Source of the DNA: Patescibacteria group bacterium
GTDB taxonomy: Bacteria; Patescibacteriota; Patescibacteriia; 2-02-FULL-49-11
DNA: 64,000 nt
Direction: 5' to 3'
NCBI GenBank assembly: GCA_041645165.1
Contig: JBAZQN010000007.1
Span: 8,318-72,317 of the forward strand
Shown: one piece after another, positions 1 through 64,000 of the stretch
Layout of the letters: the number at the start of each line of letters is the position of its first letter
Numbering within the stretch: the stretch's first letter is position 1
Made by a program: the position numbers and the translations under genes
The notes under the pieces: model-generated
What the model was told of the DNA's origin: nothing
Databases searched by the model: none
Seen by the model: only the letters and a program-made list of their open reading frames with translations

Positions 1-650
1 TTCCCCACATCAGTGTCATATCCGCGCTCTTTGAGCACCACCCCGAGCGCATGGAATACTGCAACGCCTACCCGCACTTTCTCCCGCGCGCCTTTTCCGC
101 ACAAGGGCACTACCATGATTTCCTGCACATCAAGATTATTGTCCGCATGCGCGCCGCCGTTGAATATATTGAACATCGGCGTCGGCAGCCTGCTGATATT
201 TCGATCATTCTTCACCGGATGCTTCAGGTATAATGCGTGTAAATATGCAAAGAGCTCCATTCCCTGCGCTTGCGCCGCCGCGCGCGCGCAGGCAAAGGAC
301 ACGCCAATGGTGGCATTGCCTCCTAGGCGCGCCTTTTGGGGCGTGCCGTCAAACACGAGCATAGTCGCGTCAATGCGCTCCTGATCGCGCACATCCATGC
401 CTTTGAGGCGCGCGCCGATCTTTGCGACATTGGCGGATGCACGCAGCACTCCCTTACCCCGGTAGCGCTTCGCATCCCCGTCCCTCAATTCTACCGCCTC
501 GTGCGAGCCTGTGGACGCGCCTGAAGGCACCCCTGCCTTGGCCACAATCCCGCTCTCGAGCGCGACGGAAACCTCAAGAGTCGGGTTGCCGCGGGAATCA
601 AGTATTTCCCGGGCGCATATATTCTTTATAGAAAACTTTTTATGAATCAT
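1..650 (-). CDS. eno: enolase (phosphopyruvate hydratase), N-terminal ~216 aa; the C-terminus runs off the window edge
   Basis: Minus-strand translation from the ATG (complement of 648-650) gives MIHKKFSIKNICAREILDSRGNPTLEVSVALESGIVAKAGVPSGASTGSHEAVELRDGD..., the canonical enolase N-terminus. It was not in the ORF track because it is truncated; plus-strand ORFs 13..631 are antisense to it. Confidence 0.85.
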   Translation of the reverse strand, partial: MIHKKFSIKNICAREILDSRGNPTLEVSVALESGIVAKAGVPSGASTGSHEAVELRDGDAKRYRGKGVLRASANVAKIGARLKGMDVRDQERIDATMLVFDGTPQKARLGGNATIGVSFACARAAAQAQGMELFAYLHALYLKHPVKNDRNISRLPTPMFNIFNGGAHADNNLDVQEIMVVPLCGKGAREKVRVGVAVFHALGVVLKERGYDTDVG

Positions 651-681
651 ATCAAATTCTTAATTCTAAATTCTATATTCT

Positions 682-1944
682 TTATTCTCTCAATGGTTTT
701 AGTCCCGGCAATTCCTGTCCTGACAAAAATGCGAGCATCGCTCCTCCGCCCGTTGATACGAACCCAAACTGATCTCTCACTCCCGCCTGATCCACCAGAT
801 CCAGCGTGTCTCCACCGCCGATAACGGTAAAAGAAGGCGTTTTGACCAGATTTTTGGCAAGATCGATACTTGAACGGGCGAATAATGGCACTTCAAAATA
901 ACCAAGAGGCCCGTTCCATACCGTAAGCTTAGAGCGCGAGGCTGAAGCTACCATCGCTTTCACGGTCTGAGGCCCGATATCGTAAATAAATTCATCATCT
1001 CTTACCTCATCAACCGCACAATGGCGCAGTCCTCTTCCTTTGGCATCCTGCGCAACCGTGACATCAACCGGAAGCTGCACTTTTTCCCAACCAGGAAAAG
1101 AAAGCACCTCTTCAAATCCCTTCATGGTCATCGAAAGCCCAACGGGTTTTCCTTGGTAGGAGAGGATGGTATTGGCGGCCGCGCCACCGATAAAGAGCGC
1201 ATCCACGCGCGGCAGCATGTTTTTAATAATCGGCAGTTTCGTTTCAAGTTTCACGCCGCCTAAGATCAAGGTAAAGGGATGCGCGGGATTATCCACGAGC
1301 GTACTTAAATGCGCGACCTCGTCTATGAGAAGCGCTCCTGCAAAACTCGGTACCAGTTCGGTGATGGCGGCAACAGATGCGTGCTTCCTGTGGGAAGCGG
1401 AAAACTGGTCATTCACAAAATAATCCGCGTGGTGCGTAAGAGAGCGCGCGAACTCCGGATCATTCGCTTCCTCTTCGGGGTGGAAACGCACATTTTCAAG
1501 CAGCACGAGGTCGCCCGGCCGCGCGTGGTCTATTACTTCTTCCGTAGCAATACCTGTGCAGTCCGGTGCGCATAAAATGAGCGCCGTGCGCTTACCCTGC
1601 ACGCGAGAAGGCGGCACGGCGCCACGTTCAAAATTCGTCCATACCACTTCATTGGGAATACCCTGCTGGATAAGCAAGCCGCTCAAACAATGCGCTATGG
1701 GGCGCACACGCAGCTCTTCGCGCACCATCCCCTTTGGCCTTCCTACGTGGGTCAAGAGCACCACGACCGCGCCCTGTTCCATGAGGTAGGTAATGGTGGG
1801 CAAAGAACGTTTGATCCGCCAGCCGCCGTGCGGATCAACTTCATAACCGCCACTCAAAGGGCGCAACGGCACGTTGAAATCCACGCGGACAAGGACGCGC
1901 TTTCCCGCGAGATCTTTGACCGAACGTATGTCACGGAGTTGCAT
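682..1944 (-). CDS. pgk: phosphoglycerate kinase
   Basis: 420 aa. The N-terminus KRVLVRVDFNVPL, the length and the overall similarity are typical of PGK. It sits directly upstream of eno. Confidence 0.9.
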   Translation of the reverse strand: MQLRDIRSVKDLAGKRVLVRVDFNVPLRPLSGGYEVDPHGGWRIKRSLPTITYLMEQGAVVVLLTHVGRPKGMVREELRVRPIAHCLSGLLIQQGIPNEVVWTNFERGAVPPSRVQGKRTALILCAPDCTGIATEEVIDHARPGDLVLLENVRFHPEEEANDPEFARSLTHHADYFVNDQFSASHRKHASVAAITELVPSFAGALLIDEVAHLSTLVDNPAHPFTLILGGVKLETKLPIIKNMLPRVDALFIGGAAANTILSYQGKPVGLSMTMKGFEEVLSFPGWEKVQLPVDVTVAQDAKGRGLRHCAVDEVRDDEFIYDIGPQTVKAMVASASRSKLTVWNGPLGYFEVPLFARSSIDLAKNLVKTPSFTVIGGGDTLDLVDQAGVRDQFGFVSTGGGAMLAFLSGQELPGLKPLRE

Positions 1945-2128
1945 GAATATACTATACCAAAAAAAACCTTTAAGTTCTAGGATGGACTAAATTATAATTC
2001 CCATCTTACAATAAATTATGGAAACCGCCCCTCAAAGTCCCCTCCTTACTAAGGAGGGGATGGGGAGGTCTCCTTAGTGAGAGGGATTGAAATTCCGTTA
2101 CAATCAATTATCACCATTCTTTTCACTT

Positions 2129-2986
2129 TTACTGCGAGGTTCGTGAGGTAATCACTATTATCTTCTTCTCCCCTTCTTCTATTTTCTCCTTCTCCCCGGG
2201 AAAATCGTGAATAGCGTTCCAGATAACCTCATAAGGATAGCGATATCCTTCGCCGCGGCGCGTACCGACGTCATTAGTGATGAATTCCTGTTTCTCATCG
2301 TCAAATCCGCGGACCACTATCATATGGTACCAAGGTCCGGGCTGGCGGAAATATGGATTTTTTAAAAGCCGGCCTGCCATTGGCGCGATGACTAAATTCC
2401 CTCCTTTCAAAATCTCTTTCACCTCTTCCACCCCCTTAACCTCTTTAACCTCAACTCCGATCCCATACACCTGACGCCCGATCTCCGCGGTGCGTTCGGC
2501 ATCACTGTCGCGGTAATCGCCATACTGTTCCTTTTGGTACGACACAAGCTTTAAAATTTCATCTCGCATTTCTTCTTGGGTAAGCGTTTCCATATGGTGC
2601 GCGAAACGGTTCGCAAGCGCCAAGGCCGCCTCTTCGCACGCTTCTCCCCACGGCTCCCGCCAATCGCCAAACGGCGCCTGAGGCTGAAAAGGAACCGGCA
2701 GTACGACGTTATCCGACCTATCCTCCCTCTCAGTCTTATCTATCATATCCGCCGTATCCGACTTATTCGTTCCATCAGCCTTATCCGAATTAATATTTGC
2801 CTTATACGACCTATCGGTCTTATCCGTCCTCTTAGTCTCACCTATGATATCTAACCTATCCACTGTATGTGACTTATCCGTCCTATCAATCCTATAAAAA
2901 GAATCCTCCGGAATAGGAAGGCTTAATCGATACGCAACCACTATCCCTAATAGAATGCTAAGAGCAATGACCGCGGTCCATTTCAT
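2129..2986 (-). CDS. membrane-anchored C39-like cysteine peptidase domain protein with a D/K/T-rich repetitive linker
   Basis: N-terminal TM/signal anchor. Catalytic-Cys context WGEACEEAALALANRF and later PWYHMIVVRGFDDEKQEFITND match the Peptidase_C39-like (C39_2) Cys/His pattern. The linker (aa ~35-95) is encoded by TATCC-type DNA repeats. Confidence 0.55.
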   Translation of the reverse strand: MKWTAVIALSILLGIVVAYRLSLPIPEDSFYRIDRTDKSHTVDRLDIIGETKRTDKTDRSYKANINSDKADGTNKSDTADMIDKTEREDRSDNVVLPVPFQPQAPFGDWREPWGEACEEAALALANRFAHHMETLTQEEMRDEILKLVSYQKEQYGDYRDSDAERTAEIGRQVYGIGVEVKEVKGVEEVKEILKGGNLVIAPMAGRLLKNPYFRQPGPWYHMIVVRGFDDEKQEFITNDVGTRRGEGYRYPYEVIWNAIHDFPGEKEKIEEGEKKIIVITSRTSQ

Positions 2987-3732
2987 ATTCGCAGCACTGA
3001 CGTATAGATATCATCCCGCGGATGAATCTTCAATTTACCTCTTTCGCCTCTGGTAATAAACGTAACCGGCGCATCCTCGATGACTGCGATTGGCGTGCGC
3101 TCGTCTCCCTCGCCCATCGCAAGGACTGCCGCGCTCGCGAGGCAATCCGCGGCTGACACTTTGGTCATCCGCAAGCGCCTCCCCATTAAATCTTTTTTTC
3201 CCACGTAATTCTTTTGTCCTTCAAATCCAAAATACCCTAATGCAATGCCTATGACACCGTGCCGCAAAGGCATAGTCCATGAATCAGTAATAAGCACGCC
3301 GAGCCGTTTCACTTTGTAACGCTGTTTAAACGCATCGTGCAAACGCTTTGCGCTTTCAAAGGCATTCTTAGGCCAAAGAATAAATCCGCCAAACGCATTG
3401 GACTCGTCGATGCCTGCATTGGGAATGAGCATCCCATTCTTTAATGCAAGCCAGCAATGCTCGCTCGGCCACACCTTGTCCGCTTCCTTCCGTACTAATA
3501 TCTCTAGCTGCTTTTCTCTTTCTCTATCTGCGTGAATCTGCGTTTTAGGCAAGCGTGACGATCTGCGTATATCCGCGTCTTTGGGTATGAATCTCCCTTC
3601 GCTTAAACTTACCACTTTTGAAGTAATCGCAATCACACTGCCTTCTTTCACACGGAGAAGCGCGCGATGAATTATCTTAGTGATATCATCACCCGTTTTC
3701 ACTAACGGTGTTTTTATGGGGGTTATATGCAT
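2983..3732 (-). CDS. CofE-like protein (F420-0:gamma-glutamyl ligase family)
   Basis: 249 aa with LIPNAGIDESNA and LITDSW motifs characteristic of the CofE/F420 ligase fold. Confidence 0.55.
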   Translation of the reverse strand: MHITPIKTPLVKTGDDITKIIHRALLRVKEGSVIAITSKVVSLSEGRFIPKDADIRRSSRLPKTQIHADREREKQLEILVRKEADKVWPSEHCWLALKNGMLIPNAGIDESNAFGGFILWPKNAFESAKRLHDAFKQRYKVKRLGVLITDSWTMPLRHGVIGIALGYFGFEGQKNYVGKKDLMGRRLRMTKVSAADCLASAAVLAMGEGDERTPIAVIEDAPVTFITRGERGKLKIHPRDDIYTSVLRI

Positions 3733-3733
3733 A

Positions 3734-4627
3734 TCAGCCTGCGTCCTGCATTTTTAAAATCTTTTCAATCACCTGGACTGCGCCATCCTCCTCCACAGGT
3801 GGCGCAATATAATCAGCAATTTCTTTCAGAGAGGAAACTGCATTGCCCATCGCTACCTTGTAACCGCATGCCATGAGCAGAGGGAAATCATTCTCATCAT
3901 TCCCTACTCCCACTATATTCTGCAGCGGCACCCCAGTTACTTTGGAGAGCTCGAACACACCGTGCTGTTTGGTTGCTTGGCTATGGGTAATGTAAATACC
4001 GACCATCCCCGCGTTCCTTATTTCTTTATGCGTAGAACGTACGACCGCATACGCAATATCAGAGAATTGATGGAGTATGCGCCGCGCCTCATCAAGCGCC
4101 CCTGGCTTCAGATACCATACCAGATAGGTGAACTTCGTATAGTCGAGTGATGAATGTACTGCCGGCGTCAACACTTTTAAAGGAGTGCGCATCCGTGGTA
4201 TTCGTCCTTGTTCTAATGGCTCTTTCACTAGATTAGCGTATAGCTGCGCATACGCGGAAGAATCAAACATTATCCTGCCTGTATGGGCATAAAAGGCTGC
4301 ATTCTGCCCGAGCAAGAGAGAGATGAGTTCCTTTGCTTCCGGTGCGTTAAGATAGCAGGTCCACAAATCCTTCCTTTTTTGGGGATCATACAAACGTGCG
4401 CCTCCCGCTAATACCACGGGCGCGGTGATGCTAAGCCATTCATTGACGGATTCAAATGCGTGAATCTCCCTTCCGGTTACCACGCTTATAAATATTCCTT
4501 TCTCCTGCGCATGTTGCACGGCGTCCCGTACGCATTGCGTAGGAGGAGTACGCGCCCCTGCGATGAGAGTGCCATCAATATCAAATAAAATTGCCTGAAT
4601 ACTTTTTAAACTTTTATGAGAATACAT
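3734..4627 (-). CDS. Cof-type HAD-IIB family hydrolase
   Basis: ILFDIDGTL (HAD motif I) and GNDENDFPLLMACGYKVAMGNA (motif IV). Length 297 aa. Confidence 0.7.
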   Translation of the reverse strand: MYSHKSLKSIQAILFDIDGTLIAGARTPPTQCVRDAVQHAQEKGIFISVVTGREIHAFESVNEWLSITAPVVLAGGARLYDPQKRKDLWTCYLNAPEAKELISLLLGQNAAFYAHTGRIMFDSSAYAQLYANLVKEPLEQGRIPRMRTPLKVLTPAVHSSLDYTKFTYLVWYLKPGALDEARRILHQFSDIAYAVVRSTHKEIRNAGMVGIYITHSQATKQHGVFELSKVTGVPLQNIVGVGNDENDFPLLMACGYKVAMGNAVSSLKEIADYIAPPVEEDGAVQVIEKILKMQDAG

Positions 4628-4636
4628 ACACGAGCG

Positions 4637-5137
4637 CTAACGCGCTATGGGTATTATAAACGCCCGATTCGCCCGATACGATCCCTTTCCATATTCTGCA
4701 GCGCCGTATTCGAGGGAAAAGGCAAGTTCATAATCGCCGCATGCATCGGTGCACTCTTCCGGCAACGCGCGGAATTGGTATGAATAGTTTTGATTAATAT
4801 CCGCGGGTATGGGATTTAAAAAAACAGCTGCTCCCTCGCCGCAACTCTCGTCTGATCCGAGAAACCCTTTTTGTGCAGATCCTGCACAGAGCTGCCCGCC
4901 GCCATCCTTTCCTAAGGTGACCTGATCACCCGCGGGAAAGGATCCCTGCTGTTTGAAATATTCCTGCAATGCCACGCGAATATCTTTTATATCATCCAAT
5001 CTTCCCCTATCGCGCGCTTCCGCCTGCTTCGACCTCACCCCCATCACCACCACCGCGCCAATAAAACAAAAAATAAGGACAAGACCAAGGTATTCCAAGA
5101 GTCTTTTTCGAGGAAGAATGATTGGCATATTAGACAC
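4637..5137 (-). CDS. type IV pilin/pseudopilin-like protein with a non-canonical N-terminus
   Basis: N-terminal hydrophobic helix followed by ARDRGRLDDIKDIRVALQEYFKQQGSFPAG, the conserved segment that follows the prepilin helix in type IV pilins. It lacks a canonical G-F-T-L-I-E cleavage motif. Confidence 0.4.
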   Translation of the reverse strand: MSNMPIILPRKRLLEYLGLVLIFCFIGAVVVMGVRSKQAEARDRGRLDDIKDIRVALQEYFKQQGSFPAGDQVTLGKDGGGQLCAGSAQKGFLGSDESCGEGAAVFLNPIPADINQNYSYQFRALPEECTDACGDYELAFSLEYGAAEYGKGSYRANRAFIIPIAR

Positions 5138-5270
5138 TTCTTACCAATATCATGATATTTAAACCAAAAATCCAAAATTCAAATGCCAAATGAAGCTCAA
5201 AGCACAAATATATAAATTTTGACATTTGGATTTTGATATTCCTTTGAACTTTTGATTTTGAACTTTGACT

Positions 5271-5690
5271 TTACTCACTGCCTCGCTCTTCCCCCAGCCT
5301 TTTCGCGAGCATCCTCTGCTCTTCGAGCGTGTCAATAATGTCGCCTTCGAATCGCCAATGGGTGATCGAGTTTTTGCCGAAAGGGTTTGCATGGATATGC
5401 TCGGTCACCGCGGGGATATTGAGTTCCGCACCGCGCAGCAGCTCATGCACGACCGGCTCGCCATCGTTCCCAAACACGGTCACCATGGATTCCCCCTCGA
5501 TCTGCTTAAGCCGCTCCTCGACCGGGCGATGGTGCCTCTGCATTTCCTTTCCCGGCGGCAGTTCTAAATATCCCTCGCTCTTCGCATGGGTAGCGCTCGC
5601 GATATAGACGGTATAACCGCCGAGGTCTAACCGCTCGGCATCTTGCAATTGGGGAATGGGGGTGGACATAATATTTAAAATAATTTTCAA
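5271..5690 (-). CDS. cupin-domain protein
   Basis: PGKEMQRHHRPVEE ... VTVFGNDGEP matches the two-motif cupin signature. The start may be the internal MSTPIPQ. Confidence 0.4.
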   Translation of the reverse strand: MKIILNIMSTPIPQLQDAERLDLGGYTVYIASATHAKSEGYLELPPGKEMQRHHRPVEERLKQIEGESMVTVFGNDGEPVVHELLRGAELNIPAVTEHIHANPFGKNSITHWRFEGDIIDTLEEQRMLAKRLGEERGSE

Positions 5691-5826
5691 TTCTCAATTT
5701 TCAATTTCTCCCTCTTCGCGGGATCCCGCGTAGCGGGACAATCAATGTCGCAATGAATCAATTTTCAAACATTGCATCATTGATTCATTGAAAATTAATT
5801 GAAAATTGGTATTTGAAAATTGGAAA

Positions 5827-6783
5827 TTACTCACTGGGTTCTCCTACAATCTCCTTCCTCACCTCCTCCAAATACCCCACCACCATTTGTCGGCATAATT
5901 CCTGTTCCTCAACGCTTTCAATCGCCGCGCACTCCTCTACATTGCCCGTCACCAAGGCGCGGCAAAGCGCTTGCTGGCGTATGCTTTCAAATGCATTGCA
6001 TGACTCTGGCTGGCGCGCGTACGCGATGCAGAGGAATTTCAGCTGCGAGCTCTCAGGACTTACAGAATCACAAAAATCTGGGGGCAGCGTGTCACCCGCA
6101 CTCGCCGCGGCTATTGCCACTTGCGTAAAGCATGAATCGCGCTTGACCCCTTCTTCCTGCGTCTCGCAATAGGCAAGCGATTGGGTAAGCGCTGCGGAGA
6201 TATTCTCCTCCCCTCCCGCACCCGCAGGCGCGGACGAGTAAGTCACGTCAAGCGCCCCCCACGCCGCGATCCGCACGGCAACCAATACGCACACCGCAAC
6301 GATGAGCAATCTGCCGCTGCCTTTGTGAAAATCCTCATCTTCCTCTTGCGAAAAAAACCACTTGATTTGGAATAGCCCTATAAGCAGCACCACCAACGCC
6401 GTGATGCAGAGCAAAATGCCTGCGACAAACCCTGCGACCCACCACCTCCCCAGTTGTGAAGGCCATGAGGCCGCCGCAAAGCTCGTTCCCACTACGCTGG
6501 CCATCATGGCAACAACGACCTGCAGCACCATCAGCCCCCACCCCCACTTCTTGCGCTTCCACAGGCCCACTGCAGTAACAAGCACGAATACGCCTGCCAG
6601 AAATAATAACACCTTCAACTGCGGCGCAAGCGCCACGCTCGTGCGAACTCGCGCAAGGCTTATCACTGCCGCAGGCGCGAACGCAACCGCCAGCAGCGCT
6701 AATCCCGTCGCCGCGCGCTCGAGTGCCACTACCTTCACGCCCCATGCAATATTTAATTGTTTATGCATATCAGCGTAACACAT
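5827..6783 (-). CDS. polytopic membrane protein with a C-terminal 8-Cys domain, function unknown
   Basis: Several predicted TM helices followed by a Cys-rich tail (CETQ...CFTQ...CDSV...CIAY...CNAF...CRAL...CAAI...CRQM). The region is GC-rich, which produces long overlapping ORFs on both strands. Confidence 0.5.
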   Translation of the reverse strand: MCYADMHKQLNIAWGVKVVALERAATGLALLAVAFAPAAVISLARVRTSVALAPQLKVLLFLAGVFVLVTAVGLWKRKKWGWGLMVLQVVVAMMASVVGTSFAAASWPSQLGRWWVAGFVAGILLCITALVVLLIGLFQIKWFFSQEEDEDFHKGSGRLLIVAVCVLVAVRIAAWGALDVTYSSAPAGAGGEENISAALTQSLAYCETQEEGVKRDSCFTQVAIAAASAGDTLPPDFCDSVSPESSQLKFLCIAYARQPESCNAFESIRQQALCRALVTGNVEECAAIESVEEQELCRQMVVGYLEEVRKEIVGEPSE

Positions 6784-6834
6784 TAACCATCCAATTCTGC
6801 CACCATTTTACCATCCTTCACCCATCCGCGCCAC

Positions 6835-7045
6835 TAAATTAATCAGCCATATCCGTCTTATCCCATCCTATCCGACTTATCCGTTCCTATCCGATCCATT
6901 CCGCTTATCCGTCTTATCCCAATATCTCCGACTTATCCGTTCCTATCCGATCCATTCCGCTTATCCGTCTTATCCCACCTATCCGTCTTATCCCAACCTC
7001 TCAAATCTAATCAACCTATCAGACCTATTCTGACTTATCCGTCTT
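6835..7045. repeat. pyrimidine-rich TATCC-type repeat array phased at about 10 bp, including a ~57-bp tandem duplication
   Basis: cttatccgt / cctatccga / ccattccgc units recur roughly every 10-11 bp. gacttatccgttcctatccgatccattccgcttatccgtcttatccca occurs twice in tandem. Confidence 0.8.
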
Positions 7046-7112
7046 ATAATCCTATCCGCCACCTCTCGCCCACCTTTCAACTTCCAGCTTCTAACTTCTC
7101 CCACTTTCTCCT

Positions 7113-7141
7113 TGACACAGAGAGATAATACATGGTAAACC
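7113..7141 (+). promoter_or_regulatory. putative sigma70-like promoter for the lipoprotein gene
   Basis: TTGACA (7113-7118), a 17-nt spacer, and an extended -10 TGgTAAACC. It lies within a ~100-bp segment duplicated at 8215-8320. Confidence 0.3.
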
Positions 7142-7206
7142 AGACTAATTAAATCCATCTTAATAATTCACTAAAATCGTTTCATTAACAAGAAAGGAGG
7201 TACGCC

Positions 7207-7947
7207 ATGCGTACCCAAACAATCGTACTAGGGGTCCTGGGGATTTTTATATTCTCAATTTTTTTCATCAGCTGTGGCAAGACTCCCCCACCCCCCGGTT
7301 CTGTCCTTGCGTTCTGGGACGGCGTTAGCGGTGGGCTGGAGGATATCCTAAAAGGAGACGTCCAGGTTCTGCTCCCCCAGTCACCAGGCGATTGGGTCCT
7401 CCAGGAATCAGAAAAATCCCCGACTGACAAAGGGCTGACCGGCCTTAAGGGGGTCTATTTCTCCGGAGAAGGGGTATCACCGGCAGAATGGGGTCTTTAC
7501 CTTTGGGATGGGAAAAATTGGCAATGTTCTAATTTAATTATTATGCCATCCCCGCAACTATGGAATACCACGGGGGTCATGGCTCTGGAAACGGGCCATG
7601 CCGAATTTAAAGGTTGGTGGTGGAGACTCGTAATGAGGATCCATAGTAAGGAATTGATTTTCCTACCAGAACAGGATCACACCTTCAAGGAGGTGCTGGA
7701 TTTCCATCCAACATTTTATCGAGTAACAATAAAAGGATTTACACTCGATAAAAAAGGAAATTTTTCTAGGCAAACATTCACATCTGACCTAGAGCCTGGA
7801 TGGGGTACCGAGTATAATCCTCGCCTATGGCCGGTATCGCTGGCTAATAAAAGCGCCTACGAAGATGTTTTCAGCTTTCTCGAAGCGTTATTCAAAAACC
7901 TGGGAGGAGTTTCTCTCCAGAAAGGAGGCGCGCCCCTCGAGCCTTAA
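7207..7947 (+). CDS. putative lipoprotein, function unknown
   Basis: Signal peptide ending in a lipobox-like FFISCGK. RBS aaggagg 9 nt upstream. 246 aa. Confidence 0.5.
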   Translation: MRTQTIVLGVLGIFIFSIFFISCGKTPPPPGSVLAFWDGVSGGLEDILKGDVQVLLPQSPGDWVLQESEKSPTDKGLTGLKGVYFSGEGVSPAEWGLYLWDGKNWQCSNLIIMPSPQLWNTTGVMALETGHAEFKGWWWRLVMRIHSKELIFLPEQDHTFKEVLDFHPTFYRVTIKGFTLDKKGNFSRQTFTSDLEPGWGTEYNPRLWPVSLANKSAYEDVFSFLEALFKNLGGVSLQKGGAPLEP

Positions 7948-8039
7948 GGCTCAACACATGGCTTTATCGCAACGCTGCAAAAATCAAAGCCGCCTTGAAT
8001 TTATCGGGCGGCTTTTACGTCGTCCAGATTCAATGCGAG

Positions 8040-8240
8040 AATCCAACCACCGACTTACCCGTTCCTATTTCAACTTATCTCATCCCATCCGATCAATCCA
8101 ACTTATCCGTTCCTATCCGACCTATTCCACTTATCCAGATCTATTCCAGTCTTTGCAATCCAACCACCAACATATCCATTCCTATCCGTCCTATCCCATC
8201 CTATCCGACCTATCCACTCTTATCCGCCTTATAATCCTAT
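8040..8240. repeat. second TATCC-type phased repeat array
   Basis: ccgttcctat, cttatccgttcctatccgacctattccacttatcc and cctatccgtcctatcccatcctatccgacctatcc, homologous to 6835-7045. Confidence 0.75.
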
Positions 8241-8304
8241 CCGCCACCCCCATTCCATCCTCCAACTTCCAGCTTCTATATTCTAACTTCTCCTCTCGCT
8301 CCCT

Positions 8305-8333
8305 TTGACAAATCTCTTCCCACCCTGTATCTT
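8305..8333 (+). promoter_or_regulatory. putative promoter for the small gene at 8387
   Basis: TTGACA (8305-8310), a 17-nt spacer, and TATCTT. The surrounding ~100 bp is a diverged duplicate of 7018-7125. Confidence 0.35.
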
Positions 8334-8386
8334 ATCAACTCAACACTAAAAATTCCAAAATCGAAAAACAAAAAAGAAAGGAATTT

Positions 8387-8578
8387 ATGCTAGTAAAAAT
8401 TAATCTTCACGGGCGACTGACAATTAAAGATGCCGTCGCCCAACTCCTTCCACATCGGCATATCTATAAATTAACCTCCCTTGATGAATCAGTCCTAATA
8501 ATAAGCAGAGGTACTGATGCCGACATAGACACGCTTCGAGCGAAAGGACTGGAAGCGGAAAAAGTGGAAGGAAAATAA
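8387..8578 (+). CDS. small hypothetical protein (63 aa)
   Basis: It has its own promoter-like element, RBS (aaagaaagga) and a downstream intrinsic terminator. No recognisable family. Confidence 0.4.
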   Translation: MLVKINLHGRLTIKDAVAQLLPHRHIYKLTSLDESVLIISRGTDADIDTLRAKGLEAEKVEGK

Positions 8579-8585
8579 CCTTAAA

Positions 8586-8618
8586 AAAGCCGCGACTCTT
8601 GTCCGGCTTTTGCTTTTA
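8586..8618 (+). terminator. rho-independent terminator
   Basis: agccgcgactcttgtccggct hairpin followed by TTTTGCTTTT. Confidence 0.5.
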
Positions 8619-8817
8619 TAAAGCTTCAATTCAAAATCAATTACTCACTTCAATCTTCTAACTCCTATCTTCCATCTTCCAGCTTCTAAATTCTATCTTC
8701 AAGATTCCAACTTCCATCTTCCAACTTCCCTTTCCTCCACAACTCATCAACTCAAAAACTCACAAACTAACTAATTGACTGATCAACTGATAAACCGACC
8801 AACTGACAAACTGAAAA

Positions 8818-9477
8818 CTACTCCCTCACTCTCGGCACGAGCACGTTCCTCCGCCAGAGCTTGATGCCGCCCCAGCCGAACGCAAACCCGCCGATGTGGG
8901 CAAAAAATGCCACGCCGCCGCCCACGATGCCGAGGCTGCCGATGCCGGAGATAAATTGGAAAAAAATCCAGTACAGGAGCATCATGCGCGCGGGCACGGT
9001 TTCCCGCGACAGCATGAATCCCCATGTCCAGAGCACGTCAATCCGCTCATGGGGAAATAACACAAGATAGCCTCCCATCACGCCCGCGATCGCGCCCGAG
9101 GCGCCGAGCATTGGAATCGTGGAAGCAGGGCCCATGACGATTTGGAGCGCGCTCCCCGCAACACCTGCGGCCAAATAAAATATCAGGTACTTTACATGCC
9201 CCAACCGGTCTTCGAGGTTGTCCCCGAAAATGTTTAAAAACAGCATATTGCCGATGATGTGAGCAAATCCTCCGTGGAGAAACAGGGATGTGAAAAGGCT
9301 CACTAAATTCACGCCGCGGATAATGTCATAAGGCGTCACCGCATACCTTCCCACAAACGCCTCAAGCCCGCTGCCCAATGAGAGCATATACGCAAACACG
9401 GCCACATTCGCGCCGATGATGCCGTAAGTCACGTAAGGGAATTTGCCCGAAGGGGTATGATCGCGGATAGGAATCAT
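8818..9477 (-). CDS. rhomboid-family intramembrane serine protease
   Basis: Six TM segments, GASGAIAGVMG (GxSG catalytic Ser) and a C-terminal AHIGGFAFG catalytic His context. Confidence 0.8.
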   Translation of the reverse strand: MIPIRDHTPSGKFPYVTYGIIGANVAVFAYMLSLGSGLEAFVGRYAVTPYDIIRGVNLVSLFTSLFLHGGFAHIIGNMLFLNIFGDNLEDRLGHVKYLIFYLAAGVAGSALQIVMGPASTIPMLGASGAIAGVMGGYLVLFPHERIDVLWTWGFMLSRETVPARMMLLYWIFFQFISGIGSLGIVGGGVAFFAHIGGFAFGWGGIKLWRRNVLVPRVRE

Positions 9478-9493
9478 ACATCAGCAATAAATC

Positions 9494-9925
9494 CTAAACA
9501 GGATTTAGAATTTTTTCACTCACCTTTCTCCAACGAGCGCAATATTCATTTACCGGAATATAGGTGATGCCCAGCTTCGGGTACACATCTTCCGCATCCT
9601 GCACACGGTCGTCAATGGCGAAAGAGATACCTTCAGGCAATTTCGCTTTGTATCCCCCTACCACAAGTTCGCCTTCCGGAAACCCGTGCTTTTGAAGCCA
9701 CTCCTGATACACGCCGCGCTGGTCTTCACCGCGGTGTCCGAGATAGACGAGGCTGAACCGCTCATGCATGACCTTGCAGAATTCAACCGCGCCCTCAACC
9801 GGCAAAGATTCTATTAAACGCCGCAGGTAGCCTGAATCGTGTTTGGTGACCTTAAGATAAAGAATGGCCCGATCGTCCAGAATCGTGCCTTCGAGATAAA
9901 TAAGAAGTTTTGGTTTAATTATCAT
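9494..9925 (-). CDS. HAD-like hydrolase-fold protein with a degenerate motif I
   Basis: LLIYLEGTILDD resembles the DxDGT motif I with E in place of the first Asp. C-terminal AIDDRVQDAE resembles motif IV. Confidence 0.35.
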   Translation of the reverse strand: MIIKPKLLIYLEGTILDDRAILYLKVTKHDSGYLRRLIESLPVEGAVEFCKVMHERFSLVYLGHRGEDQRGVYQEWLQKHGFPEGELVVGGYKAKLPEGISFAIDDRVQDAEDVYPKLGITYIPVNEYCARWRKVSEKILNPV

Positions 9926-10110
9926 AATTATGACATGAAGATTCTAGATTATTACCAATCTGTCTTTGCTCTCCCCCTTAAGATAAGGGGGACTTAAAAG
10001 GGAGTTATGAAAACTTGCTAAAATTTCTATTACCTCTATCCTACCACATTCCCCGCCACTTAAGCAAAAACACCCTTTGAGGATTTTCGCGATCAATCAA
10101 CCGCATTGTC

Positions 10111-10130
10111 ATTCCCGCGAAGGCGGGAAT
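10111..10130. repeat. attcccgcgaaggcgggaat hairpin, a member of the TCCCGC-N3/4-GCGGGA hairpin family
   Basis: Perfect 8-bp stem with a 4-nt loop. Related hairpins occur at 5720-5762 and 22621-22665. Confidence 0.6.
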
Positions 10131-10290
10131 CCAGAAATCACCATACTCACGTAATCACTCAACCTACAAGCTTCCTCACCCTCACCTTTGTACTACCATC
10201 ACTAGGTCTCAAATCTTTCATCTACCTCTCTGTCCTATTCAAAATGACCAAATATCAATTATCAATAATAAAACTTATGCTGGATACAAG

Positions 10291-10324
10291 GACAATTAAT
10301 CTCACGATCGTGAAAATAATTGTT
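10291..10324. repeat. 34-bp palindrome family, copy A (GACAATTAATCTCACGATCGTGAAAATAATTGT)
   Basis: Perfect CACGATCGTG core flanked by inverted AT-rich arms. See copies at 13947, 14266, 14368, 14632 and 15342. Confidence 0.85.
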
Positions 10325-10770
10325 CTCTCTTCTCTAAAATAACTGCTTATTGAGTACTACTCTTGCGCAACCCTCTGCACTCAACTCCTTCAGTGAGGTT
10401 GCCTGCAAAAAAGTGTCTCGGAGGATTTGCGGGCACGGTCTCCGACCTCACGTCGGAGGAGCAAATCCGAGAGTCAAGTGGCCAACTCCTCGCAGGGGAA
10501 TTGGACCGCGTCTTTTTCTGCAGGCAATCCGAACGCTAGCCCCCATTGCTCCATTGCCAATTATGAATCGGGACGCACTCCAAAATCCTCCCCCTATGGC
10601 TTCGCCATATCTTGATGATAAAAAGAGGGAGGTTAGGTGAGGGTGTCTGTCGCAAATAAGTATATGCCACTTTTCCCATTGCCCACACCATAATTTTCTG
10701 TTAAGGTAACTTAATCCAAAAACTTAATAAACAGTGAACTTTTAAAATTTATCCAAAGAAAGGACGGTGT

Positions 10771-11046
10771 GTGATGACAAGGGTATATGTCGTTAAAAGC
10801 GACCACTCATTGGCTCAACTTGTCTTCCCTCCAAGACAAGGGAGAAATAATACCCTGCGGAAACGTGTCAGTGGTATAGTCAAGACCGCAGAGTTCCGCG
10901 GGATATTTTCAGGAGGGGAATATGGAGTTTTTCGTCAAAATGATGGGCAGTACATCGGACGGGCTCAACATGACTACGTAAAATTAATCGAATTCTGTAC
11001 CAAACACAATGGAGGTAAGGCACCGAAAAGTATTTATGTAGTGTAG
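10771..11046 (+). CDS. hypothetical small protein
   Basis: 91-aa ORF with an RBS-like aaagaaaggacgg upstream. It sits immediately upstream of purB. No family recognised. Confidence 0.3.
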   Translation: MMTRVYVVKSDHSLAQLVFPPRQGRNNTLRKRVSGIVKTAEFRGIFSGGEYGVFRQNDGQYIGRAQHDYVKLIEFCTKHNGGKAPKSIYVV

Positions 11047-11084
11047 TAAAACAAATAACCTTTTTAAAAGAAAGGAGGGATCAA

Positions 11085-12380
11085 ATGATCCCACGTTATA
11101 CGCGGCCAGAAATGGGGGCGATCTGGGACGACATATATAGATTCCGCACATGGCTCAAAGTGGAGCTTGCGGCCTGTGAAGCATGGGCCGAACTTGGCCA
11201 CATACCCGAAGATGACTTGGAGGAAATCAGGACCAAGGCTCGGTTTGATGTGGAGCGGATTGCGAAAATCGAGAATGAAGTCAAACACGACGTCATCGCT
11301 TTCTTGACTAATGTGGCGGAGTATGTCGGCCCTTCGTCCCGATTCATCCATCTTGGTATGACCTCTTCCGATCTGCTGGATACCGCTCTGGCTTTGCAGA
11401 TGAAAGAGGCTGGAGAAATAATTGAGCAAGACATTCTCACTCTACGGAAGGTGTTGCGTGCGCAAGCGATTGCGCATAAAAACACAATCTGCATCGGGCG
11501 CTCTCACGGCATTCATGCAGAACCTACTTCTTTCGGCCTCAAGTTCGTTCTATGGCATGATGAGATGGATCGTAACCTTGATAGGTTACAACGTGCCATC
11601 GAAACCATATCCGTTGGGATGATGTCGGGAGCGGTCGGCACGTATGCTTTTTTGGATCCCCGGGTGGAGGAAATAGTCTGCCAGAAGCTTGGACTGAAGC
11701 CTGCCCGTATTTCCACCCAAATTATTCAACGTGACGTGCACGCCGAGTTCATGACGACGTTAGCCTTACTCGGCTGCAGCGTAGAAAAGATCGCGGTTGA
11801 GATACGCCACCTGCAAAGAACAGAAGTTTTGGAAGCCGAAGAGCCTTTTGCGAAGGGTCAGAAAGGGTCTTCGGCCATGCCGCATAAGCGCAATCCCATT
11901 GGCTGCGAAAATATTTCCGGTTTAGCCAGATTGCTGAGAACCAATGCTTTGGCAGCCATGGAAAACGTCGCGCTCTGGCACGAACGGGACATCAGCCATT
12001 CTTCGGTGGAGCGAGTCATTCTGCCAGATAGTTGTATTCTGGCAGATTACATGCTGGCACGGATGACCAAGATTCTCGAGAATCTGGTCGTCTACCCGGA
12101 TAATATGCTGGCAAACTTAAGATTGACGCGAGGCTTGATTTTTTCACAACCTGTTCTCTTGGCTTTGACACAAGCAGGAATGAGTCGTGAGGAGGCGTAT
12201 CAAATCGTGCAGACACACACAATGGCCTGCTGGCAAGAACGGAGCGATTTCAAGGCGGTCATTTTGGCCGATCGACGCATTACAAAATTGCTAAAGCACG
12301 ATACAATTGAAGCCTGCTTTGATGAGACCATTGGTCTCAAGCATGTCGATTACATCTATAAAAAGGTCGGCCTTTTATAG
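11085..12380 (+). CDS. purB: adenylosuccinate lyase
   Basis: 431 aa. The N-terminus MIPRYTRPEMGAIW and a length near 430 aa are typical of PurB. Strong RBS aaaggaggga. Confidence 0.9.
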   Translation: MIPRYTRPEMGAIWDDIYRFRTWLKVELAACEAWAELGHIPEDDLEEIRTKARFDVERIAKIENEVKHDVIAFLTNVAEYVGPSSRFIHLGMTSSDLLDTALALQMKEAGEIIEQDILTLRKVLRAQAIAHKNTICIGRSHGIHAEPTSFGLKFVLWHDEMDRNLDRLQRAIETISVGMMSGAVGTYAFLDPRVEEIVCQKLGLKPARISTQIIQRDVHAEFMTTLALLGCSVEKIAVEIRHLQRTEVLEAEEPFAKGQKGSSAMPHKRNPIGCENISGLARLLRTNALAAMENVALWHERDISHSSVERVILPDSCILADYMLARMTKILENLVVYPDNMLANLRLTRGLIFSQPVLLALTQAGMSREEAYQIVQTHTMACWQERSDFKAVILADRRITKLLKHDTIEACFDETIGLKHVDYIYKKVGLL

Positions 12381-12471
12381 GCGCGACTGCATTTAGGGAG
12401 GTGATAAGAAAAATAAAAACTCAAAACCCGGGGGATTTTCAAGTCATGACAAGTAACTGGGAGATAGTAAA

Positions 12472-13785
12472 ATGAACCCATTCGAAAAAGATACAATGAT
12501 AATCGAGGGTAAGACTAAGAAGGTTTATTACGTCAAAGGCAACGAACACCTTGCCATTTTTGAAAATAAACCAGACGTCACAGCCTTCGATGATCCCAAA
12601 TTCACTAAACAATTCGAAGCAAAGGCCACATACGCCACGACCACAACCTGCCGCGTATTCGAGCTATTGAAAGATGCTGGCATCCCTGTAGCATACAAGC
12701 AACGACTATCTGCTTCTGAGTTTCTTGCCTTACGTTGTAATATGATCCCATTAGAAGTGGTTGGCCGTCGACTTGCAGTGGGTAGTTATCTTAAGAGACA
12801 TCCAGAGCTGGCACTTGATGGCGCCTTACCACCTCATCGTTTCCACCGTCTTGTTGCAGAATTCTTTTTAAAAACTACTGGCGGCAAGTTAATTGGACGA
12901 GATGGCGAAATTCTTATTGAAGGATTGGATCCGTCAAAAGGGGAAGAGGATCCGTTTATACCCAATCCGTTCGAACCGGTATGGCAACTCTTCCACTCCA
13001 AAAAGCCAACTTGGGACAATTCTGCCAACCTTGAGCGTACCCTAAGATGCGATTCCGTTGCAGGGACGAGCATGATGCAAGAGATGGAAAAAATTCTCCG
13101 CCGGGTTTTTTTCGTCCTTGAAGGAGCATGGAATACACTTGGTTATCGTTTAGTTGATCTGAAAATTGAATTCGGTATCACAACTGACGGAAATTGCCTC
13201 GTTGTTGCCGATGTAATTGACAACGATAGCTGGCGTCTTCGCGATGCAACCTGGCAAGAGTTAAGCAAACAGCTCTTTAGGGAAGGAGCAGCCTTGGACG
13301 AAGTTGAAGAAAAGTATGGCTTTGTAGCGAGCCTGGTTGAACGATTTCGAATTCCTAAACAAGTCATGGTTTTATGGCGTGCCTCAACGAAAGATGATTT
13401 CCCAATAACTGGAATCCTACCAGGAGTCGAAGTTCAACAGATAACTTTGTCTGGACACAAATACCCGCAAGTATGCTTAGACAAGTTAGAGGAAATAATG
13501 CGTAATTACCCAGACGGTGGAGCTATCGTAGTAAAAGTGGGAATGAGTAATGGACTGGGACCAATGTTGGCCGCACGTACAACCTGGCCAGTTATTACCA
13601 TTCCCGCATCCACAAAGGATGCCCCAAGCGATGTGTGGAGCTCTTTGCATCTGCCATCACTTGTTCCGATGGCAACCATCCTATCTGATAAAAATGCGTT
13701 TGATTTTGCTCTTAATGTACTGTCTGCTAAAAATCCTGCGGTGTATATGCATCGTCAATTCGCAAATGAACAACTCGATAAATAG
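12472..13785 (+). CDS. purC: SAICAR synthetase (PurC) fused to a PurE-like AIR carboxylase/mutase domain
   Basis: The N-terminal ~300 aa are PurC-like (KKVYYVKGNEHLAIFENKPDVTAFD..., a long SAICAR-synthetase fold). The C-terminal ~140 aa (VMVLWRASTKDDFPITG...GGAIVVKVGMSNGLGPMLAARTTWPVITIPAS) resemble the PurE Rossmann core (GS-D, AG-AAHLPG-A-T--PVIGVP). Confidence 0.55.
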   Translation: MNPFEKDTMIIEGKTKKVYYVKGNEHLAIFENKPDVTAFDDPKFTKQFEAKATYATTTTCRVFELLKDAGIPVAYKQRLSASEFLALRCNMIPLEVVGRRLAVGSYLKRHPELALDGALPPHRFHRLVAEFFLKTTGGKLIGRDGEILIEGLDPSKGEEDPFIPNPFEPVWQLFHSKKPTWDNSANLERTLRCDSVAGTSMMQEMEKILRRVFFVLEGAWNTLGYRLVDLKIEFGITTDGNCLVVADVIDNDSWRLRDATWQELSKQLFREGAALDEVEEKYGFVASLVERFRIPKQVMVLWRASTKDDFPITGILPGVEVQQITLSGHKYPQVCLDKLEEIMRNYPDGGAIVVKVGMSNGLGPMLAARTTWPVITIPASTKDAPSDVWSSLHLPSLVPMATILSDKNAFDFALNVLSAKNPAVYMHRQFANEQLDK

Positions 13786-13793
13786 AAGAAAAA

Positions 13794-13836
13794 AGGCGGA
13801 CACGGAGTGAGGAACCTTGTCCGCTTTGCCATTTTT
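13794..13836 (+). terminator. putative intrinsic terminator after purC-purE
   Basis: gcggacacgg...ccttgtccgc hairpin followed by TTTGCCATTTTT. Confidence 0.4.
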
Positions 13837-13946
13837 AAGCCCCCATTTCACCCTCTCCAATATCTTCTTTCTTCCCCTCTACCGCTTTCGTCCGCTTTCG
13901 TCCGTCTCAACCAGCACTAAAATCTAAACCAACACTAAAAACGAAA

Positions 13947-13980
13947 GACAATTAATCTCACGATCGTGAGGATAATGTCC
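13947..13980. repeat. 34-bp palindrome family, copy B
   Basis: gacaattaatctcacgatcgtgaggataatgtcc. Confidence 0.85.
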
Positions 13981-14045
13981 CTTCCTGTACATTACCTCTC
14001 TCGACAATATCACATTTCCATAAAATTTTCTGTCCATATTCATAT

Positions 14046-14215
14046 GAAGCTCCGCGGGCTTACACCCGCGGTGTCTTCCTCAACAGGAGATCCGGCGGAA
14101 TCCGCTTTAAGCTGCCTGCCGCCTTCGTCCCGACATGTTGGGACTTCGGCGGGTCCGCAATCCCGCATTCATCCGCGTATCTTACGCCCGCGGTTTTTTG
14201 CGGAGGCGGATAAAG
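14046..14215. repeat. ~170-nt hairpin-rich element, copy 1 of a two-copy family (candidate ncRNA or MITE)
   Basis: gaagctccgcgggcttacacccgcggtg ... cccgcattcatccgcgtatcttacgcccgcgg ttttttgcggaggcggataaa. It is homologous to 50570-50722, and the stems differ by paired, stem-preserving substitutions. Confidence 0.6.
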
Positions 14216-14265
14216 TGAAAACATCAATGATTATAAGTATTCAGAAATGAATTTCAATGAATGCC

Positions 14266-14304
14266 GACGACAATTAAAAATACGATCGTGACAATAATGT
14301 CCCC
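14266..14304. repeat. 34-bp palindrome family, copy C
   Basis: gacgacaattaaaaatacgatcgtgacaataatgtcccc. Confidence 0.8.
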
Positions 14305-14367
14305 TTGTCTTTCCCCACTTCCCGAATATGCCATCTTCCTACTTCTATTATTGCCTTTTTCAAGAGA

Positions 14368-14546
14368 GCAATTAATTCTACGATTCAGCCGACTGAAGCC
14401 ACAAGGCCACTATGGCGAAATTGGCTCACCCGCCTGCCAACGCCTGTCAGCAATGAACGGTGACATTCATCACGTTGTTATTATCCCTGACCAACATAAC
14501 GTTCCCCGGGAAAGGCAGATGGCGGGCAGGTGACAATAATGTCCCT
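14368..14546. repeat. 34-bp palindrome, copy D, split at its centre by two nested insertions
   Basis: Left half gcaattaattctacga and right half gtgacaataatgtccc are separated by a ~44-bp insert (ttcagccgac...ctatggcgaaattggctc, 14384-14427). A ~100-bp MITE-like element (cccgcctgcc...ggcgggcagg, 14429-14530) follows. Confidence 0.7.
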
Positions 14547-14631
14547 CCTATTTCCCCTTCATCGCCAGTTCTTTCCATTTCTCGTATCTCACCTCTTCCC
14601 TCCACGCCCAATATTCTATACTATAAAGAGC

Positions 14632-14666
14632 GCAATTATTTTCACGATCGTGAAAATAATGTCCCT
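14632..14666. repeat. 34-bp palindrome family, copy E
   Basis: gcaattattttcacgatcgtgaaaataatgtccc, immediately 3' of the PaaX-like gene. Confidence 0.85.
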
Positions 14667-14698
14667 TCACCTTTTTCTATTTTCCTTGCGTCGCATTA

Positions 14699-15250
14699 TT
14701 ACAGCCCAAACATCTTTTCCGCCTGCGCCATACCGTCAAAGTAGTCTGCCCGAATGTAACGGACATACTTCCCCACCTTGTAGTACGCCGTGGTCGCATT
14801 AATCTCGTCCTGACATTCATACGGATAAGCCCACACGCTTAAATTCACGTAACGGAATCCGAGATCACGGAGTTTTTTCCGGAATGCATCGCGCGCGCGG
14901 CGAAAATCTTCAGGAATATCAAACACGACTATACGCCATTTCCCGTCCCAGTGGGGAGGTTTCATTATGGTAATCGAATCGATCGCTCTTCCTTTCAATA
15001 CCTCCTTCCCCCTCTGGGTGAGCCGATACTCCCATGCGGTACGTTTACTGCTCACCCGCTCCACATACCCTTGTCGCTCGAATCTCCGCAGCGTGCGGCG
15101 CAGCGGTTTGCGCGGAATCGAATAGCGATTCGCACCCATGCCGAAGAGCTGCACTGCATTGGGCGCCATAACAGCCACGGTGAGCATTCCAATGCCCTCA
15201 AGAATTTTCCAAATGGTATCAGCGTACGCTTTTCCTTTCTTGGGTCTCAT
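14699..15250 (-). CDS. PaaX-like transcriptional regulator (wHTH N-terminal domain plus PaaX_C-like C-terminal domain)
   Basis: WDGKWRIVVFDIPE matches the PaaX hallmark WDGKWLLLL-E. The C-terminal RRARDAFRKKLRDLGFRYVNLSVWAY also has a Cas2-like character. Confidence 0.45.
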   Translation of the reverse strand: MRPKKGKAYADTIWKILEGIGMLTVAVMAPNAVQLFGMGANRYSIPRKPLRRTLRRFERQGYVERVSSKRTAWEYRLTQRGKEVLKGRAIDSITIMKPPHWDGKWRIVVFDIPEDFRRARDAFRKKLRDLGFRYVNLSVWAYPYECQDEINATTAYYKVGKYVRYIRADYFDGMAQAEKMFGL

Positions 15251-15341
15251 AAAAGTTGTAAATAAGTTACATTTTCATTCCCTAAAAAGAAGCGGCAAGA
15301 ATAAGAGCGATATGGTAATATTACTACGATATTATTTAAAA

Positions 15342-15415
15342 GACAATTAATGTCACGAGCCAACTTCGCCATAGTAGCCGATGGCTACGTCGGCTGAATC
15401 GTGAAAATAATTGTC
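15342..15415. repeat. 34-bp palindrome, copy F, with a ~41-bp central insertion
   Basis: agacaattaatgtcacga | gccaacttcgccatagtagccgatggctacgtcggctgaat | cgtgaaaataattgtc. The insert is the reverse complement of the one in copy D (14384-14427). It lies in the divergent PaaX-like / ECF sigma promoter region. Confidence 0.75.
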
Positions 15416-15512
15416 TTCTTGCCAGTCTCTCTTTTATGGTATTTATGGTATAGTGAAATCCCAGATTGTAATGATTCTAGCCTTTTTTCGACTACTGATA
15501 ACGTAAAAAAAC

Positions 15513-16058
15513 ATGCCTCCCGAACCAATACCAACTCGCGACAAGGAACTTGAGGAGCGTTTTTTGGCTGCGTATGACGCCCAGGTGAAATCCATTTTCC
15601 GCTACATCTACTACCGCACTGGCCAGGAAAAAGAGGAAACGCAAGAGCTCACGCAGGAAGTATTCATGCGCACATGGGCGTACCTGCAAGAAAATAAGCG
15701 CCCCATCGACGACATCCGCGCTTTCCTCTTTCAAGTGGCCCGCCATGTCATCGCGGACCGGTGGCGCAAACACAAACCTGCGCTTTCCCTCGAAGAGTTA
15801 TCTCCTCAAGAAGAGCCTGCCACCCCGCCGCTCCCGCACGCATCCCTCGACCTTCTCATCCTTGAACAGCACCTTTTGAAGCTCCCCGTACGCCACAGGG
15901 AAATATTAACGCTGCGCTTTATCAGCGACCTCTCGACTGAAGAAACAGGGCGCGTTCTCGGCATTAGCGCGAATAATGTGGCAGTACTCACCAATAGGGC
16001 GATTAAAAAATTAAGAAAATTACTTCCCACTACCATGCATGATGTATTGGATGCATAA
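15513..16058 (+). CDS. RNA polymerase sigma-70 factor, ECF subfamily
   Basis: 181 aa. Region 2 (QELTQEVFMRTWAY) and a region-4 HTH (LTLRFISDLSTEETGRVLGISANNVAVLTNRAIKKLR). Confidence 0.8.
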   Translation: MPPEPIPTRDKELEERFLAAYDAQVKSIFRYIYYRTGQEKEETQELTQEVFMRTWAYLQENKRPIDDIRAFLFQVARHVIADRWRKHKPALSLEELSPQEEPATPPLPHASLDLLILEQHLLKLPVRHREILTLRFISDLSTEETGRVLGISANNVAVLTNRAIKKLRKLLPTTMHDVLDA

Positions 16059-16107
16059 TTTACCGCATTAAATTATAACAAATTTTCAATTTTCAAATAC
16101 CAATTTT

Positions 16108-16207
16108 CCCGCCTGCCAACGCCTGTCAAGGGGGACGGTAACATTCTTAAGGTAAAAATTCTCCCTCATATACGGCACGTTCCCGGGGGAAGGCTGTGGC
16201 GGGCAGG
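16108..16207. repeat. ~100-bp MITE-like element, copy 2 (cccgcctgccaacgcctgtca...ggc-gtggcgggcagg)
   Basis: It shares both ends and ~70% of its interior with 14429-14530. A truncated third copy is at 37928-37975. Confidence 0.65.
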
Positions 16208-16302
16208 CAATTAATTTTCAATATCACAATGTTTGAACATTAGGTCATTGGGATTTATTTGAAAATTGAGAATTGAAAATTGAGAATTGAAAATTACACA
16301 TT

Positions 16303-17451
16303 ATGGATCCTCTCGAACAACAACTTAAATCCCTGAATTCCTCGCCTGCGAGCGAGCCTGATCCGCAGTGGGTGGCGAGCGCGCGCACGAAACTTGCGTG
16401 GACGATGGAATATCCAGTACAAGGAGCGCTACCGCGCGCCACTCCCCTGCCGCGCCTGCGCTTCGGGCTGCGCAGAATATGGATGACGGTTTCAATATCG
16501 CTCCTCGTGGTGCTCCTCCTAGGGTCAGGCATCACGTACGCGGCGCAGGGCGTCATGCCGGATAACATCCTCTATCCGGTAAAAATTGCAAGCGAAGAAG
16601 TTCTCCTTGGCGTCACCAAAGATCCCGTACAACGCACCAACCTTGAACTGCGGCTTGCCAACCGCCGCGTTGACGAACTCCAAGCACTCTCGCAATCGGA
16701 AACATTAGACGCAGACATTGCAGCAGAACTGCACGCGCGTTACCAAAAGCATATCACTGAAGTCCTGCAGGCACTTCCCACCATACCCCAAGACAAAGTG
16801 CAAACGGTCACGGAAACGCTTTCCCAAGATACAGAAGAGCACGCGCGCATTACGCAAGAGCTGGATGTGCGCGCCTCATCCGAGATCAAAGGAGAAATCA
16901 AAGCATCGGTAAAGGCATCACTTGAGCAGATGCGGCAATTCACCGAAGAAACCTCGCGCGCCGCTCACTACTTGAAAGAAAAGAGCAACCGGCCTACGAA
17001 ATGGAAGGTGAAGGTTGAGACGAACACGACAGGCGAAGCCCATGTAAAAGTTGAGACCGAAATGGGGAATAATGAAAAAAAGGAAAAACGCGAAATAGAG
17101 TTTCGTGCCACGCCGGGAGTGCCGCTCACCGTGACCTCAACCTGGCCCATGATAAAGGAGCGGCGCGAGAAAAAAAATGACGAGGAAACTGAAGATCAAG
17201 AGCCCTCACGCGTGCGCGCCACCACAACGATAATATTTGACCTTGACCAAGCGACCACCACCGTGCCTTCAAACACCATTGAACAGCTTGAAAAGATGAA
17301 ACGTATCCTCAATAAAGGATCCTTCTTCCAGTTCCAGTCCGATATGAGCGCGGAGGGCGGCAGCGTCGAACAGCGCGTGGAAACCGATATTAAAGGACAA
17401 TCACACATCCGCGTTGATTCACAGGAGGATTCTCAAGAGGACGATGATTGA
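16303..17451 (+). CDS. putative anti-sigma factor (N-terminal anti-sigma region, single TM, periplasmic DUF5667-like domain)
   Basis: Immediately downstream of the ECF sigma gene. TM segment ISLLVVLLLGSGITYAA, then a coiled, charged periplasmic region with a pattern typical of DUF5667. Confidence 0.45.
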   Translation: MDPLEQQLKSLNSSPASEPDPQWVASARTKLAWTMEYPVQGALPRATPLPRLRFGLRRIWMTVSISLLVVLLLGSGITYAAQGVMPDNILYPVKIASEEVLLGVTKDPVQRTNLELRLANRRVDELQALSQSETLDADIAAELHARYQKHITEVLQALPTIPQDKVQTVTETLSQDTEEHARITQELDVRASSEIKGEIKASVKASLEQMRQFTEETSRAAHYLKEKSNRPTKWKVKVETNTTGEAHVKVETEMGNNEKKEKREIEFRATPGVPLTVTSTWPMIKERREKKNDEETEDQEPSRVRATTTIIFDLDQATTTVPSNTIEQLEKMKRILNKGSFFQFQSDMSAEGGSVEQRVETDIKGQSHIRVDSQEDSQEDDD

Positions 17452-17485
17452 ATTAAAAACCGTTATCATTAATCCAGGTTCAGCA

Positions 17486-17511
17486 CTGTAGCGTGGCAGT
17501 TTATCTGCCAC
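17486..17511. repeat. 26-bp element ctgtagcgtggcagtttatctgccac; its exact reverse complement is at 37879-37904
   Basis: Verified by reverse-complementing. It lies within a three-hairpin region (17486-17545). Confidence 0.8.
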
Positions 17512-17569
17512 AGAGGTGGTCGGAGACAAGCTCCGACGCTACAAAATGATCCAATACAATATAACAACA

Positions 17570-17630
17570 GCACCCCGCATTTGCGGGGTGCTGCCTGTTT
17601 ACCGCGGTACCGCGGCTTTCTTTCTTTTCT
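17570..17630. terminator. putative bidirectional terminator between the anti-sigma operon and the HU gene
   Basis: gcaccccgcatttgcggggtgc hairpin plus ccgcggtaccgcgg followed by CTTTCTTTCTTTTCT on the plus strand. A T-rich run follows the first hairpin on the minus strand. Confidence 0.4.
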
Positions 17631-17697
17631 CACACGGATTCCTCTACTTTCTAGGAATCCCTTGTGGTTAAAGGATATGTTCGCTTCACGCATTGTC

Positions 17698-17988
17698 CTA
17701 CTCTCCGAGGATGGAATCTTTTGCCGCTTTCGCGACCCGGAACTTCACCACGGTCTTTGCTTTGATCTGGATCTGCTCGCCGGTCGCGGGATTCCTTCCC
17801 ATGCGCGCGGGGCGGAATTTCTTCATGAGCTTGCCGACTCCCGGCAGGGTGACCTCTCCGGCCTTCTTCACCTCACCATACATGAGGCCCACGAGCGCGT
17901 CTACCACATTAGCTGCCTCTTTCTTGGTGTGCCCTGTCTTCTCCGCGAGCGCTTGAAGAAACTGAGTCTTCGTCATTGATTTACCCAT
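17698..17988 (-). CDS. hup: HU family DNA-binding protein
   Basis: 96 aa. GEVTLPGVGKL...RMGRNPATGEQIQI beta-arm signature. Confidence 0.85.
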   Translation of the reverse strand: MGKSMTKTQFLQALAEKTGHTKKEAANVVDALVGLMYGEVKKAGEVTLPGVGKLMKKFRPARMGRNPATGEQIQIKAKTVVKFRVAKAAKDSILGE

Positions 17989-18595
17989 AGTAGTATATGT
18001 TAACGATTGGTAATCCCAATCCTATTTTAAGAAGACCTTTGAGGTGCCTTCCGCCTATAACCCCGCAGAAGGGTGGGGATAAAATTATCTCGTACGTGGT
18101 TGAGTATAGCCCAAATGACAAATAATGTGAATATAACACAAGACAATTACCCGCTTTCGTGCGTGATAAAGGTCGCGTTTCGTAGCCAATTCCGCTAATA
18201 TTTTAGTGTACAAAAGCTCCATTTTCTGTTAAAATATACCCCGTTACATCCAATATCCAGGCTTTTAATAGTATACCTAATATGCCGCTTTCTACCCTTT
18301 ATTATAGAATATTAATAAATTTTAGGTAACGGGGTAAATAAGATTATTTCTCTTAAACAAGCCTAATTTATGCCCAGCTATACAACATCCAAGAGGGAGG
18401 AAGATATCTTTGGCTAAAGAATTACTATGATATATAAGAGAACCTATGGAGAACGTTAAGAAACGCTTATTGCCTCCCTCACCGACCGCCACACCAGCAC
18501 TTAACCTTATTATAAACATTCCATAATAATCGCATTCATTAACCACAAACATGCAACGTCATCCGTGTGTGGCGTTGGATGTTGATATACTGGGT

Positions 18596-20359
18596 ATGAA
18601 AAGAAAGGCTAAAATTATAACCACGATAATCATAATTGCGGCAGTCGGAAGCGCGGTAGGCATCTCTCTTGCAAGGCGCAAGAGCGCAGTCCCCTATCTC
18701 ACCGAAAAGGCATCAAGGGACAGCCTTGCGCAAACCGTATCCGCATCGGGAAAGGTGAAATCATCCACCGATGTGCTGCTTTCATTTTCGCAAAGCGGAC
18801 GCGTGGCGTCGATCAAAGTAAAAGAGGGAGACAGGGTGGAGGAAGGGCAGCTGCTCCTGGCCTTAGACCCTTCAGAGGCTGAAGCGCGGGTAGACGAGTC
18901 CTTAGCGTCAGTGGCCGCCGCACGCGCTGACTATGACAAATTAATGGCAGGCGCATCACTCACCGAACGGTACCTTGCATCTGTCGCCGAAAAAAACACG
19001 CGCAACAACCTCGCGCAGGCGCGCATCCGCACGGAGGCGGATATCGCAAAAGCGGCTCAAGCGCTTGAAGAGGCGCGTACTGCCGTGAGCGCGTCAGAGA
19101 CAAACCTTCAGGAAGACCTTGCGGCGAAACTCACCGATGCGAAAACCGCGGCCGATACTGCGGAAAAAAAGACGCAGGGAGCCATGAACACCCTCGAGGA
19201 AATATATGACTCCGGAAATGATTTTAATTCTTACTTCACCATAAATAATACGGAAGCAAAAGAGAACGCGAAAAGCGCGAAAAGCGCTGCAGACAGCGCA
19301 TGGAGCCGATTCTCCTCTTCCCTTTCTTTGTTCCGCAACGCGCCCACGGAAGTGGCGGTCCACCAGTGGTTCCCCCGCTTAATTGAAGACCTCTCAATAA
19401 TGCGGATCTCCGTCTCCAAAACAAGTCTGGCGCTCAACGACGCCACGGTGAGCTCAAGCGCGCCAAAAACACTCACCACCTACCGCGCGGATATTGCGAG
19501 CGCCTGGACTGACCTCAACGCCTCCATCGCGGACCTCAATGACGCGGACATCGACCTTACCACCGCGCGCTTGAACGGCGAAGCTGCTTTAAAACTCAAA
19601 AAAGCGGCAGCCTCCACCGCGGAAGAAACACTTCAAGTGACCAAGGCGCAGGCGCAAACCACCCTTACCCAGGCAGAGGGAGATTTAAGAACTGCGGAAG
19701 CACAAAACCAGAAAACCATTGCGCCGCCCACCAAAGAGGAATCTGCGCTCTTAATCGCGCGGCTCGGGGAAGCGCAAGCATCCCTTGCCACGACGCAGGA
19801 TGCCCTTGAAAAAACGACAATGAAGAGCCCCCTAAAAGGCATTATTACCAATGTGGAAGTAAAAGTAGGCGAAACCGTATCGCCCGCCGTGACGGTCATC
19901 CGCCTCCTCACGGAAAACGCCCTTGAAATTTCCGTACAAACGCCGGAGTCGGACATCCCAAAATTGCAGATGAATGATAAGGCCGATATCACCCTTGACG
20001 CGTTTGGCAGCGCTACTGTCTTCGCGGGAAAAATCCGCTTTATCAATCCGGCAGAAACCATCATCGAAGGCGTGGTGTACTATGAAGTAACCGTCGCGTT
20101 TGATAACGCTGTTCCTGAAATCAAGCCGGGCATGAGCGCAGATGTTATCATGCATACTGATGAACGCAATAATGTCCTCACGGTTCCCTTGCGCGCCGTG
20201 AAGGAAAAAGACGGCATAAACTTCGTGGAAATACTCAATGGCGCATCCCTCGAGCAGAGAGAGGTTTCACTCGGCTTGCGCGGCGACGGCGGAAGGGTCG
20301 AGATCGCCAGCGGCCTCAAGGAAGGAGAGCTCGTGATCATTGGAACCAAAAAGAAATAA
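18596..20359 (+). CDS. HlyD/MacA-type periplasmic adaptor (membrane fusion protein) with an extended coiled-coil
   Basis: N-terminal TM anchor (MKRKAKIITTIIIIAAV), a biotinyl-lipoyl-like segment (GKVKSSTDVLLSFSQSGRVASIKVKEGDRVEEGQLLLALD), a very long Ala/Glu-rich coiled-coil, and a C-terminal beta-barrel. The ORF could instead start at 18551. Confidence 0.7.
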   Translation: MKRKAKIITTIIIIAAVGSAVGISLARRKSAVPYLTEKASRDSLAQTVSASGKVKSSTDVLLSFSQSGRVASIKVKEGDRVEEGQLLLALDPSEAEARVDESLASVAAARADYDKLMAGASLTERYLASVAEKNTRNNLAQARIRTEADIAKAAQALEEARTAVSASETNLQEDLAAKLTDAKTAADTAEKKTQGAMNTLEEIYDSGNDFNSYFTINNTEAKENAKSAKSAADSAWSRFSSSLSLFRNAPTEVAVHQWFPRLIEDLSIMRISVSKTSLALNDATVSSSAPKTLTTYRADIASAWTDLNASIADLNDADIDLTTARLNGEAALKLKKAAASTAEETLQVTKAQAQTTLTQAEGDLRTAEAQNQKTIAPPTKEESALLIARLGEAQASLATTQDALEKTTMKSPLKGIITNVEVKVGETVSPAVTVIRLLTENALEISVQTPESDIPKLQMNDKADITLDAFGSATVFAGKIRFINPAETIIEGVVYYEVTVAFDNAVPEIKPGMSADVIMHTDERNNVLTVPLRAVKEKDGINFVEILNGASLEQREVSLGLRGDGGRVEIASGLKEGELVIIGTKKK

Positions 20360-20488
20360 CCAAGTGCATAAATCCCAAATCCCAATTTCCAATGACCAAT
20401 AAAATCCCAATGTTTCAATGATCAAGTTTGGACATTTGGATTTTGAGCTTTATTGGGAATTGGGATTTGGACATTGGGATTTTCTCTT

Positions 20489-21196
20489 ATGCTCATTGAT
20501 GTCCGTAATCTCTCTAAAACTTACGTGAACGACGAAGTGGAAACTCCCGTCCTCTTCAACCTCTCCTTTTCAATTCAGAACGGAGAGTTTGTGGCTATTA
20601 TGGGGCCTTCAGGCTCCGGCAAATCCACGCTTATGCACATCCTCGGGTTCCTTGACCGCCCCACCAAGGGCACCTATTCGTTTCTCGGCGAGAATACGGC
20701 GCAATTCAGCGACACGGATCTCGCGGCATTGAGGAACAAAAAAATTGGCTTCGTGTTCCAGTCATTCAATCTTCTGCCACGCACCAAGGTGCTTGAGAAC
20801 GTCATCCTCCCTCTTGAATATACGAACCGCAAGGATAAAATAGAAGCTTCTCAAAACGCCCTCCGCGCAGTCGGGCTCGAGCACCGTATGGGGCACTACT
20901 CCAACCAGCTCTCGGGCGGCGAGAAGCAGCGGGTGGCGATCGCGCGGGCCTTGGTCAATGATCCTGACATTATTTTTGCCGACGAGCCGACCGGCAACCT
21001 GGATTCAAAATCAGGCCAACAAGTGATGGAAATCCTCCAAAAACTGAATGAACGAGGCAAAACCATCATACTGGTCACCCATGAACAGTACACCGCGGGA
21101 ATGGCCAAAAGGATCATAAAGATGCACGATGGCGCGATCATCGCCGATGAACAGGTGGAGCAGCGGCTGATGGCGGCAGACGGACTCATCAAATGA
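20489..21196 (+). CDS. ABC transporter ATP-binding protein (MacB/LolD type)
   Basis: Walker [10 protein letters not shown], signature [15 protein letters not shown] and Walker [13 protein letters not shown]. Confidence 0.85.
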
Positions 21197-21334
21197 GAAA
21201 TCCCAAACCCCAATGTCCAATTCCCAATAAAATCCCAACTCCAAAAATCCCAATTTGGCATTTGTCATTTAATCATTATTGGTCATTGGTCATTCATTTG
21301 ACATTGGGATTTTGACATTTGGATTTCTATTTCT

Positions 21335-22564
21335 ATGTTTTTCTCCCCCATTAAATCCTCTATTAAAATCCTCCGAAAGAGCCGCAACCGGACTTTTTTA
21401 TCCATACTCGGGATTGTCATCGGCATTGCCGCCGTCATTATTATCATGTCCGTGGGCGCGGGCGCGCAAAGCCTCATCTTCAACCAAATCACGTCCGTCG
21501 GATCCAATCTCATCGGGGTGCTGCCCGGCTACAGCGACGAAGAAGGGCCGCCCGCGTCAATCATGGGCATCGCGGTGACCACCCTCAAACATGAGGACGC
21601 ACTGGCGCTAAAAAAAATTACGGGAGTGGAGGCGGTGACGAGCTACGTGCGCGGCATTGAGAGCATCCAGTGGCAGAACCAAACAACGGACGCCACCTAC
21701 ATCGGCACTACTGCCGAATACCCGCAGGTGGAATCGGCTGATATGGAGATAGGCGATTTCTTTGACGCATCAAGCGAAACCGGCATCGCGCGCGTCGCAG
21801 TCCTCGGCTGGCAAGTCTGGCAGGAACTCTTCGGCGACCAAAGCCCCGTAGGAGAAACCATACGGATAAAAAGCGAACAGTTTCGCGTCATCGGCGTGAT
21901 AGAGAAAAAAGGGGTGCAGGGATTTGAAAACAAAGATATGCAAGTGTTTATTCCCCTCGAGACTGCGCAAAAACTCATGCTGGGGATCCGCCATGTCAAT
22001 ATGATTCGCATCAAGGTGGTGAGCGATGAAATGGTGTCCACCGCACTCGACCAGACCAAAGCAATCCTAAGAGAGCGCCACCGCCTCACCGGCACGATGC
22101 CTGACGACTTCACGGCGCGCGCGGCAACCCAAGCGCTTGATTCGCTCGGCCAGATCACCAATGCGTTGAAATTTTTCCTGGCGGGGATCGCCGCCATCTC
22201 CCTTTTGGTGGGCGGCGTAGGCATAATGAATATCATGCTGATTGCCGTCAATGAGCGGATGAGGGAAATCGGACTTCGCAAAGCAGTAGGCGCCACCAAT
22301 AGCAACATCCAGACACAATTTTTATCGGAAGCCTTGGTGCTCACGGTAGTGGGTGGTGTCATTGGCATTATCGTGGGCGCCGCGGTGTCCGCGCTCGTGG
22401 CGCTCGTGGCAAATTACCTTGGCTACCAATGGCAATATGTGGTCACCCTCTCATCGATTGTGCTTGGTGTTGGCTTTTCCGGCATGGTGGGCATCGTGTT
22501 CGGCTGGTATCCTGCCCGACGGGCATCAAAACTCGAACCCGTGGAAGCGCTGAGATATGAATAA
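21335..22564 (+). CDS. ABC transporter permease, FtsX/MacB family
   Basis: N-terminal TM, a large periplasmic domain, and a C-terminal FtsX 4-TM domain (GIRKAVGATNSNI...). Confidence 0.8.
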   Translation: MFFSPIKSSIKILRKSRNRTFLSILGIVIGIAAVIIIMSVGAGAQSLIFNQITSVGSNLIGVLPGYSDEEGPPASIMGIAVTTLKHEDALALKKITGVEAVTSYVRGIESIQWQNQTTDATYIGTTAEYPQVESADMEIGDFFDASSETGIARVAVLGWQVWQELFGDQSPVGETIRIKSEQFRVIGVIEKKGVQGFENKDMQVFIPLETAQKLMLGIRHVNMIRIKVVSDEMVSTALDQTKAILRERHRLTGTMPDDFTARAATQALDSLGQITNALKFFLAGIAAISLLVGGVGIMNIMLIAVNERMREIGLRKAVGATNSNIQTQFLSEALVLTVVGGVIGIIVGAAVSALVALVANYLGYQWQYVVTLSSIVLGVGFSGMVGIVFGWYPARRASKLEPVEALRYE

Positions 22565-22796
22565 TTCAAATCCATAATTTTCAAGGTTCAATTTTGCAAT
22601 TTTTCCCCCGACTTGTCGGGGGATCCCGCTGCGGCGGGACAATCAATGTTACAATGATCCAATTTTCCAATGTTTGAAAATTGTCGCATTGAAAATTATT
22701 TGAAAATTGAGCACTGGGAATTGAAAATTATCAAGGTTGGGATTTATTTGGACACTGGACATTGGAATTTGGAAATTGAAATACACTCATTACTTT

Positions 22797-24047
22797 ATGA
22801 CTCTCCTCTCTCCCCTCTCCATCTCCTACCGCACCTTGAAGGCCCACAAAGTGAGATCGCTGCTCACGGTACTTGGCCTCATGATCGGTGTCATGTCAAT
22901 CATTCTCGTCATGAACATGGGGCAGGGCATCAAGCATTTCGTATTAAGCGAAGCATCGGCCTTTGGTACCGATTTTATCCAAATTGAAATCAAGGTGCCT
23001 TCCACGAAACATACCTCCAGCGAAAACGCCATGGGGCTCGCCCAGGGCATTACCATCACGACGCTGAAGATAAAAGACGCGGAACAGATAGCGAAACACC
23101 CTAATATCAAAGGCTATTACGCGAACCAAATGGGTCAGGAGATTGTGAGCACTGACATGGATGATAAAACGGCGATGCTCTGGGGTGTGTCAGCGCAGTT
23201 TTTTGGCCTGTATCAAGCGCAGGTGGCAGAAGGCCGCCCTTTTACCGATGAAGAAGACAAATCCCAGGAACAAGTGGCGGTCATCGGCACCGCTTTAAAA
23301 AAAACATTATTCAATGATGATGCCGCGCTCGGCAAGAAGATAAAAGTGGGAACGACGAAATTTACCGTCATCGGCGTCATGGAGGAGCAAGGAAGCTACT
23401 TTGGGTTCCTTGATATGGATAATATAGTCTTCTTGCCAGTGAGAACCCTGCAGAAAAAAATTATGGGCATTGACCACCTCCAGTCCATCACCGCATATTT
23501 GAAAGACCCTAATCTCGCGCATGCCACCGCAGAAGACATAACCGGCATCCTGCGTGAACAGCACGCGATTACTGATCCTAAAAAGGACGACTTTTCGGTC
23601 ACCACCATGGATGATGCGCTTGCCATGATCAACACCATCAGCGGCGGCATCACGCTCTTGCTTGTCGCGATCGCCGCCATCTCCCTTTTGGTGGGCGGCG
23701 TGGGCATCATGAACGTGATGTATGTGTCGGTGTCAGAGCGCACGTATGAAATAGGGCTGCGCAAGGCGGTGGGAGCGACAGAAAAAGCAATCCTTTGGCA
23801 ATTTTTATGGGAAGCGATTTTCTTGACATTTTCCGGAGGGCTTGTCGGCGTGACCTTAGGCACGCTCCAAAGTTTCGCCGTCACCTATGCGGCAAGGTAT
23901 GCAGGAATTGACTGGGGCTTCCAATTTTCCTGGGGAGGCGTGGCGCTCGCGGTATGTTTTTCCGTGGTGGTCGGCCTCATCTTCGGCATTTATCCCGCGC
24001 GCAAAGCATCCCGCATGCAGCCAGTCGAAGCCCTAAGGCAAGAATAA
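22797..24047 (+). CDS. second ABC transporter permease, FtsX/MacB family
   Basis: Same architecture (GLRKAVGATEKAI...). The internal ATG at 22797 is preferred because the annotated upstream region lies in a repeat. Confidence 0.8.
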   Translation: MTLLSPLSISYRTLKAHKVRSLLTVLGLMIGVMSIILVMNMGQGIKHFVLSEASAFGTDFIQIEIKVPSTKHTSSENAMGLAQGITITTLKIKDAEQIAKHPNIKGYYANQMGQEIVSTDMDDKTAMLWGVSAQFFGLYQAQVAEGRPFTDEEDKSQEQVAVIGTALKKTLFNDDAALGKKIKVGTTKFTVIGVMEEQGSYFGFLDMDNIVFLPVRTLQKKIMGIDHLQSITAYLKDPNLAHATAEDITGILREQHAITDPKKDDFSVTTMDDALAMINTISGGITLLLVAIAAISLLVGGVGIMNVMYVSVSERTYEIGLRKAVGATEKAILWQFLWEAIFLTFSGGLVGVTLGTLQSFAVTYAARYAGIDWGFQFSWGGVALAVCFSVVVGLIFGIYPARKASRMQPVEALRQE

Positions 24048-24107
24048 TTTTCAAGGCAAAAATAAAAACCATATCATACCCTGATATGGCATCTTGTTCC
24101 GTTAAAA

Positions 24108-24202
24108 CTATTCACCTATTTCCGCCATAGGCGGACAAGCGCGCCTGCCCCGCTCGCCACGTTGCATAACTGTGGCCGCATGGCTGGGGCGAATTAGAGA
24201 AG
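24108..24202. repeat. ~95-bp direct repeat, copy 1 (ctattcacctatttccgccataggcggac...ggctggggcgaattagagaag)
   Basis: About 95% identical to 26699-26792. It contains the hairpins ccgccataggcgg and gcccc..gccac..gtggc..ggggc. Confidence 0.85.
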
Positions 24203-24222
24203 GTAAATGAAATAATTCGTGT

Positions 24223-24990
24223 TTATTTGGTTTTCTCATCCCTTCCCAGCGATTCCCACAGTGACCAAAATAAGAAACACAAAATTTGCGCAATTGGTAC
24301 ACTCTCAATCACTATCGCTTGTGGTACTTTCTCAAACGAGACCAGGACAATTTTATCACCACAGAGACAGAAGATGGAATTGAACGTAATTGGTTTAGAC
24401 AAAAAGCGATACTCGCGGAATAACGTGTCGCCTTCCTGAAACCGTTTCTCACTAATCAAATTACGATCGGTAATCGCATAGAGCTTTGACCCACCAATCT
24501 GGCGGCGTTTTTTTGTAAATTTTTTAAGGATCTGCGCCAACGTCGTGTGTGCAAGTACTGTATTTCCCGAGTACACAAAAAGAAGATCATGCCGATCATG
24601 GAGGAGCTCGCTCCCCAGTTTCCACAGAGACATCACGCCTTCATATATTCTCACGTGCGGCATCGTCGCCGGAGACGCGGCAGCGAGTGCTTGCAATCGC
24701 GGCAAAGCTTTCATAAGGCTATTTTCTTTTGCTTCAATTTCAGCCTTCTGCGCGCGGACAAGTTTTAACAATTCTTCCGGATCGACCGCGCTGTAAGCTT
24801 TCTTGCCCTTTTTAACGCTCACTTCGATAACCCCAAGCTTAATGAGTCGCTCCAAGCAAAAATACACAGTGGGACGTTTAATACCCGAAATTTGGCTGAT
24901 TTCCCTAACTTCACTCGCTCCAAGCTTAAGCAAGGTGGTAAAGATACTTGCCTCTTTCTGTGATAATCCCAATTTTTCTAGAATTTTCAT
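24223..24990 (-). CDS. TrmB-family transcriptional regulator
   Basis: N-terminal wHTH (LSQKEASIFTTLLKLGASEVREISQISGIKRPTVYFCLERLIKLGVI) and a TrmB-like C-terminal domain. The annotated ORF begins at a TTG (25017); the first ATG (24990) is preferred. Confidence 0.6.
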   Translation of the reverse strand: MKILEKLGLSQKEASIFTTLLKLGASEVREISQISGIKRPTVYFCLERLIKLGVIEVSVKKGKKAYSAVDPEELLKLVRAQKAEIEAKENSLMKALPRLQALAAASPATMPHVRIYEGVMSLWKLGSELLHDRHDLLFVYSGNTVLAHTTLAQILKKFTKKRRQIGGSKLYAITDRNLISEKRFQEGDTLFREYRFLSKPITFNSIFCLCGDKIVLVSFEKVPQAIVIESVPIAQILCFLFWSLWESLGRDEKTK

Positions 24991-25225
24991 ATTTCTGTTA
25001 GTAACCGCTGACAACATTGATATCTTATTCTTTTGCTTAAATTAGTCAAATTTTCCGTGCCTTGTCCATGTAATGAAAAAATATTTCAGTACCTATTGTT
25101 AATAGAGCAGCAATGGAAGAAGCTGATAGTGATAAATTCACAACATTCTGTCATTCCGGACCTGATCCGGAGAATCCAGAAAAACAAATCACGTCAAATG
25201 AACCTTAACAAAAGGAGATGAGAAA

Positions 25226-26593
25226 ATGAAAAAGAGAGTATTGTTTTTGCAATTCACGATCGGTACACTAGACCGTGGATATTGGAATCCTCTTGGTTTG
25301 GCTCCGCATGATTATTTCTACGCGGAGCCAGGTGTCGCTTGGGTGGCACAAGCGATCGCGGCCGACCACGAAGTCCAAGTGATCGACTGCGACTTCTTGA
25401 ACGATGAGGAAGTGTTGTCCTCAATCGCCCAATTTGGTCCCAATATCGTCGGATTTTCCTGCTTCACCGCAGGATATCCACGAGCACAGAGGATTACCTG
25501 GTTAATTAATTCGGCAATTGTGAAACTTTGGGGCGGTTGGCACGCATCAATGATCTCGGCGCAAGTGCTCGCGGAGAACCCAAATTCTATCGTAGTCAAG
25601 GGAAGAGGCGAGGGAGTTATTCGAGATATCGTGAATTCGCCCCGGCACTACACCGGAACAATTATCGATGGGAACGCGATTCCAGCGCCGCGACATTATC
25701 CCTTCTCCGTGGTTACGCGGACGCCGTATTTTAAATTCTTCGGCGTTCCACCGGAACAAAAAACAGCTTCTGTCGTTATTTGCGGAGGCTGCACTTTAGG
25801 GTGCAGCTATTGCCCATCGGCCAGATCTGGTCTCGGGTTTATGCGATCCCCTGAAGATATCATTCACGAAGTAATACAGCTCGAAGAACGAGGAGTCAAC
25901 TTTATCTTTGTTCGAGATGAAAATCCCTTCCTCCTCAAGTTTCGACCATGGTTGCTCCGCTTCTGTGATCTCGCCGAACGAACAATTCGTGGACGGGTTC
26001 AATTCCATTCATTCGGCGACGCACGCTTTGTCGACACAGAACTCGTTCAAGCACTGGCAGGAGCAGGATGGAGCGGTTTGGATATCGGGATAGAACACAT
26101 CACCGCTGCGGGTCGCAAACGCTTAGGAAGAAAACAGGACTGGTGGAAAACCGTCGAGGCGTTCGAAATGATGAAGAATAAGGGTTTATTTTTGACCGCA
26201 AATTTCATTGTCTGGGCTCCTGGAGATACTCTTAAAACATTTAACCAAACACTACTGGGTCTTAAGGAACTCCGACCTGACGAATTACTGCCGCTATTTT
26301 TCACTCCTTTACCAGGATTGGCCGATGGCAAGTTTGACAGTCTTCCAAGGCGAACCCAACGATTGGAGGATTTTCATTTTTTAAAACCAATTCTGGTAAA
26401 TGACGCACAAGTAACCGATGAGGAGCTCATCGTACAGAGGAAACTCCTCATGCGAAATTATTACTCTTCATCTGAATATATAGCTTTAATGAAATTCCGA
26501 AGACGACAATTCGGAGACCAGCGGTTCAAGAATCTCACCGCCATCCGCCGGCAAAGGTTCTTGAAATACGGCATTGATCTATGGAACCTTTAG
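25226..26593 (+). CDS. B12-binding-domain radical SAM enzyme (class B rSAM family)
   Basis: N-terminal cobalamin-binding Rossmann-like domain and the CxxxCxxC motif CTLGCSYC in the radical SAM core. Strong RBS aaaaggag. Confidence 0.7.
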   Translation: MKKRVLFLQFTIGTLDRGYWNPLGLAPHDYFYAEPGVAWVAQAIAADHEVQVIDCDFLNDEEVLSSIAQFGPNIVGFSCFTAGYPRAQRITWLINSAIVKLWGGWHASMISAQVLAENPNSIVVKGRGEGVIRDIVNSPRHYTGTIIDGNAIPAPRHYPFSVVTRTPYFKFFGVPPEQKTASVVICGGCTLGCSYCPSARSGLGFMRSPEDIIHEVIQLEERGVNFIFVRDENPFLLKFRPWLLRFCDLAERTIRGRVQFHSFGDARFVDTELVQALAGAGWSGLDIGIEHITAAGRKRLGRKQDWWKTVEAFEMMKNKGLFLTANFIVWAPGDTLKTFNQTLLGLKELRPDELLPLFFTPLPGLADGKFDSLPRRTQRLEDFHFLKPILVNDAQVTDEELIVQRKLLMRNYYSSSEYIALMKFRRRQFGDQRFKNLTAIRRQRFLKYGIDLWNL

Positions 26594-26602
26594 TAAAAAA
26601 CG

Positions 26603-26636
26603 TCCGCATATAGTACGATCGTATTATAGACGGACG
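26603..26636. repeat. near-perfect 34-bp palindrome gtccgcatatagtacgatcgtattatagacggac, sharing the ACGATCGT core
   Basis: Its reverse complement differs at a few positions. It has the same architecture as the CACGATCGTG family (GC-rich outer arms, AT-rich inner arms). Confidence 0.6.
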
Positions 26637-26650
26637 TTTCCTAAACAGCA

Positions 26651-26688
26651 AAGACCGCTACAATATACGCAGCGGTCTTATTTTTTAC
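26651..26688 (+). terminator. intrinsic terminator after the rSAM gene
   Basis: agaccgctacaatatacgcagcggtct hairpin followed by TATTTTTT. Confidence 0.55.
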
Positions 26689-26698
26689 ACTATTCCCC

Positions 26699-26792
26699 TA
26701 TTCCCCTATTTCCGCCATAGGCGGACATGCGCGCTCGCCCCGCTCGCCACGTTGCATAACTGTGGCCGAATGGCTGGGGCGAATTAGAGAAG
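26699..26792. repeat. ~95-bp direct repeat, copy 2
   Basis: ctattcccctatttccgccataggcggacatgcgcgctcgccccgctcgccacgttgcataactgtggccgaatggctggggcgaattagagaag. Confidence 0.85.
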
Positions 26793-26829
26793 TATGTGAT
26801 GTATAATTTTCCTATAATCCTTTAAAAAA

Positions 26830-27360
26830 CTATGGTGAGAATCCCGCATCAATGATGCGCTTGGCTTCAGTGAGAAACGCCAGTTCCCGCGCGTGGATGA
26901 ATATGCCAAAATAATTGTCCACTTTCTCACCGCGTATCACATTGATGGCTTCCTCAAGCCCCATCCACTGGATTTCAAGCCCTTTCTCTTTCTCATCCTG
27001 GGTAAGCTGCGGCTCTTGTAGCTCGCCCACCGACCGCGCTATCCAACAATACGAATCCCTCATTTGCCGCGCGCGATCGCGATACTCGATGACGCGCCCC
27101 ACTTCATGGAGCAGAGTGACTTCACAGCCCACTTCCTCGCGCAACTCCCTCTTCAGCGACGCGGCAATTGATTCGCCGTCTTCCACGCCGCCGCCCGGCA
27201 GCTTGTGGTAACCGCGGTTTTTAATGTACACAAGCGCAATCTTTTGCACGGAATTAATCACGACCGCACGCACCGAGAGCTTACGATCATTATATATTCC
27301 ATGCCGCGTATCAGCGTCTTTCAACAAATCACGATCATGAATCTCTTGCAGTAGCTTCAT
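26830..27360 (-). CDS. NUDIX hydrolase
   Basis: Nudix box GGGVEDGESIAASLKRELREEVG. Confidence 0.8.
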   Translation of the reverse strand: MKLLQEIHDRDLLKDADTRHGIYNDRKLSVRAVVINSVQKIALVYIKNRGYHKLPGGGVEDGESIAASLKRELREEVGCEVTLLHEVGRVIEYRDRARQMRDSYCWIARSVGELQEPQLTQDEKEKGLEIQWMGLEEAINVIRGEKVDNYFGIFIHARELAFLTEAKRIIDAGFSP

Positions 27361-27376
27361 GAGGATTATGGCATAT

Positions 27377-27724
27377 TTATAATTTTGTATATTTTGTATT
27401 CTTCCCCTTTGATTTCTCTATGGGATATTTCGCTTCGTTTTTCCTGATTTTTTTCTGCGCGGCGGTGATCAGGTCAATGCCGAGCTTATCGCTCAACATT
27501 AGCAGGTAAACCAGCACATCTGAAAGTTCATCGCTCACTTCGCCCTTCTGGGCATCGAGGTATAGAGCGAGCTCTTCTCCATTTTTCCATTGAAAATGCT
27601 CTAGGACTTCAGCAGCCTCCAACACAAGCGAAATGGCAAGATCTTTGGGATTATGGTACTGATCCCAATCCCGGGCATTGGTAAATGCGCGTATTTTATT
27701 AAGAAGAGTCTCTATTGAGTCCAT
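27377..27724 (-). CDS. MazG-like nucleotide pyrophosphohydrolase (single-domain)
   Basis: 115-aa all-alpha protein with EAAEVLEHFQWK and DELSDVLVYLLMLSDKLGIDL motifs typical of the MazG/dCTPase family. Confidence 0.6.
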   Translation of the reverse strand: MDSIETLLNKIRAFTNARDWDQYHNPKDLAISLVLEAAEVLEHFQWKNGEELALYLDAQKGEVSDELSDVLVYLLMLSDKLGIDLITAAQKKIRKNEAKYPIEKSKGKNTKYTKL

Positions 27725-27831
27725 AAAATTACCATAAAATTACGATATTGACAGTATAATACTCAGCGCCTTTAGTATCAAATGAGTGTTACACGCACAC
27801 AGGATATCACGCGTCGTTTATATGAAAAATT

Positions 27832-28950
27832 TCATGCAAGCACTGCATTACGCGATAAAACATTTACGATGCCGTGATCCGCGTCAACCTCGACCAAATC
27901 TCCCTGTTGCAGTATGGAGGTTGCGTTCTGTGTGCCGACAATGCACGGTTTCTTCAATTCCCGGCAAATAATCGCCGCATGGGTGAGTACGCCGCCAAGA
28001 TCAGTCACTACCGCGATTGCCTGCGTGATGAGGGTGATGTACTCTGGCGTGGTCATAGTGCACACCAACACTTCATTCTCTTTAAATATTCCTTCCTGCA
28101 CGCGCGCTTCAGGCACGATGCGCACGCGGCCTTGCACGACCCCTCCATGCCCTATGTGGCCCTTGAGTGTAGCTTTAACCCCTACGTCAACATGATGGTG
28201 CAGAATCTGGAATTCGCTGTAGAGCGATCCCAACAGCCTATTATAATCAAGAAACCATATCCCGGATTCCTCCACGGTCACGGTTTCAAAATAACCCTGC
28301 AAATAATTATTTGAAAATAAAGCTCCCAATTTCTGTTGCAGCACATCCTGGATATGCCTCTCTTCTACCAAAAGGTGCTTCATGATAGCCAGCAAATGCT
28401 GCTGCGCCTCCTGATCATCTCCGCTTAATGTCCACTCACGCCAATCAAAAGAGAATGTGAGAGGCACCTGTTCAGCGTAAAACCCCTGCGTGAGCTGATA
28501 GTGGCCTCCGCGAATGATTTCTCCGCAAATACCATATGCATTGACGACGAAAATGGTTGACCACAGCGTGGTTTTATGGGAAACAAAATCTGCCCTGTAG
28601 TTCACCGGTTCAATCTGCTGCGCATGGAACCATGCCACGGCCTCTTTTACCGTATGCCCCCGCATGCGCAGCTTAGGCAAAGAAGGGTCAAGGGGAATGA
28701 GCCTTAACGCGCATAGTTCGTCACCCCGCGCGGCAAAGAATTCCTGAAATAGGGCGCTCTGCGAAGCAATATCCATTGCCGAAAATTGCACAGGCCTGTC
28801 AAAGGGAAGCCCGATCACTTCATTGAGCACCTTCATCCGTTCACGCTTTTCATTGTCTTCCTCGCGGAAAGCCCTTGCCTTTTCATGGCCGATTTTCTCC
28901 AGCCATTCCGTCAAAGAAATCTGCGTCTGGTAAAGTTTCGTAATATCCAT
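27832..28950 (-). CDS. PEP-utilizing-enzyme mobile (swivel) domain protein
   Basis: C-terminal VVTDLGGVLTHAAIICRELKKPCIVGTQNA is the phosphohistidine swivel-domain signature. The N-terminal ~250 aa are unassigned. Confidence 0.5.
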   Translation of the reverse strand: MDITKLYQTQISLTEWLEKIGHEKARAFREEDNEKRERMKVLNEVIGLPFDRPVQFSAMDIASQSALFQEFFAARGDELCALRLIPLDPSLPKLRMRGHTVKEAVAWFHAQQIEPVNYRADFVSHKTTLWSTIFVVNAYGICGEIIRGGHYQLTQGFYAEQVPLTFSFDWREWTLSGDDQEAQQHLLAIMKHLLVEERHIQDVLQQKLGALFSNNYLQGYFETVTVEESGIWFLDYNRLLGSLYSEFQILHHHVDVGVKATLKGHIGHGGVVQGRVRIVPEARVQEGIFKENEVLVCTMTTPEYITLITQAIAVVTDLGGVLTHAAIICRELKKPCIVGTQNATSILQQGDLVEVDADHGIVNVLSRNAVLA

Positions 28951-29063
28951 ATAGCCTTATGCCTATCTTCTCTAATTCATTTTACCTCCAATGATAAAGT
29001 CTTGACAAGAAAATATACAGCCGCTATACTTGTGCTACTGTGCTAATACAGTGAAACACTACT

Positions 29064-29348
29064 ATGGAACAACAGCTCTCGACAAAACAGGCCAATGACC
29101 TTTTTGACGCAATATTATCGCTCAAATCAGCCAAAGAATGCAAAGCATTTCTTAGGGATCTCTGCACTCTGTCTGAAATTGAGGCGATGATAGAACGTTT
29201 ACATGTTGCCAAAATGGTTAAAAGTGACATACCATACCGTGAAATTAGCGCTAAAACCGGTTCAAGTACCGCTACCGTCACCCGTGTGGCCCATTGGTTT
29301 CATCATGGGATGGGTGGCTATGGGCTTGTGCTTGACCGCGTGAAATAA
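29064..29348 (+). CDS. YerC/YecD (TrpR-like) family DNA-binding protein
   Basis: LSEIEAMIERLHVAKMV ... ISAKTGSSTATVTRVAHWF matches the Trp-repressor-like YerC/YecD family. A paralog is at 48979-49293. Confidence 0.7.
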   Translation: MEQQLSTKQANDLFDAILSLKSAKECKAFLRDLCTLSEIEAMIERLHVAKMVKSDIPYREISAKTGSSTATVTRVAHWFHHGMGGYGLVLDRVK

Positions 29349-29374
29349 ACTGCATCAAACACTTGCGTCCAGTC

Positions 29375-29408
29375 ACCCGTTTAAAAAACGGGTTTTTTAT
29401 TTTATTCA
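29375..29408 (+). terminator. intrinsic terminator
   Basis: acccgtttaaaaaacgggt hairpin followed by TTTTTTATTTTATT. Confidence 0.55.
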
Positions 29409-29423
29409 CCTAATTTTTGCCTT

Positions 29424-30713
29424 ATGAACAAAATCCAACCAACGATTCTCAAAGGAACCCGCGATGTGCTCCCTCCGCAAATGATACAGCGCAATGCGGT
29501 CATGGAAACCATGCGTAAGACTTTTGAAAGTTTCGGATATGCACCGATTGAAACGCCGATAATTTGCCCTGCGGAGACCATTTTGGGCAAATATGGCGAA
29601 GAAGGAGACCGGCTCACCTATTCATTCAAAGACCGAGGGGGAAGGCTCATCGCGTTGCCATATGATTTGACGGTGCCCTTCGCGCGTTTTTTCGCGGCAA
29701 ATTATCAAAAATTGCCTTTTCCTTTCAAGCGCTACCAAATGCAGCGTGTGTGGAGAGCGGAAAAACCGCAAAAAGGTCGCCTGCGCGAATTTTACCAGTG
29801 CGATATTGACATCATCGGATCAAAAAGCCTGATCTGTGAAGCAGAAATTGTCAAAATTATCGCGGTAGTATTTGAAAAACTGGGAATTCGAAACATCGTG
29901 ATCAAGGCGAACTCAAGACGGCTGATGAATGCAATATTGCAGTCTTATGGCATTGATCAAGACAATGCGGTATCAGTCATTCGCATAATCGACAAAATGA
30001 CAAAAATCGGGAAGGATTCTGTAATATCAGAATTGAAAAAAATGGGGGTAAACGACGCCGAAAAAATAATCAAAACGCTTTCTCCTGAAGATACAAACGC
30101 AAACACGCTGAAAAAACTAGCCGCGTACGACAGCTCCTCTTTGGAAGAATTTTTAGCTTACTGTAATACCCTTGGCGTACCTGAAAAATGCCTCCAAATT
30201 GATCCGACGCTGGCGAGAGGGCTCGATTACTATACTGGGCTTACCTTTGAGGCGGTGAGCGAGAATACGGATTTCGGATCAATATGCGCCGGCGGCCGTT
30301 ATGACGATCTCTGCGGCATTTTCTCTGATAAAAACTTTTCCGGAGTCGGCGTCGCGTTCGGTTTTGAACGGATCATGCTATTGCTCGAACAACTGCGGCT
30401 TTTACCCAACGGCAGCGCACCGTCGCAAGTTCTCGTGACTATTTTTGATAAAAATTCAATCCAAGAAGCGCTGCAGATTTATAACAGGCTCATTGAAGCC
30501 GGCGTCGCGGCGGAAATTTACTTTGAACCTGAAAAGCTGTCAAAACAATTCAAATTCGCGGATAAAAAACAAATTCCGTTTGTGCTTATTCAGGGGCCTG
30601 ATGAGAGGGGAAAAAGTGAAATTACCGTCAAACGAATGCAAAACGGAAAACAGAAAACTTTGCCGGTAAGCCAATTAATTTCCTATCTAGGAAATTTCTA
30701 TGAAACGAAATAA
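29424..30713 (+). CDS. hisS: histidyl-tRNA synthetase-like protein (HisRS motifs plus an anticodon-binding domain) at the head of the his operon; possibly doubles as HisZ
   Basis: Motif 2 WRAEKPQKGRLREFYQCD, motif 3 GGRYDDL, and a C-terminal anticodon-binding-like domain. Its 14-nt overlap with the short-form hisG is the position HisZ normally occupies. Confidence 0.6.
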   Translation: MNKIQPTILKGTRDVLPPQMIQRNAVMETMRKTFESFGYAPIETPIICPAETILGKYGEEGDRLTYSFKDRGGRLIALPYDLTVPFARFFAANYQKLPFPFKRYQMQRVWRAEKPQKGRLREFYQCDIDIIGSKSLICEAEIVKIIAVVFEKLGIRNIVIKANSRRLMNAILQSYGIDQDNAVSVIRIIDKMTKIGKDSVISELKKMGVNDAEKIIKTLSPEDTNANTLKKLAAYDSSSLEEFLAYCNTLGVPEKCLQIDPTLARGLDYYTGLTFEAVSENTDFGSICAGGRYDDLCGIFSDKNFSGVGVAFGFERIMLLLEQLRLLPNGSAPSQVLVTIFDKNSIQEALQIYNRLIEAGVAAEIYFEPEKLSKQFKFADKKQIPFVLIQGPDERGKSEITVKRMQNGKQKTLPVSQLISYLGNFYETK

Positions 30714-31320
30714 TATCAGGATCGCAATTCAGAAAGAAGGGCGGCTTAAAAACCCGAGTCTTGAGTTTCTTGAATCTTTAGGCCTTCAATTTTCCAAAGC
30801 CAGCGGCAGAACGCTTGTCGTGCCCTGCGAGAACGTTGATGTCGAAATTTTGTATGTGCGACACAGCGATATACCGCAGTATCTCCAGAGCGGAGCGGCT
30901 GATTTTGCCGTTGTCGGCGGCAATGTGCTGTATGAAAATAATTTTAACATAAGAGAAATAAAACAACTGGATTTTGGCATATGCAGTTTGGTGATCGCCA
31001 TACCAATCGACTCTCCCATTCAAAAAACACAGGAGCTTGAAGGAGAACGTATCGCAACGTCTTATCCAAACAGCTTGCGCAAATTTTTACAAAAACAAAA
31101 AATCAATGCGTCCATCATTGAAATAACGGGCTCCGTTGAAGTTGCGCCCGCGTTGGGGCTTGCAGATGCGATTTGCGATCTTACACAGACAGGGAATACG
31201 CTCAAAGAAAACGCTCTGAAACCGATAGAAACATTATTTGATTCTATGGCTGTATTCATTGCGTCGCCGTTTGAAAGCAGGCAGAAGAGTGGATTTATCA
31301 ATAAATTTTTAACCCAATAA
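30700..31320 (+). CDS. hisG: ATP phosphoribosyltransferase, short form
   Basis: 206 aa (HisG_S length). MKRNNIRIAIQKEGRL...DLTQTGNTLKENAL. Confidence 0.85.
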   Translation: MKRNNIRIAIQKEGRLKNPSLEFLESLGLQFSKASGRTLVVPCENVDVEILYVRHSDIPQYLQSGAADFAVVGGNVLYENNFNIREIKQLDFGICSLVIAIPIDSPIQKTQELEGERIATSYPNSLRKFLQKQKINASIIEITGSVEVAPALGLADAICDLTQTGNTLKENALKPIETLFDSMAVFIASPFESRQKSGFINKFLTQ

Positions 31321-31322
31321 AT

Positions 31323-31577
31323 ATGATTGAACTAATTGGATACACAGCAGCATTTCTTACGGCATCTGTTATGATACCTCAAATTGCTAGATCAATTCGC
31401 ACGAAAAGCGTTGGAGATATCTCGTTTATGATGTTGGCTTTATACATTACAAATACAGGATTATGGGTAACTTATGGCGTTCTCATAGGGGCTGGACCTG
31501 TTGTCGTAGCAGATAGTTTTGCTTGCTGTGCTGGAATTACACAATTAATTATAAAATTAAAATACAATAAATTATGA
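31323..31577 (+). CDS. SemiSWEET / PQ-loop small membrane transporter
   Basis: 84 aa, three predicted TM helices, PQ motif (MIPQIARSIRTKS) in TM1. It is embedded between hisG and hisD with 2-nt gaps. Confidence 0.55.
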   Translation: MIELIGYTAAFLTASVMIPQIARSIRTKSVGDISFMMLALYITNTGLWVTYGVLIGAGPVVVADSFACCAGITQLIIKLKYNKL

Positions 31578-32860
31578 AAAAATATTACTTCAAGCAACTT
31601 GACGACGTCTTATTAAAAAACCTTTGCGAAAGAAAGGCAATCCGTTTTGATGACGTTTTGCCCGTTGTTAAAAACATACTGGATAAAGTAAAAAATAATG
31701 GCGATGAAGCTGTGGGTGAATTTACGCAAAAATTCGACAAAGTTCACCTTTCGTCTCTCGCCGTAACTCAACAGGAAATTGATCGGGCTTGCAAGCGCAT
31801 TCCGACAAACATTCAAAATGCTTTCGCACAAGCGGCGCGTAATATTGAGAAATTTCACAAATCACAATTGGTTAAACGGATAAAAGTGGAAACAGCAGCG
31901 GGGGTTACCTGTTTTACAGAGACGAGGCCGATTGAAAAAGTCGGATTATACATTCCGGGCGGCACCGCTTCCCTGCCTTCCACAGTGCTCATGCTTGCAA
32001 TTCCTGCAAAGCTGGCGGGATGCGGGGAAATCGTGCTGGTGACCCCGCCCGCTAAAGACGGAAACGTCCCCGATGTTATATTATTCGCCGCCACGCTATG
32101 CGGAATTGCGCGAATCTATAAAATTGGCGGCGCACAAGCTATTGCGGCGCTTGCGTTCGGCACGGAAAGTATACCAAAGGTGTACAAAATTTTCGGTCCT
32201 GGCAATCAGTACGTCACCGCTGCAAAGATGCTTGTTTCCATCGATCCTGAAGGCGCTGCTATTGATATGCCCGCGGGCCCGACGGAGGTGCTGGTGATTG
32301 CCGATGAAAGCGCGCGAGCCGATTTTGTGGCAGGCGATCTTTTGGCGCAAGCGGAGCACGGTGCTGATTCGCAGGCGATACTCATTGCCACTTCCGACAA
32401 GAAAGCTGACGAGGTTTCAGATGAAGCGTATCGGCAACTACAAACCCTGCCGCGAAAAGAGACTGCTCAAAAATCTTTGAAAAACAGCTTCGCCATCATT
32501 GTCAATTCTATGAATGAGGCCCTTGCATTCTCCAACAGATATGCGCCGGAACACCTTATCTTGAATGTGAAAAACGCCTTCAGGTACGTGCCAAAAGTGG
32601 AAAGCGCCGGTTCCGTATTTTTAGGTCCGTACTCCTGTGAATCAGCCGGGGATTATGCAAGCGGTGCCAATCACACGTTGCCGACGTATGCGCGAGCCCG
32701 CGCCTCCGGAGGCGTCTCGGTAAGTAGTTTTCAAAAACAAATAACCTTTCAAAAAGTGACGAAGCAAGGCGCGAAAAATATAAACCCTCTCGTGTCCACC
32801 ATGGCCGGTCAAGAATCGCTTGAGGGGCACAAAAGAGCCATGCAATTGCGTTTAGAATGA
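31574..32860 (+). CDS. hisD: histidinol dehydrogenase
   Basis: 428 aa. The HisD length plus motifs IGGAQAIAALAFGTESIPKVYKIFGPGNQYV and EHGADSQ. Confidence 0.9.
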   Translation: MKKYYFKQLDDVLLKNLCERKAIRFDDVLPVVKNILDKVKNNGDEAVGEFTQKFDKVHLSSLAVTQQEIDRACKRIPTNIQNAFAQAARNIEKFHKSQLVKRIKVETAAGVTCFTETRPIEKVGLYIPGGTASLPSTVLMLAIPAKLAGCGEIVLVTPPAKDGNVPDVILFAATLCGIARIYKIGGAQAIAALAFGTESIPKVYKIFGPGNQYVTAAKMLVSIDPEGAAIDMPAGPTEVLVIADESARADFVAGDLLAQAEHGADSQAILIATSDKKADEVSDEAYRQLQTLPRKETAQKSLKNSFAIIVNSMNEALAFSNRYAPEHLILNVKNAFRYVPKVESAGSVFLGPYSCESAGDYASGANHTLPTYARARASGGVSVSSFQKQITFQKVTKQGAKNINPLVSTMAGQESLEGHKRAMQLRLE

Positions 32861-32870
32861 CTGTTATAAT

Positions 32871-34436
32871 ATGAGGAATCTCGCACTGGATAGAATCCGA
32901 AAGATGAAACCGTATATACCACCATTAGACGGCCGATTTATGTATGGTGGAATGCTGCTGGATTTCAGTGAGAACACATTATCATCCCGAAGTAAGGTCG
33001 CTCAAGCACTGAATAAATTTGTGAAGGAGAGAAAACTGCATATCTATCCCGAGTATTATAATTTGGAAGAAATAATCGCAAACTACGCGGGAGTGAATGC
33101 AAATCAGATAATGATCACCAACGGTTCCGACCAAGGAATTGACGTTATCTTTCGCACATTCACCGATAAGGGGAGCAAGGTCATCATTCCGCGCCCCAGC
33201 TTCGCCATGTTTTACCAATGCGCCCAAGTGGTCGGTAATGAAGTGGTGCGCCCCGCATATCGAGAGGAAGATCTTTCATTTCCGTTGGATGAAGTGCTTA
33301 ATTCGATTGATGACGAGGTAAGGCTCGTGGTGGTGTGCAATCCCAACAATCCTACGGGTACCGCCGTATCCGTTGCCGACATTGCAAAAATCGCACGTAA
33401 GGCGAAGGAGGCGATCATTTACGTCGATGAGGCATATTTTGAATTTTCAAAGATCACCGCTCTGCCACTCATTAATAGATTTCCTAACATCGTCATCACG
33501 AGGACTTTTTCGAAAGCATTCGGTCTCGCCTCCATGAGAATCGGCTACGTCATTGCAAGAAAAGAATATATATCCGAAATGCTGAAAGTGCGCGGTCCTT
33601 TTGATATCAATATGGCCGCGTACTATACCGCCAGTGCCGCACTTGAGGAGAAACAAAATATGCAACGTTACGTTGATGAAGTCATGCAGCGCGCAAAACC
33701 GTTTGTGGAAAAATTCTTTTCCCAAAATGCCATACCATATTTCTCCTCTTGTGCAAATTTTATTCTGTTTCGTCCAGACAATCCCGCCCGCGTCATGACA
33801 CAACTTCGTAGGGGCGGTGCGCTGGTGAGACCGCAAACTCAAAAAGGGGTGGAAAACACTTTACGGGTAAGCATTGGCACCGCTGATCAAATGCAGAAAT
33901 TCGTGGAGATTTATAAAAAATTCGTTCTGAGCAACTCTCAACAAAAATATGCATTTCTTGATCGTGACGGCACACTGATATATGAACCACAAACCACGTA
34001 TCAAATCGACAGTGTAAGGAAACTAAAAATCCTTGACGGCGCGATAAAAGGACTGCAAGAACTGCAAAAAAGGGGTTATTCATTAATAATGATTTCCAAC
34101 CAGGACGGCTTGGGCACCTCGTCATTCCCTCGTAAGAATTTTAAAGCTCCACAAGAGAAGATGCTGAATATTTTCCGCAAAAAGGGAATAACTTTTGAAC
34201 GGATATTCATCTGCCCTCACCTGCCGCATGAGGCGTGTACTTGCCGGAAACCAAAAATGGGACTGGTGGATGCGTATTTGAGGAACTCAAATTTTGATAA
34301 AAACCTGTCATTGGTGTGCGGAGACAGAAAAAGCGACCGGCAGTTCGCAAAAAATATCGGCCTTACATTCGTCTTTATGGAGACGAACGGCAATTTTTAC
34401 GAAGCAATTAAATCAGTGCTAACCGAATCTCTATGA
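32871..34436 (+). CDS. hisC: histidinol-phosphate aminotransferase fused to a HAD-type histidinol-phosphatase domain (HisC-HisN/HisB-N fusion)
   Basis: The N-terminal ~350 aa are a class-II aminotransferase (TRTFSKAFGLASMRIGY). The C-terminal ~165 aa have HAD motifs FLDRDGTL, ISNQDG and GDRKSD, as in the HisB N-terminal phosphatase. Confidence 0.75.
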   Translation: MRNLALDRIRKMKPYIPPLDGRFMYGGMLLDFSENTLSSRSKVAQALNKFVKERKLHIYPEYYNLEEIIANYAGVNANQIMITNGSDQGIDVIFRTFTDKGSKVIIPRPSFAMFYQCAQVVGNEVVRPAYREEDLSFPLDEVLNSIDDEVRLVVVCNPNNPTGTAVSVADIAKIARKAKEAIIYVDEAYFEFSKITALPLINRFPNIVITRTFSKAFGLASMRIGYVIARKEYISEMLKVRGPFDINMAAYYTASAALEEKQNMQRYVDEVMQRAKPFVEKFFSQNAIPYFSSCANFILFRPDNPARVMTQLRRGGALVRPQTQKGVENTLRVSIGTADQMQKFVEIYKKFVLSNSQQKYAFLDRDGTLIYEPQTTYQIDSVRKLKILDGAIKGLQELQKRGYSLIMISNQDGLGTSSFPRKNFKAPQEKMLNIFRKKGITFERIFICPHLPHEACTCRKPKMGLVDAYLRNSNFDKNLSLVCGDRKSDRQFAKNIGLTFVFMETNGNFYEAIKSVLTESL

Positions 34437-35023
34437 AATCAAGAACGGCAACAATCAGGCGCAAGACGATGGAAACGGATATAACTGTAAATGTGAATCT
34501 CGACGGTACGGGCAAATACCGGGTGGATACCGGCATCGGCTTCCTGAATCACATGCTGGAGCTTTTTTCCAAGCATTCATTGATAGATCTCACCCTGAAA
34601 GCGAAAGGCGATGCGAAGGTGGATGAACACCACACTATTGAGGACGTCGGCATCTGTCTCGGCAAGGCGCTGCGCAAGGCTTTAGGGGATAAGAAAGGCA
34701 TTGAGCGGTATGGATTTCTGCTGCCGATGGACGAAGCTCTGACCGAAGCCGCAATTGATTTGGGCGGAAGGCCTTATCTTGTGTGGAACGTTTCTTTTAA
34801 GCGGGAAATGATCGGAGACATGCCGACAGAGCTTTTCGAGGATTTCTTCAAGGCAGTGGCCGATAACCTTCAAGCGAATATCCACCTCAATGTAAAATAC
34901 GGCAGGAATGAACACCACATCGCGGAAAGCGTCTTTAAGGCGCTCGCAAGATGCTTGAGGTCTGCAGTGAGCCGCCAAACTCGCACGAAAAAACTATTAC
35001 CCTCTACCAAAGGAAAACTATGA
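34433..35023 (+). CDS. hisB: imidazoleglycerol-phosphate dehydratase
   Basis: 196 aa with the IGPD conserved His/Glu clusters (DEHHTIED, HHIAES). Confidence 0.85.
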   Translation: MKSRTATIRRKTMETDITVNVNLDGTGKYRVDTGIGFLNHMLELFSKHSLIDLTLKAKGDAKVDEHHTIEDVGICLGKALRKALGDKKGIERYGFLLPMDEALTEAAIDLGGRPYLVWNVSFKREMIGDMPTELFEDFFKAVADNLQANIHLNVKYGRNEHHIAESVFKALARCLRSAVSRQTRTKKLLPSTKGKL

Positions 35024-35610
35024 TTGCCATAATCAATTACAAGGCCGGCAATGTCGCGTCAGTGAAAAATGCGCTGGAACGGCTGGGGAGCGCGTGCACC
35101 GTCACATCCGATCCGGAGGAAATTCTATCCGCTGATGGCGTGATTTTCCCTGGCCAAGGCAGGGCAGGCGCCGCTCTGTCAGAACTGCAAAAGGCACGCA
35201 TTGATACCGTTATCCCTCGAATCACCAAGCCGTTTTTAGGCATTTGTTTAGGGATGCAGCTCCTTGGACGCTTTTCCGAAGAAGATAACACAAAATGTCT
35301 CGAGGTGTTTCAGGGTATAAGTCGCAAGTTTCCGCCGACGCTCAAAACCCCGCACCTCGGCTGGAATAAAGCAGAACTCACGAAAAAATCCCCCCTCACG
35401 GCGGGTATCACGAACGGATCGTACTTTTATTTCGTGCACTCATATTACATGGATGCTACGGAGGATCAAACGGCGGGGACAACGAGTTATGGTTTTGATT
35501 TCACTTCAATCATGCAAAAAGACAACTTTTTTGCCGTCCAGTTCCACCCAGAAAAATCCGGCGCGCAGGGCTTGCGATTGCTTACTAATTTTTACGAATT
35601 ATGCTTGTAA
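35020..35610 (+). CDS. hisH: imidazole glycerol phosphate synthase, glutamine amidotransferase subunit
   Basis: MIAIINYKAGN start and GICLGMQLL nucleophile-Cys context. It overlaps the hisB stop (ATGA). Confidence 0.8.
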   Translation: MIAIINYKAGNVASVKNALERLGSACTVTSDPEEILSADGVIFPGQGRAGAALSELQKARIDTVIPRITKPFLGICLGMQLLGRFSEEDNTKCLEVFQGISRKFPPTLKTPHLGWNKAELTKKSPLTAGITNGSYFYFVHSYYMDATEDQTAGTTSYGFDFTSIMQKDNFFAVQFHPEKSGAQGLRLLTNFYELCL

Positions 35611-37076
35611 TACCAGCCATTGATATTGTCGGCGGCAAATGCGTGCGCCTCACGCAGGGCGATTTTGCCAAAAGCACCCTCTACAGCGCGAATCCGGCTG
35701 ATGTCGCGAAAGATTTTGAACGTCAGGGTACGCGATTTCTGCATGTCGTGGATTTGGACGGCGCCAGAACAGGTTTTCCGGTGAATTCGGAAACAATTCT
35801 TTCCATCGCAAAATCGGTCGGCATTCCGATCCAAATCGGAGGAGGAATCCGCTCCTACGATCAGGCACGCGGGTATCTTGAGGGCGGCGTCTCGAAAATC
35901 GTTTTAGGCACCGCGGTTATTGAGAATCCAAAAATGCTAGAGCGCGTGTCCAGGGATTTTGGTAAGTCGCGTGTTACGGTCTCTGTCGACATAAAAGATG
36001 GAAACGCTGCCACTTGCGGGTGGCTGAAAAAGAGCACTGAAACCGCTCCTGCACTCATTGCCGCTCTCAAAAAAATAGGTATTGCGTCCGTGATAGTAAC
36101 CGACACTTCAAAAGACGGCCTGCTCCAGGGTCCGAATTTTGGTTTGACAAAGCTGTTTATTGATGAAGGTTTTGAGACTATCGCGGCCGGAGGCGTGACC
36201 TCTTTATCCGATATTAGGGAGTTTACCAAACTTGGCGCGTATGGCGTTATCGTGGGGAAAGCGATCTATGAAAATAAGATTGATATGCGAAACGCGCAGC
36301 GCGAAGCGGCGTACAAAAGCAGCTTGGCAAAAAGAATAATCCCGTGTTTGGATGTAAAAAATGGACGCGTGGTAAAGGGCACTTATTTTACGAATCTGCG
36401 CGATGCCGGCGATCCCGTTGCATTGGGAAAAAAATATTGCCAGCAAGGAGCCGATGAGCTCATTTTATTGGATATTGCGGCAACGTTAGAAAGCCGCAAA
36501 ACGTTTTGCGATCTGGTATCGGCAATAGCGCGTGAGATAAGCATACCATTTACCGTAGGCGGCGGGATCACCACCATAGAAGACATTCGTAAACTGCTGA
36601 GTGTCGGGGCAGACAAAGTTTCCATCGGGACCGCGGCAGTGAGAAATCCCCGTTTTATCAAAGATGCGGCCGCATATTTTGGTTCGCAATGCATTGTTAT
36701 TTCAATTGACGCAAAAAGGCAGAATGAAGACTTCATAATTTACATAAAGGGCGGGACGGAAAAAACAGAGATGGACGCCGTGGCTTTTTCCAAACAAATG
36801 GCGCAGTATGGCGCCGGCGAGCTTCTGGTAAATAGTTTGGATCGCGACGGGACCCAAAAAGGATTTGATGTTGAGCTGTTAAAAAGAGTTACCGACAGCG
36901 TATCCATACCGGTGATTGCTTCAAGCGGCGCAGGCTCAATGAGGGATTTCTTGACGGTCTTTGAAAAAACAAACGTAGATGCGGCTCTTGGCGCGAGCAT
37001 TTTTCATTCTCAAGAGAAGAGCATCATGGAACTTAAAAGGTTTTTATCCAGCAATAACATACCTATACGCCTATGA
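35601..37076 (+). CDS. hisA: HisA-HisF fusion (ProFAR isomerase plus IGP synthase cyclase subunit)
   Basis: The N-terminal half is HisA-like (LVIPAIDIVGGKCVRL). The C-terminal half is HisF-like (RIIPCLDVKNGRVVKG...). Both are (beta/alpha)8 barrels in one 491-aa ORF. Confidence 0.8.
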   Translation: MLVIPAIDIVGGKCVRLTQGDFAKSTLYSANPADVAKDFERQGTRFLHVVDLDGARTGFPVNSETILSIAKSVGIPIQIGGGIRSYDQARGYLEGGVSKIVLGTAVIENPKMLERVSRDFGKSRVTVSVDIKDGNAATCGWLKKSTETAPALIAALKKIGIASVIVTDTSKDGLLQGPNFGLTKLFIDEGFETIAAGGVTSLSDIREFTKLGAYGVIVGKAIYENKIDMRNAQREAAYKSSLAKRIIPCLDVKNGRVVKGTYFTNLRDAGDPVALGKKYCQQGADELILLDIAATLESRKTFCDLVSAIAREISIPFTVGGGITTIEDIRKLLSVGADKVSIGTAAVRNPRFIKDAAAYFGSQCIVISIDAKRQNEDFIIYIKGGTEKTEMDAVAFSKQMAQYGAGELLVNSLDRDGTQKGFDVELLKRVTDSVSIPVIASSGAGSMRDFLTVFEKTNVDAALGASIFHSQEKSIMELKRFLSSNNIPIRL

Positions 37077-37756
37077 ATACCGTTAAAAATGCGAAAAAAA
37101 ACGTACTAAAACCTGTTCAGGTTAATATCTCTCATGGGGTAGATAAACTCAACACCGAACGATTGGATTTCGAGAAACTTAGCGGGATCATACCTGCTAT
37201 CATTCAAGATGCCGACACCAAGCTCGTGCTTATGCTGGGTTTTATGAATAAAGACGCACTGAACAAAACAATAAAAAACAGAAAGGTGACTTTTTGGAGT
37301 AGGACAAAAAAACGGCTATGGGAAAAAGGGAAATCTTCTGGCAATACGCTTAAGGTGCTCTCCATTGCCACAGATTGCGACCACGACACGCTTTTGATTT
37401 TAACAAAGCCGCAAGGGCCTGTCTGCCACACCGGTGCCTATTCTTGTTTTGGAGTAAAAAAACAAGAGCGATCTGATTTTTTGAAGGAACTCTATGACCT
37501 GATCGCCACAAGGAAAAAAGAATTGCCGATACGTTCTTACACCACCTCTCTTTTTAACCAAGGGCTGGGTAAAATACTGAAAAAGGTTAAGGAAGAATCC
37601 GGTGAAGTAATACAGGCTGCGAAAAAAGAGTCAAAAACACGGCTCATCGAAGAAAGTGCCGATCTCGTCTATCACTTATGGGTGCTGTTGGCTGAAAAAA
37701 ACATCTCAATCTGCGATCTCCTTACTGAACTCAAACGCAGAAGAAAAGGCGGTTAA
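37073..37756 (+). CDS. hisI: bifunctional phosphoribosyl-AMP cyclohydrolase / phosphoribosyl-ATP pyrophosphatase
   Basis: HisI core (TFWSRTKKRLWEKGKSSGNTLKV...CDHDTLL) plus a C-terminal HisE/MazG-like domain (KILKKVKEESGEVIQAAK). Confidence 0.8.
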   Translation: MNTVKNAKKNVLKPVQVNISHGVDKLNTERLDFEKLSGIIPAIIQDADTKLVLMLGFMNKDALNKTIKNRKVTFWSRTKKRLWEKGKSSGNTLKVLSIATDCDHDTLLILTKPQGPVCHTGAYSCFGVKKQERSDFLKELYDLIATRKKELPIRSYTTSLFNQGLGKILKKVKEESGEVIQAAKKESKTRLIEESADLVYHLWVLLAEKNISICDLLTELKRRRKGG

Positions 37757-37878
37757 ACCCGTTCCCGCTCCCCTACCACCATATAAAAGAGCGTCGGGAT
37801 GATAAAGAGCGTGAAAAAGGAATAAAACAAAAATCCTATCTCAAAGGACAGGGTGATTTCAAATATGGAAGCGACGTG

Positions 37879-37904
37879 GTGGCAGATAAACTGCCACGCT
37901 ACAG
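37879..37904. repeat. inverted copy of the 26-bp element at 17486-17511
   Basis: gtggcagataaactgccacgctacag. Confidence 0.8.
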
Positions 37905-37927
37905 TCGATTGCATTTCTCGCCGTATG

Positions 37928-37975
37928 CCCGCCTGCCAACCCGCCCACAGATACGCAGTTGCTGGCGGGGGCAGG
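37928..37975. repeat. truncated third copy of the MITE-like element (cccgcctgccaacccgcccacag...gctggcgggggcagg)
   Basis: It shares both terminal motifs with 14429-14530 and 16108-16207 but has a much shorter interior. Confidence 0.5.
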
Positions 37976-38111
37976 TAGCTTCGGAACTTGTCTCCGACTT
38001 CACGTTCGTAGCGTCAGAGCTAGTCTCTGACTTCGTGTGGCAGGCATCCCAGTCATTCGACGGGACAAGAGCTGCCACACTACATTGTCCGTGTGCGTCA
38101 GCGTTTGTGTA

Positions 38112-40871
38112 TCAGGCGGCGCTCATTTTCGCAAATGCGATAAACAAAAGCGTGAACACGGCGGTCATAATAAAGGGCGCAAAATCGGAGAGATAGTCGC
38201 GCCGTGCTAATTGAAACCGTTTCAAAAGGAGCGAATTGGTAACGACCGAAACCGAGCTTAATGCCATCGCAAGGCCCGCAAGCTCCGGCTTGAGCGACAA
38301 GCCGATCCCTATGAATATCCGCGCCGCAACGGGAATACCGATGACGTTATAAAACAGGGCGAAGAACATGTTCTGTTTTACCTTGCTCATGGTCACGCGG
38401 CTTAAACGGATGGCATGCGCCACATCTTGCAGGTCATTCTTGATAATCACGACGCCGCCCGCTTCCATCGCCACATCAGTGCCGCTCCCCATGGCAATGC
38501 CCACATCCGCCTGTGCGAGCGCGGGCGAGTCATTGATGCCGTCGCCCACCATGGCGACCCTGCTCGCGCGCACGCGCCCCCGCCGATCCGTCTGGGGCAC
38601 GAGTTGGAGCTTCTTCACTGCTTCTGCTTTTTCGTGCGGCAATACCTCCGCTAAAATATTCTGTTCGGGAATGCCGAGTTGTTTGCCTATTGCCAAGGCA
38701 GTACGGCGATTGTCTCCCGTTATCATATAAATGGAAATCTTTGCATCTTTAAGCATGGACAGTGCGGCAAGCGACGTATCTTTGATCGTATCGGATACCG
38801 CAATAATGCCCAGCACTTTGTCTCTGCGCGCGAGCAGCATCGCGGTTTTGCCCGCAGTCTCAAGGCGCTCTACTCTGCGGCTAATTATTTCTAAGTTATG
38901 CCCCAACCCTGCCATAAGCGCGCGATTGCCAAAGAAATATTCTTGGCCTGCCACAGACCCTGAAACGCCCTTGCCGGGAATCGCTTTAAAATTCTCGACT
39001 TCTTGCATCTGCGCGCGTTCGGCTTCCGCGTAGGCGGTAATGCTCTCTGCAAGCGAGTGTTCAGAGCCTTTTTCAAGGCTGCCGGCAATCCCCAACAGTT
39101 CGTCTTCCCCTATCTCGCTTACTGAGACAAGGTCAGTTACTTCAGGAGTTCCTTTCGTGAGCGTGCCTGTTTTATCAAAGAGCACCGCATCAATTTTTGA
39201 AAGCGCTTCCAAGGGCTCCCCTCCTTTAATCAGTATGCCGAACTCCGCGCCCTTGCCGGTCCCCACCATCACCGCCGTCGGCGTGCCAAGGCCGAGCGCG
39301 CAGGGACACGCAATCACAATCACTGACACGAAGGTAAGGAGCGCGAACGTGAGAGAGGCACCTAGGGCAAAATACCATACCAGGAAAGAGAGGAGCGCCA
39401 AACCGATCACCGCAGGGACAAACCATGCGGAAATCCGGTCTGCATACGCCTGGATCGGCGCCTTTGACCCTTGCGCGTCTTCAATAAGCTGGATGATGTG
39501 TGAAAGAACCGTATCCGCGCCCACTTTCGAAGCGCGAAATTCAAAACTGCCGAGCTTGTTCATGGTCGCGCCGATGACCGTATCGCCCTCTTTCTTTTCC
39601 ACCGGCATGCTTTCGCCCGTGAGCATGGACTCGTCAACGGCAGAATACCCTTTGGTGATCACGCCATCGACAGGAATCTTCTCGCCCGGGCGCACCACCA
39701 CCGTATCGCCTGCCACGACCTCTTCCACGGGAATGTCCATAGCGGTTCCTTGGCGCAATACCCGGGCGGTTTTCGCCTGTAATCCCATGAGTTTCTTGAT
39801 CGCATCGCTGGTGCGGCCTTTCGCGCGCGCTTCCAGCCACTTCCCCATGAGCACGAAGGTAATGAGCAACACGCCGATTTCGAAATAGAGATTAGGAATC
39901 TTCTCGCCCAAAAGCGCCCACACAGAACCCGTGGCGAGCCAAAAGCGGACAAACTCGTAAAGGCTGTAGAAAAATGCGGTGCTCGTGCCGATCGCGATGA
40001 GGCTGTCCATGTTAAACGTGCCCATGCGCAGGCTAGACCACATGCCGCGGTAAAAACCCGCGCCGAGGATGAATTGCGCCGGCAGCGCCAGCATGAGAGA
40101 AATGGCGCCAATGGCAGGAAGGATCTGCTCACGGAAGGGAAGGCGGGAAGAAAAATCAAGCGCCATGAAATAGACGAGCGGCACGCTCAATATCACGCCA
40201 AAGATAAACTTGTCACGGTACGCGCGAATTTCCTTCTCGCGCTTTTTCCTATCAAATTCCTGGTCTTTGGGATTGCTTATCTCCGCCTTATATCCCGCGG
40301 CCTTCACCGCATCCTTTATCTTCTCCTCATTGAGCTTCCCCGCATCAAACACCACGCGCGCTTTTTCGGCGCCATAATTCACATGCGCCTCCCTGACCCC
40401 GGGAACTTTCCTTAATTTGCGCTCAATAAGATTCGCGCAGCTTGTGCAGTGCATGCCATAGATATTGAAACTTGCGCGCCTCTCTCCCTGTGCTCCTGCT
40501 GCCTGCGGCGCAGCCTGTGCGGGCTCTCCTTGCTCGCCTTCGCCTAAAGGCTTCGGCGAAGCAGGCCCGCCTTGCGGCAGGCCCGGCGAAGCAGGCTCAT
40601 ACGCGCTTAATCGTTCCAAAAGGGAGCTCATGGGCCGCAGCGTCTTCTGCAAAAATGAAGCAAATTCCTCTGCGTCCTGCTTGCCTTCCGGAAACTCTAT
40701 GGAACCATTTTTTTGCACCTCAATTTTCCCCACGAACTGGGGCGACTGGTCCTCTGAATGCCGTAAATTCCCTTCAGCGTGAATCGTGCTCTCAATGTGG
40801 AGCTTGAACGCGTGCGGGTCTTTTTGCGGCTTTAAATCCATGGGATGAGCCGCGCCATTTGAGGTATCCAT
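38112..40871 (-). CDS. copA: copper-translocating P1B-type ATPase
   Basis: HMA domain ([12 protein letters not shown]), CPC in TM6 ([15 protein letters not shown]), DKTGTLT, and the [10 protein letters not shown] hinge. The internal ATG (MDTSNG) is preferred so that it does not overlap copZ. Confidence 0.85.
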
Positions 40872-40878
40872 ATATTTA

Positions 40879-41097
40879 TTATGATAAAACGCCTTCGAGC
40901 GTATACGCGCCGAGCGATTCAATCTCTTTCTTTAAACGCTGCCAATCCAGATTCTCTTCGTGTTCAACCACCGTCTTCCCGGTGATAAAATCCACGGTGC
41001 ACGCGCGCACCCCCGGCACGTCGCGGCAGGCATCTTCGATGAGCGCTTTGCACGATGCGCAATGTGTCCCTTTGATGGTAATGGTCGAGGTAGCCAT
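40879..41097 (-). CDS. copZ: copper chaperone CopZ-like HMA domain protein
   Basis: 72 aa. [12 protein letters not shown] (MxCxxC). Confidence 0.7.
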
Positions 41098-41139
41098 ACT
41101 TGATTTATTAAAGTTGCTAAATAAATTATGTTAAGTCTC

Positions 41140-41808
41140 TCATTTTATAAGCCATACAATAAGCAAAAGGCCAGAAATAATCATGGAGAGCGCCATGATG
41201 AGCTTCACCGACGAAAAGGTGCGGGTATGCAGCTGTTGGCAGTACTGGAAAACAGCCTTGTTGCTCACCGAAACAAACAGCACGACGAGCGGAAGGACAA
41301 ACATGAAATTATACACAAGCAAATACCCCACTCCGCGCCAAAACGTCTCCTTGATGCTCAACAGGCTCACCGTGGCCAGATACACGCCGCCAGAACAGGG
41401 AAATTCACAGATACCCACCAACACCCCCAAGGTGATCGCTGACATGATGGTAATCTCCGGTTTCCATTTTGGAATTCGGCAGCGATTGAAGAACGAGGAG
41501 AGAAACGGTATCCGCACACGCGGCCATACATACTCCTTAAGGTGGAAAATCCCCAACGCGAGTATGAGGATCGCGGCTGCCCAGCCGAAGAAATCATGAA
41601 CGCCGAAGAGGTGCGCTACTTTCAGGATCCCCAGCCCTATGAGGAAATAGGTGACATAGGTGGCGGCGATATAGAAGAGGCCGAAACTTATAAAAAGCCT
41701 TTTCTCCAGCTTCAAGGAAAGCATCATCGCCAAATAGAACAGGAGCACGCCCACTGCGCAGGGATTGAATGAATCTATAAGGCCATTTATTAAAACAAGA
41801 GGAAGCAT
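41140..41808 (-). CDS. ccdA: CcdA/DsbD-family thiol-disulfide transporter (cytochrome c biogenesis protein transmembrane region)
   Basis: Six TM helices. DSFNPCAVGVL and CEFPCSGG Cys motifs. Confidence 0.7.
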   Translation of the reverse strand: MLPLVLINGLIDSFNPCAVGVLLFYLAMMLSLKLEKRLFISFGLFYIAATYVTYFLIGLGILKVAHLFGVHDFFGWAAAILILALGIFHLKEYVWPRVRIPFLSSFFNRCRIPKWKPEITIMSAITLGVLVGICEFPCSGGVYLATVSLLSIKETFWRGVGYLLVYNFMFVLPLVVLFVSVSNKAVFQYCQQLHTRTFSSVKLIMALSMIISGLLLIVWLIK

Positions 41809-41941
41809 ACATTAAGATAAGCATTTCGTGGCGTATACTGGCGTTATGCTGGCGTAAACTGGCTTCTATACCCCATAGATGCGGAAGAACGCAGATAATT
41901 ACGCAGAATAACGCAGAAATTAAAAACTCCGGTACGATAAA

Positions 41942-42439
41942 TTATTCGACATCTGCGGTGAATTTCAGGTTCACCAAGGGTCTCAAAGGGTCATTCGTCC
42001 TGAAAACCACCTCCCGCGTGACACGACCTTTTACCGGCATGATCGAAGGCTGATAGGTGACTCTTACCACTGCTTCGCCGCGAGGCGATATTTCCCCGCG
42101 CCATTGCGGGTTGCGATGCATGGAAAACCGAGGGCTTTCCCTCCCGCCGATGATAAACTGCGCAAACGTGCAATCGCATGAGGTGATCACATCATTGATG
42201 ACGAGCGGCTTCTCGCCCCGATTTGTTAATCGTATCTCTTTGACTTTTGTTTCTTCCAATTTCATGGTACCAAAATCAAATACGGTTTCATCTATGAGCA
42301 AGCGGGGAGCGGGGCTCTCTTGGGTTGTGTACTGGGGAATAGGGGCTCCCCGCTGGCTGAGCGCTGCAGCGAGCACGCCGCCCATGACCATAATAATCAA
42401 TATGATAATGCCGGCCATGATAGGATCAATCTTCTTCAT
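41942..42439 (-). CDS. DUF1573 domain protein (membrane-anchored)
   Basis: PLVINDVITSCDCTFA matches the DUF1573 SCGCT-type motif. Start taken at the internal MKKIDP. Confidence 0.55.
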   Translation of the reverse strand: MKKIDPIMAGIIILIIMVMGGVLAAALSQRGAPIPQYTTQESPAPRLLIDETVFDFGTMKLEETKVKEIRLTNRGEKPLVINDVITSCDCTFAQFIIGGRESPRFSMHRNPQWRGEISPRGEAVVRVTYQPSIMPVKGRVTREVVFRTNDPLRPLVNLKFTADVE

Positions 42440-42440
42440 A

Positions 42441-43472
42441 TCACTCTTTCTTAAGCAGGCCATCAATAATTTGCTGGAACGCCTCATAGGGAAGGGCGCC
42501 GCTTACCAGCTGGCCGTTCACAAACGTCGCGGGAGTGCCGTTCACCCCTTTGCGCTGCCCTTCATCAAAATCACTCTGGACCTTTGATGCGTATTTTCCC
42601 GCATCGAGACAGCTATTAAATTGCGCTGCGTTAAGCCCCGTATCTTGCGCCCATTTCTTAAATTTATCCAGGCTGTAACCGCTTGGCTGGTTTTCGAAAA
42701 GGATGTCGTGATACTCCCAAAATTTCCCTTGCTCGTCGGCGCACTCTGACGCTTCAGCGGCCTTCTGCGCATTGGGATGGAAACTTAAGGGAAAGTGCTT
42801 ATATACAAGCCTTACTTTTCCCGCATAATCGCTTAATATCTTTTTCAGGGTGGGATAATGCCGCTCGCAAAAAGGGCATTCAAAATCAGAAAACTCAACA
42901 AACGTAATAGGCGCGTCGAACTCTCCCCGCACATGATTATCCTCTGCGACCTCAAACGTCTGCAGGGGAAGCGGATTATTCGCGGGCGCGGGGGCAGGCG
43001 GAAGGATGGCGCCTGCCGCTTGCTTATTTTGCGCCTGTACGGCTTTTTGTCCCTGCGCTGTGTCATTTGTCCGCGATGCGCGGAGAAGCTTTACTCCCAA
43101 TACCACATTGAGAGACAGAGAAAGCAGAGAGACGCCCGTGAGAAAACCAAGGAGGAATGGCGCTTTCCCATTACGCGCGGGGATAAACACGCGCTGCGAG
43201 GGCGCAGATTTTGTCTCTTTCATTTCTTCCTTCACTTCCCTTATCATCTCCACCGCATAATCCCCCGCTCCCCTTACCGTTTTTTCAATATCCTGTTCGC
43301 TGATTTTGCTCTCGTCATACACCACCGCAAGCTTCTGGGATTCGTGGTTCGCTTTCGCTCTTACGACCCCTTCCTTTTTCCCTAAAAGATCCTCGAGAGC
43401 GTCAGCGTTCGCGCTCCCGCGCATGCCTGCCTGTGCAGACAGGCCTTTGATATGGAATGTTGCTTTTTTCAT
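42441..43472 (-). CDS. DsbA-family thiol:disulfide oxidoreductase with an N-terminal HMA-like (Cys-less) domain
   Basis: The N-terminal ferredoxin-like ATFHIKGLSAQAGMRGSANADALEDL segment lacks CxxC. It is followed by a TM segment and a thioredoxin-fold domain with CPFC. Confidence 0.6.
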   Translation of the reverse strand: MKKATFHIKGLSAQAGMRGSANADALEDLLGKKEGVVRAKANHESQKLAVVYDESKISEQDIEKTVRGAGDYAVEMIREVKEEMKETKSAPSQRVFIPARNGKAPFLLGFLTGVSLLSLSLNVVLGVKLLRASRTNDTAQGQKAVQAQNKQAAGAILPPAPAPANNPLPLQTFEVAEDNHVRGEFDAPITFVEFSDFECPFCERHYPTLKKILSDYAGKVRLVYKHFPLSFHPNAQKAAEASECADEQGKFWEYHDILFENQPSGYSLDKFKKWAQDTGLNAAQFNSCLDAGKYASKVQSDFDEGQRKGVNGTPATFVNGQLVSGALPYEAFQQIIDGLLKKE

Positions 43473-43695
43473 AGGTGGAATATAAACATGATAATTGTAT
43501 TCATTCGCGAGGGCGTGTCACAGTTCGCCGTGAGGATTGTCTGAGGCAGTCCCGATAAGCTATTGACTGATGAGGATTGGAGGCTTATCGGGACGGTCTC
43601 CCGACCGCGTCGGGAGAGCCGAGTTCCGCAACAAGAACTGGGGTGCGCTCGAGCAGAATAGTACCAATTCATAGTGTAAAATTAATATTAATCTT

Positions 43696-45432
43696 CTATT
43701 GAGGGACCCCGCAGCTGCCGCTTCCCCCGCCTCCGCAGCCGCATCCGCTCGCGCCTGAAGGCACCGGGGAATTATCGCTCAAAGCCGCGCCAGAAAGAGT
43801 GGGGGCGTCCGCGCGGTCAGCGCTCACCGCTTCGATAACGCCAGAAATCATGCCCATCCAGCAGCTGAATTTATATTTCCCGGCTTTGGGCACCGTGAAT
43901 TCCTTAACCGATGTCGTGCCGGGAGTAAGGTCTATCTGCCCGCTAAACAAGCCGCGCGCGAGCACCGCATTGGTGCAGCCGCTGGTGCCCGTATCAGTAA
44001 TCTCCCACCTCACGGGCACGCCTGCCCTCACCTTGAAATAGTTAGGCTTATACCCTTGCGAGGACGCTTCCATCTTGATAACCTGCACGCCGTTTACCAT
44101 GGCGGGAAGGTCTTTATCGTCTGTCTTCGCGGCGCCGTTCGTAGCGGAAGTGGCCGCTTTAAGCGAGAAATTACTTAATGAGGGAGCTCCCAGCGCGTTT
44201 AACTGCGAATTAATATTGAAGAGAGCGAAAAAGAGCACCACCACTCCCGCGACCTTAAGGAAGGAGCTCGACAGATGCGGCCTTGAAGCAAATGTGACGC
44301 TCGAGAGGCCAATCATGAGGAGAGGCAGTGCGGTGCCCAAGGCAAACGAGAACATGATAAGCCCGCCTTGAAGAGCGCTGCCGGAGAGGAGCGCCAATCC
44401 CTGCGCGGTGATGGTAAATCCGCAGGGAAGGAAAAAAGTAAACGCGCCCATCAAGGATGGGAGGAAACGCCCTTTAAATTTCGATTCGTCCGCAATGCGC
44501 CGGGTAATGGATTTTGGCAAAGTAAACTGGAATTTCTGAAATGCCTTGACTCCCAGCATTTGGAGGCCCAAAAGCAGCATGAATCCTGAAACGCCAATCA
44601 CGAGCAAGGAGCTAAAGGTTAAGGAAATTCTCAACTGGCTCCCCACGGCCCCGAGCACCGCGCCGAAAAAGGCGTAGGAAGCCATCCGTCCCGCGTTGAA
44701 AAGGAGATGCGGCTGGAGTTTAGAGATGAGCGTTGCCTCGCGCGCGTAAAGCTCATGCCACTGTTTCGACATTGACAGGATGATGCCGCCTACCAAGGCC
44801 GCGCAGGTGGAAAGGCCCGCAAGCAACCCGAGGAGAAAAAAAGAAGGCAGGGATGAACGCGCGCTCACATTGACGAGGGCGCCGATACCTAACTTATTAA
44901 ACAGTATGAAAACGGCAATAATGGCAAGAGAAATGCCGATAACCGCACCCGCATTGCTCTTCTTTTGAACCTCGGCTTCGCGGGTTGGATGGTTAAAAAA
45001 CCGATATCCATCTTGCTTAAATAATTGATCCAACTCTGCGATATTTGGTTTTTTGTCTCGGTATTCTATTACTACCTCTCCCTTATTGGTTGAGGCTTCG
45101 ACTGATCGTATGCCATCCAATTTAAGCAGCTTTTTTTCTATAAGCACTTCGCAGCTCGCGCAGTGCATGCCTTTAACATAATAGGTGTGCTCTTGCGTTA
45201 GTTGAGCGCTCTGCGCAGGGTCTGCTATGACGCGGTAGCCAAGGCTCCTCAAAGCCTGAATAATTTCATCCTGCGCGATACTCTCTTTGTCAAATTCGAC
45301 AGACGCCTCTCCTGTCTGCTCATTGACGAGTACGCTCTGCACGCCTGCCAGCACCTCAATTTCTGTTTCAATGCGTATTTTATCATCAATGGATTCCACG
45401 CCCTCAAGATGAACCTTTATAGTATGGAACAT
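43696..45432 (-). CDS. two HMA domains, a DsbD_2-type transmembrane domain and a C-terminal cupredoxin-like domain with a Gly/Cys-rich tail
   Basis: YYVKGMHCASCEVLIE (MxCxxC), membrane Cys motifs LAGLSTCAAL and FFLPCGFT, the C-terminal beta-sandwich FKVRAGVPVRWEITDTGTSGCTNA...FSCWMGMISGVIE, and the tail GCGCGGGGSGSCG. Confidence 0.55.
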   Translation of the reverse strand: MFHTIKVHLEGVESIDDKIRIETEIEVLAGVQSVLVNEQTGEASVEFDKESIAQDEIIQALRSLGYRVIADPAQSAQLTQEHTYYVKGMHCASCEVLIEKKLLKLDGIRSVEASTNKGEVVIEYRDKKPNIAELDQLFKQDGYRFFNHPTREAEVQKKSNAGAVIGISLAIIAVFILFNKLGIGALVNVSARSSLPSFFLLGLLAGLSTCAALVGGIILSMSKQWHELYAREATLISKLQPHLLFNAGRMASYAFFGAVLGAVGSQLRISLTFSSLLVIGVSGFMLLLGLQMLGVKAFQKFQFTLPKSITRRIADESKFKGRFLPSLMGAFTFFLPCGFTITAQGLALLSGSALQGGLIMFSFALGTALPLLMIGLSSVTFASRPHLSSSFLKVAGVVVLFFALFNINSQLNALGAPSLSNFSLKAATSATNGAAKTDDKDLPAMVNGVQVIKMEASSQGYKPNYFKVRAGVPVRWEITDTGTSGCTNAVLARGLFSGQIDLTPGTTSVKEFTVPKAGKYKFSCWMGMISGVIEAVSADRADAPTLSGAALSDNSPVPSGASGCGCGGGGSGSCGVPQ

Positions 45433-45470
45433 AAGATTATGGTATCCCGCGCGATATGCGCGGGTGCAGT

Positions 45471-45785
45471 TTATTTGTTAAACAACTTGGTCACCTTTAA
45501 TATTTCCTGGGTCATCTCCTGCTTCCTCTTCTCGTTTTTTGTCACCATCGCGGTCTTAAAACAAGAGTTGAGATGATTCTCCATCAGCATCTGGTGGGCG
45601 GACTTTAAAAGCCCCACCACCGCTAAATTCTGCTGCATGACGTCGATGCAGTAATGGTTGCCCTCGACCATCTGGATGATCTTTGATAAAAGGCTGTGGG
45701 CTTTTTTGAAATTAATCAGGGTCTTCTCTTTGTGGCTTTTCATAGGTGTAGCGATTACGTGGGTATATAGAGTATTAAAAGGCAA
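45471..45785 (-). CDS. csoR: CsoR/RcnR-family metal-sensing transcriptional repressor
   Basis: HYCIDVMQQ...HQ...HL...C residues in the CsoR W-X-Y-Z positions. Confidence 0.7.
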   Translation of the reverse strand: MPFNTLYTHVIATPMKSHKEKTLINFKKAHSLLSKIIQMVEGNHYCIDVMQQNLAVVGLLKSAHQMLMENHLNSCFKTAMVTKNEKRKQEMTQEILKVTKLFNK

Positions 45786-45875
45786 ATGCTATACCTATAC
45801 CCCAGGTATAGGTCTATCCCACAGGATAGCAAATCACCGTAGTGCTGTCAATAACCCACAAAGGAGAACACGAGA

Positions 45876-46154
45876 TTAATGGCAACAGCCGGAATCGCCT
45901 TTCCCCTCGCTGCCTGATTTCGGCCTTTCGTCCTCTTTGCGCGTGCCATGCGCGCCATGCCTCCGCATCCTGCCGAGATGGAAGGCGATGAGAACAATCG
46001 CGGGAATGAACCATACCCAGCTTCTCTCTCCGCCGGACGTGTTGATCCGGCCGCTAAAGAGCACGAGGAACATGGGCAGGAGAATGCACCCTGCCATCAT
46101 CCACCACATGTGTTTTGAATCATGGTTATTGTGATCGGAGTGCGACATACACAT
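45876..46154 (-). CDS. small His/Cys-rich membrane protein (DUF2933-like)
   Basis: MSHSDHNNHDSKHMWWMM..., a TM helix, and a C-terminal CCH. Confidence 0.35.
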   Translation of the reverse strand: MCMSHSDHNNHDSKHMWWMMAGCILLPMFLVLFSGRINTSGGERSWVWFIPAIVLIAFHLGRMRRHGAHGTRKEDERPKSGSEGKGDSGCCH

Positions 46155-46171
46155 AAATAAAAAGATAAATT

Positions 46172-46885
46172 TTATCTACTGCTAAATAGAGAACTTTTTA
46201 GTTCTGGTTTCCGTTGGGGAACCCATGCGGGCGTTGTTCGCGCGTAGGTTCCCCACGCTTCGCCGAACGTCAATCGTGCTTCTTCCTCTTCCTTTTTCGC
46301 CAAGCGCACATACCTCCAGGTCAGGATGGGAAACATGATCAACGTAAGAATCGTCGGCCATTGCAGGAGGAATCCCACCATAATCAAAATGAATGCGGTA
46401 TATTGAGGATGGCGTATGCGCGCGTACGGACCGGTCATTGCCAGCGCGTGTTCACGCTGCGCCTGATAGAGCACCTTCCACGCATCCGAGAGAAGACCGA
46501 AACCGATGAAGATGAGTATAATACTCACGATATGGAATGGTCCTATGTGAGGATTCGCGCGCCAGCCGAAGAGCGTTTCCAGGAGATGGCCTGAGTCGTG
46601 GGAAAAGAAGTTGACGCCAGGGAACCTGCTCGTGAGCCACCCTGAGAACAAGTAGATCGTGAGAGGAAAGCCGTACATCTCCGTAAACAGCGCGACGATG
46701 AATGCCGCGAATCCTCCCAAGGTGCGCCAGTCTCGCGAAGTTTTCGGTTTCACGAAACTCGCCGCGAAGGCAATCAGCAGGACGGAGGCGATGATAACGA
46801 GCGGCCATCTGCCATAGTCCTCGAATAGTGTATTCATGTGGGTTGAGATTATGTGTGTGGTTGCCGCGATAATGTCGACTCGCAT
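46172..46885 (-). CDS. ICMT/PEMT-family membrane methyltransferase
   Basis: RIRHPQYTAFILIMVGFLLQWPTIL and the C-terminal E...W pattern of isoprenylcysteine carboxyl methyltransferase-like proteins. Confidence 0.55.
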   Translation of the reverse strand: MRVDIIAATTHIISTHMNTLFEDYGRWPLVIIASVLLIAFAASFVKPKTSRDWRTLGGFAAFIVALFTEMYGFPLTIYLFSGWLTSRFPGVNFFSHDSGHLLETLFGWRANPHIGPFHIVSIILIFIGFGLLSDAWKVLYQAQREHALAMTGPYARIRHPQYTAFILIMVGFLLQWPTILTLIMFPILTWRYVRLAKKEEEEARLTFGEAWGTYARTTPAWVPQRKPELKSSLFSSR

Positions 46886-46923
46886 CGCCGCATAAATTCA
46901 GTGTTGATTTTTTAACTCAACGT

Positions 46924-47640
46924 CTACGAATAGAGATATTTGTACAAGAGCTGTGCTTGGTCAACGATTGCCTGAAATACGCTTACTTCATCTCCCAGAT
47001 CAGAATTCATCGTCTTCGGGAACACCAGATATCCTTGCACCGGCATCTCCTGATCGGTGGTGGGGATTACGCAGAGTTCGCCAATCTCGCGAACGTTCTT
47101 TTTTTGTTCTCTTGTCTGGATAAGTTCCCGATTGGAGACGCTTGTTTTGAGGAGCAGAAAATGTCGCGACGTATACACGAATTCTTTCACGGTTTGCTCG
47201 TGCGCGCTCTCCACAAACCTGAACATCCCCCACTCGGCCTTAGCGACCGACGTGACAGCTACGGCGAGCAACCGCTGAAACATGTCTTTTCGAGCCTTCT
47301 CGCTCCCTTTCTCGGTCGCAAGGAGATCGCTCGTGAGTTTCTTGAGAAGCGGCAGTCTGCGGTTCACCACGCCGATGTACTCAAACGCGTCAATGAGCTT
47401 TTCTTGGGTGATACGCCCCTCGTGCTCGATCTGCCGCACATGTTCTTCTTTTCGTTTCACATCGCGCCGATGGAGCACATATACTCCATAGGCGAGACCG
47501 AATGCCAGCAAGGACACGACTGACTCTGCGTATTCTTCTGGAAGGGCAAACACATGGCCGGTAATCACATGCGGCTCTCCCAAAATCACCAGAAACAATA
47601 TGAAAAATGCCATTTTCATGGTAAGAGTCATGGCCGTCAA
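46924..47640 (-). CDS. hypothetical membrane-anchored protein
   Basis: N-terminal TM followed by a soluble domain with no recognised motifs. Confidence 0.35.
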   Translation of the reverse strand: MTAMTLTMKMAFFILFLVILGEPHVITGHVFALPEEYAESVVSLLAFGLAYGVYVLHRRDVKRKEEHVRQIEHEGRITQEKLIDAFEYIGVVNRRLPLLKKLTSDLLATEKGSEKARKDMFQRLLAVAVTSVAKAEWGMFRFVESAHEQTVKEFVYTSRHFLLLKTSVSNRELIQTREQKKNVREIGELCVIPTTDQEMPVQGYLVFPKTMNSDLGDEVSVFQAIVDQAQLLYKYLYS

Positions 47641-47642
47641 TA

Positions 47643-48032
47643 TTAAAGAGCGTCAATCACACCCTTGAGGATCGTCTCAACTTCTTGGGCAAGCGGCTCC
47701 AGCGATACATTGTTAATAACGCTAAACGCAATAGTCGGACGCTGTGCAGATACGACCACTGAACCATCATCCCGTTCATAGACGATCACGTTGCAGGGCA
47801 GGAGCAGTCCGATTTCTTCTTCCCTCTGCAGCGCCTTATATGCCCTAGGCGGATTGCATGCGCCCAAGATGCGATAGCGCCTAAACTCAACGCCAAGTTT
47901 TTCCTTTAAGGTCTTCTGCACGTCAATGTCCGTGAGTATGCCGAATCCTTGCGCCTTGAGCGCCGTGACTGTTTTCTCAACCGCTTCCTCAAAAGGAATG
48001 GTAAGGTGCTTTGAGTATCCGTAAGTAGACAT
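47643..48032 (-). CDS. DUF302 domain protein
   Basis: GFGILTDIDVQKTLKEKLG...YRILGACNPPRAY fits the DUF302 consensus. Confidence 0.65.
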   Translation of the reverse strand: MSTYGYSKHLTIPFEEAVEKTVTALKAQGFGILTDIDVQKTLKEKLGVEFRRYRILGACNPPRAYKALQREEEIGLLLPCNVIVYERDDGSVVVSAQRPTIAFSVINNVSLEPLAQEVETILKGVIDAL

Positions 48033-48039
48033 AGGATTA

Positions 48040-48264
48040 TTAGTTAATCTCTTTCTTTATTTTCTCGAATTCCTCTCTTGTGATTTCTCCCTTTGCATAC
48101 CGCTCTTTCAGAATATCAAGCGCTGGTTTCCCTTGCGGCTGACCCCTTCCGCTCATCTCACGGATAAGCCAGGCAATCAGGAGAACCACCCCTCCCCAGA
48201 AGAGGAGCATCATGACGCCGCCCATAAACCACCCAAACATATTACCGGCTGCATAGTTCCACAT
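48040..48264 (-). CDS. SHOCT-domain small membrane protein
   Basis: TM helix plus C-terminal LKERYAKGEITREEFEKIKKEI (SHOCT motif). Confidence 0.6.
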   Translation of the reverse strand: MWNYAAGNMFGWFMGGVMMLLFWGGVVLLIAWLIREMSGRGQPQGKPALDILKERYAKGEITREEFEKIKKEIN

Positions 48265-48352
48265 AAGAAATTGAATAAATTAAATAAAACAAAAATACGC
48301 CTCTATAACTGCGAGGGCAAAGCCTTTCTATAAACTTATAGAAAGGTTGCCT

Positions 48353-48784
48353 CTATATGGAAGCGTATACGCGGGGATTGAGCACCCCGCCGGCATAAGC
48401 GCGCACGAGATACGAATACCACTTGGAGTCTCTCACGAAACGTTCATAGAGCAAGAACCGCCTACTAGGAGGGCTCTCCGCAACCATCGGCGTAAGGTGC
48501 CACACGACGATTGCGATGAACATGGTGAGGCTCATCAAGAGCAGGGTCACCCACAGAGGGGCGCTCGCGAATAACGCGCGCCACTCCATGAGGTGGCTGC
48601 CCACATTCATGGGACAGAAAGATGACTTATGCTGCGGCGCAAAGGGGCACCCTGACATGCCCTGCTCGTCCATGCGCATGGTGAGATTTGCTCCTACGGA
48701 AACCAACACAAGCGCCAGCGCCGCTCCCGCAACCAACAGGCGAAATGCACTGTGTTTTTGAACCGATAATTTCATAATCCTCAT
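48353..48784 (-). CDS. hypothetical membrane protein
   Basis: Signal/TM segments. Paired Cys (CPFAPQHKSSFCPM). No family assignment. Confidence 0.35.
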   Translation of the reverse strand: MRIMKLSVQKHSAFRLLVAGAALALVLVSVGANLTMRMDEQGMSGCPFAPQHKSSFCPMNVGSHLMEWRALFASAPLWVTLLLMSLTMFIAIVVWHLTPMVAESPPSRRFLLYERFVRDSKWYSYLVRAYAGGVLNPRVYASI

Positions 48785-48978
48785 TGTGTAACAATTTGGC
48801 AGTTTAACAGTTTAGCAGTTTAAACAACTTAGGGCGCTTAAAAAAATAACATTTCTATTAACTACAAGGTTTGGCCTTGTTTTCCGGAACTATAATGTCA
48901 ATAGGTTGGATATGTTATTTTTTTACGGCGCCTTAGCCATTTAACCATTAATATTAAACAACAATTAAAGTGCAGAAA

Positions 48979-49293
48979 TTATAGCACAGTTCTCTTTTTC
49001 TTGCCAACACCCATGCGCGTAAGCATAGCGCGGTAACCACCCATCCCACTTTTTAGCCAGTGCGCCACGCGCACCACCGTGGAGGTAGACAGTCCTGTCT
49101 TTTTCGCCACCTCGCGGTAGGTCTCCCCTTCTGCCAGCAGATTCACCGCCTGCCAGCGCTTGCTGAATTCCCTGATTTCTTCAAGGGTCAGAAGGTCCCT
49201 GAAAAAACGTTCGGCTTCGCTCAAGTCTTTGAGCTTCAGCACTGCCCTGCACAGGGATCTGGTATGTTCATTCGTCCATGGATACGGAGCCAT
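48979..49293 (-). CDS. YerC/YecD (TrpR-like) family protein, second paralog
   Basis: LTLEEIREFSKRWQAVNLL...VAKKTGLSTSTVVRVAHWL, closely parallel to 29064-29348. Confidence 0.65.
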   Translation of the reverse strand: MAPYPWTNEHTRSLCRAVLKLKDLSEAERFFRDLLTLEEIREFSKRWQAVNLLAEGETYREVAKKTGLSTSTVVRVAHWLKSGMGGYRAMLTRMGVGKKKRTVL

Positions 49294-49329
49294 AAAACAG
49301 CTAACTATAGAATATATGTCGTTTGAAAA

Positions 49330-50523
49330 TCAATCAAATGTAGCCAGAACTTGAGGCCAATCGCGCCAGCCGAGCACGGAAGCGGCCTGGCGCTTCTGCG
49401 TTTGTTCTCCCCCATACACAATATACGACGAAGCGGCCTGCTTGGATATGGCACGGTAATACGCAATCCCGTCAAAAAATTCTGATGCTACGGTCTGGCC
49501 GGATTTGATTTCAATCGGCAGTAACCCTCCATGACGCTCAATAACCAGGTCAACTTCGTGGCCGGTTTTGTCCCTCCAAAAAAACGCCCGAGGCACAAGC
49601 CCGCGGTGAAAACGGTGCTTTAACCACTCCGCGATCACCATTGATTCAAAAATCCCTCCTCTCAAGTAATGGCTTTTGAGTTGACTGGCCTGTGTAATAT
49701 GGAGAAGGGCGCACAACACGCCCGTATCATAAAAATAAATTTTTGGCGTTTTCACCACCCGTTTATTAAAATTCCTGTGATGCGGCTGCAATAAGAAAAT
49801 AATGAAGCTCGCTTCCAGGATGGAGAGCCACGCCTTCACGGTTGCCTGATTAATGCCGCAATCGTTGCCAAGCGAGGTGATATTAAGGAGTTGGCCAACC
49901 CGTGCCGCTACGAGCTGTAAAAATTTTCTAAAAGTGCTGAGGTTTTCGATATTTTTAATCAGCCGCACGTCGCGCTCCACATAGGTCTGAATATAATTTT
50001 GGTAATAACTGGATGCGTCCATCTTTTGATCAAATAGCTTAGGGTAGAATCCCTTCAATAGTACTTCCTCAATCGTTATCCGAGTAAACCCCTTATACGC
50101 TTCGGCCAATTCTTCAAGCGCAAGCGGCAGCAAATGCGCGATGGCAACCCGGCCGGCAAGCGACTGGGTAATGCCTTCCAGCAATAAAAAATTCTGTGAG
50201 CCGGTCAAAATATACTGGCCGTTCTTGCGTGTTTCGTCCGCGATTGTTTGCAAGAGGGAAAAAAGCTTAGGCACCCGCTGCGCTTCATCAATCACCGCCC
50301 CGTCCGCATACTGGCCAAGCAGGCCTTTCGGATCCTTTTCAGCAAACTCCCTCGTTTCCAGATCTTCAAGGTTGAGGTAAGGTTTAGTGGGGAAAAGGGA
50401 TCTGACGAGGGTAGTTTTGCCAGACTGTCGAGGACCTGTCACGGCAACGACCGGATAGTGTCGAGTGTATTCTTTAATTTTTTTCGCTAGGGTTCTCTTA
50501 ATCATGTTATTATGATACTCCAC
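49330..50523 (-). CDS. AAA+ ATPase (AAA_14 plus DUF4143 family)
   Basis: Walker A GPRQSGKTT, Walker B AVIDEAQ, and a C-terminal DUF4143-like region. Confidence 0.75.
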   Translation of the reverse strand: MEYHNNMIKRTLAKKIKEYTRHYPVVAVTGPRQSGKTTLVRSLFPTKPYLNLEDLETREFAEKDPKGLLGQYADGAVIDEAQRVPKLFSLLQTIADETRKNGQYILTGSQNFLLLEGITQSLAGRVAIAHLLPLALEELAEAYKGFTRITIEEVLLKGFYPKLFDQKMDASSYYQNYIQTYVERDVRLIKNIENLSTFRKFLQLVAARVGQLLNITSLGNDCGINQATVKAWLSILEASFIIFLLQPHHRNFNKRVVKTPKIYFYDTGVLCALLHITQASQLKSHYLRGGIFESMVIAEWLKHRFHRGLVPRAFFWRDKTGHEVDLVIERHGGLLPIEIKSGQTVASEFFDGIAYYRAISKQAASSYIVYGGEQTQKRQAASVLGWRDWPQVLATFD

Positions 50524-50569
50524 TTGGACAAATCTGTCAATTGAGTATAAGATTTGTCAAAACGCACGT

Positions 50570-50722
50570 GAAGCTCCACGGCTTTACCGCCGTGGCATCT
50601 TCACGTTCTTCGGCGGAACCCGCCGAAGCGTATCCGCCTTCGCTTGAAGGCTACGGCGGATTACCCGCATCGCATTCATCCACCCCGCCATGGCGGGGTG
50701 GCTTTCTGCGGAGGCGGGTAAA
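50570..50722. repeat. ~155-nt hairpin-rich element, copy 2 of the family seen at 14046-14215 (candidate ncRNA or MITE)
   Basis: gaagctccacggctttaccgccgtgg ... cccgcatcgcattcatccaccccgccatggcggggtgg ctttctgcggaggcgggtaaa. Every stem is complementary within the copy, and the stems differ from copy 1 by paired changes. Confidence 0.6.
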
Positions 50723-50907
50723 ATTTACCATCAGAGGCCTTCATTTTCAGTTGGTCACATTTTGTGACTAGTGCCGTAACAATTTAATTATGCCATATCA
50801 CTGGCGTGTTTTGAGCAGTATTTACAGGGAGATTTGGCACTATGCATGTTGCGAAACTTAATTGTTACGGTACTAGGCCGCAAACCGCGGCGCCCTCCCC
50901 TTTCTCG

Positions 50908-51639
50908 CTATTTTTCCCCAAGAAAGCTTACGATTTTCTGCTCAAGGATTTTACGGAAATCTTTAAGATGCATGACATGGCTTGCGGGTAAAAATTCCCG
51001 AAGTTCGCCGCGGAAATTGATCTTGGATTTCTTCAATAAAGCAAGAACTTGAGTGAGATCGTCTTTTTCCTTCACCAATGGATAGTTTCCCGAAAGCAAA
51101 AAGAAATAATCGTAAAAATCCCTTGGTTTATGACGATTGATAAGTGCTTTCATTTTACCTTTAATGATTTCTTCTTTCGGTAAATGGACAAGGGTATAGG
51201 GCTGAATATAGTCATTTTCAATCAGCGTTCTGACGCCCCTAATCCAATTGTCATTGCGCAGAGAAACCTCAAAATAAATTTCAGTGATTTTATCGTAGGC
51301 GCTAAATTCAAATATGCCCAAGTATCCTCCGGTTGTGTATTTCCCTTCTTTGAGGGAAACGTGGATACCGGTCTTCTCGATATTGGCCAAGGTATTGATA
51401 AAAAGTTTCTCAACTTTATGTTTGGCAATTTTCACACCGGTAAAATCAAGATCTTCTGAAAAACGAGGACTATGGAAAACAATCCGCAAAGCTGTGCCGC
51501 CCTTGAAGAGCAGACGATCCGCATCGGGCAATTGGTAAAGATACGACAAAAACAAGTGCTGGCAATATTCTCGAACGACATTTCCGAGTTTAGTTTGCGT
51601 GTGATCAGTAAATTTTTGGAGGTTTGCGCGTGTCAACAT
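50908..51639 (-). CDS. AbiEii/AbiGii-family nucleotidyltransferase toxin (type IV TA)
   Basis: GGTALRIVFHSPRFSEDLDFT is the DUF1814/AbiEii signature. Confidence 0.7.
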   Translation of the reverse strand: MLTRANLQKFTDHTQTKLGNVVREYCQHLFLSYLYQLPDADRLLFKGGTALRIVFHSPRFSEDLDFTGVKIAKHKVEKLFINTLANIEKTGIHVSLKEGKYTTGGYLGIFEFSAYDKITEIYFEVSLRNDNWIRGVRTLIENDYIQPYTLVHLPKEEIIKGKMKALINRHKPRDFYDYFFLLSGNYPLVKEKDDLTQVLALLKKSKINFRGELREFLPASHVMHLKDFRKILEQKIVSFLGEK

Positions 51640-52231
51640 ACATTTGCTTGATACGCTTTAACATACCCGGCCTCTTGAACAGTTTTGCATATTCAATCAG
51701 TTTCGGCCTGTCAATGTTCCGCAGTTTCAAACGATCATTCAGGGACACTTTTTTGAGATCAACAAAATACAGATAATCAGCCAGCGCCTTTTCCGGCTCG
51801 GCAATCAAAACTTTATAACGATCGACTTCCCGTAATTCATAACCGGTGAATGCCTCGGTTTTAATATGACGATAAGTGAAATTCCCGATTGGCGTTTCAA
51901 ATTCCCTGGAAGTTTTAGTGGTTATTGAAGTATTTCCATACACCACTTCTGGAATAATTTTATAATAAGATAGCGCCGTTTCCAGCGAGACATAAGATGG
52001 CTGATAAAGCTTGTTCGCGATAAAAAAGTAATCCGGGTGGCTGTCTTTAATTGTATAAAAATTATTGCGCAACTTTACAAAAAGACCGCTCGTTAAATTC
52101 GAGGAAATAAAATTAGCCGCTCTTTTCAAGGACACATTGAAAACGCCCTTGAATTCTTGTGGAGTAAACACCTCTAATCCTATTTTTTTAAGTTTTTCTT
52201 CCACTTCTATACGTTTCAGTTTTAGTGCCAT
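51605..52231 (-). CDS. AbiEi-like antitoxin / transcriptional regulator
   Basis: It is immediately upstream of and overlaps the AbiEii gene. Length and composition are typical of AbiEi. Confidence 0.6.
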   Translation of the reverse strand: MALKLKRIEVEEKLKKIGLEVFTPQEFKGVFNVSLKRAANFISSNLTSGLFVKLRNNFYTIKDSHPDYFFIANKLYQPSYVSLETALSYYKIIPEVVYGNTSITTKTSREFETPIGNFTYRHIKTEAFTGYELREVDRYKVLIAEPEKALADYLYFVDLKKVSLNDRLKLRNIDRPKLIEYAKLFKRPGMLKRIKQMYVDTRKPPKIY

Positions 52232-52760
52232 ATACCAGTAAAAATGAATTGACTACCTTCATTGTAGTCTATGGCGAAATCCATGTCAAACATATATAGA
52301 GGAGTGGCGCGGAATGCACCCCTCTCACACACTCCTGCTTATTATATTTTAATTCGCGCGAATTAGAATATATAAGAATGGTCCCATTTATATCAGTTTT
52401 CTCGTGTAGCCTGTAAGAATGTTCAAAAAAACAAAACGGGCGATAATAGCTCTATGAGCATATTCCGCCCGTTGCCGCAAATAGTATTTACTATTAAAAC
52501 TGGAAGTGAAGACCCAGCTGCTGCTGATAACCAGCGATTCTTGCGCTCAATGCAACGAATCGCCCCAGAAGTGAGTTCATGTTCGGCATGATGATAACGC
52601 CGGCTAAGAGGATGACGATCAAATATTTTTTCATAAGAGTCTGCGCCTTGTGGGGAATACCTCGACCTTTGATCCCCTCCATTGATTCCATTACACCATA
52701 CCGCGGCAATTCCGCATCAGGGGGAAAACTGACTCAATTCCTCCCTGCAAAAAGGATCTG

Positions 52761-55136
52761 TCAGAGTTTCTCAAAATCCTTTTCCGAAATTCCGAGCCCG
52801 AGATTCCTCATCACGCTATAGGCGTCTGCGGCGCGGCCGAGGAAATAGCGCTTACCGTCTTTGGGGTTGATATACCACGCCTCTCCCCTGCTCTCTACCT
52901 GCAGAAATATCTTGCCCTTATGCTTATTGGCAAACGCGATATCAGTGCGCACCTTAGCGGTGCCATGCACCGTGGGCGCGCTTCCTTGCTCGATCTCTTG
53001 CTTATCGCCCATGCCGTCGCCATCCGTATCGGCTTTCGCCTTATCCGTTCCCAGCGCGTCTTCGAGCAGATCCGACAATCCATCTTTATCTGCATCCTCC
53101 CCTGCCATCTGCACGAGCCCCACGGGAATTTTTGACAAATCAACTGTCTTTACGCCAACCCCCTGCTGGCGCATAATCGCATACGCATCATCCGCACGGC
53201 CTAAGTAATACGCGGTCGTGTCCCGCACGCTAAAATACCAGGCTTCACCATGTTTCTCGACCTGGAGAACAATTCTCCCCAAAAGCGACCTCCCCTTGCT
53301 GCTGGAAATTTTCTTTGAGGACAAGGGCGCAGAAGACGATTGAGGCTGGAGGTTCTGCGACAGTGATGGCGCGGGTGACGGAGCGGCTGAAGAGGAGGGG
53401 GTCGCCGCAGGAGGAGCAGCTACCGGCCTGCCGAGCGAGAGCCCGGCAAGCACCTCACGCTCAAACTGCGCGACAAGATCGTCAAATTTCTTCTGATCGC
53501 TGCCGTACCACTCAAACATGACAACCATCACGCGATCCTTCTCTCGTATGCGATAACCGGCGCCAAACCATTCAGCGGTGTTCCCCGTTTCTTCATTTTC
53601 GAAACGGTATCGGTAGTGGATGCCATCCGGCACCTCGCCGTTCACACGGTAATGAAATGATGACTGATAACGTTTGGGAGTGTAGAGAGACGCGACGGTA
53701 AAATCGCTGGCAATGATATTCTTAATAGAATCAAAATACTGTTCATTTGTCGCGTTTTCTACGCTTGAGGTTTGTTCCACAAGATACACGCCCCAGCCTA
53801 ACTCCGGTATGTCCTGATTTTGGCCGCTCGCCGGATGGCCGGAATGGTTAAGCGGCTTGAGCACCCATGGCTTGGGTACGGTAATCGTAAAGTGAGGTTT
53901 CGCGTGTTCGTAATACCGCTGTTCTGTAAAAGGAGCGCCATCATCCTTCAACACAAGCGTTTTGAACATGCTGTCAATCTTGTCTTTATCTTTCTTGTTT
54001 TTGCCTTCATACCAGGTGAGCGTGACAATGTATTGCTTACTTGGGAATAGGGCGGTATATAACTCCCCTTCCGACACTTGTTTTGCGAAACGTTTGCCGG
54101 TCTTTCCGCTCACCACCATATCCCCCTGTTGAATAAGAGAAGAGATCTTCTGGAGTATGTTAGCACTTACTTCCAGGATATGCGGCGTGATGAGAAGCTC
54201 CGTAGGCGCCCAAGATGCACTCAAAAATCCACCGTCGGGATCGTCATTTTCCACGCCTATGGCGTTCTCGTCATCGTGAAAAAATTTCCAGCCATCCGGT
54301 TTCGTCATCTTAAGATAAGGGATAGTGCTGGTAAACACGTTGATATTTTTCAGCCCCACTTGCTCCCTGATAAGCGCATCTATCCTGCCCTGCAAAGGTG
54401 AAACGCTTGTGGACTTCTGGTATGCCTTCAAGAGCCACGGTTCTACCGTTGCCATGCTAATGGCGTATCCAAGGCTTCCCGTGTAATCAGAATGCGCTTC
54501 CGAAGTGATGCCGATAAGTTCTCCGCTCACATTCACGAGTGCGCCGCCGGATGATCCAAAGGAAATCACGGCGCCGGTTTTTATCCACGATTTTTGATAT
54601 TTTTCTAACGTGCCCGCGACCGTATCCACGCTTGCGGTAATGGTCTTCCCTCCAATGCTGGGGTACCCGAGCGCGAGCACCTCGTCGCCGGTTTTCACTG
54701 ACGCGTGCGTGCCGCGATTATAATAATCAAACTGGGTGATGCGGCTAAGACCCTCCACGTTGCGGATTTTCAAGAGCGCGAGATCAAGCTCCTTATTTTT
54801 GTCGATCACGTGGGCGGAATAACTGCAGTCCGGCTCCTCGGTGAGCGATGTGGTAAGGCATACGATGTACGCGGTTGCGAGGGGCTCCCGGAACCGATCC
54901 TCGCTGTGGATGACGTGGTAATTGGTGAGCATGTCGCCCTGGTTATTGATGATAACTCCCGAACCATAGCCCACGAGGACGAGATTGCGATAATTATCCT
55001 CAATGTAAGTCTTGATTTTTACCACAGCCTTATGCGCGTCATCCGCGTTCACCGCCGCGCGTGCGGGCATAGCGGTGCTGACAACAAACAAGATTGCAGC
55101 CATGATAATGACAAATGTTCGGGAAATGGTATACAT
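52761..55136 (-). CDS. secreted trypsin-like (S1C/HtrA-family) serine protease with a Pro/Ser-rich linker, TSP3-like calcium-binding repeats and two ~45-aa C-terminal modules
   Basis: Catalytic triad contexts TNYHVI, D, GSSGGALVN. DTDGDGMGD / DADKDGLSD repeats. The duplicated LQVE(K/S)(H/R)GEAWY...YFLGRA(D/A)DAY modules. Confidence 0.7.
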   Translation of the reverse strand: MYTISRTFVIIMAAILFVVSTAMPARAAVNADDAHKAVVKIKTYIEDNYRNLVLVGYGSGVIINNQGDMLTNYHVIHSEDRFREPLATAYIVCLTTSLTEEPDCSYSAHVIDKNKELDLALLKIRNVEGLSRITQFDYYNRGTHASVKTGDEVLALGYPSIGGKTITASVDTVAGTLEKYQKSWIKTGAVISFGSSGGALVNVSGELIGITSEAHSDYTGSLGYAISMATVEPWLLKAYQKSTSVSPLQGRIDALIREQVGLKNINVFTSTIPYLKMTKPDGWKFFHDDENAIGVENDDPDGGFLSASWAPTELLITPHILEVSANILQKISSLIQQGDMVVSGKTGKRFAKQVSEGELYTALFPSKQYIVTLTWYEGKNKKDKDKIDSMFKTLVLKDDGAPFTEQRYYEHAKPHFTITVPKPWVLKPLNHSGHPASGQNQDIPELGWGVYLVEQTSSVENATNEQYFDSIKNIIASDFTVASLYTPKRYQSSFHYRVNGEVPDGIHYRYRFENEETGNTAEWFGAGYRIREKDRVMVVMFEWYGSDQKKFDDLVAQFEREVLAGLSLGRPVAAPPAATPSSSAAPSPAPSLSQNLQPQSSSAPLSSKKISSSKGRSLLGRIVLQVEKHGEAWYFSVRDTTAYYLGRADDAYAIMRQQGVGVKTVDLSKIPVGLVQMAGEDADKDGLSDLLEDALGTDKAKADTDGDGMGDKQEIEQGSAPTVHGTAKVRTDIAFANKHKGKIFLQVESRGEAWYINPKDGKRYFLGRAADAYSVMRNLGLGISEKDFEKL

Positions 55137-55232
55137 AAAATTCGCGATTAATAATAAAGCCCCTATGCTTAAAATGTTCAGATCGACGTGTCAAGTGTCC
55201 GTAGACTTGGCATCTATGAAATTATAATAAAC

Positions 55233-56036
55233 TTACTTTGAGACCTCATTTGAAGGCGCGCCCTTTATTGTATTTAATTCTTTATACTGCAAATACGTGT
55301 AGGCGATGAATACAGGAGTGATGATGCTGGTGATAATTTGTATGATGTTTTGCCATACTGCGCTGAAGATCTTGTCGCCTGTGAACATTTTCACGGGAAT
55401 GGAGAGGATGACGTAGATCAAGACTGAGATAACGAGGACAAACAGCGACCTTCCAAATATCGCCCACCAATATCCTGTTATTATTTCCTTACTTCGCTTC
55501 AATGACGCGCGGATTCCCGAATTTTCGAAAACCACCACAAATAACGCAAACGAATAATACACCCAATAGATAATGCCAGGTACGATGAGGAGAAGGGACA
55601 ACAACACAATTAACAATCCGTACAGAAAGCCCGCACCTACCACTTTCCACCAATAGCGCTGCGCGCGTTTGAATGTCTCTCGCACCGATTCGGAGGGCAG
55701 TGACTGCATGCGGAGACATATCGCCGTAGAGGTAAGAATGCTGAGGTAAACAAGCAGAAGAAGCCACACGATACCGAAGATGCCCAGAATAATATTCACA
55801 ATCGCCTCCTCTCTTGCGCTCCCCTTATGAAGTACCATGATTATCACATTAAGAAGCAGCAATACACGGGGGAGCAATCCTACGAGGATTATCAATGCGT
55901 AAGGCTTGAGCTGTGAAAGGACGAGCTCAACCGCCTGTTTGAATAGGTCGGGAGGACTGCTAAGTGTGGGTCGTTGAATTGTAAGTGGTTGCATATCATT
56001 GGTCATACGTGATGGAGTGAGATTTAATGCCAACAT
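55233..56036 (-). CDS. polytopic membrane protein, function unknown (DUF975-like)
   Basis: Six or more predicted TM helices, no motifs. Confidence 0.4.
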   Translation of the reverse strand: MLALNLTPSRMTNDMQPLTIQRPTLSSPPDLFKQAVELVLSQLKPYALIILVGLLPRVLLLLNVIIMVLHKGSAREEAIVNIILGIFGIVWLLLLVYLSILTSTAICLRMQSLPSESVRETFKRAQRYWWKVVGAGFLYGLLIVLLSLLLIVPGIIYWVYYSFALFVVVFENSGIRASLKRSKEIITGYWWAIFGRSLFVLVISVLIYVILSIPVKMFTGDKIFSAVWQNIIQIITSIITPVFIAYTYLQYKELNTIKGAPSNEVSK

Positions 56037-56899
56037 AGTGAAGGTTTTTCACCGATGATTTTCTCCAAGTAGGTGATTGCGTCCCGCTGGTCTCCCAAAC
56101 GGTCTGCCAAGCCCACATCCAATGCGCGTTTACCCAACATGGTTGATCCATCGGCAAGGTTCTTGATAGCCGCTTCATCAAGTCCTCTATTGACCGCCAC
56201 ATCTTGGACGAACATATCGTGGAGCGCCACGATGTCCCGCATCATGAGCTGTCTTTCCTCATTTGTTAGTGGCTTATTTGAGTTTCCAATATCTTTGTAT
56301 TGTGCGGATACTAAGCGTTCGTATACGAGCCCTTCACGATTATTTTTTCCTGTTTCCTCAAGAAAAGACCAGTTGACGCCTATCCCACCTACATCAGATG
56401 TAGGTGAAACGAAAATCGTATCGGCGCCGCTCGCGGCTAAATATGCGGACGAAGTACCGCTGCTTCGTATGACCGCAACCGTCGGCTTCTGCACCCGCTT
56501 GAACGCGTCGGCAATTTCTTTCCCCGCAGTGAGGGAACCGCCGTATGAATCAAACTCGAGCAACACCGCCTTGACGCGATCCAGTCCTTCAGCCTGCTCA
56601 AGGTAGTGAATGATCCTGTCCGACGATACCCTGCTCTCTCGCTCCTCATTTTCATCTGATTTATCATCACCAGAGTTCGACTCATTCGGTATATAAGTTA
56701 AGATGGTTCCATGCACCTCGATGCCCATTACATTGCCGTCTGGACAGATTTCTGACGATACACTCATCTCCCCACGAGTCGAATCTTTTCCAAAATGGTT
56801 CTGATAATTCAACGTCCAATACGAAACCAACGTTCCGACAACGAGGAAGTAAAAAAGTACTTTCAACGATCTCATTGTGCTTTCAAATGCTGGGGACAT
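56024..56899 (-). CDS. sppA: signal peptide peptidase SppA (S49 family)
   Basis: VAVIRSSGTSSAYLAASGADTIFVSPTSDVGGIGV is the S49 catalytic-Ser region. Confidence 0.7.
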   Translation of the reverse strand: MSPAFESTMRSLKVLFYFLVVGTLVSYWTLNYQNHFGKDSTRGEMSVSSEICPDGNVMGIEVHGTILTYIPNESNSGDDKSDENEERESRVSSDRIIHYLEQAEGLDRVKAVLLEFDSYGGSLTAGKEIADAFKRVQKPTVAVIRSSGTSSAYLAASGADTIFVSPTSDVGGIGVNWSFLEETGKNNREGLVYERLVSAQYKDIGNSNKPLTNEERQLMMRDIVALHDMFVQDVAVNRGLDEAAIKNLADGSTMLGKRALDVGLADRLGDQRDAITYLEKIIGEKPSLCWH

Positions 56900-57022
56900 A
56901 GTATTATGTTGATCGCTTCAGCCAATTATATCATCCAACTCCTATGTTGGCTAACAGTCAAATGCAAATATTGCTCAATATTAAGCTCTGTGTGTGAGTA
57001 CAAATCAACGTACTTTTATTAT

Positions 57023-57268
57023 TTAATTACCTATAAAATTCAATACGACACCCATAATTATCAAACAAATTCCCAAAAGCGTAAACGGAATTTTTATCAG
57101 GATTCGAGTTTGCTCATTTTTATCCTGAAATAATTCCCTGAATCTACCATAGCCGGGGAAGATAGTAAATAAATAGTATATCTTACCCAATGCTGAAATA
57201 ATGATGGGGAACTGCATTAATGCTATTATGACAAAACCAAATATAATCAGACGTATTGCTGTACTCAT
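57023..57268 (-). CDS. small two-TM membrane protein (possible immunity or orphan)
   Basis: 81 aa, hydrophobic, immediately downstream of the RHS remnant. Confidence 0.3.
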   Translation of the reverse strand: MSTAIRLIIFGFVIIALMQFPIIISALGKIYYLFTIFPGYGRFRELFQDKNEQTRILIKIPFTLLGICLIIMGVVLNFIGN

Positions 57269-57279
57269 AGACTAAGCTA

Positions 57280-58085
57280 TTATTCACTACTCTGGGTCTT
57301 TTCTAATCCAACCGCCAAGAAAACCGAATCCTGTCTTAAGAACTGACCAATATTCTGCTTGTAGTACCTGGCGTTCGCATACGTCAAACTGGTGTCCCTG
57401 TCATACATGTGCCCTGTAAACTTCCTCTGTTCGTCGAAGGAGCCTGATTTCCAGTCAATCCTCATTGATCCGTAGGGGTAGTAGTCCAATAATTGTACCA
57501 TGCCTCCGGTGCTATTCGTAGCGACGTTAGAACCCGTCAGATGATCCGTGTGGATGTATTGGAGGGTTGAGCCTTCCACTGTGGCAACCAGCTGGCTTCC
57601 TGCGTAGATATGCTTACTATTCTTCGTCCCATCGCTATTATACAGCTTATTCGCATACCGCGTCGTCACGCTTCCTGAAACCAGTTTCGTCCTCTGGCCT
57701 GTATGGTCGTACTGATAGGTGACGGTGGAACCTGTTTTCTGGGATTGGGTCAGCTGGTTGGCGTAGTTCCATGAGTGAGTCCAGGTGGAATCAGAGGTCA
57801 GGTTGCCGTTGTTATCATACGCGTAGGTCACGCCGTTGACCGACGTTGCCGCATGGGGGTTCGCGTAATTGGTGCCTTGGTAGAGGTAAGCCCCGACATC
57901 TGACTTGTTAGAGATGTTGCCGATGGCGTCGTAGGAATACGTTTGCGTGAAGTTTCCTGGACTGGTGGATGTGGCGTTGGTGGCGATAGCGGAGGTAAGG
58001 CGATGCAGATCATCATAGGCATGGGTGATGGTATCCGCGTCTGGCTCTGCATTTGGCGCGATTGCGGGGGCTATTTCGTCGAATA
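57280..58085 (-). pseudogene. RHS/YD-repeat C-terminal fragment, truncated and frameshifted remnant
   Basis: 57280-57831 encodes YDHTGQRTK...YANARYYKQNIGQFLRQD but stops right after the RHS core. 57828-58052 continues in another frame. The DNA is near-identical to 59200-59640 and 61590-62040. Confidence 0.55.
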
Positions 58086-58129
58086 AATCTTATTAAGGTA
58101 TTTGCCCCCTTATCTATACTCAACTTCAC

Positions 58130-58417
58130 TCAATCAATCATAATGCCTATATTATGCAATTGTTTCTTTGGGTCCCAATTTTCTGGTTCATTGTCTATCT
58201 TATCTCTCCATGGCATTCCCTCCTCTATCCACTTTTTACGCAATTCCAAATGCCGTTTCTCGCGCTCTTGCGCAGTCTTACCGAAATCATGATATCCATA
58301 TTGTATATGACAACATGGGCAAATATTATCGGACTGACTGTCTCCCTTCCATGCAGGCTCATGATAAACCGAATATATATCGTACCCGCATACCGGGCAA
58401 TAAGAATCGTTAGTCAT
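58130..58417 (-). CDS. small Cys-rich (zinc-ribbon-like) protein, candidate immunity protein
   Basis: CPVCG...CPCC. Its start is 3 nt after the stop of the upstream RHS-CT cassette. Confidence 0.4.
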   Translation of the reverse strand: MTNDSYCPVCGYDIYSVYHEPAWKGDSQSDNICPCCHIQYGYHDFGKTAQEREKRHLELRKKWIEEGMPWRDKIDNEPENWDPKKQLHNIGIMID

Positions 58418-58420
58418 ATC

Positions 58421-59656
58421 TCATTCCTTAATAACGTTATCAACTTTATTCCAATCAACCAACTCGCCTTGTTGGTTATTCCAATAATCCAGATTTGTTC
58501 CTTGTCCATGAACGGCAGGGTCTGGTTTGAAGAACGTCCTGATAGTGCCGTCCGGATTGTAGGAACCGAGCGTGTTCGCTGCTTCGTCATAGACTCTGAC
58601 AATGCCATCTTTATCAATCTTAGTCGGCAACTTATCGCTCTGTGCTCTCTGAAGAAAGTCGCGAGCCAAATCTGTATATTCGTCAGCGCTCCGAGCGCCG
58701 AATTCGCTAGCATGGTCCAAGTAATGTTCTTTATATTTTGTAGGGCTGGCCCACGCCTTAGCTCCTTTCAACCCTTTCGACGCATCCGCCACATTATCGA
58801 AGTGGCCCGCAACGAGTCTCGCTGCCTTACCGTATCCGCCTCCAACGGATAGAAGCCCAATGCCTACGCCTGCAAGAGTAATACTCTTCTGAATTTTGGT
58901 CGAGTTTGGATTAAGCCAAGTCTTTACGAGATCATAGACGTCCCAGACCGTAAAACCCGCTTCAACTGCAAGGTACATTAATCCTGCGATACTGAATGTA
59001 ACCGGTTCAGTGCCGAACGGGTCAATATATTTCATCGGATTATTATTCGCGTATGCATAGCTGTTCAATCCTTGTGGATTGCTCAACAGTGCTGCCGACT
59101 GCGCTCCATCTCGAACACCAATAGTAAGATACACGGGATCCTGTGATAAGAACCGTCCAATCCCCTGCTTGTAATACCTCGCATTGGCATACGTTAAACT
59201 GGTATCCCTATCAAACTCATGCCCCGTGAACTTCCTCTGTTCGTCGAAGGAGCCTGACTTCCAGTCAATCCTCATTGATCCGTAGGGATAGTAGTCCAAT
59301 AATTGTACCATGCCTCCACTACTGTTCGTAGCGGCGTTCGAGCCGGTGAGGTGGTCGGTATGGAGGTATTGAAGTGTCGTACCCTCGACTGTTCCTATGA
59401 GCTGGCTTCCTGCGTAGATATGCTTGGTTGCCGTGGTTTGCTTGATATTGTAGAGCTTGTTGGGATAGTGGCGGGCATAGCCGCTCACGCCGTCATAGTA
59501 CTTGGTCCTTTGCCCTGTGTGGTCGTATTGGTAGGTGACGGTGGAGCCTGTTTTCTGGGACTGGGTAAGCTGGTTAGCGTAGTTCCAAGTGTGAGTCCAC
59601 GTCGAATCTGACGTGAGATTGCCGTTGTTGTCATACGCGTAGGTCACGCCACCCAC
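58421..59656 (-). CDS. orphan RHS C-terminal cassette: RHS core plus a distinct C-terminal toxin domain of unknown type
   Basis: YDHTGQRTKYYDG...DRDTSLTYANARYYKQGIGRFLSQDPV (RHS repeat-associated core), then a ~230-aa unrelated C-terminal domain ending HGQGTNLDYWNNQ. Confidence 0.6.
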   Translation of the reverse strand: MGGVTYAYDNNGNLTSDSTWTHTWNYANQLTQSQKTGSTVTYQYDHTGQRTKYYDGVSGYARHYPNKLYNIKQTTATKHIYAGSQLIGTVEGTTLQYLHTDHLTGSNAATNSSGGMVQLLDYYPYGSMRIDWKSGSFDEQRKFTGHEFDRDTSLTYANARYYKQGIGRFLSQDPVYLTIGVRDGAQSAALLSNPQGLNSYAYANNNPMKYIDPFGTEPVTFSIAGLMYLAVEAGFTVWDVYDLVKTWLNPNSTKIQKSITLAGVGIGLLSVGGGYGKAARLVAGHFDNVADASKGLKGAKAWASPTKYKEHYLDHASEFGARSADEYTDLARDFLQRAQSDKLPTKIDKDGIVRVYDEAANTLGSYNPDGTIRTFFKPDPAVHGQGTNLDYWNNQQGELVDWNKVDNVIKE

Positions 59657-59696
59657 TGACGTTGCCGCGTGGGGATTGGCGGTTTCAGTGTCGGAA

Positions 59697-60233
59697 TCAA
59701 TTTTCGGTGCTTGTTATTGTATTATTCGGATTAAAGTATTTTTTATTCTTAAACAGTCCTATTAATAACACAATAAAGACTAAGAAATAAATGCCAAAAT
59801 TTACCGCCATGCCCACCGGAGAAAAAGTAAAATCAAGCGCTTCCTGACGTACCGCAAGTCCACGCGCCTCACGACTTATAATATATGCGTCCTTTGCCAA
59901 ATCGACATGAGTGAATGAAATGACAAACATGACTACCGTAAAGAATAAATAAAGAACAATACCCGCCACAGCTATTGGGAAGGCTCGTGGATATTGTTTA
60001 AATACAAAGACCGCTGCACTACCCGTAACAATCAATACCGCGAGAGCAAAGACTATATACAATACACCGAATCCAAAATTATTTAGTATATTGTAGTCGG
60101 ATACCGTTTGATAGCGGAGAAGATCGAAAAGTGTGCGTACGAACAACCAAACTAATACGATTATAAGAATCGTGATAATTTTGGGCCGTTTTGACTGCGT
60201 ACTGACCTGTGAATTTGTGACCGTTTGTTCCAT
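59697..60233 (-). CDS. four-TM membrane protein, function unknown
   Basis: Hydrophobic segments only. Confidence 0.4.
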   Translation of the reverse strand: MEQTVTNSQVSTQSKRPKIITILIIVLVWLFVRTLFDLLRYQTVSDYNILNNFGFGVLYIVFALAVLIVTGSAAVFVFKQYPRAFPIAVAGIVLYLFFTVVMFVISFTHVDLAKDAYIISREARGLAVRQEALDFTFSPVGMAVNFGIYFLVFIVLLIGLFKNKKYFNPNNTITSTEN

Positions 60234-60248
60234 ATGATTTTTTGTAGA

Positions 60249-60842
60249 TTACCACATCCGTTCGAATTCGGTGGATTTTATCAATTCTAAATTGGTGAGC
60301 TTAGCGCTTTCGAGCGCCTCTGCAACACGTTCTGTGACGAATCTTACACCTGTACCTTCCGCAAGGAAAATATCGCTTCCGTCCCACATTTTGAGATCGA
60401 AGTAATATCCATATCGTGCACGATATGATCCGTACTTCTCACTTGCAGGTACCTGCACCCACTCACTTTTACTATCATCAATGGGTCCACACTTACCCGT
60501 CACTACAAGCCCGCTATATCCTGACACTTCCTCTCTTTTTTTATTAAAAACTCTTGCCGGGAAAGTTGACCAGCCGGTGAACCTTCCCTTCTTCAACACT
60601 TCGACTACTCTATCGCTGATTAGGAGAATGGGAGGGTTTGCCGACATGAAGTCCTTTGGCCGTGTGCCGCCATTATGACCGAAGATCACGGGCTTTGCTG
60701 AACCTTCCTTTCCAGCAAGCAAGTCGAAGTCGTATTGTACCTTATCTTTGACTCTTTCAGGATACTCCTTAACATATTGGCTCATCGCGCCATATTCTAT
60801 CCCCGCTCCTAGAAGGTAAAATTGGTCTGGAGTGTATGCCAT
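60249..60842 (-). CDS. candidate immunity protein for the AHH toxin
   Basis: Its start codon is 1 nt after the toxin stop. The longer annotated ORF (to 61133) would overlap the toxin by 290 nt, so the internal MAYTPDQF start is preferred. Confidence 0.45.
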   Translation of the reverse strand: MAYTPDQFYLLGAGIEYGAMSQYVKEYPERVKDKVQYDFDLLAGKEGSAKPVIFGHNGGTRPKDFMSANPPILLISDRVVEVLKKGRFTGWSTFPARVFNKKREEVSGYSGLVVTGKCGPIDDSKSEWVQVPASEKYGSYRARYGYYFDLKMWDGSDIFLAEGTGVRFVTERVAEALESAKLTNLELIKSTEFERMW

Positions 60843-60843
60843 A

Positions 60844-62451
60844 TTATTCAATCTTAAAATCAATCCTATACTTCTCGGCTGTTTCATTCGCAAAATTATG
60901 TATCTGCTCTTGCGAAGCGTTTGGATTTTTACTGATAAACTTCTCCCACCTTGCATTATACTCGTTTGATAACTTCTGATGTGTCCCATCCGGTCCCTTC
61001 TGCCACCATGAACCGTACTTGGGATCATGGACATTAATACCGGCTCGCTCAAAGAATCCTCTAAAATTTTCCGTTTGCGGCAACATATGGTGCGCGTCGA
61101 ACCCGCTCCCCGGATTCTTTCCAGTGAGTTCAATTAAGTTACCCCTGAAATGCCCTGAGGTAAAACTCTTAAAGTTCATCGCTCTGTCGACCGCTTTTGC
61201 TGCGTCACTCGCCTTATCCGCAACCCTCGTCACCCGTGCCGCTGCTCCCAACCCGGTCGCGAAAGGAATAGCGGCGCCGCCAATATCAAGCCCCAGGCTC
61301 AACATTTCTCCCTTCACGTCTCCTCCATGAGCAATCGCACCACCTAATTTGTAAAGATCGTACGCGATGAAGCCGATATCAATAAAGGTATCAAGAAACT
61401 CACCTCCCTTGTCAACATACTTGAGAGGATTGTTGGTGACGTAAGAGTAAGAATTGAGGTATTGAGGATTGGAGAGATACTCTCGCATCCTCATGTTCGT
61501 TCCTTGTTGGATTGCCTGCTCGTCCCCGATAGAGAGGAATACGGGATCCTGCGACAGGAAACGCCCTATGTTCTGCTTATAATACCTCGCATTGGCGTAG
61601 GTAAGACTGGTGTCTCTATCGAACTCATGCCCCGTGAACTTCCTCTGCTCGTCGAAAGAGCCTGATTTCCAGTCTATCCTCATGCTGCCATACGGGTAGT
61701 AGTCCAATAATTGTACCATGCCTCCACTGCTGTTCGTAGCGACGTTCGAGCCAGTGAGGTGGTCGGTATGGAGGTATTGGAGGGTTGAGCCTTCCACGGT
61801 GGCAATCAGTTGACTTCCGGCGTAGATGTGCTTGGTTGCCGTGGTTTGCTTGATATTGTAGAGCTTGTTGGGATAGTGGCGGGCATAGCCGCTCACGCCG
61901 TCATAGTACTTGGTCCTTTGCCCTGTGTGGTCGTATTGGTAGGTCACGGTGGAGCCGCCTGTGGATTGGGTAAGCTGGTTAGCGTAGTTCCAAGTGTGAG
62001 TCCACGTCGAATCTGACGTGAGATTGCCGTTGTTGTCATACGCATACACGGCAGAGCCGACTTTTGTCACTGCATGAGGGTTGGCGTAATTGGTGCCTTC
62101 ATAGAGATACGTGCCTTGGTCAGATGCCGTGAGAATATTCCCAATCGCGCTGTAGGTGTACGTTCTTCCGGTGTTATCGCCATTCGCCGCGCCGGTAATT
62201 GAAGAGGTCAAAAGCCTATGCAAATCGTCGTAGGTATAGGTGATGGTCTTGCCTGCGTTGGTGCTGGACGCTTCTACGATCTGAGTGATATTCCCCACCT
62301 GGTCGTATGACCATTCTTGAGGTATCACATTTTTACGATCGTTAGCTTTTGATACCTCTGCATCATCACTTGCAATCCACCCCCTATCAATAACGATCGC
62401 TATATATTGGAAGTGGATATGAACGAGTATTGAACGCCATAATGCTCTCAC
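60844..62451 (-). CDS. RHS/YD-repeat protein (C-terminal portion) with an AHH-family HNH-like nuclease toxin domain
   Basis: YD repeats (TYTYDDLHRL, YAYDNNGNLT, YQYDHTGQRT), the RHS core (DRDTSLTYANARYYKQNIGRFLSQDPV) and C-terminal GSGFDAHHMLPQ (the AHH motif). Confidence 0.6.
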   Translation of the reverse strand: MRALWRSILVHIHFQYIAIVIDRGWIASDDAEVSKANDRKNVIPQEWSYDQVGNITQIVEASSTNAGKTITYTYDDLHRLLTSSITGAANGDNTGRTYTYSAIGNILTASDQGTYLYEGTNYANPHAVTKVGSAVYAYDNNGNLTSDSTWTHTWNYANQLTQSTGGSTVTYQYDHTGQRTKYYDGVSGYARHYPNKLYNIKQTTATKHIYAGSQLIATVEGSTLQYLHTDHLTGSNVATNSSGGMVQLLDYYPYGSMRIDWKSGSFDEQRKFTGHEFDRDTSLTYANARYYKQNIGRFLSQDPVFLSIGDEQAIQQGTNMRMREYLSNPQYLNSYSYVTNNPLKYVDKGGEFLDTFIDIGFIAYDLYKLGGAIAHGGDVKGEMLSLGLDIGGAAIPFATGLGAAARVTRVADKASDAAKAVDRAMNFKSFTSGHFRGNLIELTGKNPGSGFDAHHMLPQTENFRGFFERAGINVHDPKYGSWWQKGPDGTHQKLSNEYNARWEKFISKNPNASQEQIHNFANETAEKYRIDFKIE

Positions 62452-62893
62452 CGGATGCTTTTAGAGATTTTCAAGGTGCTTTGCGGTTACTATGCCCACC
62501 TCTGGAGGGTCTACTGGACTTCCCCTACCCCTGCGGCATCATTGTCCTGTAATGAAGTATATCACGGAGGAAATCGAACGAAAAAATCCATGGAAGCCGT
62601 CTTTCTGATACGGTGATAAAGGGGATGTTTGATCGAAATTCTCTCTCCTTGAATAGGGGGAAAGGTGCCCGCGTCACGAAATATCGGAGTGCGATCAGCA
62701 GCGGCTTCGCTTCAATGTGAGCAACAAATTGAGTATGCCCGCCCAAGGCTAGACTCCACCGACGTACATCCCCTACCCATGGGAGCAAAATCGTCTATTC
62801 ATTGAAGAACTAAGTGTTAAGAAGAGAGGAGAAAATAACATACGTATCCTCTTTATCTTATACTACAAATAGGATAGGGAAATCATTCAAATA

Positions 62894-63718
62894 TTACTTA
62901 GGTATTAACACTTCTATATCCAGAAGCTGATATAAATAATATTTAGTTTTTTCTATTACCTTATTGGTTAAACCATAAATTTGTTGATAATTATATTTGG
63001 CATTTTCTGACCACCAATTTTTTCCTTCTTCAATTGATTCTGTTAAATTTTTCTTCACCTCAACTACCCCTTTTTCTGTTAACCTACTGAATAATTCTTC
63101 CTGATTAAGTATTGTTTCGGCCATATACGCTTTTGAAATATAGGGGTCAACGAATCTATAATTTCCATGACGAAGATCTCCCCTTAATTTTGAACTACCA
63201 AAAACTCGTGATATATCTTTCACCCATTGCTTCAATGCTTCGTCGACTTCTTTTTTATTTATAGCAACTTTTTTAATATCGTTTTTCATTTCAGTTATAT
63301 AACGTACTATTTTATTTTTTACCGTCTCCATATCTTCTAGATAAGCGTATATATGATGTTCTAAAGCTTCATGGTTTGAAACTTTTTCATTACTTGTATA
63401 AAATTCGTTAAAATAAAGCGGGTATTTGCTTATTTTTTTTACAAACCAATCAATTGCTGTCAGTAATTTCCAATATTTTTCTACGATATCCCTATTAAAA
63501 CTTGATCCTTTTTTCGTATCGTCTGCTAAAGAAGGAGAAAAATACTCTGGATTAAGATAAATCAACAAATTGGATAATAGATTTTCTATTTCATTTTGTC
63601 TACTAGGAGTACTCATACTTGCTTCTTCAATTCTACATCTCCAGTCGAGAAAACAGTACTTTGTTGATAGCCGACTGAAAGAGTGGGGTGCAGGCGGCCG
63701 GAACGCTGAAGTCTTCAA
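62894..63718 (-). CDS. hypothetical protein encoded in a strongly AT-rich segment
   Basis: 274 aa, K/E/N/Y-rich. Local composition is far more AT-rich than the flanks. Confidence 0.4.
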   Translation of the reverse strand: MKTSAFRPPAPHSFSRLSTKYCFLDWRCRIEEASMSTPSRQNEIENLLSNLLIYLNPEYFSPSLADDTKKGSSFNRDIVEKYWKLLTAIDWFVKKISKYPLYFNEFYTSNEKVSNHEALEHHIYAYLEDMETVKNKIVRYITEMKNDIKKVAINKKEVDEALKQWVKDISRVFGSSKLRGDLRHGNYRFVDPYISKAYMAETILNQEELFSRLTEKGVVEVKKNLTESIEEGKNWWSENAKYNYQQIYGLTNKVIEKTKYYLYQLLDIEVLIPK

Positions 63719-64000
63719 GACTCGGATGAAAGAGCTACAGACTCCGCAAGCTCGAGCATCCCAAACCTCGCAACAGCTTCTTCCTGCATAACATACTCAA
63801 CAACAATTATGCGACTCAGCTCCGCAGAGTTATTTTATTTCTCCTCATGTAAATAAATTGGAGAGGGTTCTTGAAACCGCTATTCGCTCTTACCCACTAA
63901 GCAGGACCATTCAAGACATACCGGCCATTGTGCCAGGTCACCAATAAAACGTATAAGTAATTTCTTTATACGTTTGCATTCTTTTTTTCAACAACCAACC

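Follow-up and report, generated by a model that had tools for sequence, protein, structure and literature searches.

The DNA analysed here (the window) is a stretch of 64,000 nt, in which a gap of 913 nt (13786–14698) separates two convergent genes. Its left edge is the stop codon of purC-purE at 13785 and its right edge is the stop codon, at 14699, of a gene for a PaaX_M protein, here called mini-PaaX (14699–15250, minus strand). The neighbours of mini-PaaX are purB, purC-purE, an ECF sigma factor, DUF5667 and HU, and there are no paa genes. The gap contains three intact palindromes and one split palindrome, two nested small inserts, two tandem repeats and a hairpin-rich segment of 176 nt. 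Close to purC-purE there is a GC-rich hairpin followed by a T-run (13795–13836, plus strand), which on reading the sequence is the probable purC-purE terminator, and which is kept in the related loci L005 (by alignment) and L065. The interior of the gap is unconserved in relatives, and its length across loci is 377, about 455, 581 and 913 nt.

A preliminary description of this DNA held that the gap has no credible open reading frame, and that the annotated frames of 60–95 residues overlap the repeats. Both points are borne out. Every frame of 30–94 residues crosses palindromes or inserts, and a Pfam scan of the four frames of 90–94 residues found no match. Conservation of a small frame as a protein, which the same description had named, together with clear transcription, as the finding that would speak against it, was looked for in L005, L065 and L145 and was not found. 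With repeats running through them and no gene called inside the gap in the source record, the small frames were rejected as genes. A search of Rfam likewise found no match for the gap, with no known RNA family and no tRNA. Logan contigs proved to be from the same strain and 100% identical, so that there was nothing comparative to gain from them.

The dominant feature of the gap is a palindrome of 33–36 bp, with the consensus GACAATTA-N5-ACGATCGT-N5-TAAT(T)GTCC. Its 22-nt core pattern gives four matches, where 0.01 would be expected. The three intact copies noticed earlier are at 13947–13981, 14269–14303 and 14631–14665. Palindrome 1 (GACAATTAATCTCACGATCGTGAGGATAATGTCCC) has a positional orthologue at L005:4853; palindrome 2 is an extra copy absent from relatives; and palindrome 4 is the canonical downstream copy, 33 nt past the mini-PaaX stop codon, with counterparts in the same place at L005:5013, L065:4584 and L145:6601. 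Palindrome 3 is split, as had been recognised. Its left half (14367–14384) and right half (14530–14545) are interrupted by a 42-nt hairpin insert (14385–14426), one base (14427) and a 102-nt MITE-like element (14428–14529). Two further copies were absent from the preliminary description. One lies upstream of mini-PaaX (15342–15415), and is split at ACGAT^CGT by a 40-nt insert (15358–15397, minus orientation); it is unsplit in L005:5716–5750, L065:3876–3909 and L145:5877–5910. The second (10290–10325) falls in the other long stretch without genes, ahead of purB, and has an orthologue in L046 that adjoins 143-aa/rhomboid genes.

All six copies fall within 5.2 kb around the mini-PaaX gene, and there are none in the remaining 59 kb or so of the window. 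Those in the gap are irregularly spaced, with start-to-start distances of 322, 98 and 264 nt; a CRISPR array was rejected because of this irregularity and because TRF reports none. The N5 half-sites combine freely in the lineage of the window (TTTTC, ATCTC, AAAAT, TTGTC and others).

The 42-nt insert in palindrome 3 (plus strand; TCAGCCGAC...GGCGAAATTGGCT) was delimited by alignment and has two other copies, namely the one in the opposite orientation upstream of mini-PaaX and one at L005:1671–1710. The 40-nt form is described by the pattern TCAGCCGAC-N19-22-GGCGAARTTGGCT. These inserts lie exactly at ACGAT^CGT in three palindromes from two genomes, and none of the 80 other loci has a centre-split palindrome. 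The MITE-like element sits one base deeper in the centre of palindrome 3, on the plus strand, and has inverted termini CCCGCCTGCCA...TGGCGGGCAGG. Its earlier identification is strengthened by a second copy in the window (16108–16207, plus strand, by alignment) and by others in L046 and L145, giving four copies in three genomes; their ends are conserved, their interior varies, and they have no open reading frame. The flanks of the copies differ, and no clear target-site duplication is readable. Like MITEs, both kinds of insert are short, encode nothing and have inverted termini; their ends are conserved while the interior varies, and several genomes have multiple copies. They differ from MITEs in that the 40-nt element is unusually small and is seen only at one exact position in the palindrome centre.

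TRF finds two adjacent tandem repeats (13882–13940), both absent at the equivalent place in L005 and treated here as trivial. The first has a 10-nt unit, CCGCTTTCGT, present 2.3 times (13882–13904), and is the direct repeat already described; the second has an 18-nt unit present 2.0 times (13905–13940) and had gone unreported. The count of at least five repeat families has to be lowered: there are three real families (palindrome, 40–42-nt insert, MITE), together with the two trivial tandem repeats.

The hairpin-rich element (14040–14215, minus strand) is G+C-rich and folds into four hairpins, with z = −4.6 for the plus strand and −3.75 for the minus strand. It had been reported as a 170-nt member of a repeat family. 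The strong fold stands; the repeat family does not, since no second copy was found in the window (blastn-short) or in about 140 fetched loci (blastn), and it is absent from L005, L065 and L145. A sigma-70-like promoter, TTGAAA-16-TATAAT (11/12; 14230–14257, minus strand), called by consensus match only, would drive transcription into the element, and lies 13 nt from palindrome 2. The element may be a small RNA encoded on the minus strand, or else a MITE that has decayed. It is the one candidate left from the suggestion that the region is a cluster of ncRNA genes, which otherwise finds no support, the Rfam search being empty and conservation lacking.

The adjacent protein is 183 residues long and consists of a winged helix-turn-helix (wHTH) domain followed by a Cas2-like domain, PF20803 PaaX_M (84.3 bits against a cut-off of 24). 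The AF2 model has a pLDDT of 82 and places the wHTH elements at H47–60, E63–69, E72–77 and H79–91. Profile matches of this domain are to the wHTH domains of PaaX, AspA, MarR and PadR, and the best structural matches are PaaX (8a39), Rv0674, VapD and Cas2. PaaX (8a39) is the best solved relative both by sequence and by fold, and Foldseek gives probabilities of 0.97–1.0 (E = 0.004–0.1) for Cas2 and VapD. Residue D111, at the position of the Cas2 β1 aspartate in the motif hhFDI, is invariant in 25 of 25 family members and is missing from E. coli PaaX; this invariance hints that the domain may be catalytic and not just structural. Mini-PaaX ends after the M domain (183 residues against 316 for PaaX), so that there is no PaaX_C, and its TIGR02277 score is 40 bits, where the cut-off is 264.55. 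It also misses the thresholds for Cas2 (TIGR01573, 20.6 against 24.5; PF09827, 19.1 against 23.8), PADLOC defence-system models give weak Cas2 matches only, and there are no Cas families among the called genes within about 10 kb to either side.

The family is large, with 4,619 clusters at 50% identity (E ≤ 1e-10), and the named records are without exception from Patescibacteria. Genomes often have several paralogues, and one Uhrbacteria MAG has relatives of the query at 81% and 50% identity. An insertion sequence with mini-PaaX as its transposase was considered and rejected, since paralogues from one genome have diverged greatly and gene order is preserved among relatives at 77–82% identity.

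Palindrome and gene occur together well beyond the window. In the syntenic relatives (L005, L065/L043 and L145; 77–82% protein identity) there is a palindrome upstream of the gene and another within about 50 nt of its stop codon. A pattern scan of metagenomes led to homologues at 29–81% identity that are flanked on both sides (L016/L058, L043, L032, L055 and L041). Among 80 family loci from GTDB, a near-perfect palindrome stands beside the gene in at least 27, which is the roughly one third that the strict motif scan recovers, and on both sides in 12. Up to about 450 nt from the gene, these loci have 0.53 motif-type palindromes per kb; elsewhere the figure is 0.004 per kb, with two palindromes in the 505 kb or so beyond the gene flanks. 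Downstream palindromes follow the stop codon at a median distance of about 19 nt.

The arms of the palindrome are lineage-specific, while the centre, RC-NNNN-GY, is common across lineages, and in some lineages the symmetry is perfect over 40–66 bp. Upstream and downstream copies form cognate pairs: their arms are 0.87 identical within a locus, against 0.34 between loci (maximum 0.64). Protein similarity and arm similarity are weakly correlated (r = 0.11, a value reached by 73 of 2000 permutations). From these sequence comparisons, the palindrome appears to be a conserved partner of the adjacent wHTH/Cas2-like gene and not incoming mobile DNA.

This bears on the suggestion, made in the preliminary description, that the gap is a landing pad for small mobile DNAs, and on the further reading that it is a functionless region which gathers them passively. 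There are indeed two or three MITE-like inserts, the equivalent gap in L145 holds a MITE of the same family, and both the variable length and the unconserved interior of the gap would be expected of such a region. The suggestion fits a minority of the sequence, that is, the 42-nt insert and the 102-nt element in the palindrome centre and the MITE in L145; it does not fit the dominant palindrome. The inserts make up only some 320 of the 913 nt, even when the 176-nt element is included, the palindromes closest to mini-PaaX and to purC-purE are kept in position, and the association of palindrome and gene recurs in at least 27 of the 80 loci, in different lineages of Patescibacteria. We consider it improbable that the region as a whole is junk of this kind.

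The position of the upstream palindrome suggests a regulatory role. The putative promoter of mini-PaaX, read from the sequence at 15318–15346 (minus strand), has a −35 element TTGTCT within the palindrome end, a 17-nt spacer and a −10 element TAATAT. The spacing and the −10 block are kept in L005, L065, L145 and L016 (by alignment), and in five relatives the gene-proximal end of the upstream palindrome is the −35 element, 17 nt from a conserved −10. In several distant lineages, read by eye, a −10 or −35 lies in or next to a palindrome arm. Such calls carry little weight where the DNA is A+T-rich. PaaX represses its own gene and binds widely spaced inverted hexamers, TGATTC-N27-GAATCA (PMC9493321).

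On the basis of these observations, we hypothesise that the palindromes are cognate binding sites of mini-PaaX, and that the gap is the 3′ flank of its autoregulated gene, a reading to which we give a probability of roughly 55%. By analogy with E. coli PaaX, the protein would bind the palindrome as a dimer joined through its Cas2-like domain, and its two wHTH domains would recognise the outer arms, CAATTA/TAATTG. Protein bound upstream, where the palindrome overlaps the gene's own −35, would repress mini-PaaX. The copy right after the stop codon, a constant feature of the module, could form a loop with the upstream site; alternatively, it could act as a protein or hairpin barrier between the convergent transcripts of purC-purE and mini-PaaX. 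In the genome of the window, local duplication would then have brought the downstream site to four copies, where the gaps of relatives have one or two. Hairpin-forming small mobile elements would have inserted afterwards, two of them exactly in a palindrome centre.

Several observations count against operators, among them the recovery of a palindrome in only about a third of the 80 loci and the invariant Asp described above. No operator is needed in a gap between convergent genes, and perfect symmetry over 40–66 bp is more than a simple dimer footprint needs. In the window's lineage, several of the dispersed copies lie between convergent genes or at stop codons. In the window itself, the palindrome that overlaps the promoter is split by the 40-nt insert, and autoregulation may be impaired here.

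Some copies also score as terminator-like hairpins with pyrimidine-rich tails, and this raises the question of whether the palindromes act as RNA. They might be transcribed stem-loops that insulate the convergent genes, either by terminating transcription in both directions or by stabilising 3′ ends, and the gap may also encode sRNAs, of which the 176-nt element would be one. The short distance between stop codon and downstream copy would suit such a function, as would the A-tract/stem/T-tract shapes in L085, L116, L128 and L072, and the strong promoter-like site that leads into the 176-nt element and then palindrome 1. A simple terminator scan flags one palindrome in the window (minus strand) and one each in L005, L065 and L145. 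However, the stems of the window family are A+T-rich, with DNA folds of −3 to −8 kcal/mol, and the tails are mixtures of C and T rather than a clean U-tract. Mismatches between arms comprise 3 GT, 3 AC and 22 of transversion type, so that there is no G-T excess, which fits recognition of duplex DNA rather than an RNA hairpin; a search of the arms for G-U tolerance found none. Strict covariation of the arms was dropped as proof of a hairpin, since the N5 half-sites mix and a homodimer would equally be expected to bring about symmetry in every lineage. Copies upstream of the gene coincide in part with its −35 or −10, and so are outside the gene's own transcript. A function in RNA also leaves unexplained why upstream and downstream arms are 87% identical yet lineage-specific, and why the palindromes are restricted to the mini-PaaX family, and it has no support from Rfam. 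We regard it as unlikely.

The palindromes might instead spread as DNA, with the Cas2-like domain, which has a nuclease fold, recognising hairpin or cruciform palindromes and nicking them at their centre, and the gene being an analogue of a REPtron in the manner of REP/RAYT systems. In both, a single gene is flanked by its own palindromic repeats, specific to the lineage or paralogue, here with a conserved centre and variable arms; further copies lie in intergenic DNA, often clustered and often at the 3′ ends of genes. Moreover, the copy number in the gap varies from one to four between close relatives, a copy in L005/L046 has another position relative to a conserved hairpin element than its counterpart in the window has, the Asp at the Cas2 catalytic position is invariant, and foreign DNA has entered exactly at ACGAT^CGT three times. 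Against this, neither Pfam, NCBIfam nor the predicted fold shows anything but wHTH and PaaX_M, and mini-PaaX is not a transposase of the HUH/Y1 type. There is no GTAG motif. Copies are few and local in the DNA covered (none in the other 59 kb of the window, two in the 505 kb or so of the 80 loci), where REPtrons have tens to hundreds per genome, and centre inserts were found only in the window's lineage. The old paralogues within a genome (81% and 50%), together with stable synteny, give no sign of recent transposition of the module. Spread of this kind is an unlikely alternative to binding sites.

A related and more speculative idea is that mini-PaaX is a sequence-specific nuclease or recombination factor acting at extruded palindrome centres, and forms a REPtron-like or proto-CRISPR-like module with a Cas2 fold. 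If so, palindromes would be copied beside the gene, and the ACGAT^CGT centre would be where short DNA is integrated. Such activity would account for the array, for the invariance of the catalytic Asp and for the precise placement of three inserts; we nevertheless think it very improbable. Were the Cas2-like domain to act as a catalyst on palindromes, the module would have implications for how Cas2 and repeat-associated proteins arose.

Among known systems, mini-PaaX shares with PaaX an N-terminal wHTH followed by a Cas2-like PaaX_M. PaaX, of the phenylacetate regulon in E. coli and Pseudomonas, represses its own promoter by occlusion from a long operator with far-apart inverted hexamers (PMC9493321). 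In contrast, mini-PaaX lacks the C-terminal ligand-binding domain and nearby paa genes and keeps the Cas2 Asp, and its palindromes are near-perfect, with a conserved centre and a second site after the stop codon. Cas2 and VapD share with it, according to the model, a ferredoxin-like fold in the C-terminal domain and the β1 Asp at the catalytic position; they differ in that mini-PaaX has this domain fused to a wHTH, scores below threshold, and has irregular repeats rather than a repeat-spacer array. Palindromic sites around the gene for a small wHTH protein are also found in parS/ParB, AspA and TubR clusters, and the wHTH of mini-PaaX has weak sequence matches to AspA (E = 0.004) and TubR. There is also a resemblance, which we take to be weak, between the core TTTCAC..GTGAAA and parS half-sites. 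Unlike such centromere-type systems, there is no adjacent gene of ParA/TubZ type, and genomes have several paralogues, each with its own site.

To our knowledge, gene regulation in CPR/Patescibacteria is almost unexplored, and a literature search on PaaX with Cas2, PaaX in CPR and 'PaaX-like' yielded no work on the family in these bacteria. Because each member has its own near-perfect palindrome, the family offers candidate protein–DNA pairs that are directly testable even for uncultured organisms, and a natural series of arm and protein variants for studies of specificity.

It is worth adding that family members are often labelled 'Cas2' by NCBI, which is a mis-annotation, and that their genes are often on contigs of 0.8–1.7 kb because palindromes break assemblies.

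The window lies in a Patescibacteria (CPR) metagenome contig (ENA ERZ27249422 k141_80972), its nearest named genome being Candidatus Uhrbacteria RIFCSPLOWO2_02_FULL_49_11. On the plus strand, purB (11085-12380) and a purC-purE fusion (12472-13785) are followed by 913 nt without a gene (13786-14698), here called the gap. Then come a minus-strand gene (14699-15250) for a 183-aa PF20803 (PaaX_M, 'Cas2-like') protein, here called mini-PaaX, and plus-strand genes for an ECF sigma factor (15513-16058) and a DUF5667 protein. The gap is therefore located between two convergent genes. Its coordinates in the preliminary description are exact, and the absence of a credible gene is borne out: the source record annotates none, all ORFs of 30-94 aa cross repeats, as had been noted for the small ORFs, and a Pfam scan of the four of 90-94 aa gave no match.

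Three intact palindromes of the form GACAATTA-N5-ACGATCGT-N5-TAAT(T)GTCC lie in the gap as described earlier, at 13947-13981, 14269-14303 and 14631-14665 (palindromes 1, 2 and 4); the 22-nt core has four matches, against 0.01 expected. The split palindrome with nested inserts is indeed a fourth copy (palindrome 3), its left half at 14367-14384 and its right half at 14530-14545. Between them are a 42-nt hairpin insert (14385-14426) and a 102-nt MITE-like element (14428-14529), separated by one base left from the original centre (14427). Two copies had been overlooked, one at 10290-10325 and one upstream of the mini-PaaX gene (15342-15415), which is split by the same insert, here 40 nt long and in the opposite orientation. 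There are none in the remaining ~59 kb of the window. TRF recovers the reported direct repeat in the gap (CCGCTTTCGT x2.3) and an additional 18-nt unit x2. Logan contigs from this strain, with 100% identity, stop and begin inside palindrome 4 (14638-14658), and many public family members are on contigs of 0.8-1.7 kb; short-read assembly apparently breaks at the palindromes.

Searching metagenome contigs with the pattern CAATTA-N5-ACGATCGT-N5-TAAT gave 55 loci, some 20-25 of them clearly of the same palindrome family in CPR contigs. Using tblastn, mini-PaaX homologues with a palindrome on either side were found in the related loci L016/L058 and L043 (80-81% identity), and likewise in L032 (35%), L055 (40%) and L041 (29%), the sequence variant differing from locus to locus. 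The protein family has at least 595 matches in GTDB species genomes and 4,619 clusters at 50% identity (E <= 1e-10), nearly all of 180-200 aa; among the matches listed, the named records are all CPR save a few MAGs labelled otherwise, often with two loci per MAG. In the best 80 loci, long near-perfect palindromes (24-66 bp) are found beside the gene. A conservative scan of these loci, using a strict centre-motif definition, gave 0.53 palindromes/kb within ~450 nt of the gene and 0.004/kb elsewhere (39 vs 2), with at least one in 27 of the 80 loci, both sides occupied in 12, and no match in about two-thirds. The combination of palindrome and mini-PaaX gene is a common module of the family, not necessarily a universal one. 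In the same 80 loci the downstream palindrome starts a median of ~19 nt past the stop codon, at times overlapping it.

The palindrome centre is always RC-NNNN-GY (ACGATCGT, GCGATCGC, GCATATGC, GCTATAGC, ACGGCCGT, GCGGTCGC, GCTATCGC), and the arms vary from lineage to lineage. Arm identity is 0.87 between two copies of the same locus and 0.34 between loci (maximum 0.64), and symmetry between the two arms of a single palindrome is 91%. The correlation between protein and arm similarity is weak (r = 0.11, reached by 73 of 2000 permutations), and paralogues within one genome can have differing palindromes (L106 and L128).

Mini-PaaX matches PaaX_M at 84 bits (Pfam), and falls short of the equivalog thresholds for both PaaX and Cas2. 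Among solved structures, a profile built from 25 members has E. coli PaaX (8a39) as its top match; the wHTH portion hits AspA, MarR and PadR. The AlphaFold model (pLDDT 82) resembles PaaX, Rv0674, VapD and Cas2; the C-terminal effector domain of PaaX is missing. The motif WDGKWRxVxFDIPE is nearly invariant in the family. Its Asp, D111, corresponds to the catalytic residue of Cas2 and is replaced in E. coli PaaX. The N-terminal segment is conserved and hydrophobic (ILxxLxxxGxLxxAxxAPNAxQLL, residues 5-25); residues 5-20 are modelled with low confidence as a hydrophobic helix, which might anchor the protein in a membrane or belong to the DNA-binding domain. PaaX, an autorepressor, binds TGATTC-N27-GAATCA (PMC9493321), which is long and of the same general kind as the CPR palindromes.

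In the reading with the best support, to which we give a probability of roughly 55%, mini-PaaX recognises the adjacent palindromes as its cognate DNA sites. The upstream palindrome would then autoregulate the gene, and the gap would be a conserved downstream site to which lineage-specific duplicates, and then insertions, were added. Five points sit awkwardly with an operator: an operator function for the site after the stop is not obvious, dispersed copies in the window's lineage are often between convergent genes, some copies resemble weak terminators, the symmetry reaches 66 bp in some lineages, and mini-PaaX keeps the Cas2 Asp. Because of these, two rivals are still alive. A REP/RAYT-like DNA element system is unlikely, given that the copy number is low and local, mini-PaaX is not an HUH protein and the paralogues are ancient. 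We give similarly little credence to RNA-level stem-loops, since upstream copies fall outside the transcript, G-U pairs are not tolerated (3 GT, 3 AC and 22 transversion-type mismatches) and the copies flanking one gene are cognate in sequence. PaaX-type wHTH regulators, inverted-repeat operators and MITEs are all of known kinds. We found no description in the literature of a mini-PaaX family specific to CPR and accompanied by paired cognate palindromes, nor of the conserved centre, post-stop copy, local array or centre-targeted 40-nt insert.

The autorepressor reading is consistent with the promoter region. In the window and in L005, L065, L145 and L016, the upstream palindrome carries TAATTGTCT or TTGCTC at its gene-proximal end; 17 nt further on, TAATAT, TATATT or TACTAT fall in a single alignment column, and in four of the five a conserved block follows. 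Read by eye, L032, L109, L122 and L082 have a -35 within the arm, 16-18 nt from a good -10, and L075, L094, L104, L140 and L143 have an (extended) -10 in or beside the arm; in such A+T-rich DNA these by-eye matches are individually weak. As judged from sequence, the overlap has the geometry of an autorepressor operator.

Four syntenic relatives, listed as L005/L006, L065/L043 and L145, were compared. In L005/L006 (PurCE 77%, regulator 82% identical) the gap measures 377 nt and holds two palindromes. The outer one is orthologous by position to palindrome 1, and the inner one follows the stop by ~35 nt, much as palindrome 4 does. L065/L043 (Uhrbacteria, 81%) also have two, in ~455 nt, and L145 (82%) has one palindrome downstream, together with a MITE belonging to the window's family. 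The upstream copy is intact in all of these. The ancestral state was therefore one or two downstream copies, and the window's lineage gained palindromes 2 and 3, the inserts and the 176-nt element described below. The gap interior has no alignable sequence in the closest relative. That the gap is pure junk is a reading we consider quite improbable. L145 lacks purB and purC-purE at this locus, its mini-PaaX gene lying directly beside 150-aa/rhomboid genes (L145:6553-7133). The gene-free regions 9926-10773 and 13786-14698 of the window may be halves of one ancestral gap, the pur genes having been inserted, or lost in L145.

The 40-42-nt hairpin insert is found at ACGAT^CGT in window 15358-15397 and 14385-14426 and in L005:1671-1710, the last within another palindrome (1654-1728), precisely between ACGAT and CGT. 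Its presence at three sites, in two genomes and both orientations, means that it is mobile or very precisely copied between sites; none was seen in the 80 other family loci. The insert at 15358-15397 splits the putative operator overlapping the mini-PaaX promoter, and palindrome and insert together fold into a single long hairpin (DNA -18.3 kcal/mol, z = -5.9). The MITE-like family (~100 nt; window 14428-14529 and 16108-16207, L046:~2795-2890, L145:~6703-6800) has ends CCCGCCTGCCAAnGCCTGTCA ... GGCTrTGGCGGGCAGG and a variable interior.

The element described as a 170-nt hairpin-rich repeat (14040-14215, 176 nt) does fold strongly (z = -4.6), with four G+C-rich hairpins and imperfect inverted ends. 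No further copy turned up in the window or the fetched loci, and so on present evidence it is not a repeat family; among the loci compared it is confined to the window genome. Read along the minus strand, the element comes after a TTGAAA-16-TATAAT site, which starts 13 nt from palindrome 2, and before palindrome 1. It could be a small RNA under palindrome control, or a decayed MITE.

Upstream of purB, the window's second long gene-free region holds a conserved ~125-nt hairpin element (10398-10532), with relatives 74-85% identical in L005:1581-1653, L046:81-157 (reverse strand) and L067:7569-7678. RNAalifold on two full-length copies gives 37 pairs, 7 with compensatory changes; Rfam has no match to it. 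At one and the same point in L005 and L046, a palindrome and C/T-rich tail take the place of its 3' half. Pyrimidine-rich low-complexity arrays of TATCCGnCTTATCC and CTTCCAGCTT units occupy 6850-7100, 8076-8290 and 8644-8727; a CPR genome does not usually have long non-coding stretches. Related A+T-rich elements of TTGAAAATTG-type units (5733-5843, 16219-16303, 22634-22792) are immediately upstream of genes, one reaching as far as the DUF5667 start codon (ATG). A G+C-rich 95-nt repeat has two copies (24108-24202 and 26698-26792), 95% identical and 2.6 kb apart. Three ~480-nt repeats (57308-57865, 59118-59681, 61526-62086), 60-85% identical and 1.8-2.4 kb apart, are probably paralogous genes.

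Follow-up and report, generated by a model that had tools for sequence, protein, structure and literature searches.

Two copies of a hairpin-rich element and their surroundings

The window (the whole stretch of DNA that was analysed, 64,000 nt, from a member of the Patescibacteria) holds exactly two copies of a hairpin-rich element, located at 14044-14209 (copy 1) and 50568-50717 (copy 2). A covariance model made from 10 family members was used to scan the window with filters off, and copy 2 scored 154.5 bits and copy 1 111.7 bits versus 14 bits for the next best match, so the window has exactly two copies, and their match to the model far exceeds chance. Short-motif searches and the covariance model (filters off) revealed no further copies in the window; a near-match at 43722 lies inside a coding sequence and is unrelated to the element. 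The first-pass annotation of this DNA had reported the two copies, and both are present; the ends that it described as shared (TGAAGCTCC..., ...GCATTCATCC... and ...TGCGGAGGCGGRTAAA) and the stems that it quoted are correct. The boundaries given here were refined by comparison within the family and by one empty site. Each copy is followed by a 4-nt flank outside the element, ATAA at 14210-14213 for copy 1 and GTAA at 50718-50721 for copy 2.

Both copies are intergenic, in agreement with the earlier description. Copy 2 is located 45 nt upstream of a divergently transcribed gene encoding a DUF4143 AAA ATPase and 190 nt past the 3' end of the AbiEii gene; because of the latter position, the statement that it sits upstream of both the AAA+ ATPase and AbiE genes holds for the ATPase only. 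The closest relative of the host keeps the purB-purCE-PaaX-sigma synteny and does not have copy 1. For the site of one window copy there is also an alternative contig of 1.6 kb, which ends before the site. A Pfam scan of 30 ORFs of the window gave no TnpA, TnpB or IscB.

Folding gives an identical four-helix architecture for both copies, with an energy of -78.3 kcal/mol (z = -4.2) for copy 1 and -87.5 kcal/mol (z = -8.3) for copy 2, and none of 200 shuffles folded as well. The z-scores are alike on either strand. The copies had been annotated as plus-oriented; the transposon-like signals considered below are read on the minus strand, which is taken as the putative top strand, so that the left end of copy 1 is at 14209 and its right end at 14044. 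The parts of copy 1 are as follows.

14044..14209, minus strand: whole element, 166 nt (111.7 bits); delimited by comparing family members and by the empty site at radA
14210..14213, minus strand: flanking target and putative left cleavage site (CL), TTAT (ATAA on the plus strand), outside the element
14198-14209, minus strand: 12-nt spacer between guide and element tip
14194..14197, minus strand: putative left guide (GL), AAAA, immediately 5' of the IPL foot; GL4:CL4 is A:T
14173..14193, minus strand: left subterminal hairpin (IPL), CCGCGTATCTTACGCCCGCGG, the earlier "stem 3"; from folding, with compensatory changes in helix 10
14119..14152, unstranded: internal helix P3, CCGCC...GGCGG with an inner hairpin; from folding
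14094..14106, unstranded: internal hairpin H2, GGCGG-AAU-CCGCU; from folding; its 3' half (14100-14106) is complementary to 14205-14211, i.e., the element tip and 2 flank nt
14072-14075, read as reverse complement: putative right guide (GR), GACA
14052..14071, minus strand: right subterminal hairpin (IPR), CCGCGGGCTTACACCCGCGG, the earlier "stem 1"; from folding
14044..14047, minus strand: putative right cleavage site (CR), TCAT

Copy 2 has the corresponding parts.

50568..50717, minus strand: whole element, 150 nt (154.5 bits), left end 50717, right end 50568; boundaries as for copy 1
50718..50721, minus strand: flanking target CL, TTAC (GTAA on the plus strand)
50702..50705, minus strand: putative left guide GL, AAAG
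50680..50701, minus strand: hairpin IPL, CCACCCCGCCATGGCGGGGTGG; from folding
50632..50661, unstranded: internal helix P3; from folding and compensatory changes
50608..50628, unstranded: internal hairpin H2, CTTCGGCGG-AAC-CCGCCGAAG; from folding; positions 50618-50624 are complementary to 50713-50719 (tip and 2 flank nt)
50596-50599, read as reverse complement: putative right guide GR, GATG
50576..50595, minus strand: hairpin IPR, CCACGGCTTTACCGCCGTGG; from folding
50568..50571, minus strand: putative right cleavage site CR, TCAC

Homologues and conservation of the fold

The two window copies are part of a family with about 35 homologues, found in Patescibacteria, Desulfobacterota, Nitrospirota, Omnitrophota, Verrucomicrobiota and metagenomes. 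Besides the MAG of the window, its carriers include MAGs of Peregrinibacteria (VMFU01), Kerfeldbacteria (JACQKH01 and JACRFM01) and Desulfatiglandales (DATKZQ01). The element is typically ~150 nt long (range 130-220 nt). The search patterns were anchored in the left end (fixed motifs include CATTCATCC and GCGGAGGCGG), and the homologue set is therefore a biased sample. An exact-pattern search of GTDB gave one match per genome in 11 genomes, and one locus (L147) carries 2 copies. In IMG/VR, the left-end pattern had 0 matches, and of 41 loci matched by the H2 pattern only 2 were genuine members; blastn in distant mode against phage and plasmid collections gave no match. No conserved or recurrent neighbour gene and no consistent downstream gene were seen among the ~35 copies, and the orientation of neighbouring genes is mixed across the family.

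The stem-preserving paired substitutions noticed earlier between the two copies are real and extend to the ~35 homologues, which supports selection on a folded single strand. The further copies do not break the stems with random substitutions: 80% of cells pair over 28 distinct homologues, compared with 36-48% when partners are slid by 1-3 columns, and double changes are found in 31 of 52 pairs; these values were reached by 0 of 500 shuffles. The helix pairs are also top-ranked in an independent mutual-information scan. Covariation is strong in P1, P3 and P4b, with double changes in 6/8 pairs of helix 2 (IPR) and 9/10 pairs of helices 6 and 7 (P3), and compensatory changes are kept in both internal helices, H2 and P3. 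The 3' strand of H2 forms a long-range 7-bp helix with the plus-strand 3' end. Pairing in this helix holds for 96-99% of cells, with one of its pairs switching from C:G (17) to U:A (8).

Ends, flanking target and insertion sites

The left end, read on the minus strand, consists of the TTAY flank, a 12-nt spacer (CCGCCTCCGCAG), the guide and the hairpin, and the tip that directly follows TTAY is CCGCCTCC. The distance between the flank and the IPL foot is 16 nt in 30/30 parsable members. In these 30 members, the flank reads TTAC in 15, TTAT in 10 and CTAC in 3 (TTAY in 25/30), and it was not selected for, since the search pattern ended inside the element. The left guide, AA(A/G)R, occupies the 4 nt directly 5' of the IPL foot. 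GL4:CL4 is G:C in 18 members, A:T in 7 and G.T in 2 (n = 30; CG 16 and UA 6 on alignment A3), and CL1:GL2 switches to C:G in two members with the CTAC target. Guide and target pair in 90% of cases overall versus 54-65% when slid, a level reached by 0/500 shuffles, and concordant switches of guide and target occur in both subfamilies as well as between the two window copies.

The putative right cleavage site, (T/C)CA(C/T), lies at the very end of the element, 4 nt beyond the right hairpin, and is accompanied by the putative guide G(A/G)T(G/A). CR1:GR2 is T:A in 6 and C:G in 9 members (15/18), CR2:GR1 is C:G in 15/18, CR4:GR4 is Watson-Crick in 13/18 with T.G in 2 more, and CR3 is A in 18/18; equally, the bases of the right guide and cleavage site can simply lengthen the stem of the hairpin (helix 1). 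The subterminal hairpins P4b and P1 have stems of 8-9 bp (CC...GG), are often near-identical within a copy and lie on the same strand. By inspection, the ends GTGRAGC... and ...GGAGGCGG have no terminal inverted repeats. An integron attC site (RYYYAAC ... GTTRRRY) was considered and rejected, also by inspection: GTGRAGC and GGCGG with its following RTAA are mutually non-complementary.

An empty site was found for the copy at radA (locus L021). There, the gene ends with GGT AGG, the element runs from TGAAGC to GGCGGG and TAA follows, which puts the element precisely between the final sense codon and TAA. Three relatives (76-79% amino acid identity) keep the radA-x-recG synteny without the element; in these, radA stops after the same residue, with CGG TAA. 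The empty site shows neither a scar nor a target duplication, as judged from this single comparison with relatives of at most 79% protein identity, in which the intergenic DNA does not align past the stop codon. In a second empty-site comparison, for the Ctp protease of locus L010, the relatives are only ~60% identical and have variable C-termini. Over 160 nt, the elements of L016 and L076 share 95.6% identity, and the 800-nt flanks on either side of them are unrelated.

Placement at stop codons recurs in one of the two subfamilies. In 6 of 12 UGAAGC-type (CPR-type) copies a real gene upstream terminates at the first UGA of the element; these genes encode a Ctp protease, RadA, PIG-L, a 1016-aa protein, a VirB2-like protein and a phosphoesterase, and deletion of the element from these six leaves an ORF with TAA. 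None of the ~15 UGGAGC-type copies sits at a stop codon in such manner.

Mobile element, alternative readings and known systems

With this anatomy, the covariation of guide and target, one empty site and the placement at stop codons, both copies are probably gene-less, non-autonomous elements of the IS200/IS605 type, PATE/MITE-like, a reading to which we give a probability of roughly two in three. In our judgement, the family is a new family of a known kind, PATE-like elements. The first-pass annotation had left the choice between a folded RNA and a hairpin-dependent mobile element; selection on a folded single strand is supported, the data favour its mobile reading, and a conventional sRNA gene finds no support. 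The preference is based on five observations: the TTAY flank, outside the element, covaries with internal positions; the geometry matches both ends of IS608; relatives have a scarless empty site; copies lie exactly at TAA stops; and near-identical copies have unrelated flanks. We infer an enzyme, a ssDNA intermediate and current activity: a Y1 (HUH) TnpA encoded elsewhere would move the copies as ssDNA by "peel and paste". The minus-strand order would be TTAY, 12-nt spacer, GL, IPL, the internal module (P3, H2), GR, IPR, 4 nt and CR, and the cleavage sites would be read by guide base pairing (C1:G2, C2:G1, C4:G4) and not by protein, as in IS608. Since the guides would read the cleavage sites, the element would pick TTAY targets and insert 3' of them without duplication. 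The target reads RTAA on the plus strand, which would make the TAA stop a frequent and harmless landing site, and because the CPR-type subfamily starts with (R)UGA, it would supply an in-frame stop at once.

Several observations are counted against the mobile reading. The copy number looks low (2 in 64 kb, one exact-pattern match in each of the 11 GTDB genomes). A bare PATE does not need H2 and P3, yet both keep compensatory changes. There is an excess of G.U on the plus strand, opposite to the inferred top strand. A tblastn search of 1.37 Mb of loci with one IS200 TnpA query found no Y1 TnpA, in line with the result for the 30 window ORFs, and no autonomous parent element with the same ends was recovered.

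The H2/P3 module and its 7-bp pairing with the left tip and target could serve synapsis, act as an extended guide, or belong to an RNA such as omega-RNA. It is tentatively possible that the module acts as a natural second "extended guide" or as an RNA, making a stop-codon-homing, self-terminating mini-transposon. As an extended guide, minus-strand H2 (GGCGG-R-T), which covaries with the target base, would form a 7-bp pairing with the final two bases of the target and the five at the start of the left end; it could keep the junction of TTAY and tip in place in ssDNA, or choose it. Otherwise the module might work as RNA, either omega-like or as a 3'-UTR structure on the plus strand that renders insertions at stop codons harmless.

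In a more doubtful version, the PATE would in addition carry an omega-RNA that serves, in trans, a TnpB or IscB located elsewhere. P3, H2 and IPR would form a minus-strand scaffold with right-flank DNA as the guide, which would direct cutting of the empty donor joint beside a TTAY TAM. PATEs "often encode omega-RNAs" acting in trans (PMC10055086), the internal helices are conserved by compensatory change although TnpA should not need them, the scaffold would be ~130-150 nt long and end exactly at the right cleavage site, and the minus strand is the more stable by MFE in 28/34 members, a result opposite to the G.U signal. Set against this, there is no TnpB or IscB gene near the ~35 copies or among the scanned window ORFs, the Rfam HEARO and IS605-orfB models are unmatched on both strands, and the excess of G.U over A.C (~64 to 20 in well-supported helices) is on the plus and not on the minus strand, with no promoter evidence.

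The element is improbable as a stand-alone gene for a trans-acting structured sRNA of ~155 nt, with four helices and a pseudoknot, protein-binding or ribozyme-like, that would be a new family spread by horizontal transfer with its transposon features coincidental. Such a gene would account for the strong covariation of P1, P3 and P4b, for the near-constant 7-bp H2 helix and for the plus-strand G.U excess. It also agrees with the database searches: Rfam 15 at gathering threshold gave 0 matches over the whole window, matches at E <= 10 over both copies and both strands were at chance level, and none of the families suggested earlier (6S, OLE, HEARO, ROOL, OMEGA-RNA-like) was matched. Full-text literature searches for an RNA of such kind found nothing. 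However, the covarying 3' partner, the R of GGCGG-R-UAA, lies outside the unit common to near-identical copies; in keeping with the IS608 rule, it covaries with another internal position too. In some members, -10-like boxes are seen upstream or terminators made of a hairpin and a T run downstream, but these signs of an own promoter and terminator were gone after a two-strand control, in which no motif enrichment was seen on either strand (mean score 6.1 vs 6.2; terminators 2/32 vs 3/31). An sRNA gene is also at odds with the absence of the element at syntenic sites of close relatives, with its start exactly at stop codons of unrelated genes and with the lack of a partner gene.

A cis-regulatory leader or riboswitch, whose 3' helix would sequester the GGAGG Shine-Dalgarno of a downstream gene, is very improbable and is ruled out by gene context: GGAGG does lie 7-9 nt before AUG or GUG in, e.g., copy 1, L027, L019, L021 and L045, but the downstream genes are functionally unrelated and roughly half of them point towards the element, a start codon falls in the right window in ~7/33 (chance level), and GGAGG was imposed by the search pattern, reading GUAGG in two members recovered via a different anchor. 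A short coding segment or in-frame C-terminal extension via UGA read-through, suggested by a UGA-to-UAA stretch that is open and a multiple of 3 in several copies (copy 2, L010, L042, L021), can practically be discounted and was rejected, since lengths modulo 3 split 10:9:7 across members, stops often occur inside the stretch, the frame in which the conserved H2 block is read varies between members and the stem substitutions are compensatory. A SECIS-like element, group I/II intron, attC, REP/RAYT, IS110 bridge RNA and retron ncRNA were considered and dropped, as defining features or an adjacent gene are lacking.

If the mobile-element reading is true, the copies call for annotation as mobile DNA instead of sRNA. 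They would provide a compact natural case of target choice directed by a DNA guide, with guide and target switching together across independent insertions, and would show how a tiny transposon survives in compact CPR genomes by landing on TAA stops and bringing its own UGA. The spread across phyla would then mark gene flow between bacteria of groundwater and sediment. Within the internal module one may look for a trans-used omega-RNA or for an extended guide of natural origin, with relevance to retargetable ssDNA transposases; an extended guide, if true, would be the natural counterpart of the engineered extended-guide IS608, in a stop-codon-homing mini-transposon common to CPR bacteria and other phyla. 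Should the mobile reading fail, the copies would instead represent a new and widespread family of pseudoknotted RNA absent from Rfam.

Among known systems, 6S, OLE, HEARO/IscB omega-RNA and ROOL share with the element a multi-helix, GC-rich, covarying structure in AT-richer intergenic DNA; they differ in size and architecture, there is no Rfam 15 match, and no associated protein gene is found here. Rickettsia palindromic elements (RPE), Correia, ERIC and BOX are small selfish repeats in compact genomes, and their insertions are tolerated because the host gene keeps its reading frame or expression undisturbed. The likeness to RPE/MITE is a general one, namely a tolerated insertion, here through the built-in UGA at the TAA target; those elements are whole-length palindromes or bear TIRs with target duplications, whereas the element has neither. 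REP/BIME and REPIN with RAYT (TnpA-REP) are similar as GC-rich extragenic hairpins, often at gene 3' ends, served by a Y1 HUH enzyme. However, REPs are single hairpins of 20-40 nt with a 5' GTAG-type tetranucleotide, occur in tens to hundreds of copies and flank a single RAYT gene, none of which is seen here.

PATEs are gene-less IS200/IS605 derivatives mobilised in trans (PMC10055086). As in PATEs and omega-RNA-only mini IS605 (e.g., in Geobacillus stearothermophilus), the element is gene-less, only the left and right ends are kept, and a structured non-coding part may be retained (PMC10055086). PATEs are usually present in many copies per genome beside a recognisable parent IS, while here the copy number appears low and no parent is known.

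In IS608, CL is TTAC, GL is AAAG (4 nt 5' of the IPL foot), CR is TCAA and GR is GAAT; the target is read by GL pairing and the donor joint is scarless (PMC3201880; PMC5934647). The element differs from it in that tnpA and tnpB are absent, the length is only 130-220 nt and a matching transposase was not found; in spacings of 16 nt and 8 nt instead of 19 and 10; in the conserved internal module (H2, P3), with H2 pairing over 7 bp with the left tip and the last two target bases; and in a family spanning several phyla, including CPR. The likeness covers both ends. As in IS608 and IS200/IS605, subterminal hairpins lie at both ends of one strand, and there are no inverted terminal repeats, no target duplication and a scarless empty site. 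The left cleavage tetranucleotide is kept outside the element (TTAC in IS608, TTAY here), the right cleavage site, putative here, is inside it, 3' of the hairpin (TCAA in IS608, YCAY here), and a 4-nt guide, putative at the right end, stands immediately 5' of each hairpin foot (AAAG in IS608, AA(A/G)R here). The pairing scheme would be C1:G2, C2:G1 and C4:G4 with A at C3, and copy 2 has exactly the TTAC and AAAG of the Helicobacter pylori IS608.

The two copies and their relatives

The first-pass annotation had taken two hairpin-rich elements of the window, copy 1 and copy 2, for either a folded RNA or a hairpin-dependent mobile element. The observation itself stands, and the mobile element is the better supported of the two readings. 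Judged from their sequence, both copies probably belong to a novel PATE-like family of IS200/IS605-type elements that are non-autonomous, a known kind (PATEs are gene-less IS200/IS605 derivatives mobilised in trans), for which we infer a mobilising Y1 (HUH) transposase, TnpA. Re-inspection of the sequence found the copy positions, quoted ends and stems to be all correct, and folding gave a four-part architecture common to both copies.

Refined coordinates and shared parts of the two copies
14044-14209: copy 1, with TAM at 14210-14213
50568-50717: copy 2, with TAM at 50718-50721
P1: 5' hairpin with the clamp GAAGC/CUUC (on the minus strand the right subterminal hairpin, IPR)
H2: small internal hairpin, CUUCGGCGG-AAC-CCGCCGAAG
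P3: internal bipartite helix
3' domain: hairpin P4b between GCAUUCAUCC and CUUUCUGCGG (on the minus strand the left subterminal hairpin, IPL)

The predicted folds reach -78.3 kcal/mol (z = -4.2) for copy 1 and -87.5 kcal/mol (z = -8.3) for copy 2, and the opposite strands fold about as stably. A covariance model trained on ten members of the family matches copy 2 at 154.5 bits and copy 1 at 111.7 bits; the window holds exactly these two copies and no third, the runner-up reaching only 14 bits with filters off. A comparison with Rfam had also been proposed, and no Rfam 15 family matches either copy.

Homologues were sought in GTDB genomes and metagenome contigs with patterns anchored in the 3' domain. 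The GTDB hosts are Desulfatiglandales, Nitrospiraceae, Omnitrophota, Verrucomicrobia and two 'Proteobacteria' MAGs, together with Peregrinibacteria, two Kerfeldbacteria and one Patescibacteria MAG; the window itself derives from a Patescibacteria (CPR) MAG. Additional members lie on metagenome contigs, and a scan anchored in H2 gave two more on IMG/VR contigs, apart from which the family was not found in phage and plasmid collections. Because the search patterns required CATTCATCC and GCGGAGGCGG, the invariance of both blocks in the alignment is imposed; both H2-anchored members carry GCGUAGGCGG in place of the pattern-fixed block. The stem-preserving substitutions noticed between the two copies hold across 28 distinct sequences, in which 31 of 52 helix pairs show changes on both sides. 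Helix cells are paired in 80% of cases, against 36-48% when the partners are slid by 1-3 columns, none of 500 shuffles performs as well, and the helix pairs also come first in an independent scan of mutual information.

Probable insertion sites and surroundings

Every element is directly followed on its 3' side by R-U-A-(A/G)-A, a flank before which the search patterns ended. In the subfamily starting with (R)UGAAGC, mostly from CPR, the first UGA of the element is the stop codon of a long, real upstream gene in 6 of 12 copies (Ctp protease, RadA, PIG-L deacetylase, a 1016-aa protein, a VirB2-like pilin and a phosphoesterase), and no copy of the UGGAGC subfamily has an upstream gene stopping at the element start. 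RTAA on the plus strand is TTAY on the minus strand, and a gene ending in ...NNR TAA would offer this target. Insertion at such a stop would let the reading frame run on into bases 2-4 of the element, where the UGA of the CPR-type subfamily would stop it instantly and leave the protein unchanged, and the UGG of the other would lengthen it; we infer from the sequences that the split between the subfamilies arises for this reason.

At one locus, L021, radA reads ...GGT AGG TGA AGC... and the element ends in ...GGCGGG TAA ATG. Three RadA relatives (76-79% identity) keep the radA-x-recG order without the element, and their radA has the same final residue (...CGG TAA); the L021 element therefore lies exactly between the last sense codon and the original TAA, an insertion that appears to have duplicated nothing and kept the original TAA. 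The elements of two further loci (L016 and L076) are 95.6% identical over 160 nt, and their 800-nt flanks on each side are unrelated. Copy 1 is absent from the closest relative of the window host (purC/E 77% identity), in which the purB-purCE-PaaX-sigma70-DUF5667 synteny is conserved. The copy number of the family seems low, and its members tend to lie in variable regions.

Occurrences of a 28-33-nt palindromic motif, CAATTAATCTCACGATCGTGAGGATAAT, surround copy 1, spaced by 322 and 362 nt; the motif resembles an operator or a bidirectional terminator. In the window it occurs at 10288-10320, 13944-13976, 14266-14298 and 14628-14660 (weakly at 58970-59002), and twice (~4855-4885, ~5015-5045) in the syntenic, element-free intergenic region of the closest relative (L152). 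A near-consensus sigma-70 promoter (TTGAAA-16-TATAAT, 11/12; 14257-14230, minus strand) lies just beyond the left end of copy 1, is aimed into the element and could drive a minus-strand transcript of it. The neighbours of copy 2 (region 49330-52231) are a DUF4143 AAA ATPase gene on one side and the AbiEii/AbiEi toxin-antitoxin genes on the other, and toxin-antitoxin or restriction genes adjoin several homologues: VapC (L002), ParE-like (L020) and an RM methylase (L016). Locus L147 (8980-9369) carries a tandem pair of copies 93 nt apart, whose target and guide bases differ concordantly; the upstream copy has lost the 3' half of its left-end hairpin and is thus decaying. On an IMG/VR contig (L176, 7793-8000), an ORF called at 1776 aa contains the element within its 5' end; 2 nt past the TAM comes a signal-peptide-like start (AUG GCG GUG AUU UUA GCG...), and the true start of the ORF is therefore probably that AUG.

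The window contains other repeats. A 95-nt GC-rich direct repeat (24108-24202 and 26698-26792, 95% identity) flanks a B12-binding radical-SAM gene (25226-26593) and is a candidate for a further small element, mobile or regulatory. Pyrimidine-rich short-period arrays (TATCCGNCTTATCCC..., CTTCCAGCTTCTAA...) are intergenic at 6850-7100, 8076-8290 and 8644-8727. A/T-rich repeats (TGAAAATTGAGAATTGAAAAT) stand just 5' of ORFs at 5733-5843, 16219-16303 and 22634-22792, with a common ~40-nt block 5' of the repeats, and may mark a shared promoter or regulatory region. Three paralogous RHS-repeat genes occupy 57280-62451, with 300-nt and 180-nt blocks 81-85% identical.

Internal module, strand and other readings

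The tests of which strand is the functional one disagree. In well-supported helices of the plus strand, G.U exceeds A.C by ~64 to 20, which points to the plus strand; the minus strand has the more stable fold in 28 of 34 members (RNA parameters) or 30 of 34 (DNA parameters). H2 and P3 retain compensatory changes in the 28-sequence alignment. A helix of 7 bp can form between the 3' strand of H2 and the left tip plus two target bases; this pairing is present in 96-99% of cells, and at the flank position it changes from C:G (17) to U:A (8). It may join the ends in ssDNA, serve as a natural extended guide or be a mark of RNA.

A promoter or terminator of the element's own seemed present in some members, but the two-strand control gave no enrichment (mean promoter scores 6.1 vs 6.2; terminators 2/32 vs 3/31). 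A 5' leader is rejected on the lack of any family common to neighbouring ORFs (33 copies, up to 4 kb away) and on downstream genes that are co-oriented about as often as convergent. A protein-coding segment is dismissed because the span between opening UGR and closing UAA is 0, 1 or 2 modulo 3 in 10, 9 and 7 members, internal stops are frequent and the conserved H2 block falls in differing frames.

Minus-strand ends and likeness to IS608 and PATEs

On the minus strand, the left end reads TTAY, element boundary, CCGCCTCCGCAG, AA(A/G)R, hairpin, and the right end G(A/G)T(G/A), hairpin, 4 nt, (T/C)CA(C/T), element boundary. In each of 30 members, target and hairpin foot lie 16 nt apart. Among these, the left cleavage site in the flanking target (CL) is TTAC in 15, TTAT in 10 and CTAC in 3, with A at CL3 in 29; the first two bases of the left guide (GL1, GL2) are A, facing target T, in 25-26, and GL4:CL4 is G:C in 18, A:T in 7 and G.T in 2. 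In alignment A3, the three left guide-target pairs are 90% paired vs 54-65% when slid, a value matched by 0 of 500 shuffles; one pair switches from C:G (16) to U:A (6), and another is C:G in the two CTAC-target members. The guide/target switch is seen in each of the two subfamilies and again between the window copies (TTAT with AAAA in copy 1, TTAC with AAAG in copy 2). Since the flank base does not travel with the element, its covariation with a base inside the element is the pattern expected if a guide directs the choice of target. At the right end, in 18 members, the cleavage site (CR) and guide (GR) inside the element give CR1:GR2 as T:A in 6 and C:G in 9, CR2:GR1 as C:G in 15, and CR4:GR4 as Watson-Crick in 13 and wobble in 2, with CR3 being A without exception. 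These pairs are compatible with an IS608-like scheme without proving it, since the same bases could also simply lengthen the stem.

This predicted layout is that of IS608, the IS200/IS605 paradigm. The left cleavage site of IS608, TTAC, is external to the IS and 19 nt 5' of the foot of the left hairpin; the 4 nt directly 5' of that foot are the guide, AAAG, and at the right end the cleavage site is TCAA and the guide GAAT. Cleavage sites are read through base pairing with the guides, the left guide chooses the target, and excision is scarless, without target duplication (PMC3201880; PMC5934647). Both IS608 pairs follow C1:G2, C2:G1 and C4:G4, with C3 an unpaired A, and the target-to-foot spacing is 19 nt in IS608 vs 16 nt in the family. 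No Y1 transposase or TnpB/IscB turned up in 1.37 Mb of loci (tblastn with an IS200 TnpA query) or among 30 window ORFs. Worth noting in the family are its apparent stop-codon homing with a built-in stop, its distribution over several phyla, CPR included, and its conserved internal module. PATEs 'often encode omega-RNAs', used in trans (PMC10055086). A bare PATE would have no expected need for H2 and P3, whereas the family keeps both.

Follow-up and report, generated by a model that had tools for sequence, protein, structure and literature searches.

Short GC-rich hairpin elements with common asymmetric ends in a Patescibacteria contig and in distant bacteria: probable non-autonomous mobile DNA, in some cases carrying tRNA genes

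Results

Three copies of a short element in intergenic spacers

The sequence analyzed here is a 64,000-nt stretch of a Patescibacteria (CPR) metagenome contig, referred to below as the window. It contains three copies of a short element (c1, c2 and c3), all on the plus strand and all in intergenic spacers (Table 1). The neighbours of c1 are a fused purC/E gene and a PaaX-like regulator gene, c2 separates a sigma from an anti-sigma gene, and c3 follows hisIE and faces a P-type ATPase gene. Only short mechanical ORFs (52–94 aa) overlap c1. All copies start with CCCGCCTGCCAAC; c1 and c2 end with GGCGGGCAGG and c3 with GGCGGGGGCAGG, its 3' terminus having two extra G. This confirms the three locations and both termini as described in the initial annotation. 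The first 21 nt (CCCGCCTGCCAACGCCTGTCA) and the 3' end (...AAGGC(A/T)G(A)TGGCGGGCAGG) are common to c1 and c2, which are 75% identical overall and 68% in the interior, in line with the earlier estimate of about 70% and with the shared blocks named there. The full-length copies c1 and c2 have a G+C content of 56–59% in flanks of about 40%. The interior of c3 is short and unrelated. This copy had been called truncated, but it has both termini, and comparable short forms of 39–42 nt with both termini occur in other genomes (L021, L058).

An exact match to the 13-mer CCCGCCTGCCAAC is present at three places in the window, on the plus strand only, where chance would give about 0.002 occurrences in 128 kb of two-strand sequence according to our own calculation (the shuffles used only matches with up to two mismatches). 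No fourth copy was detected in the window when up to four mismatches per 16-nt arm were allowed.

Table 1 Features of the window and tRNA-borne copies in selected loci
Feature	Sequence	Position	Strand	Description
Palindrome, left half	window	14369-14384		half of a split 30-bp palindrome, CAATTAATTCTACGAT
Hairpin H, copy 1	window	14385-14428	-	44 nt, separate insert between left palindrome half and c1; homologous to 15359-15398
c1	window	14429-14530	+	full-length, 102 nt, CCCGCCTGCCAAC...GGCGGGCAGG
Palindrome, right half	window	14531-14546 (start about 14531)		TGACAATAATGTCCC
Hairpin H, copy 2	window	15359-15398	+	at the exact centre (ACGA|TCGT) of another palindrome copy, 15340-15417
AT-rich heptamer array left of c2	window	16079-16107		AATTTTC-type, one arm of inverted module
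c2	window	16108-16207	+	full-length, 100 nt; ECF sigma gene (15513-16058) on one side, DUF5667 anti-sigma gene (16303-17451) on the other
AT-rich heptamer array right of c2	window	16248-16300		GAAAATT-type, other arm of module
Empty site	window	20380-20400, junction 20389|20390		..CCCAATTTC|CAATGACCAAT, orthologous to filled L249 9940-10039
c3	window	37928-37975	+	short form, 48 nt, both termini, downstream of hisIE
tRNA-borne copy	L096	3235-3344		Val(CAC), insertion at position 37/38
tRNA-borne copy	L043	6902-7012		Arg(CCT), D-loop insertion
tRNA-borne copy	L056	3450-3559		D-stem insertion
tRNA-borne copy	L072	3767-3876		D-stem insertion
tRNA-borne copy	L077	7683-7793		D-stem insertion

The window holds several further repeats. 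A TrmB-like regulator gene and a B12-binding radical-SAM gene are enclosed by a 95-nt direct repeat (24108-24202 and 26698-26792, 95% identical), in which there are a mini-hairpin and a CGCCTGCCCCGCTCGCC stretch resembling the 5' end of the element. Three tandem paralogous genes at 57308-62086 have blocks of 300 nt and 180 nt in common at 60–85% identity (repeat families D1 and D2). Two GC-rich, strongly self-complementary islands in AT-rich spacers (10360-10540 and 14040-14210) have no Rfam match and are missing from the purC-paaX spacer of relatives.

A palindrome split by two different inserts

According to the initial annotation, c1 is nested inside a split palindrome. The split is real: the joined flanks read TCATGACAAT, the intact palindrome TCGTGACAAT. 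The insert, however, measures about 146 nt and is composed of two different inserts, the 44-nt hairpin H and the 102-nt c1. Hairpin H (40–44 nt, GCCAAYTTCGCCATAGTRGCC...GTCGGCTGAA) lies at the exact centre of two palindrome copies and is a second small insert family unrelated to the element.

The 30-bp palindrome CAATTAnnnTCACGATCGTGAnnATAATTG itself is present in intact copies at 10289-10326 (start 10288 or 10289), 13944-13976, 14266-14298 and 14628-14660, and in two split copies, one at 15340-15417 and the other around c1 (14369-14384 and 14531-14546). Its copies cluster round the PaaX-like regulator gene and keep the same places in two relatives (L243, L247), and it is probably the operator of this regulator.

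Empty sites and exact boundaries

Relatives with 59–79% identical anti-sigma proteins keep the gene order and have no copy at the positions of c1 or c2. The first copy sits in a lineage-specific expansion of about 630 nt of the purC/E-paaX spacer, and this expansion is missing in L243 and L247. Similarly, c2 is missing from the orthologous spacer in L243, L245, L247 and L249: the sigma/anti-sigma spacer consists of a bare 122-nt AT-rich module in L243 and L245, contains a different insert in L247, and is absent in L249. Synteny with the relatives breaks after hisIE, upstream of c3. The reverse situation is found in the HlyD/ABC spacer, where L249 carries a 100-nt copy (9940-10039) that begins with CCCACCTGCC and has an interior recognizably related to that of c2. 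This copy lies exactly between ..CCCAAACC and CAATGACCAAT, and at the orthologous window position nothing is inserted and nothing is duplicated. Presence/absence polymorphism among syntenic relatives therefore runs in both directions, and the earlier statement that the element is or was mobile is borne out by these missing copies, by the pair of filled and empty sites, and by the occurrence of the same ends at 240 or more loci described below.

Insertion is exact and leaves no duplication. In interrupted tRNA genes, removal of CCCGCC...GGCAGG restores a complete cloverleaf with no base gained or lost, and among 128 distinct insertions there was no flanking direct-repeat signal, save where the target is itself a tandem repeat. 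The target-site duplications that the initial annotation proposed to look for are thus absent at the copies, in the interrupted tRNA genes and at the L249/window site pair. Among 113 non-redundant insertions, the flanking base is A at position -1 in 52% and T at +1 in 59%, and an A|T junction is found in 35% against about 6% expected; |TCG, |TCT and |TA recur, and left flanks have no conservation apart from the A at -1. A general test of whether hairpin loops are targeted gave no significant result, the joined flanks folding no better than random positions, and this speaks against the mobile-element reading. Nonetheless, there are striking individual cases, namely c1, L001, L086, the tRNA loops and nested copies. 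For example, c1 lies within about 3 nt of hairpin H at the centre of the 30-bp palindrome, and in Desulfobacterales copies are found inside the loops of other copies. The copies in L001 and L249 as well as c2 occupy the centre of inverted AT-rich heptamer arrays, and in the paralogous window modules at 5660-5850 and 22555-22760 other small GC hairpins are found at the same spot as c2. The orientation of the cargo relative to the ends can be either.

Intergenic modules of inverted AT-rich heptamer arrays (GAAAATT, GGGATTT and CGGATTT types) are located in the window at 5660-5850, 16060-16310, 20355-20483, 21226-21331 and 22555-22760. Similar ones are present in the flanks of L001 and in L198, L213, L242, L175 and L150, so that the style is common to the window, other CPR and other phyla, and they are the usual landing place of GC hairpins. 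A 31-nt hairpin, ACGCYAGAKGCGGATCMGCCTTYGGCKG, is found in L249 (10051-10081) and in L247 (HlyD/ABC and sigma/anti-sigma spacers), and its site is empty in the window at 20400|20401; related sequences flank tRNA-borne elements in L125, L176 and L193.

Distribution across bacterial phyla

A scan of one genome per species with the pattern CCCGCCTGCCAAC-N60-90-GGCGGGCAGG, for which we calculate about 0.5 chance matches, was complemented by a metagenome scan anchored on the reverse-strand end. Together, the two scans place the same termini at no fewer than 240 public loci, with at least 120 stretches each from genomes and from metagenomes, although both forced exact termini, so that copy numbers and end conservation are partly ascertainment-biased. 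The initial annotation, which had asked whether the termini occur beyond the window, would have abandoned mobility if only three copies existed and no empty sites were found; both are contradicted here. Among the matches listed, the hosts include many CPR lineages, Desulfobacterales, Salegentibacter (on a 418-kb contig), Bacteroidaceae, Ignavibacteria, Methylomirabilis, Syntrophaceae, Planctomycetota, Kiritimatiellae and Gammaproteobacteria, with Bacteroidota thus represented. A few matches in high-GC coding DNA look like chance. The interiors, 20–90 nt long, are unrelated between lineages while the ends are identical. The copies c1, c2, L001 (Uhrbacteria) and that of L249 form one subfamily, in which a c2-like interior is found at different loci. 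In Desulfobacterales, single MAGs contain dozens of near-identical copies, many of which lie at contig ends, with copies also nested inside others. A scan of viral contigs for the full pattern gave no match, which we count against the reading as a mobile element.

A sequencing adaptor or assembly artefact was rejected as an explanation, since identical structures come from independent projects and assemblers, and the motif is not known to resemble common sequencing adaptors. In the deltaproteobacterial MAG AUK324 (L008, L016, L033, L039-L042, L050, L053, L091, L106), a 103-nt element lies inside a composite repeat of about 350 nt, the ~60-nt sub-blocks of which are also found alone.

Conserved imperfect pairing of the ends

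All three window copies fold as hairpins closed by their termini, with c1 and c2 forming long imperfect hairpins. The ends pair over ten positions (CC-C-GCCUGCC with GGCGGGC-A-GG) including one C.A mismatch and one G.U wobble; further inward there is a small internal loop, in which AAC faces AAU or UAU, and then GCC(U) pairs with (A)GGC. Compared as inverted repeats, the ends agree in 12 of 16 positions; the other four, all mismatches, are conserved too. The arms are not self-complementary, and each pairs only with the other. A mismatch-tolerant rescan of the collected loci, which did not force the termini, returned 454 arm pairs with the canonical imperfect 10-mer pair and four to eight of each perfectly complementary variant, and variation of the ends was mostly confined to the internal loop. 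Since the canonical imperfect pair far outnumbers the perfect-stem variants, the ends are conserved as sequences, beyond the mere maintenance of a helix. These near-invariant terminal 10-mers with their mismatches, together with the rarity of perfect stems, point to sequence-specific recognition. The conserved non-Watson–Crick positions and the internal loop would also fit an RNA or protein–RNA recognition motif.

tRNA genes inside tRNA genes

At about 70 loci among the matches listed, the interior of the element is a complete tRNA gene and the element itself lies in the D-arm of a resident tRNA gene, usually with the same anticodon. Five loci with a tRNA gene inside another of the same anticodon were among the matches listed from the genome scan (Table 1). 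The metagenome scan, anchored on ..AGA|CCTGCCCGCC, yielded at least 121 copies, and an inner tRNA is present in 63 of the 121 listed (loci L123-L242). Thr (three anticodons) and Arg (four anticodons) dominate these 63 inner tRNAs, and Val, Pro and Ala are also present; a Glu case with the inner tRNA on the opposite strand (L164) stands outside this count, and Lys comes from L072 of the genome scan. Joining the flanks gives an intact outer tRNA spanning the junction in 27 of the 63 cases, with the same anticodon as the inner tRNA in 19 of the 27. In most of the 27, the junction follows outer nucleotide 22–24, mostly at D-stem position 23|24. In more than half of the cases the outer gene is truncated, or its anticodon or T loop is replaced by further mini-hairpins.

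Inner and outer genes are 58–87% identical and have compensatory differences in their stems, which indicates that the inner copy is not a fresh local duplicate. A few pairs have identical anticodon arms, which suggests gene conversion. We also considered a separate clade of element-borne tRNAs and dismissed it on mean identity, as inner–inner, outer–outer and inner–outer comparisons all give about 0.73–0.75 for Thr(CGT). Only the acceptor stem GCCCATG/CGTGGGC, common to many Thr cargoes across three anticodons, hints at an element-borne tRNA lineage. The orientation of the element relative to the tRNA varies between cases, which argues for a strand-symmetric process at the DNA level. From these sequence patterns, we read the insertion as one that probably kills the resident tRNA gene and persists only if the same tRNA is provided by the cargo, and we regard splicing of the outer tRNA as less likely.

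Two mini-hairpins, ATCCCGC-N3/4-GCGGGAC and TTTCCGCC-AWA-GGCGGA, occur in window spacers at 5723-5739, 22623-22640, 24119-24136 and 26709-26726. The same motifs replace the anticodon loop (L126, L181, L056, L148, L223) or the T-arm loop (L238, L152) of disrupted CPR tRNA genes.

Search for a mobilising enzyme, a partner gene and a known RNA family

The autonomous partner with the same ends that had been envisaged in the initial annotation was not found in 253 sequences covering about 1.6 Mb of loci, nor was any longer element with these ends; there was no pair of ends (A...B) more than 300 nt apart. The same ~1.6 Mb contained no transposase-like ORF bracketed by the arms, and no recombinase or transposase was detected among 30 window ORFs scanned against Pfam. 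Clustering of the neighbouring ORFs revealed no recurrent neighbour protein and gave housekeeping families only (histidine kinases, sigma-54 activators, Obg, PilM). We count these negative results, too, against the reading as a mobile element.

At six loci (L138, L141, L158, L212, L232, L240), a copy of the element ends 10 nt before the start codon of a gene for a 23S rRNA-intervening-sequence protein (PF05635, E-value 9e-19). In this group of loci, the element and the PF05635 gene (in L240, 2017-2119 and 2129-2608) lie together within an AT-rich inverted module. This gene was rejected as a general partner, as it adjoins the element in one orthologous locus group only.

At the RNA level, the whole window had no match in Rfam 15 at the gathering score, and a permissive search of c1 and c2 (E-values up to 10) gave chance-level matches only, with E-values of 1–9. 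The copies were not flagged in a simple terminator scan. In ribozymes it is the core that is conserved; the element, judged by eye, has conserved termini and a variable interior, the reverse of this arrangement, and twister and other small ribozymes were dismissed on this ground. Likewise, attC, Xer/dif, BHB-intron and cyanobacterial HIP1 contexts were dismissed on sequence. No description of the element was found in the full-text literature, terminal sequences included; this coverage is incomplete, and an earlier description is possible.

Discussion

Proposed nature of the element

We consider it probable that c1, c2 and c3 are copies of a non-autonomous mobile DNA element of the foldback type, the ends of which would be recognized in trans by a putative enzyme. 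In this model the functional parts would be the two ends, 5' CCCGCCTGCC-AAC-GCC and 3' GGC-WWU-GGCGGGCAGG, pairing into a stem of about 16 bp that always has one C.A mismatch, one G.U wobble and a small internal loop. The interior between them would be free to vary, being a lineage-specific hairpin in the window and a whole tRNA gene elsewhere. Recognition of the paired or synapsed ends, by both sequence and shape, might fall to an enzyme encoded elsewhere, which would cut precisely at the stem base and integrate the element at a new site. Joining without staggered cuts would leave no duplication. Insertion would preferentially occur between A and T, and often in AT-rich repeat modules, palindromes, other copies and the D-arm of tRNA genes. 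We also infer, besides the trans-acting enzyme, that the intermediate is single-stranded or a hairpin and that the element has no host function. By analogy, the closest mechanistic likeness may be the single-strand 'peel-and-paste' or hairpin-recognizing recombination of IS200/IS605, REP-RAYT and integron attC sites.

The copies in the window are most likely passive passengers in intergenic spacers. The second copy would place a strong hairpin in the transcript of the sigma and anti-sigma genes. For individual copies such as c2, a processing or stabilizing role at the RNA level is possible, but such a role does not account for the polymorphism, the bursts of copies and the decaying tRNA hosts.

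On a broader view, the copies would be members of a cross-phylum family, so far undescribed, of hairpin elements of about 100 bp that encode no protein and whose ends are recognized by a putative hairpin- or single-strand-specific enzyme. Members carrying a tRNA gene would insert at D-arm position 23|24 of a resident tRNA gene with the same anticodon, destroy it and substitute their own copy, acting as a minimal 'addictive' gene-replacement element; or, if the outer tRNAs are spliced, they would represent bacterial tRNA introns of a new class, themselves containing a tRNA. We put this wider proposal forward tentatively, at slightly less than even chances.

Alternative explanations

Two of the alternatives place the function of the element in RNA. 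It might be a hairpin comparable to an intervening sequence or a processing site (for RNase III or another nuclease), a transcript stabilizer or an insulator, acting in transcribed spacers and stable-RNA genes, with its genomic spread being secondary. The geometry of the C.A and G.U pairs and the internal loop indeed gives an equivalent stem in either orientation, and c2 lies within a co-oriented sigma/anti-sigma gene pair, where the other GC hairpins at the same position of paralogous spacers suggest that some hairpin is wanted. The arms of tRNA-carrying copies form a leader–trailer stem round the inner tRNA, and at six loci a copy lies 10 nt upstream of the gene for the 23S rRNA intervening-sequence protein. 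We nevertheless regard this as unlikely: there is neither an Rfam match nor a terminator call, the interiors are unconstrained, the mismatches are conserved rather than compensated, and relatives manage without the element at the same sites. Moreover, the outer tRNAs are often truncated or further disrupted, so that the element is evidently not removed to yield a working tRNA, and the recent copy bursts in Desulfobacterales, with their near-identical members, look like the work of a selfish element. Far less plausible still is a new bacterial intron of tRNAs or other stable RNAs that is spliced out and of which intergenic copies such as c1–c3 are strays. It would explain why 27 of 63 outer tRNAs fold as intact cloverleaves after removal of the element in silico, 19 of the 27 with the anticodon of the inner tRNA, and why the insertion in L096 is at the canonical intron position 37/38. 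By inspection, however, no bulge-helix-bulge is possible at the D-stem 23|24 junction, the element is found in either orientation, most copies lie outside RNA genes, and the majority of outer tRNAs are truncated or have further hairpin inserts in the anticodon and T loops.

The remaining alternatives also assume mobile DNA, moved in a different way. In a cassette system, the ends would be recombination sites of the integron attC or Xer-type dif kind, and the interior, including tRNA genes, a cassette moved by a site-specific recombinase of the host. Variable interiors between invariant imperfect inverted ends, cargo in either orientation, the lack of duplication and a folded hairpin with unpaired bases resembling attC all suit this idea, which we still judge improbable, because the attC core sites are unmatched (AAC, facing AAU or UAU, is unpaired, and the 3' end lacks GTTRRRY), the 28-bp Xer site does not fit, copies are scattered singly rather than in arrays beside an integrase, and no core is common to ends and targets. 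An ordinary MITE derived from an insertion sequence with a DDE transposase, whose old copies have lost their target duplications, would agree with the prokaryotic MITE description in size, inverted ends (12/16), AT-rich intergenic preference and multi-copy state (PMC10969869). We give it hardly any credence, as it is largely refuted by the youngest copies, which also lack duplications (near-identical Desulfobacterales copies, insertions in intact tRNAs and the L249/window pair); furthermore, no parent insertion sequence was found, and the asymmetry between left and right end is invariant across phyla.

Implications

If the elements are indeed foldback-type DNA mobilized in trans, about 30 conserved nucleotides in two ends would suffice to mobilize arbitrary cargo across very distant bacteria, including the small-genome CPR lineages, in which few mobile elements are known. 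This would imply an unrecognized and probably widespread enzyme activity on GC-rich DNA hairpins, with possible use as a tool. The tRNA-in-tRNA arrangement would be a concrete and testable case of horizontal tRNA gene replacement, one that tRNA annotation pipelines would mis-call as nested or split genes or as false pseudogenes. For the window, it would mean that three GC-rich islands in AT-rich spacers are insertions rather than regulatory RNAs, and CPR intergenic spacers would be mosaics of several small hairpin elements. The invariant asymmetric ends across phyla, the lack of duplication and the proposed tRNA-in-tRNA replacement go beyond what the window had suggested at first sight.

Comparison with known systems

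The standard architecture of prokaryotic MITEs consists of terminal inverted repeats and flanking direct repeats, and tRNA is not mentioned in a review of 2024 (PMC10969869). Like MITEs such as Correia/NEMIS, RUP, ERIC and Chunjie (PMC10969869), the element is short, non-coding, non-autonomous and multi-copy, has inverted ends and hairpin transcripts, and lies at AT-rich intergenic sites. Its copies of 48–102 nt are well within the MITE size (<500 bp, non-coding), carry terminal inverted repeats (12/16) and are dispersed with presence/absence polymorphism. To this extent the earlier label 'MITE-like' is apt, the element being short, non-coding and multi-copy and having termini that are conserved imperfect inverted repeats; the label does not extend to the missing target-site duplication, to the absence of an autonomous partner or parent insertion sequence from ~1.6 Mb of loci, or to a GC-rich instead of AT-rich composition. 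Further differences from MITEs are the asymmetric end pair, invariant across phyla, the unrelated interiors and the tRNA gene in some copies.

REP/REPIN sequences are GC-rich extragenic hairpins of about 100 nt, non-autonomous and without duplication, which are presumed to be moved by a single-copy domesticated RAYT (Y1 HUH). The element resembles them as a non-autonomous GC-rich hairpin of about 100 nt that makes no duplication. REP units are imperfect palindromes with a 5' tetranucleotide, arranged as inverted doublets, whereas the arms of the element are not palindromes and have no GTAG-type tetranucleotide. In the collected loci, no RAYT gene is flanked by the element and no arm-bracketed gene is transposase-like, and REP families are species-specific, while the ends of the element are the same from CPR to Bacteroidota. 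IS200/IS605 elements insert exactly and without duplication, dependent on folded ends, which fits a single-strand mechanism. The lack of target duplication is common to both, but in IS200/IS605 each end has its own subterminal hairpin and a fixed 4–5-nt target lies 5' of the left end, whereas the ends of the element pair with one another and show only the A|T bias. Integron attC sites likewise have imperfect inverted ends, a folded hairpin with unpaired bases and a variable centre of 20–100 nt. Their core sites (R'' RYYYAAC, R' GTTRRRY) differ from the element, in which TGCCAAC faces GGCAAU or GGCUAU with AAC unpaired and no GTT; also, neither cassette arrays nor an intI gene was seen.

Intervening sequences of 23S rRNA and Rickettsia palindromic elements are sporadic stem-forming inserts of about 100 nt in loops of stable-RNA or other genes. 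The tRNA-borne copies share the structural half of this description, a long stem inserted in a stable-RNA gene; however, intervening sequences occur only in rRNA helices, from which RNase III excises them, whereas the element is mostly intergenic and interrupted tRNA genes decay. Archaeal-type tRNA introns with a bulge-helix-bulge differ as well, since by inspection of L056, L072, L077, L043 and L096 the D-stem is split in its 3' strand (23|24) and no exon helix encloses the insertion. Finally, temperate phages with tRNA-dependent lysogeny, which reportedly disrupt a resident tRNA gene, offer a parallel for the tRNA-carrying members. The logic is the same, with an element that comes with a tRNA gene of its own (PMC10865867). 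In the phage case a whole prophage with an integrase is involved, whereas the tRNA-carrying element measures about 110 bp in all and encodes no protein.
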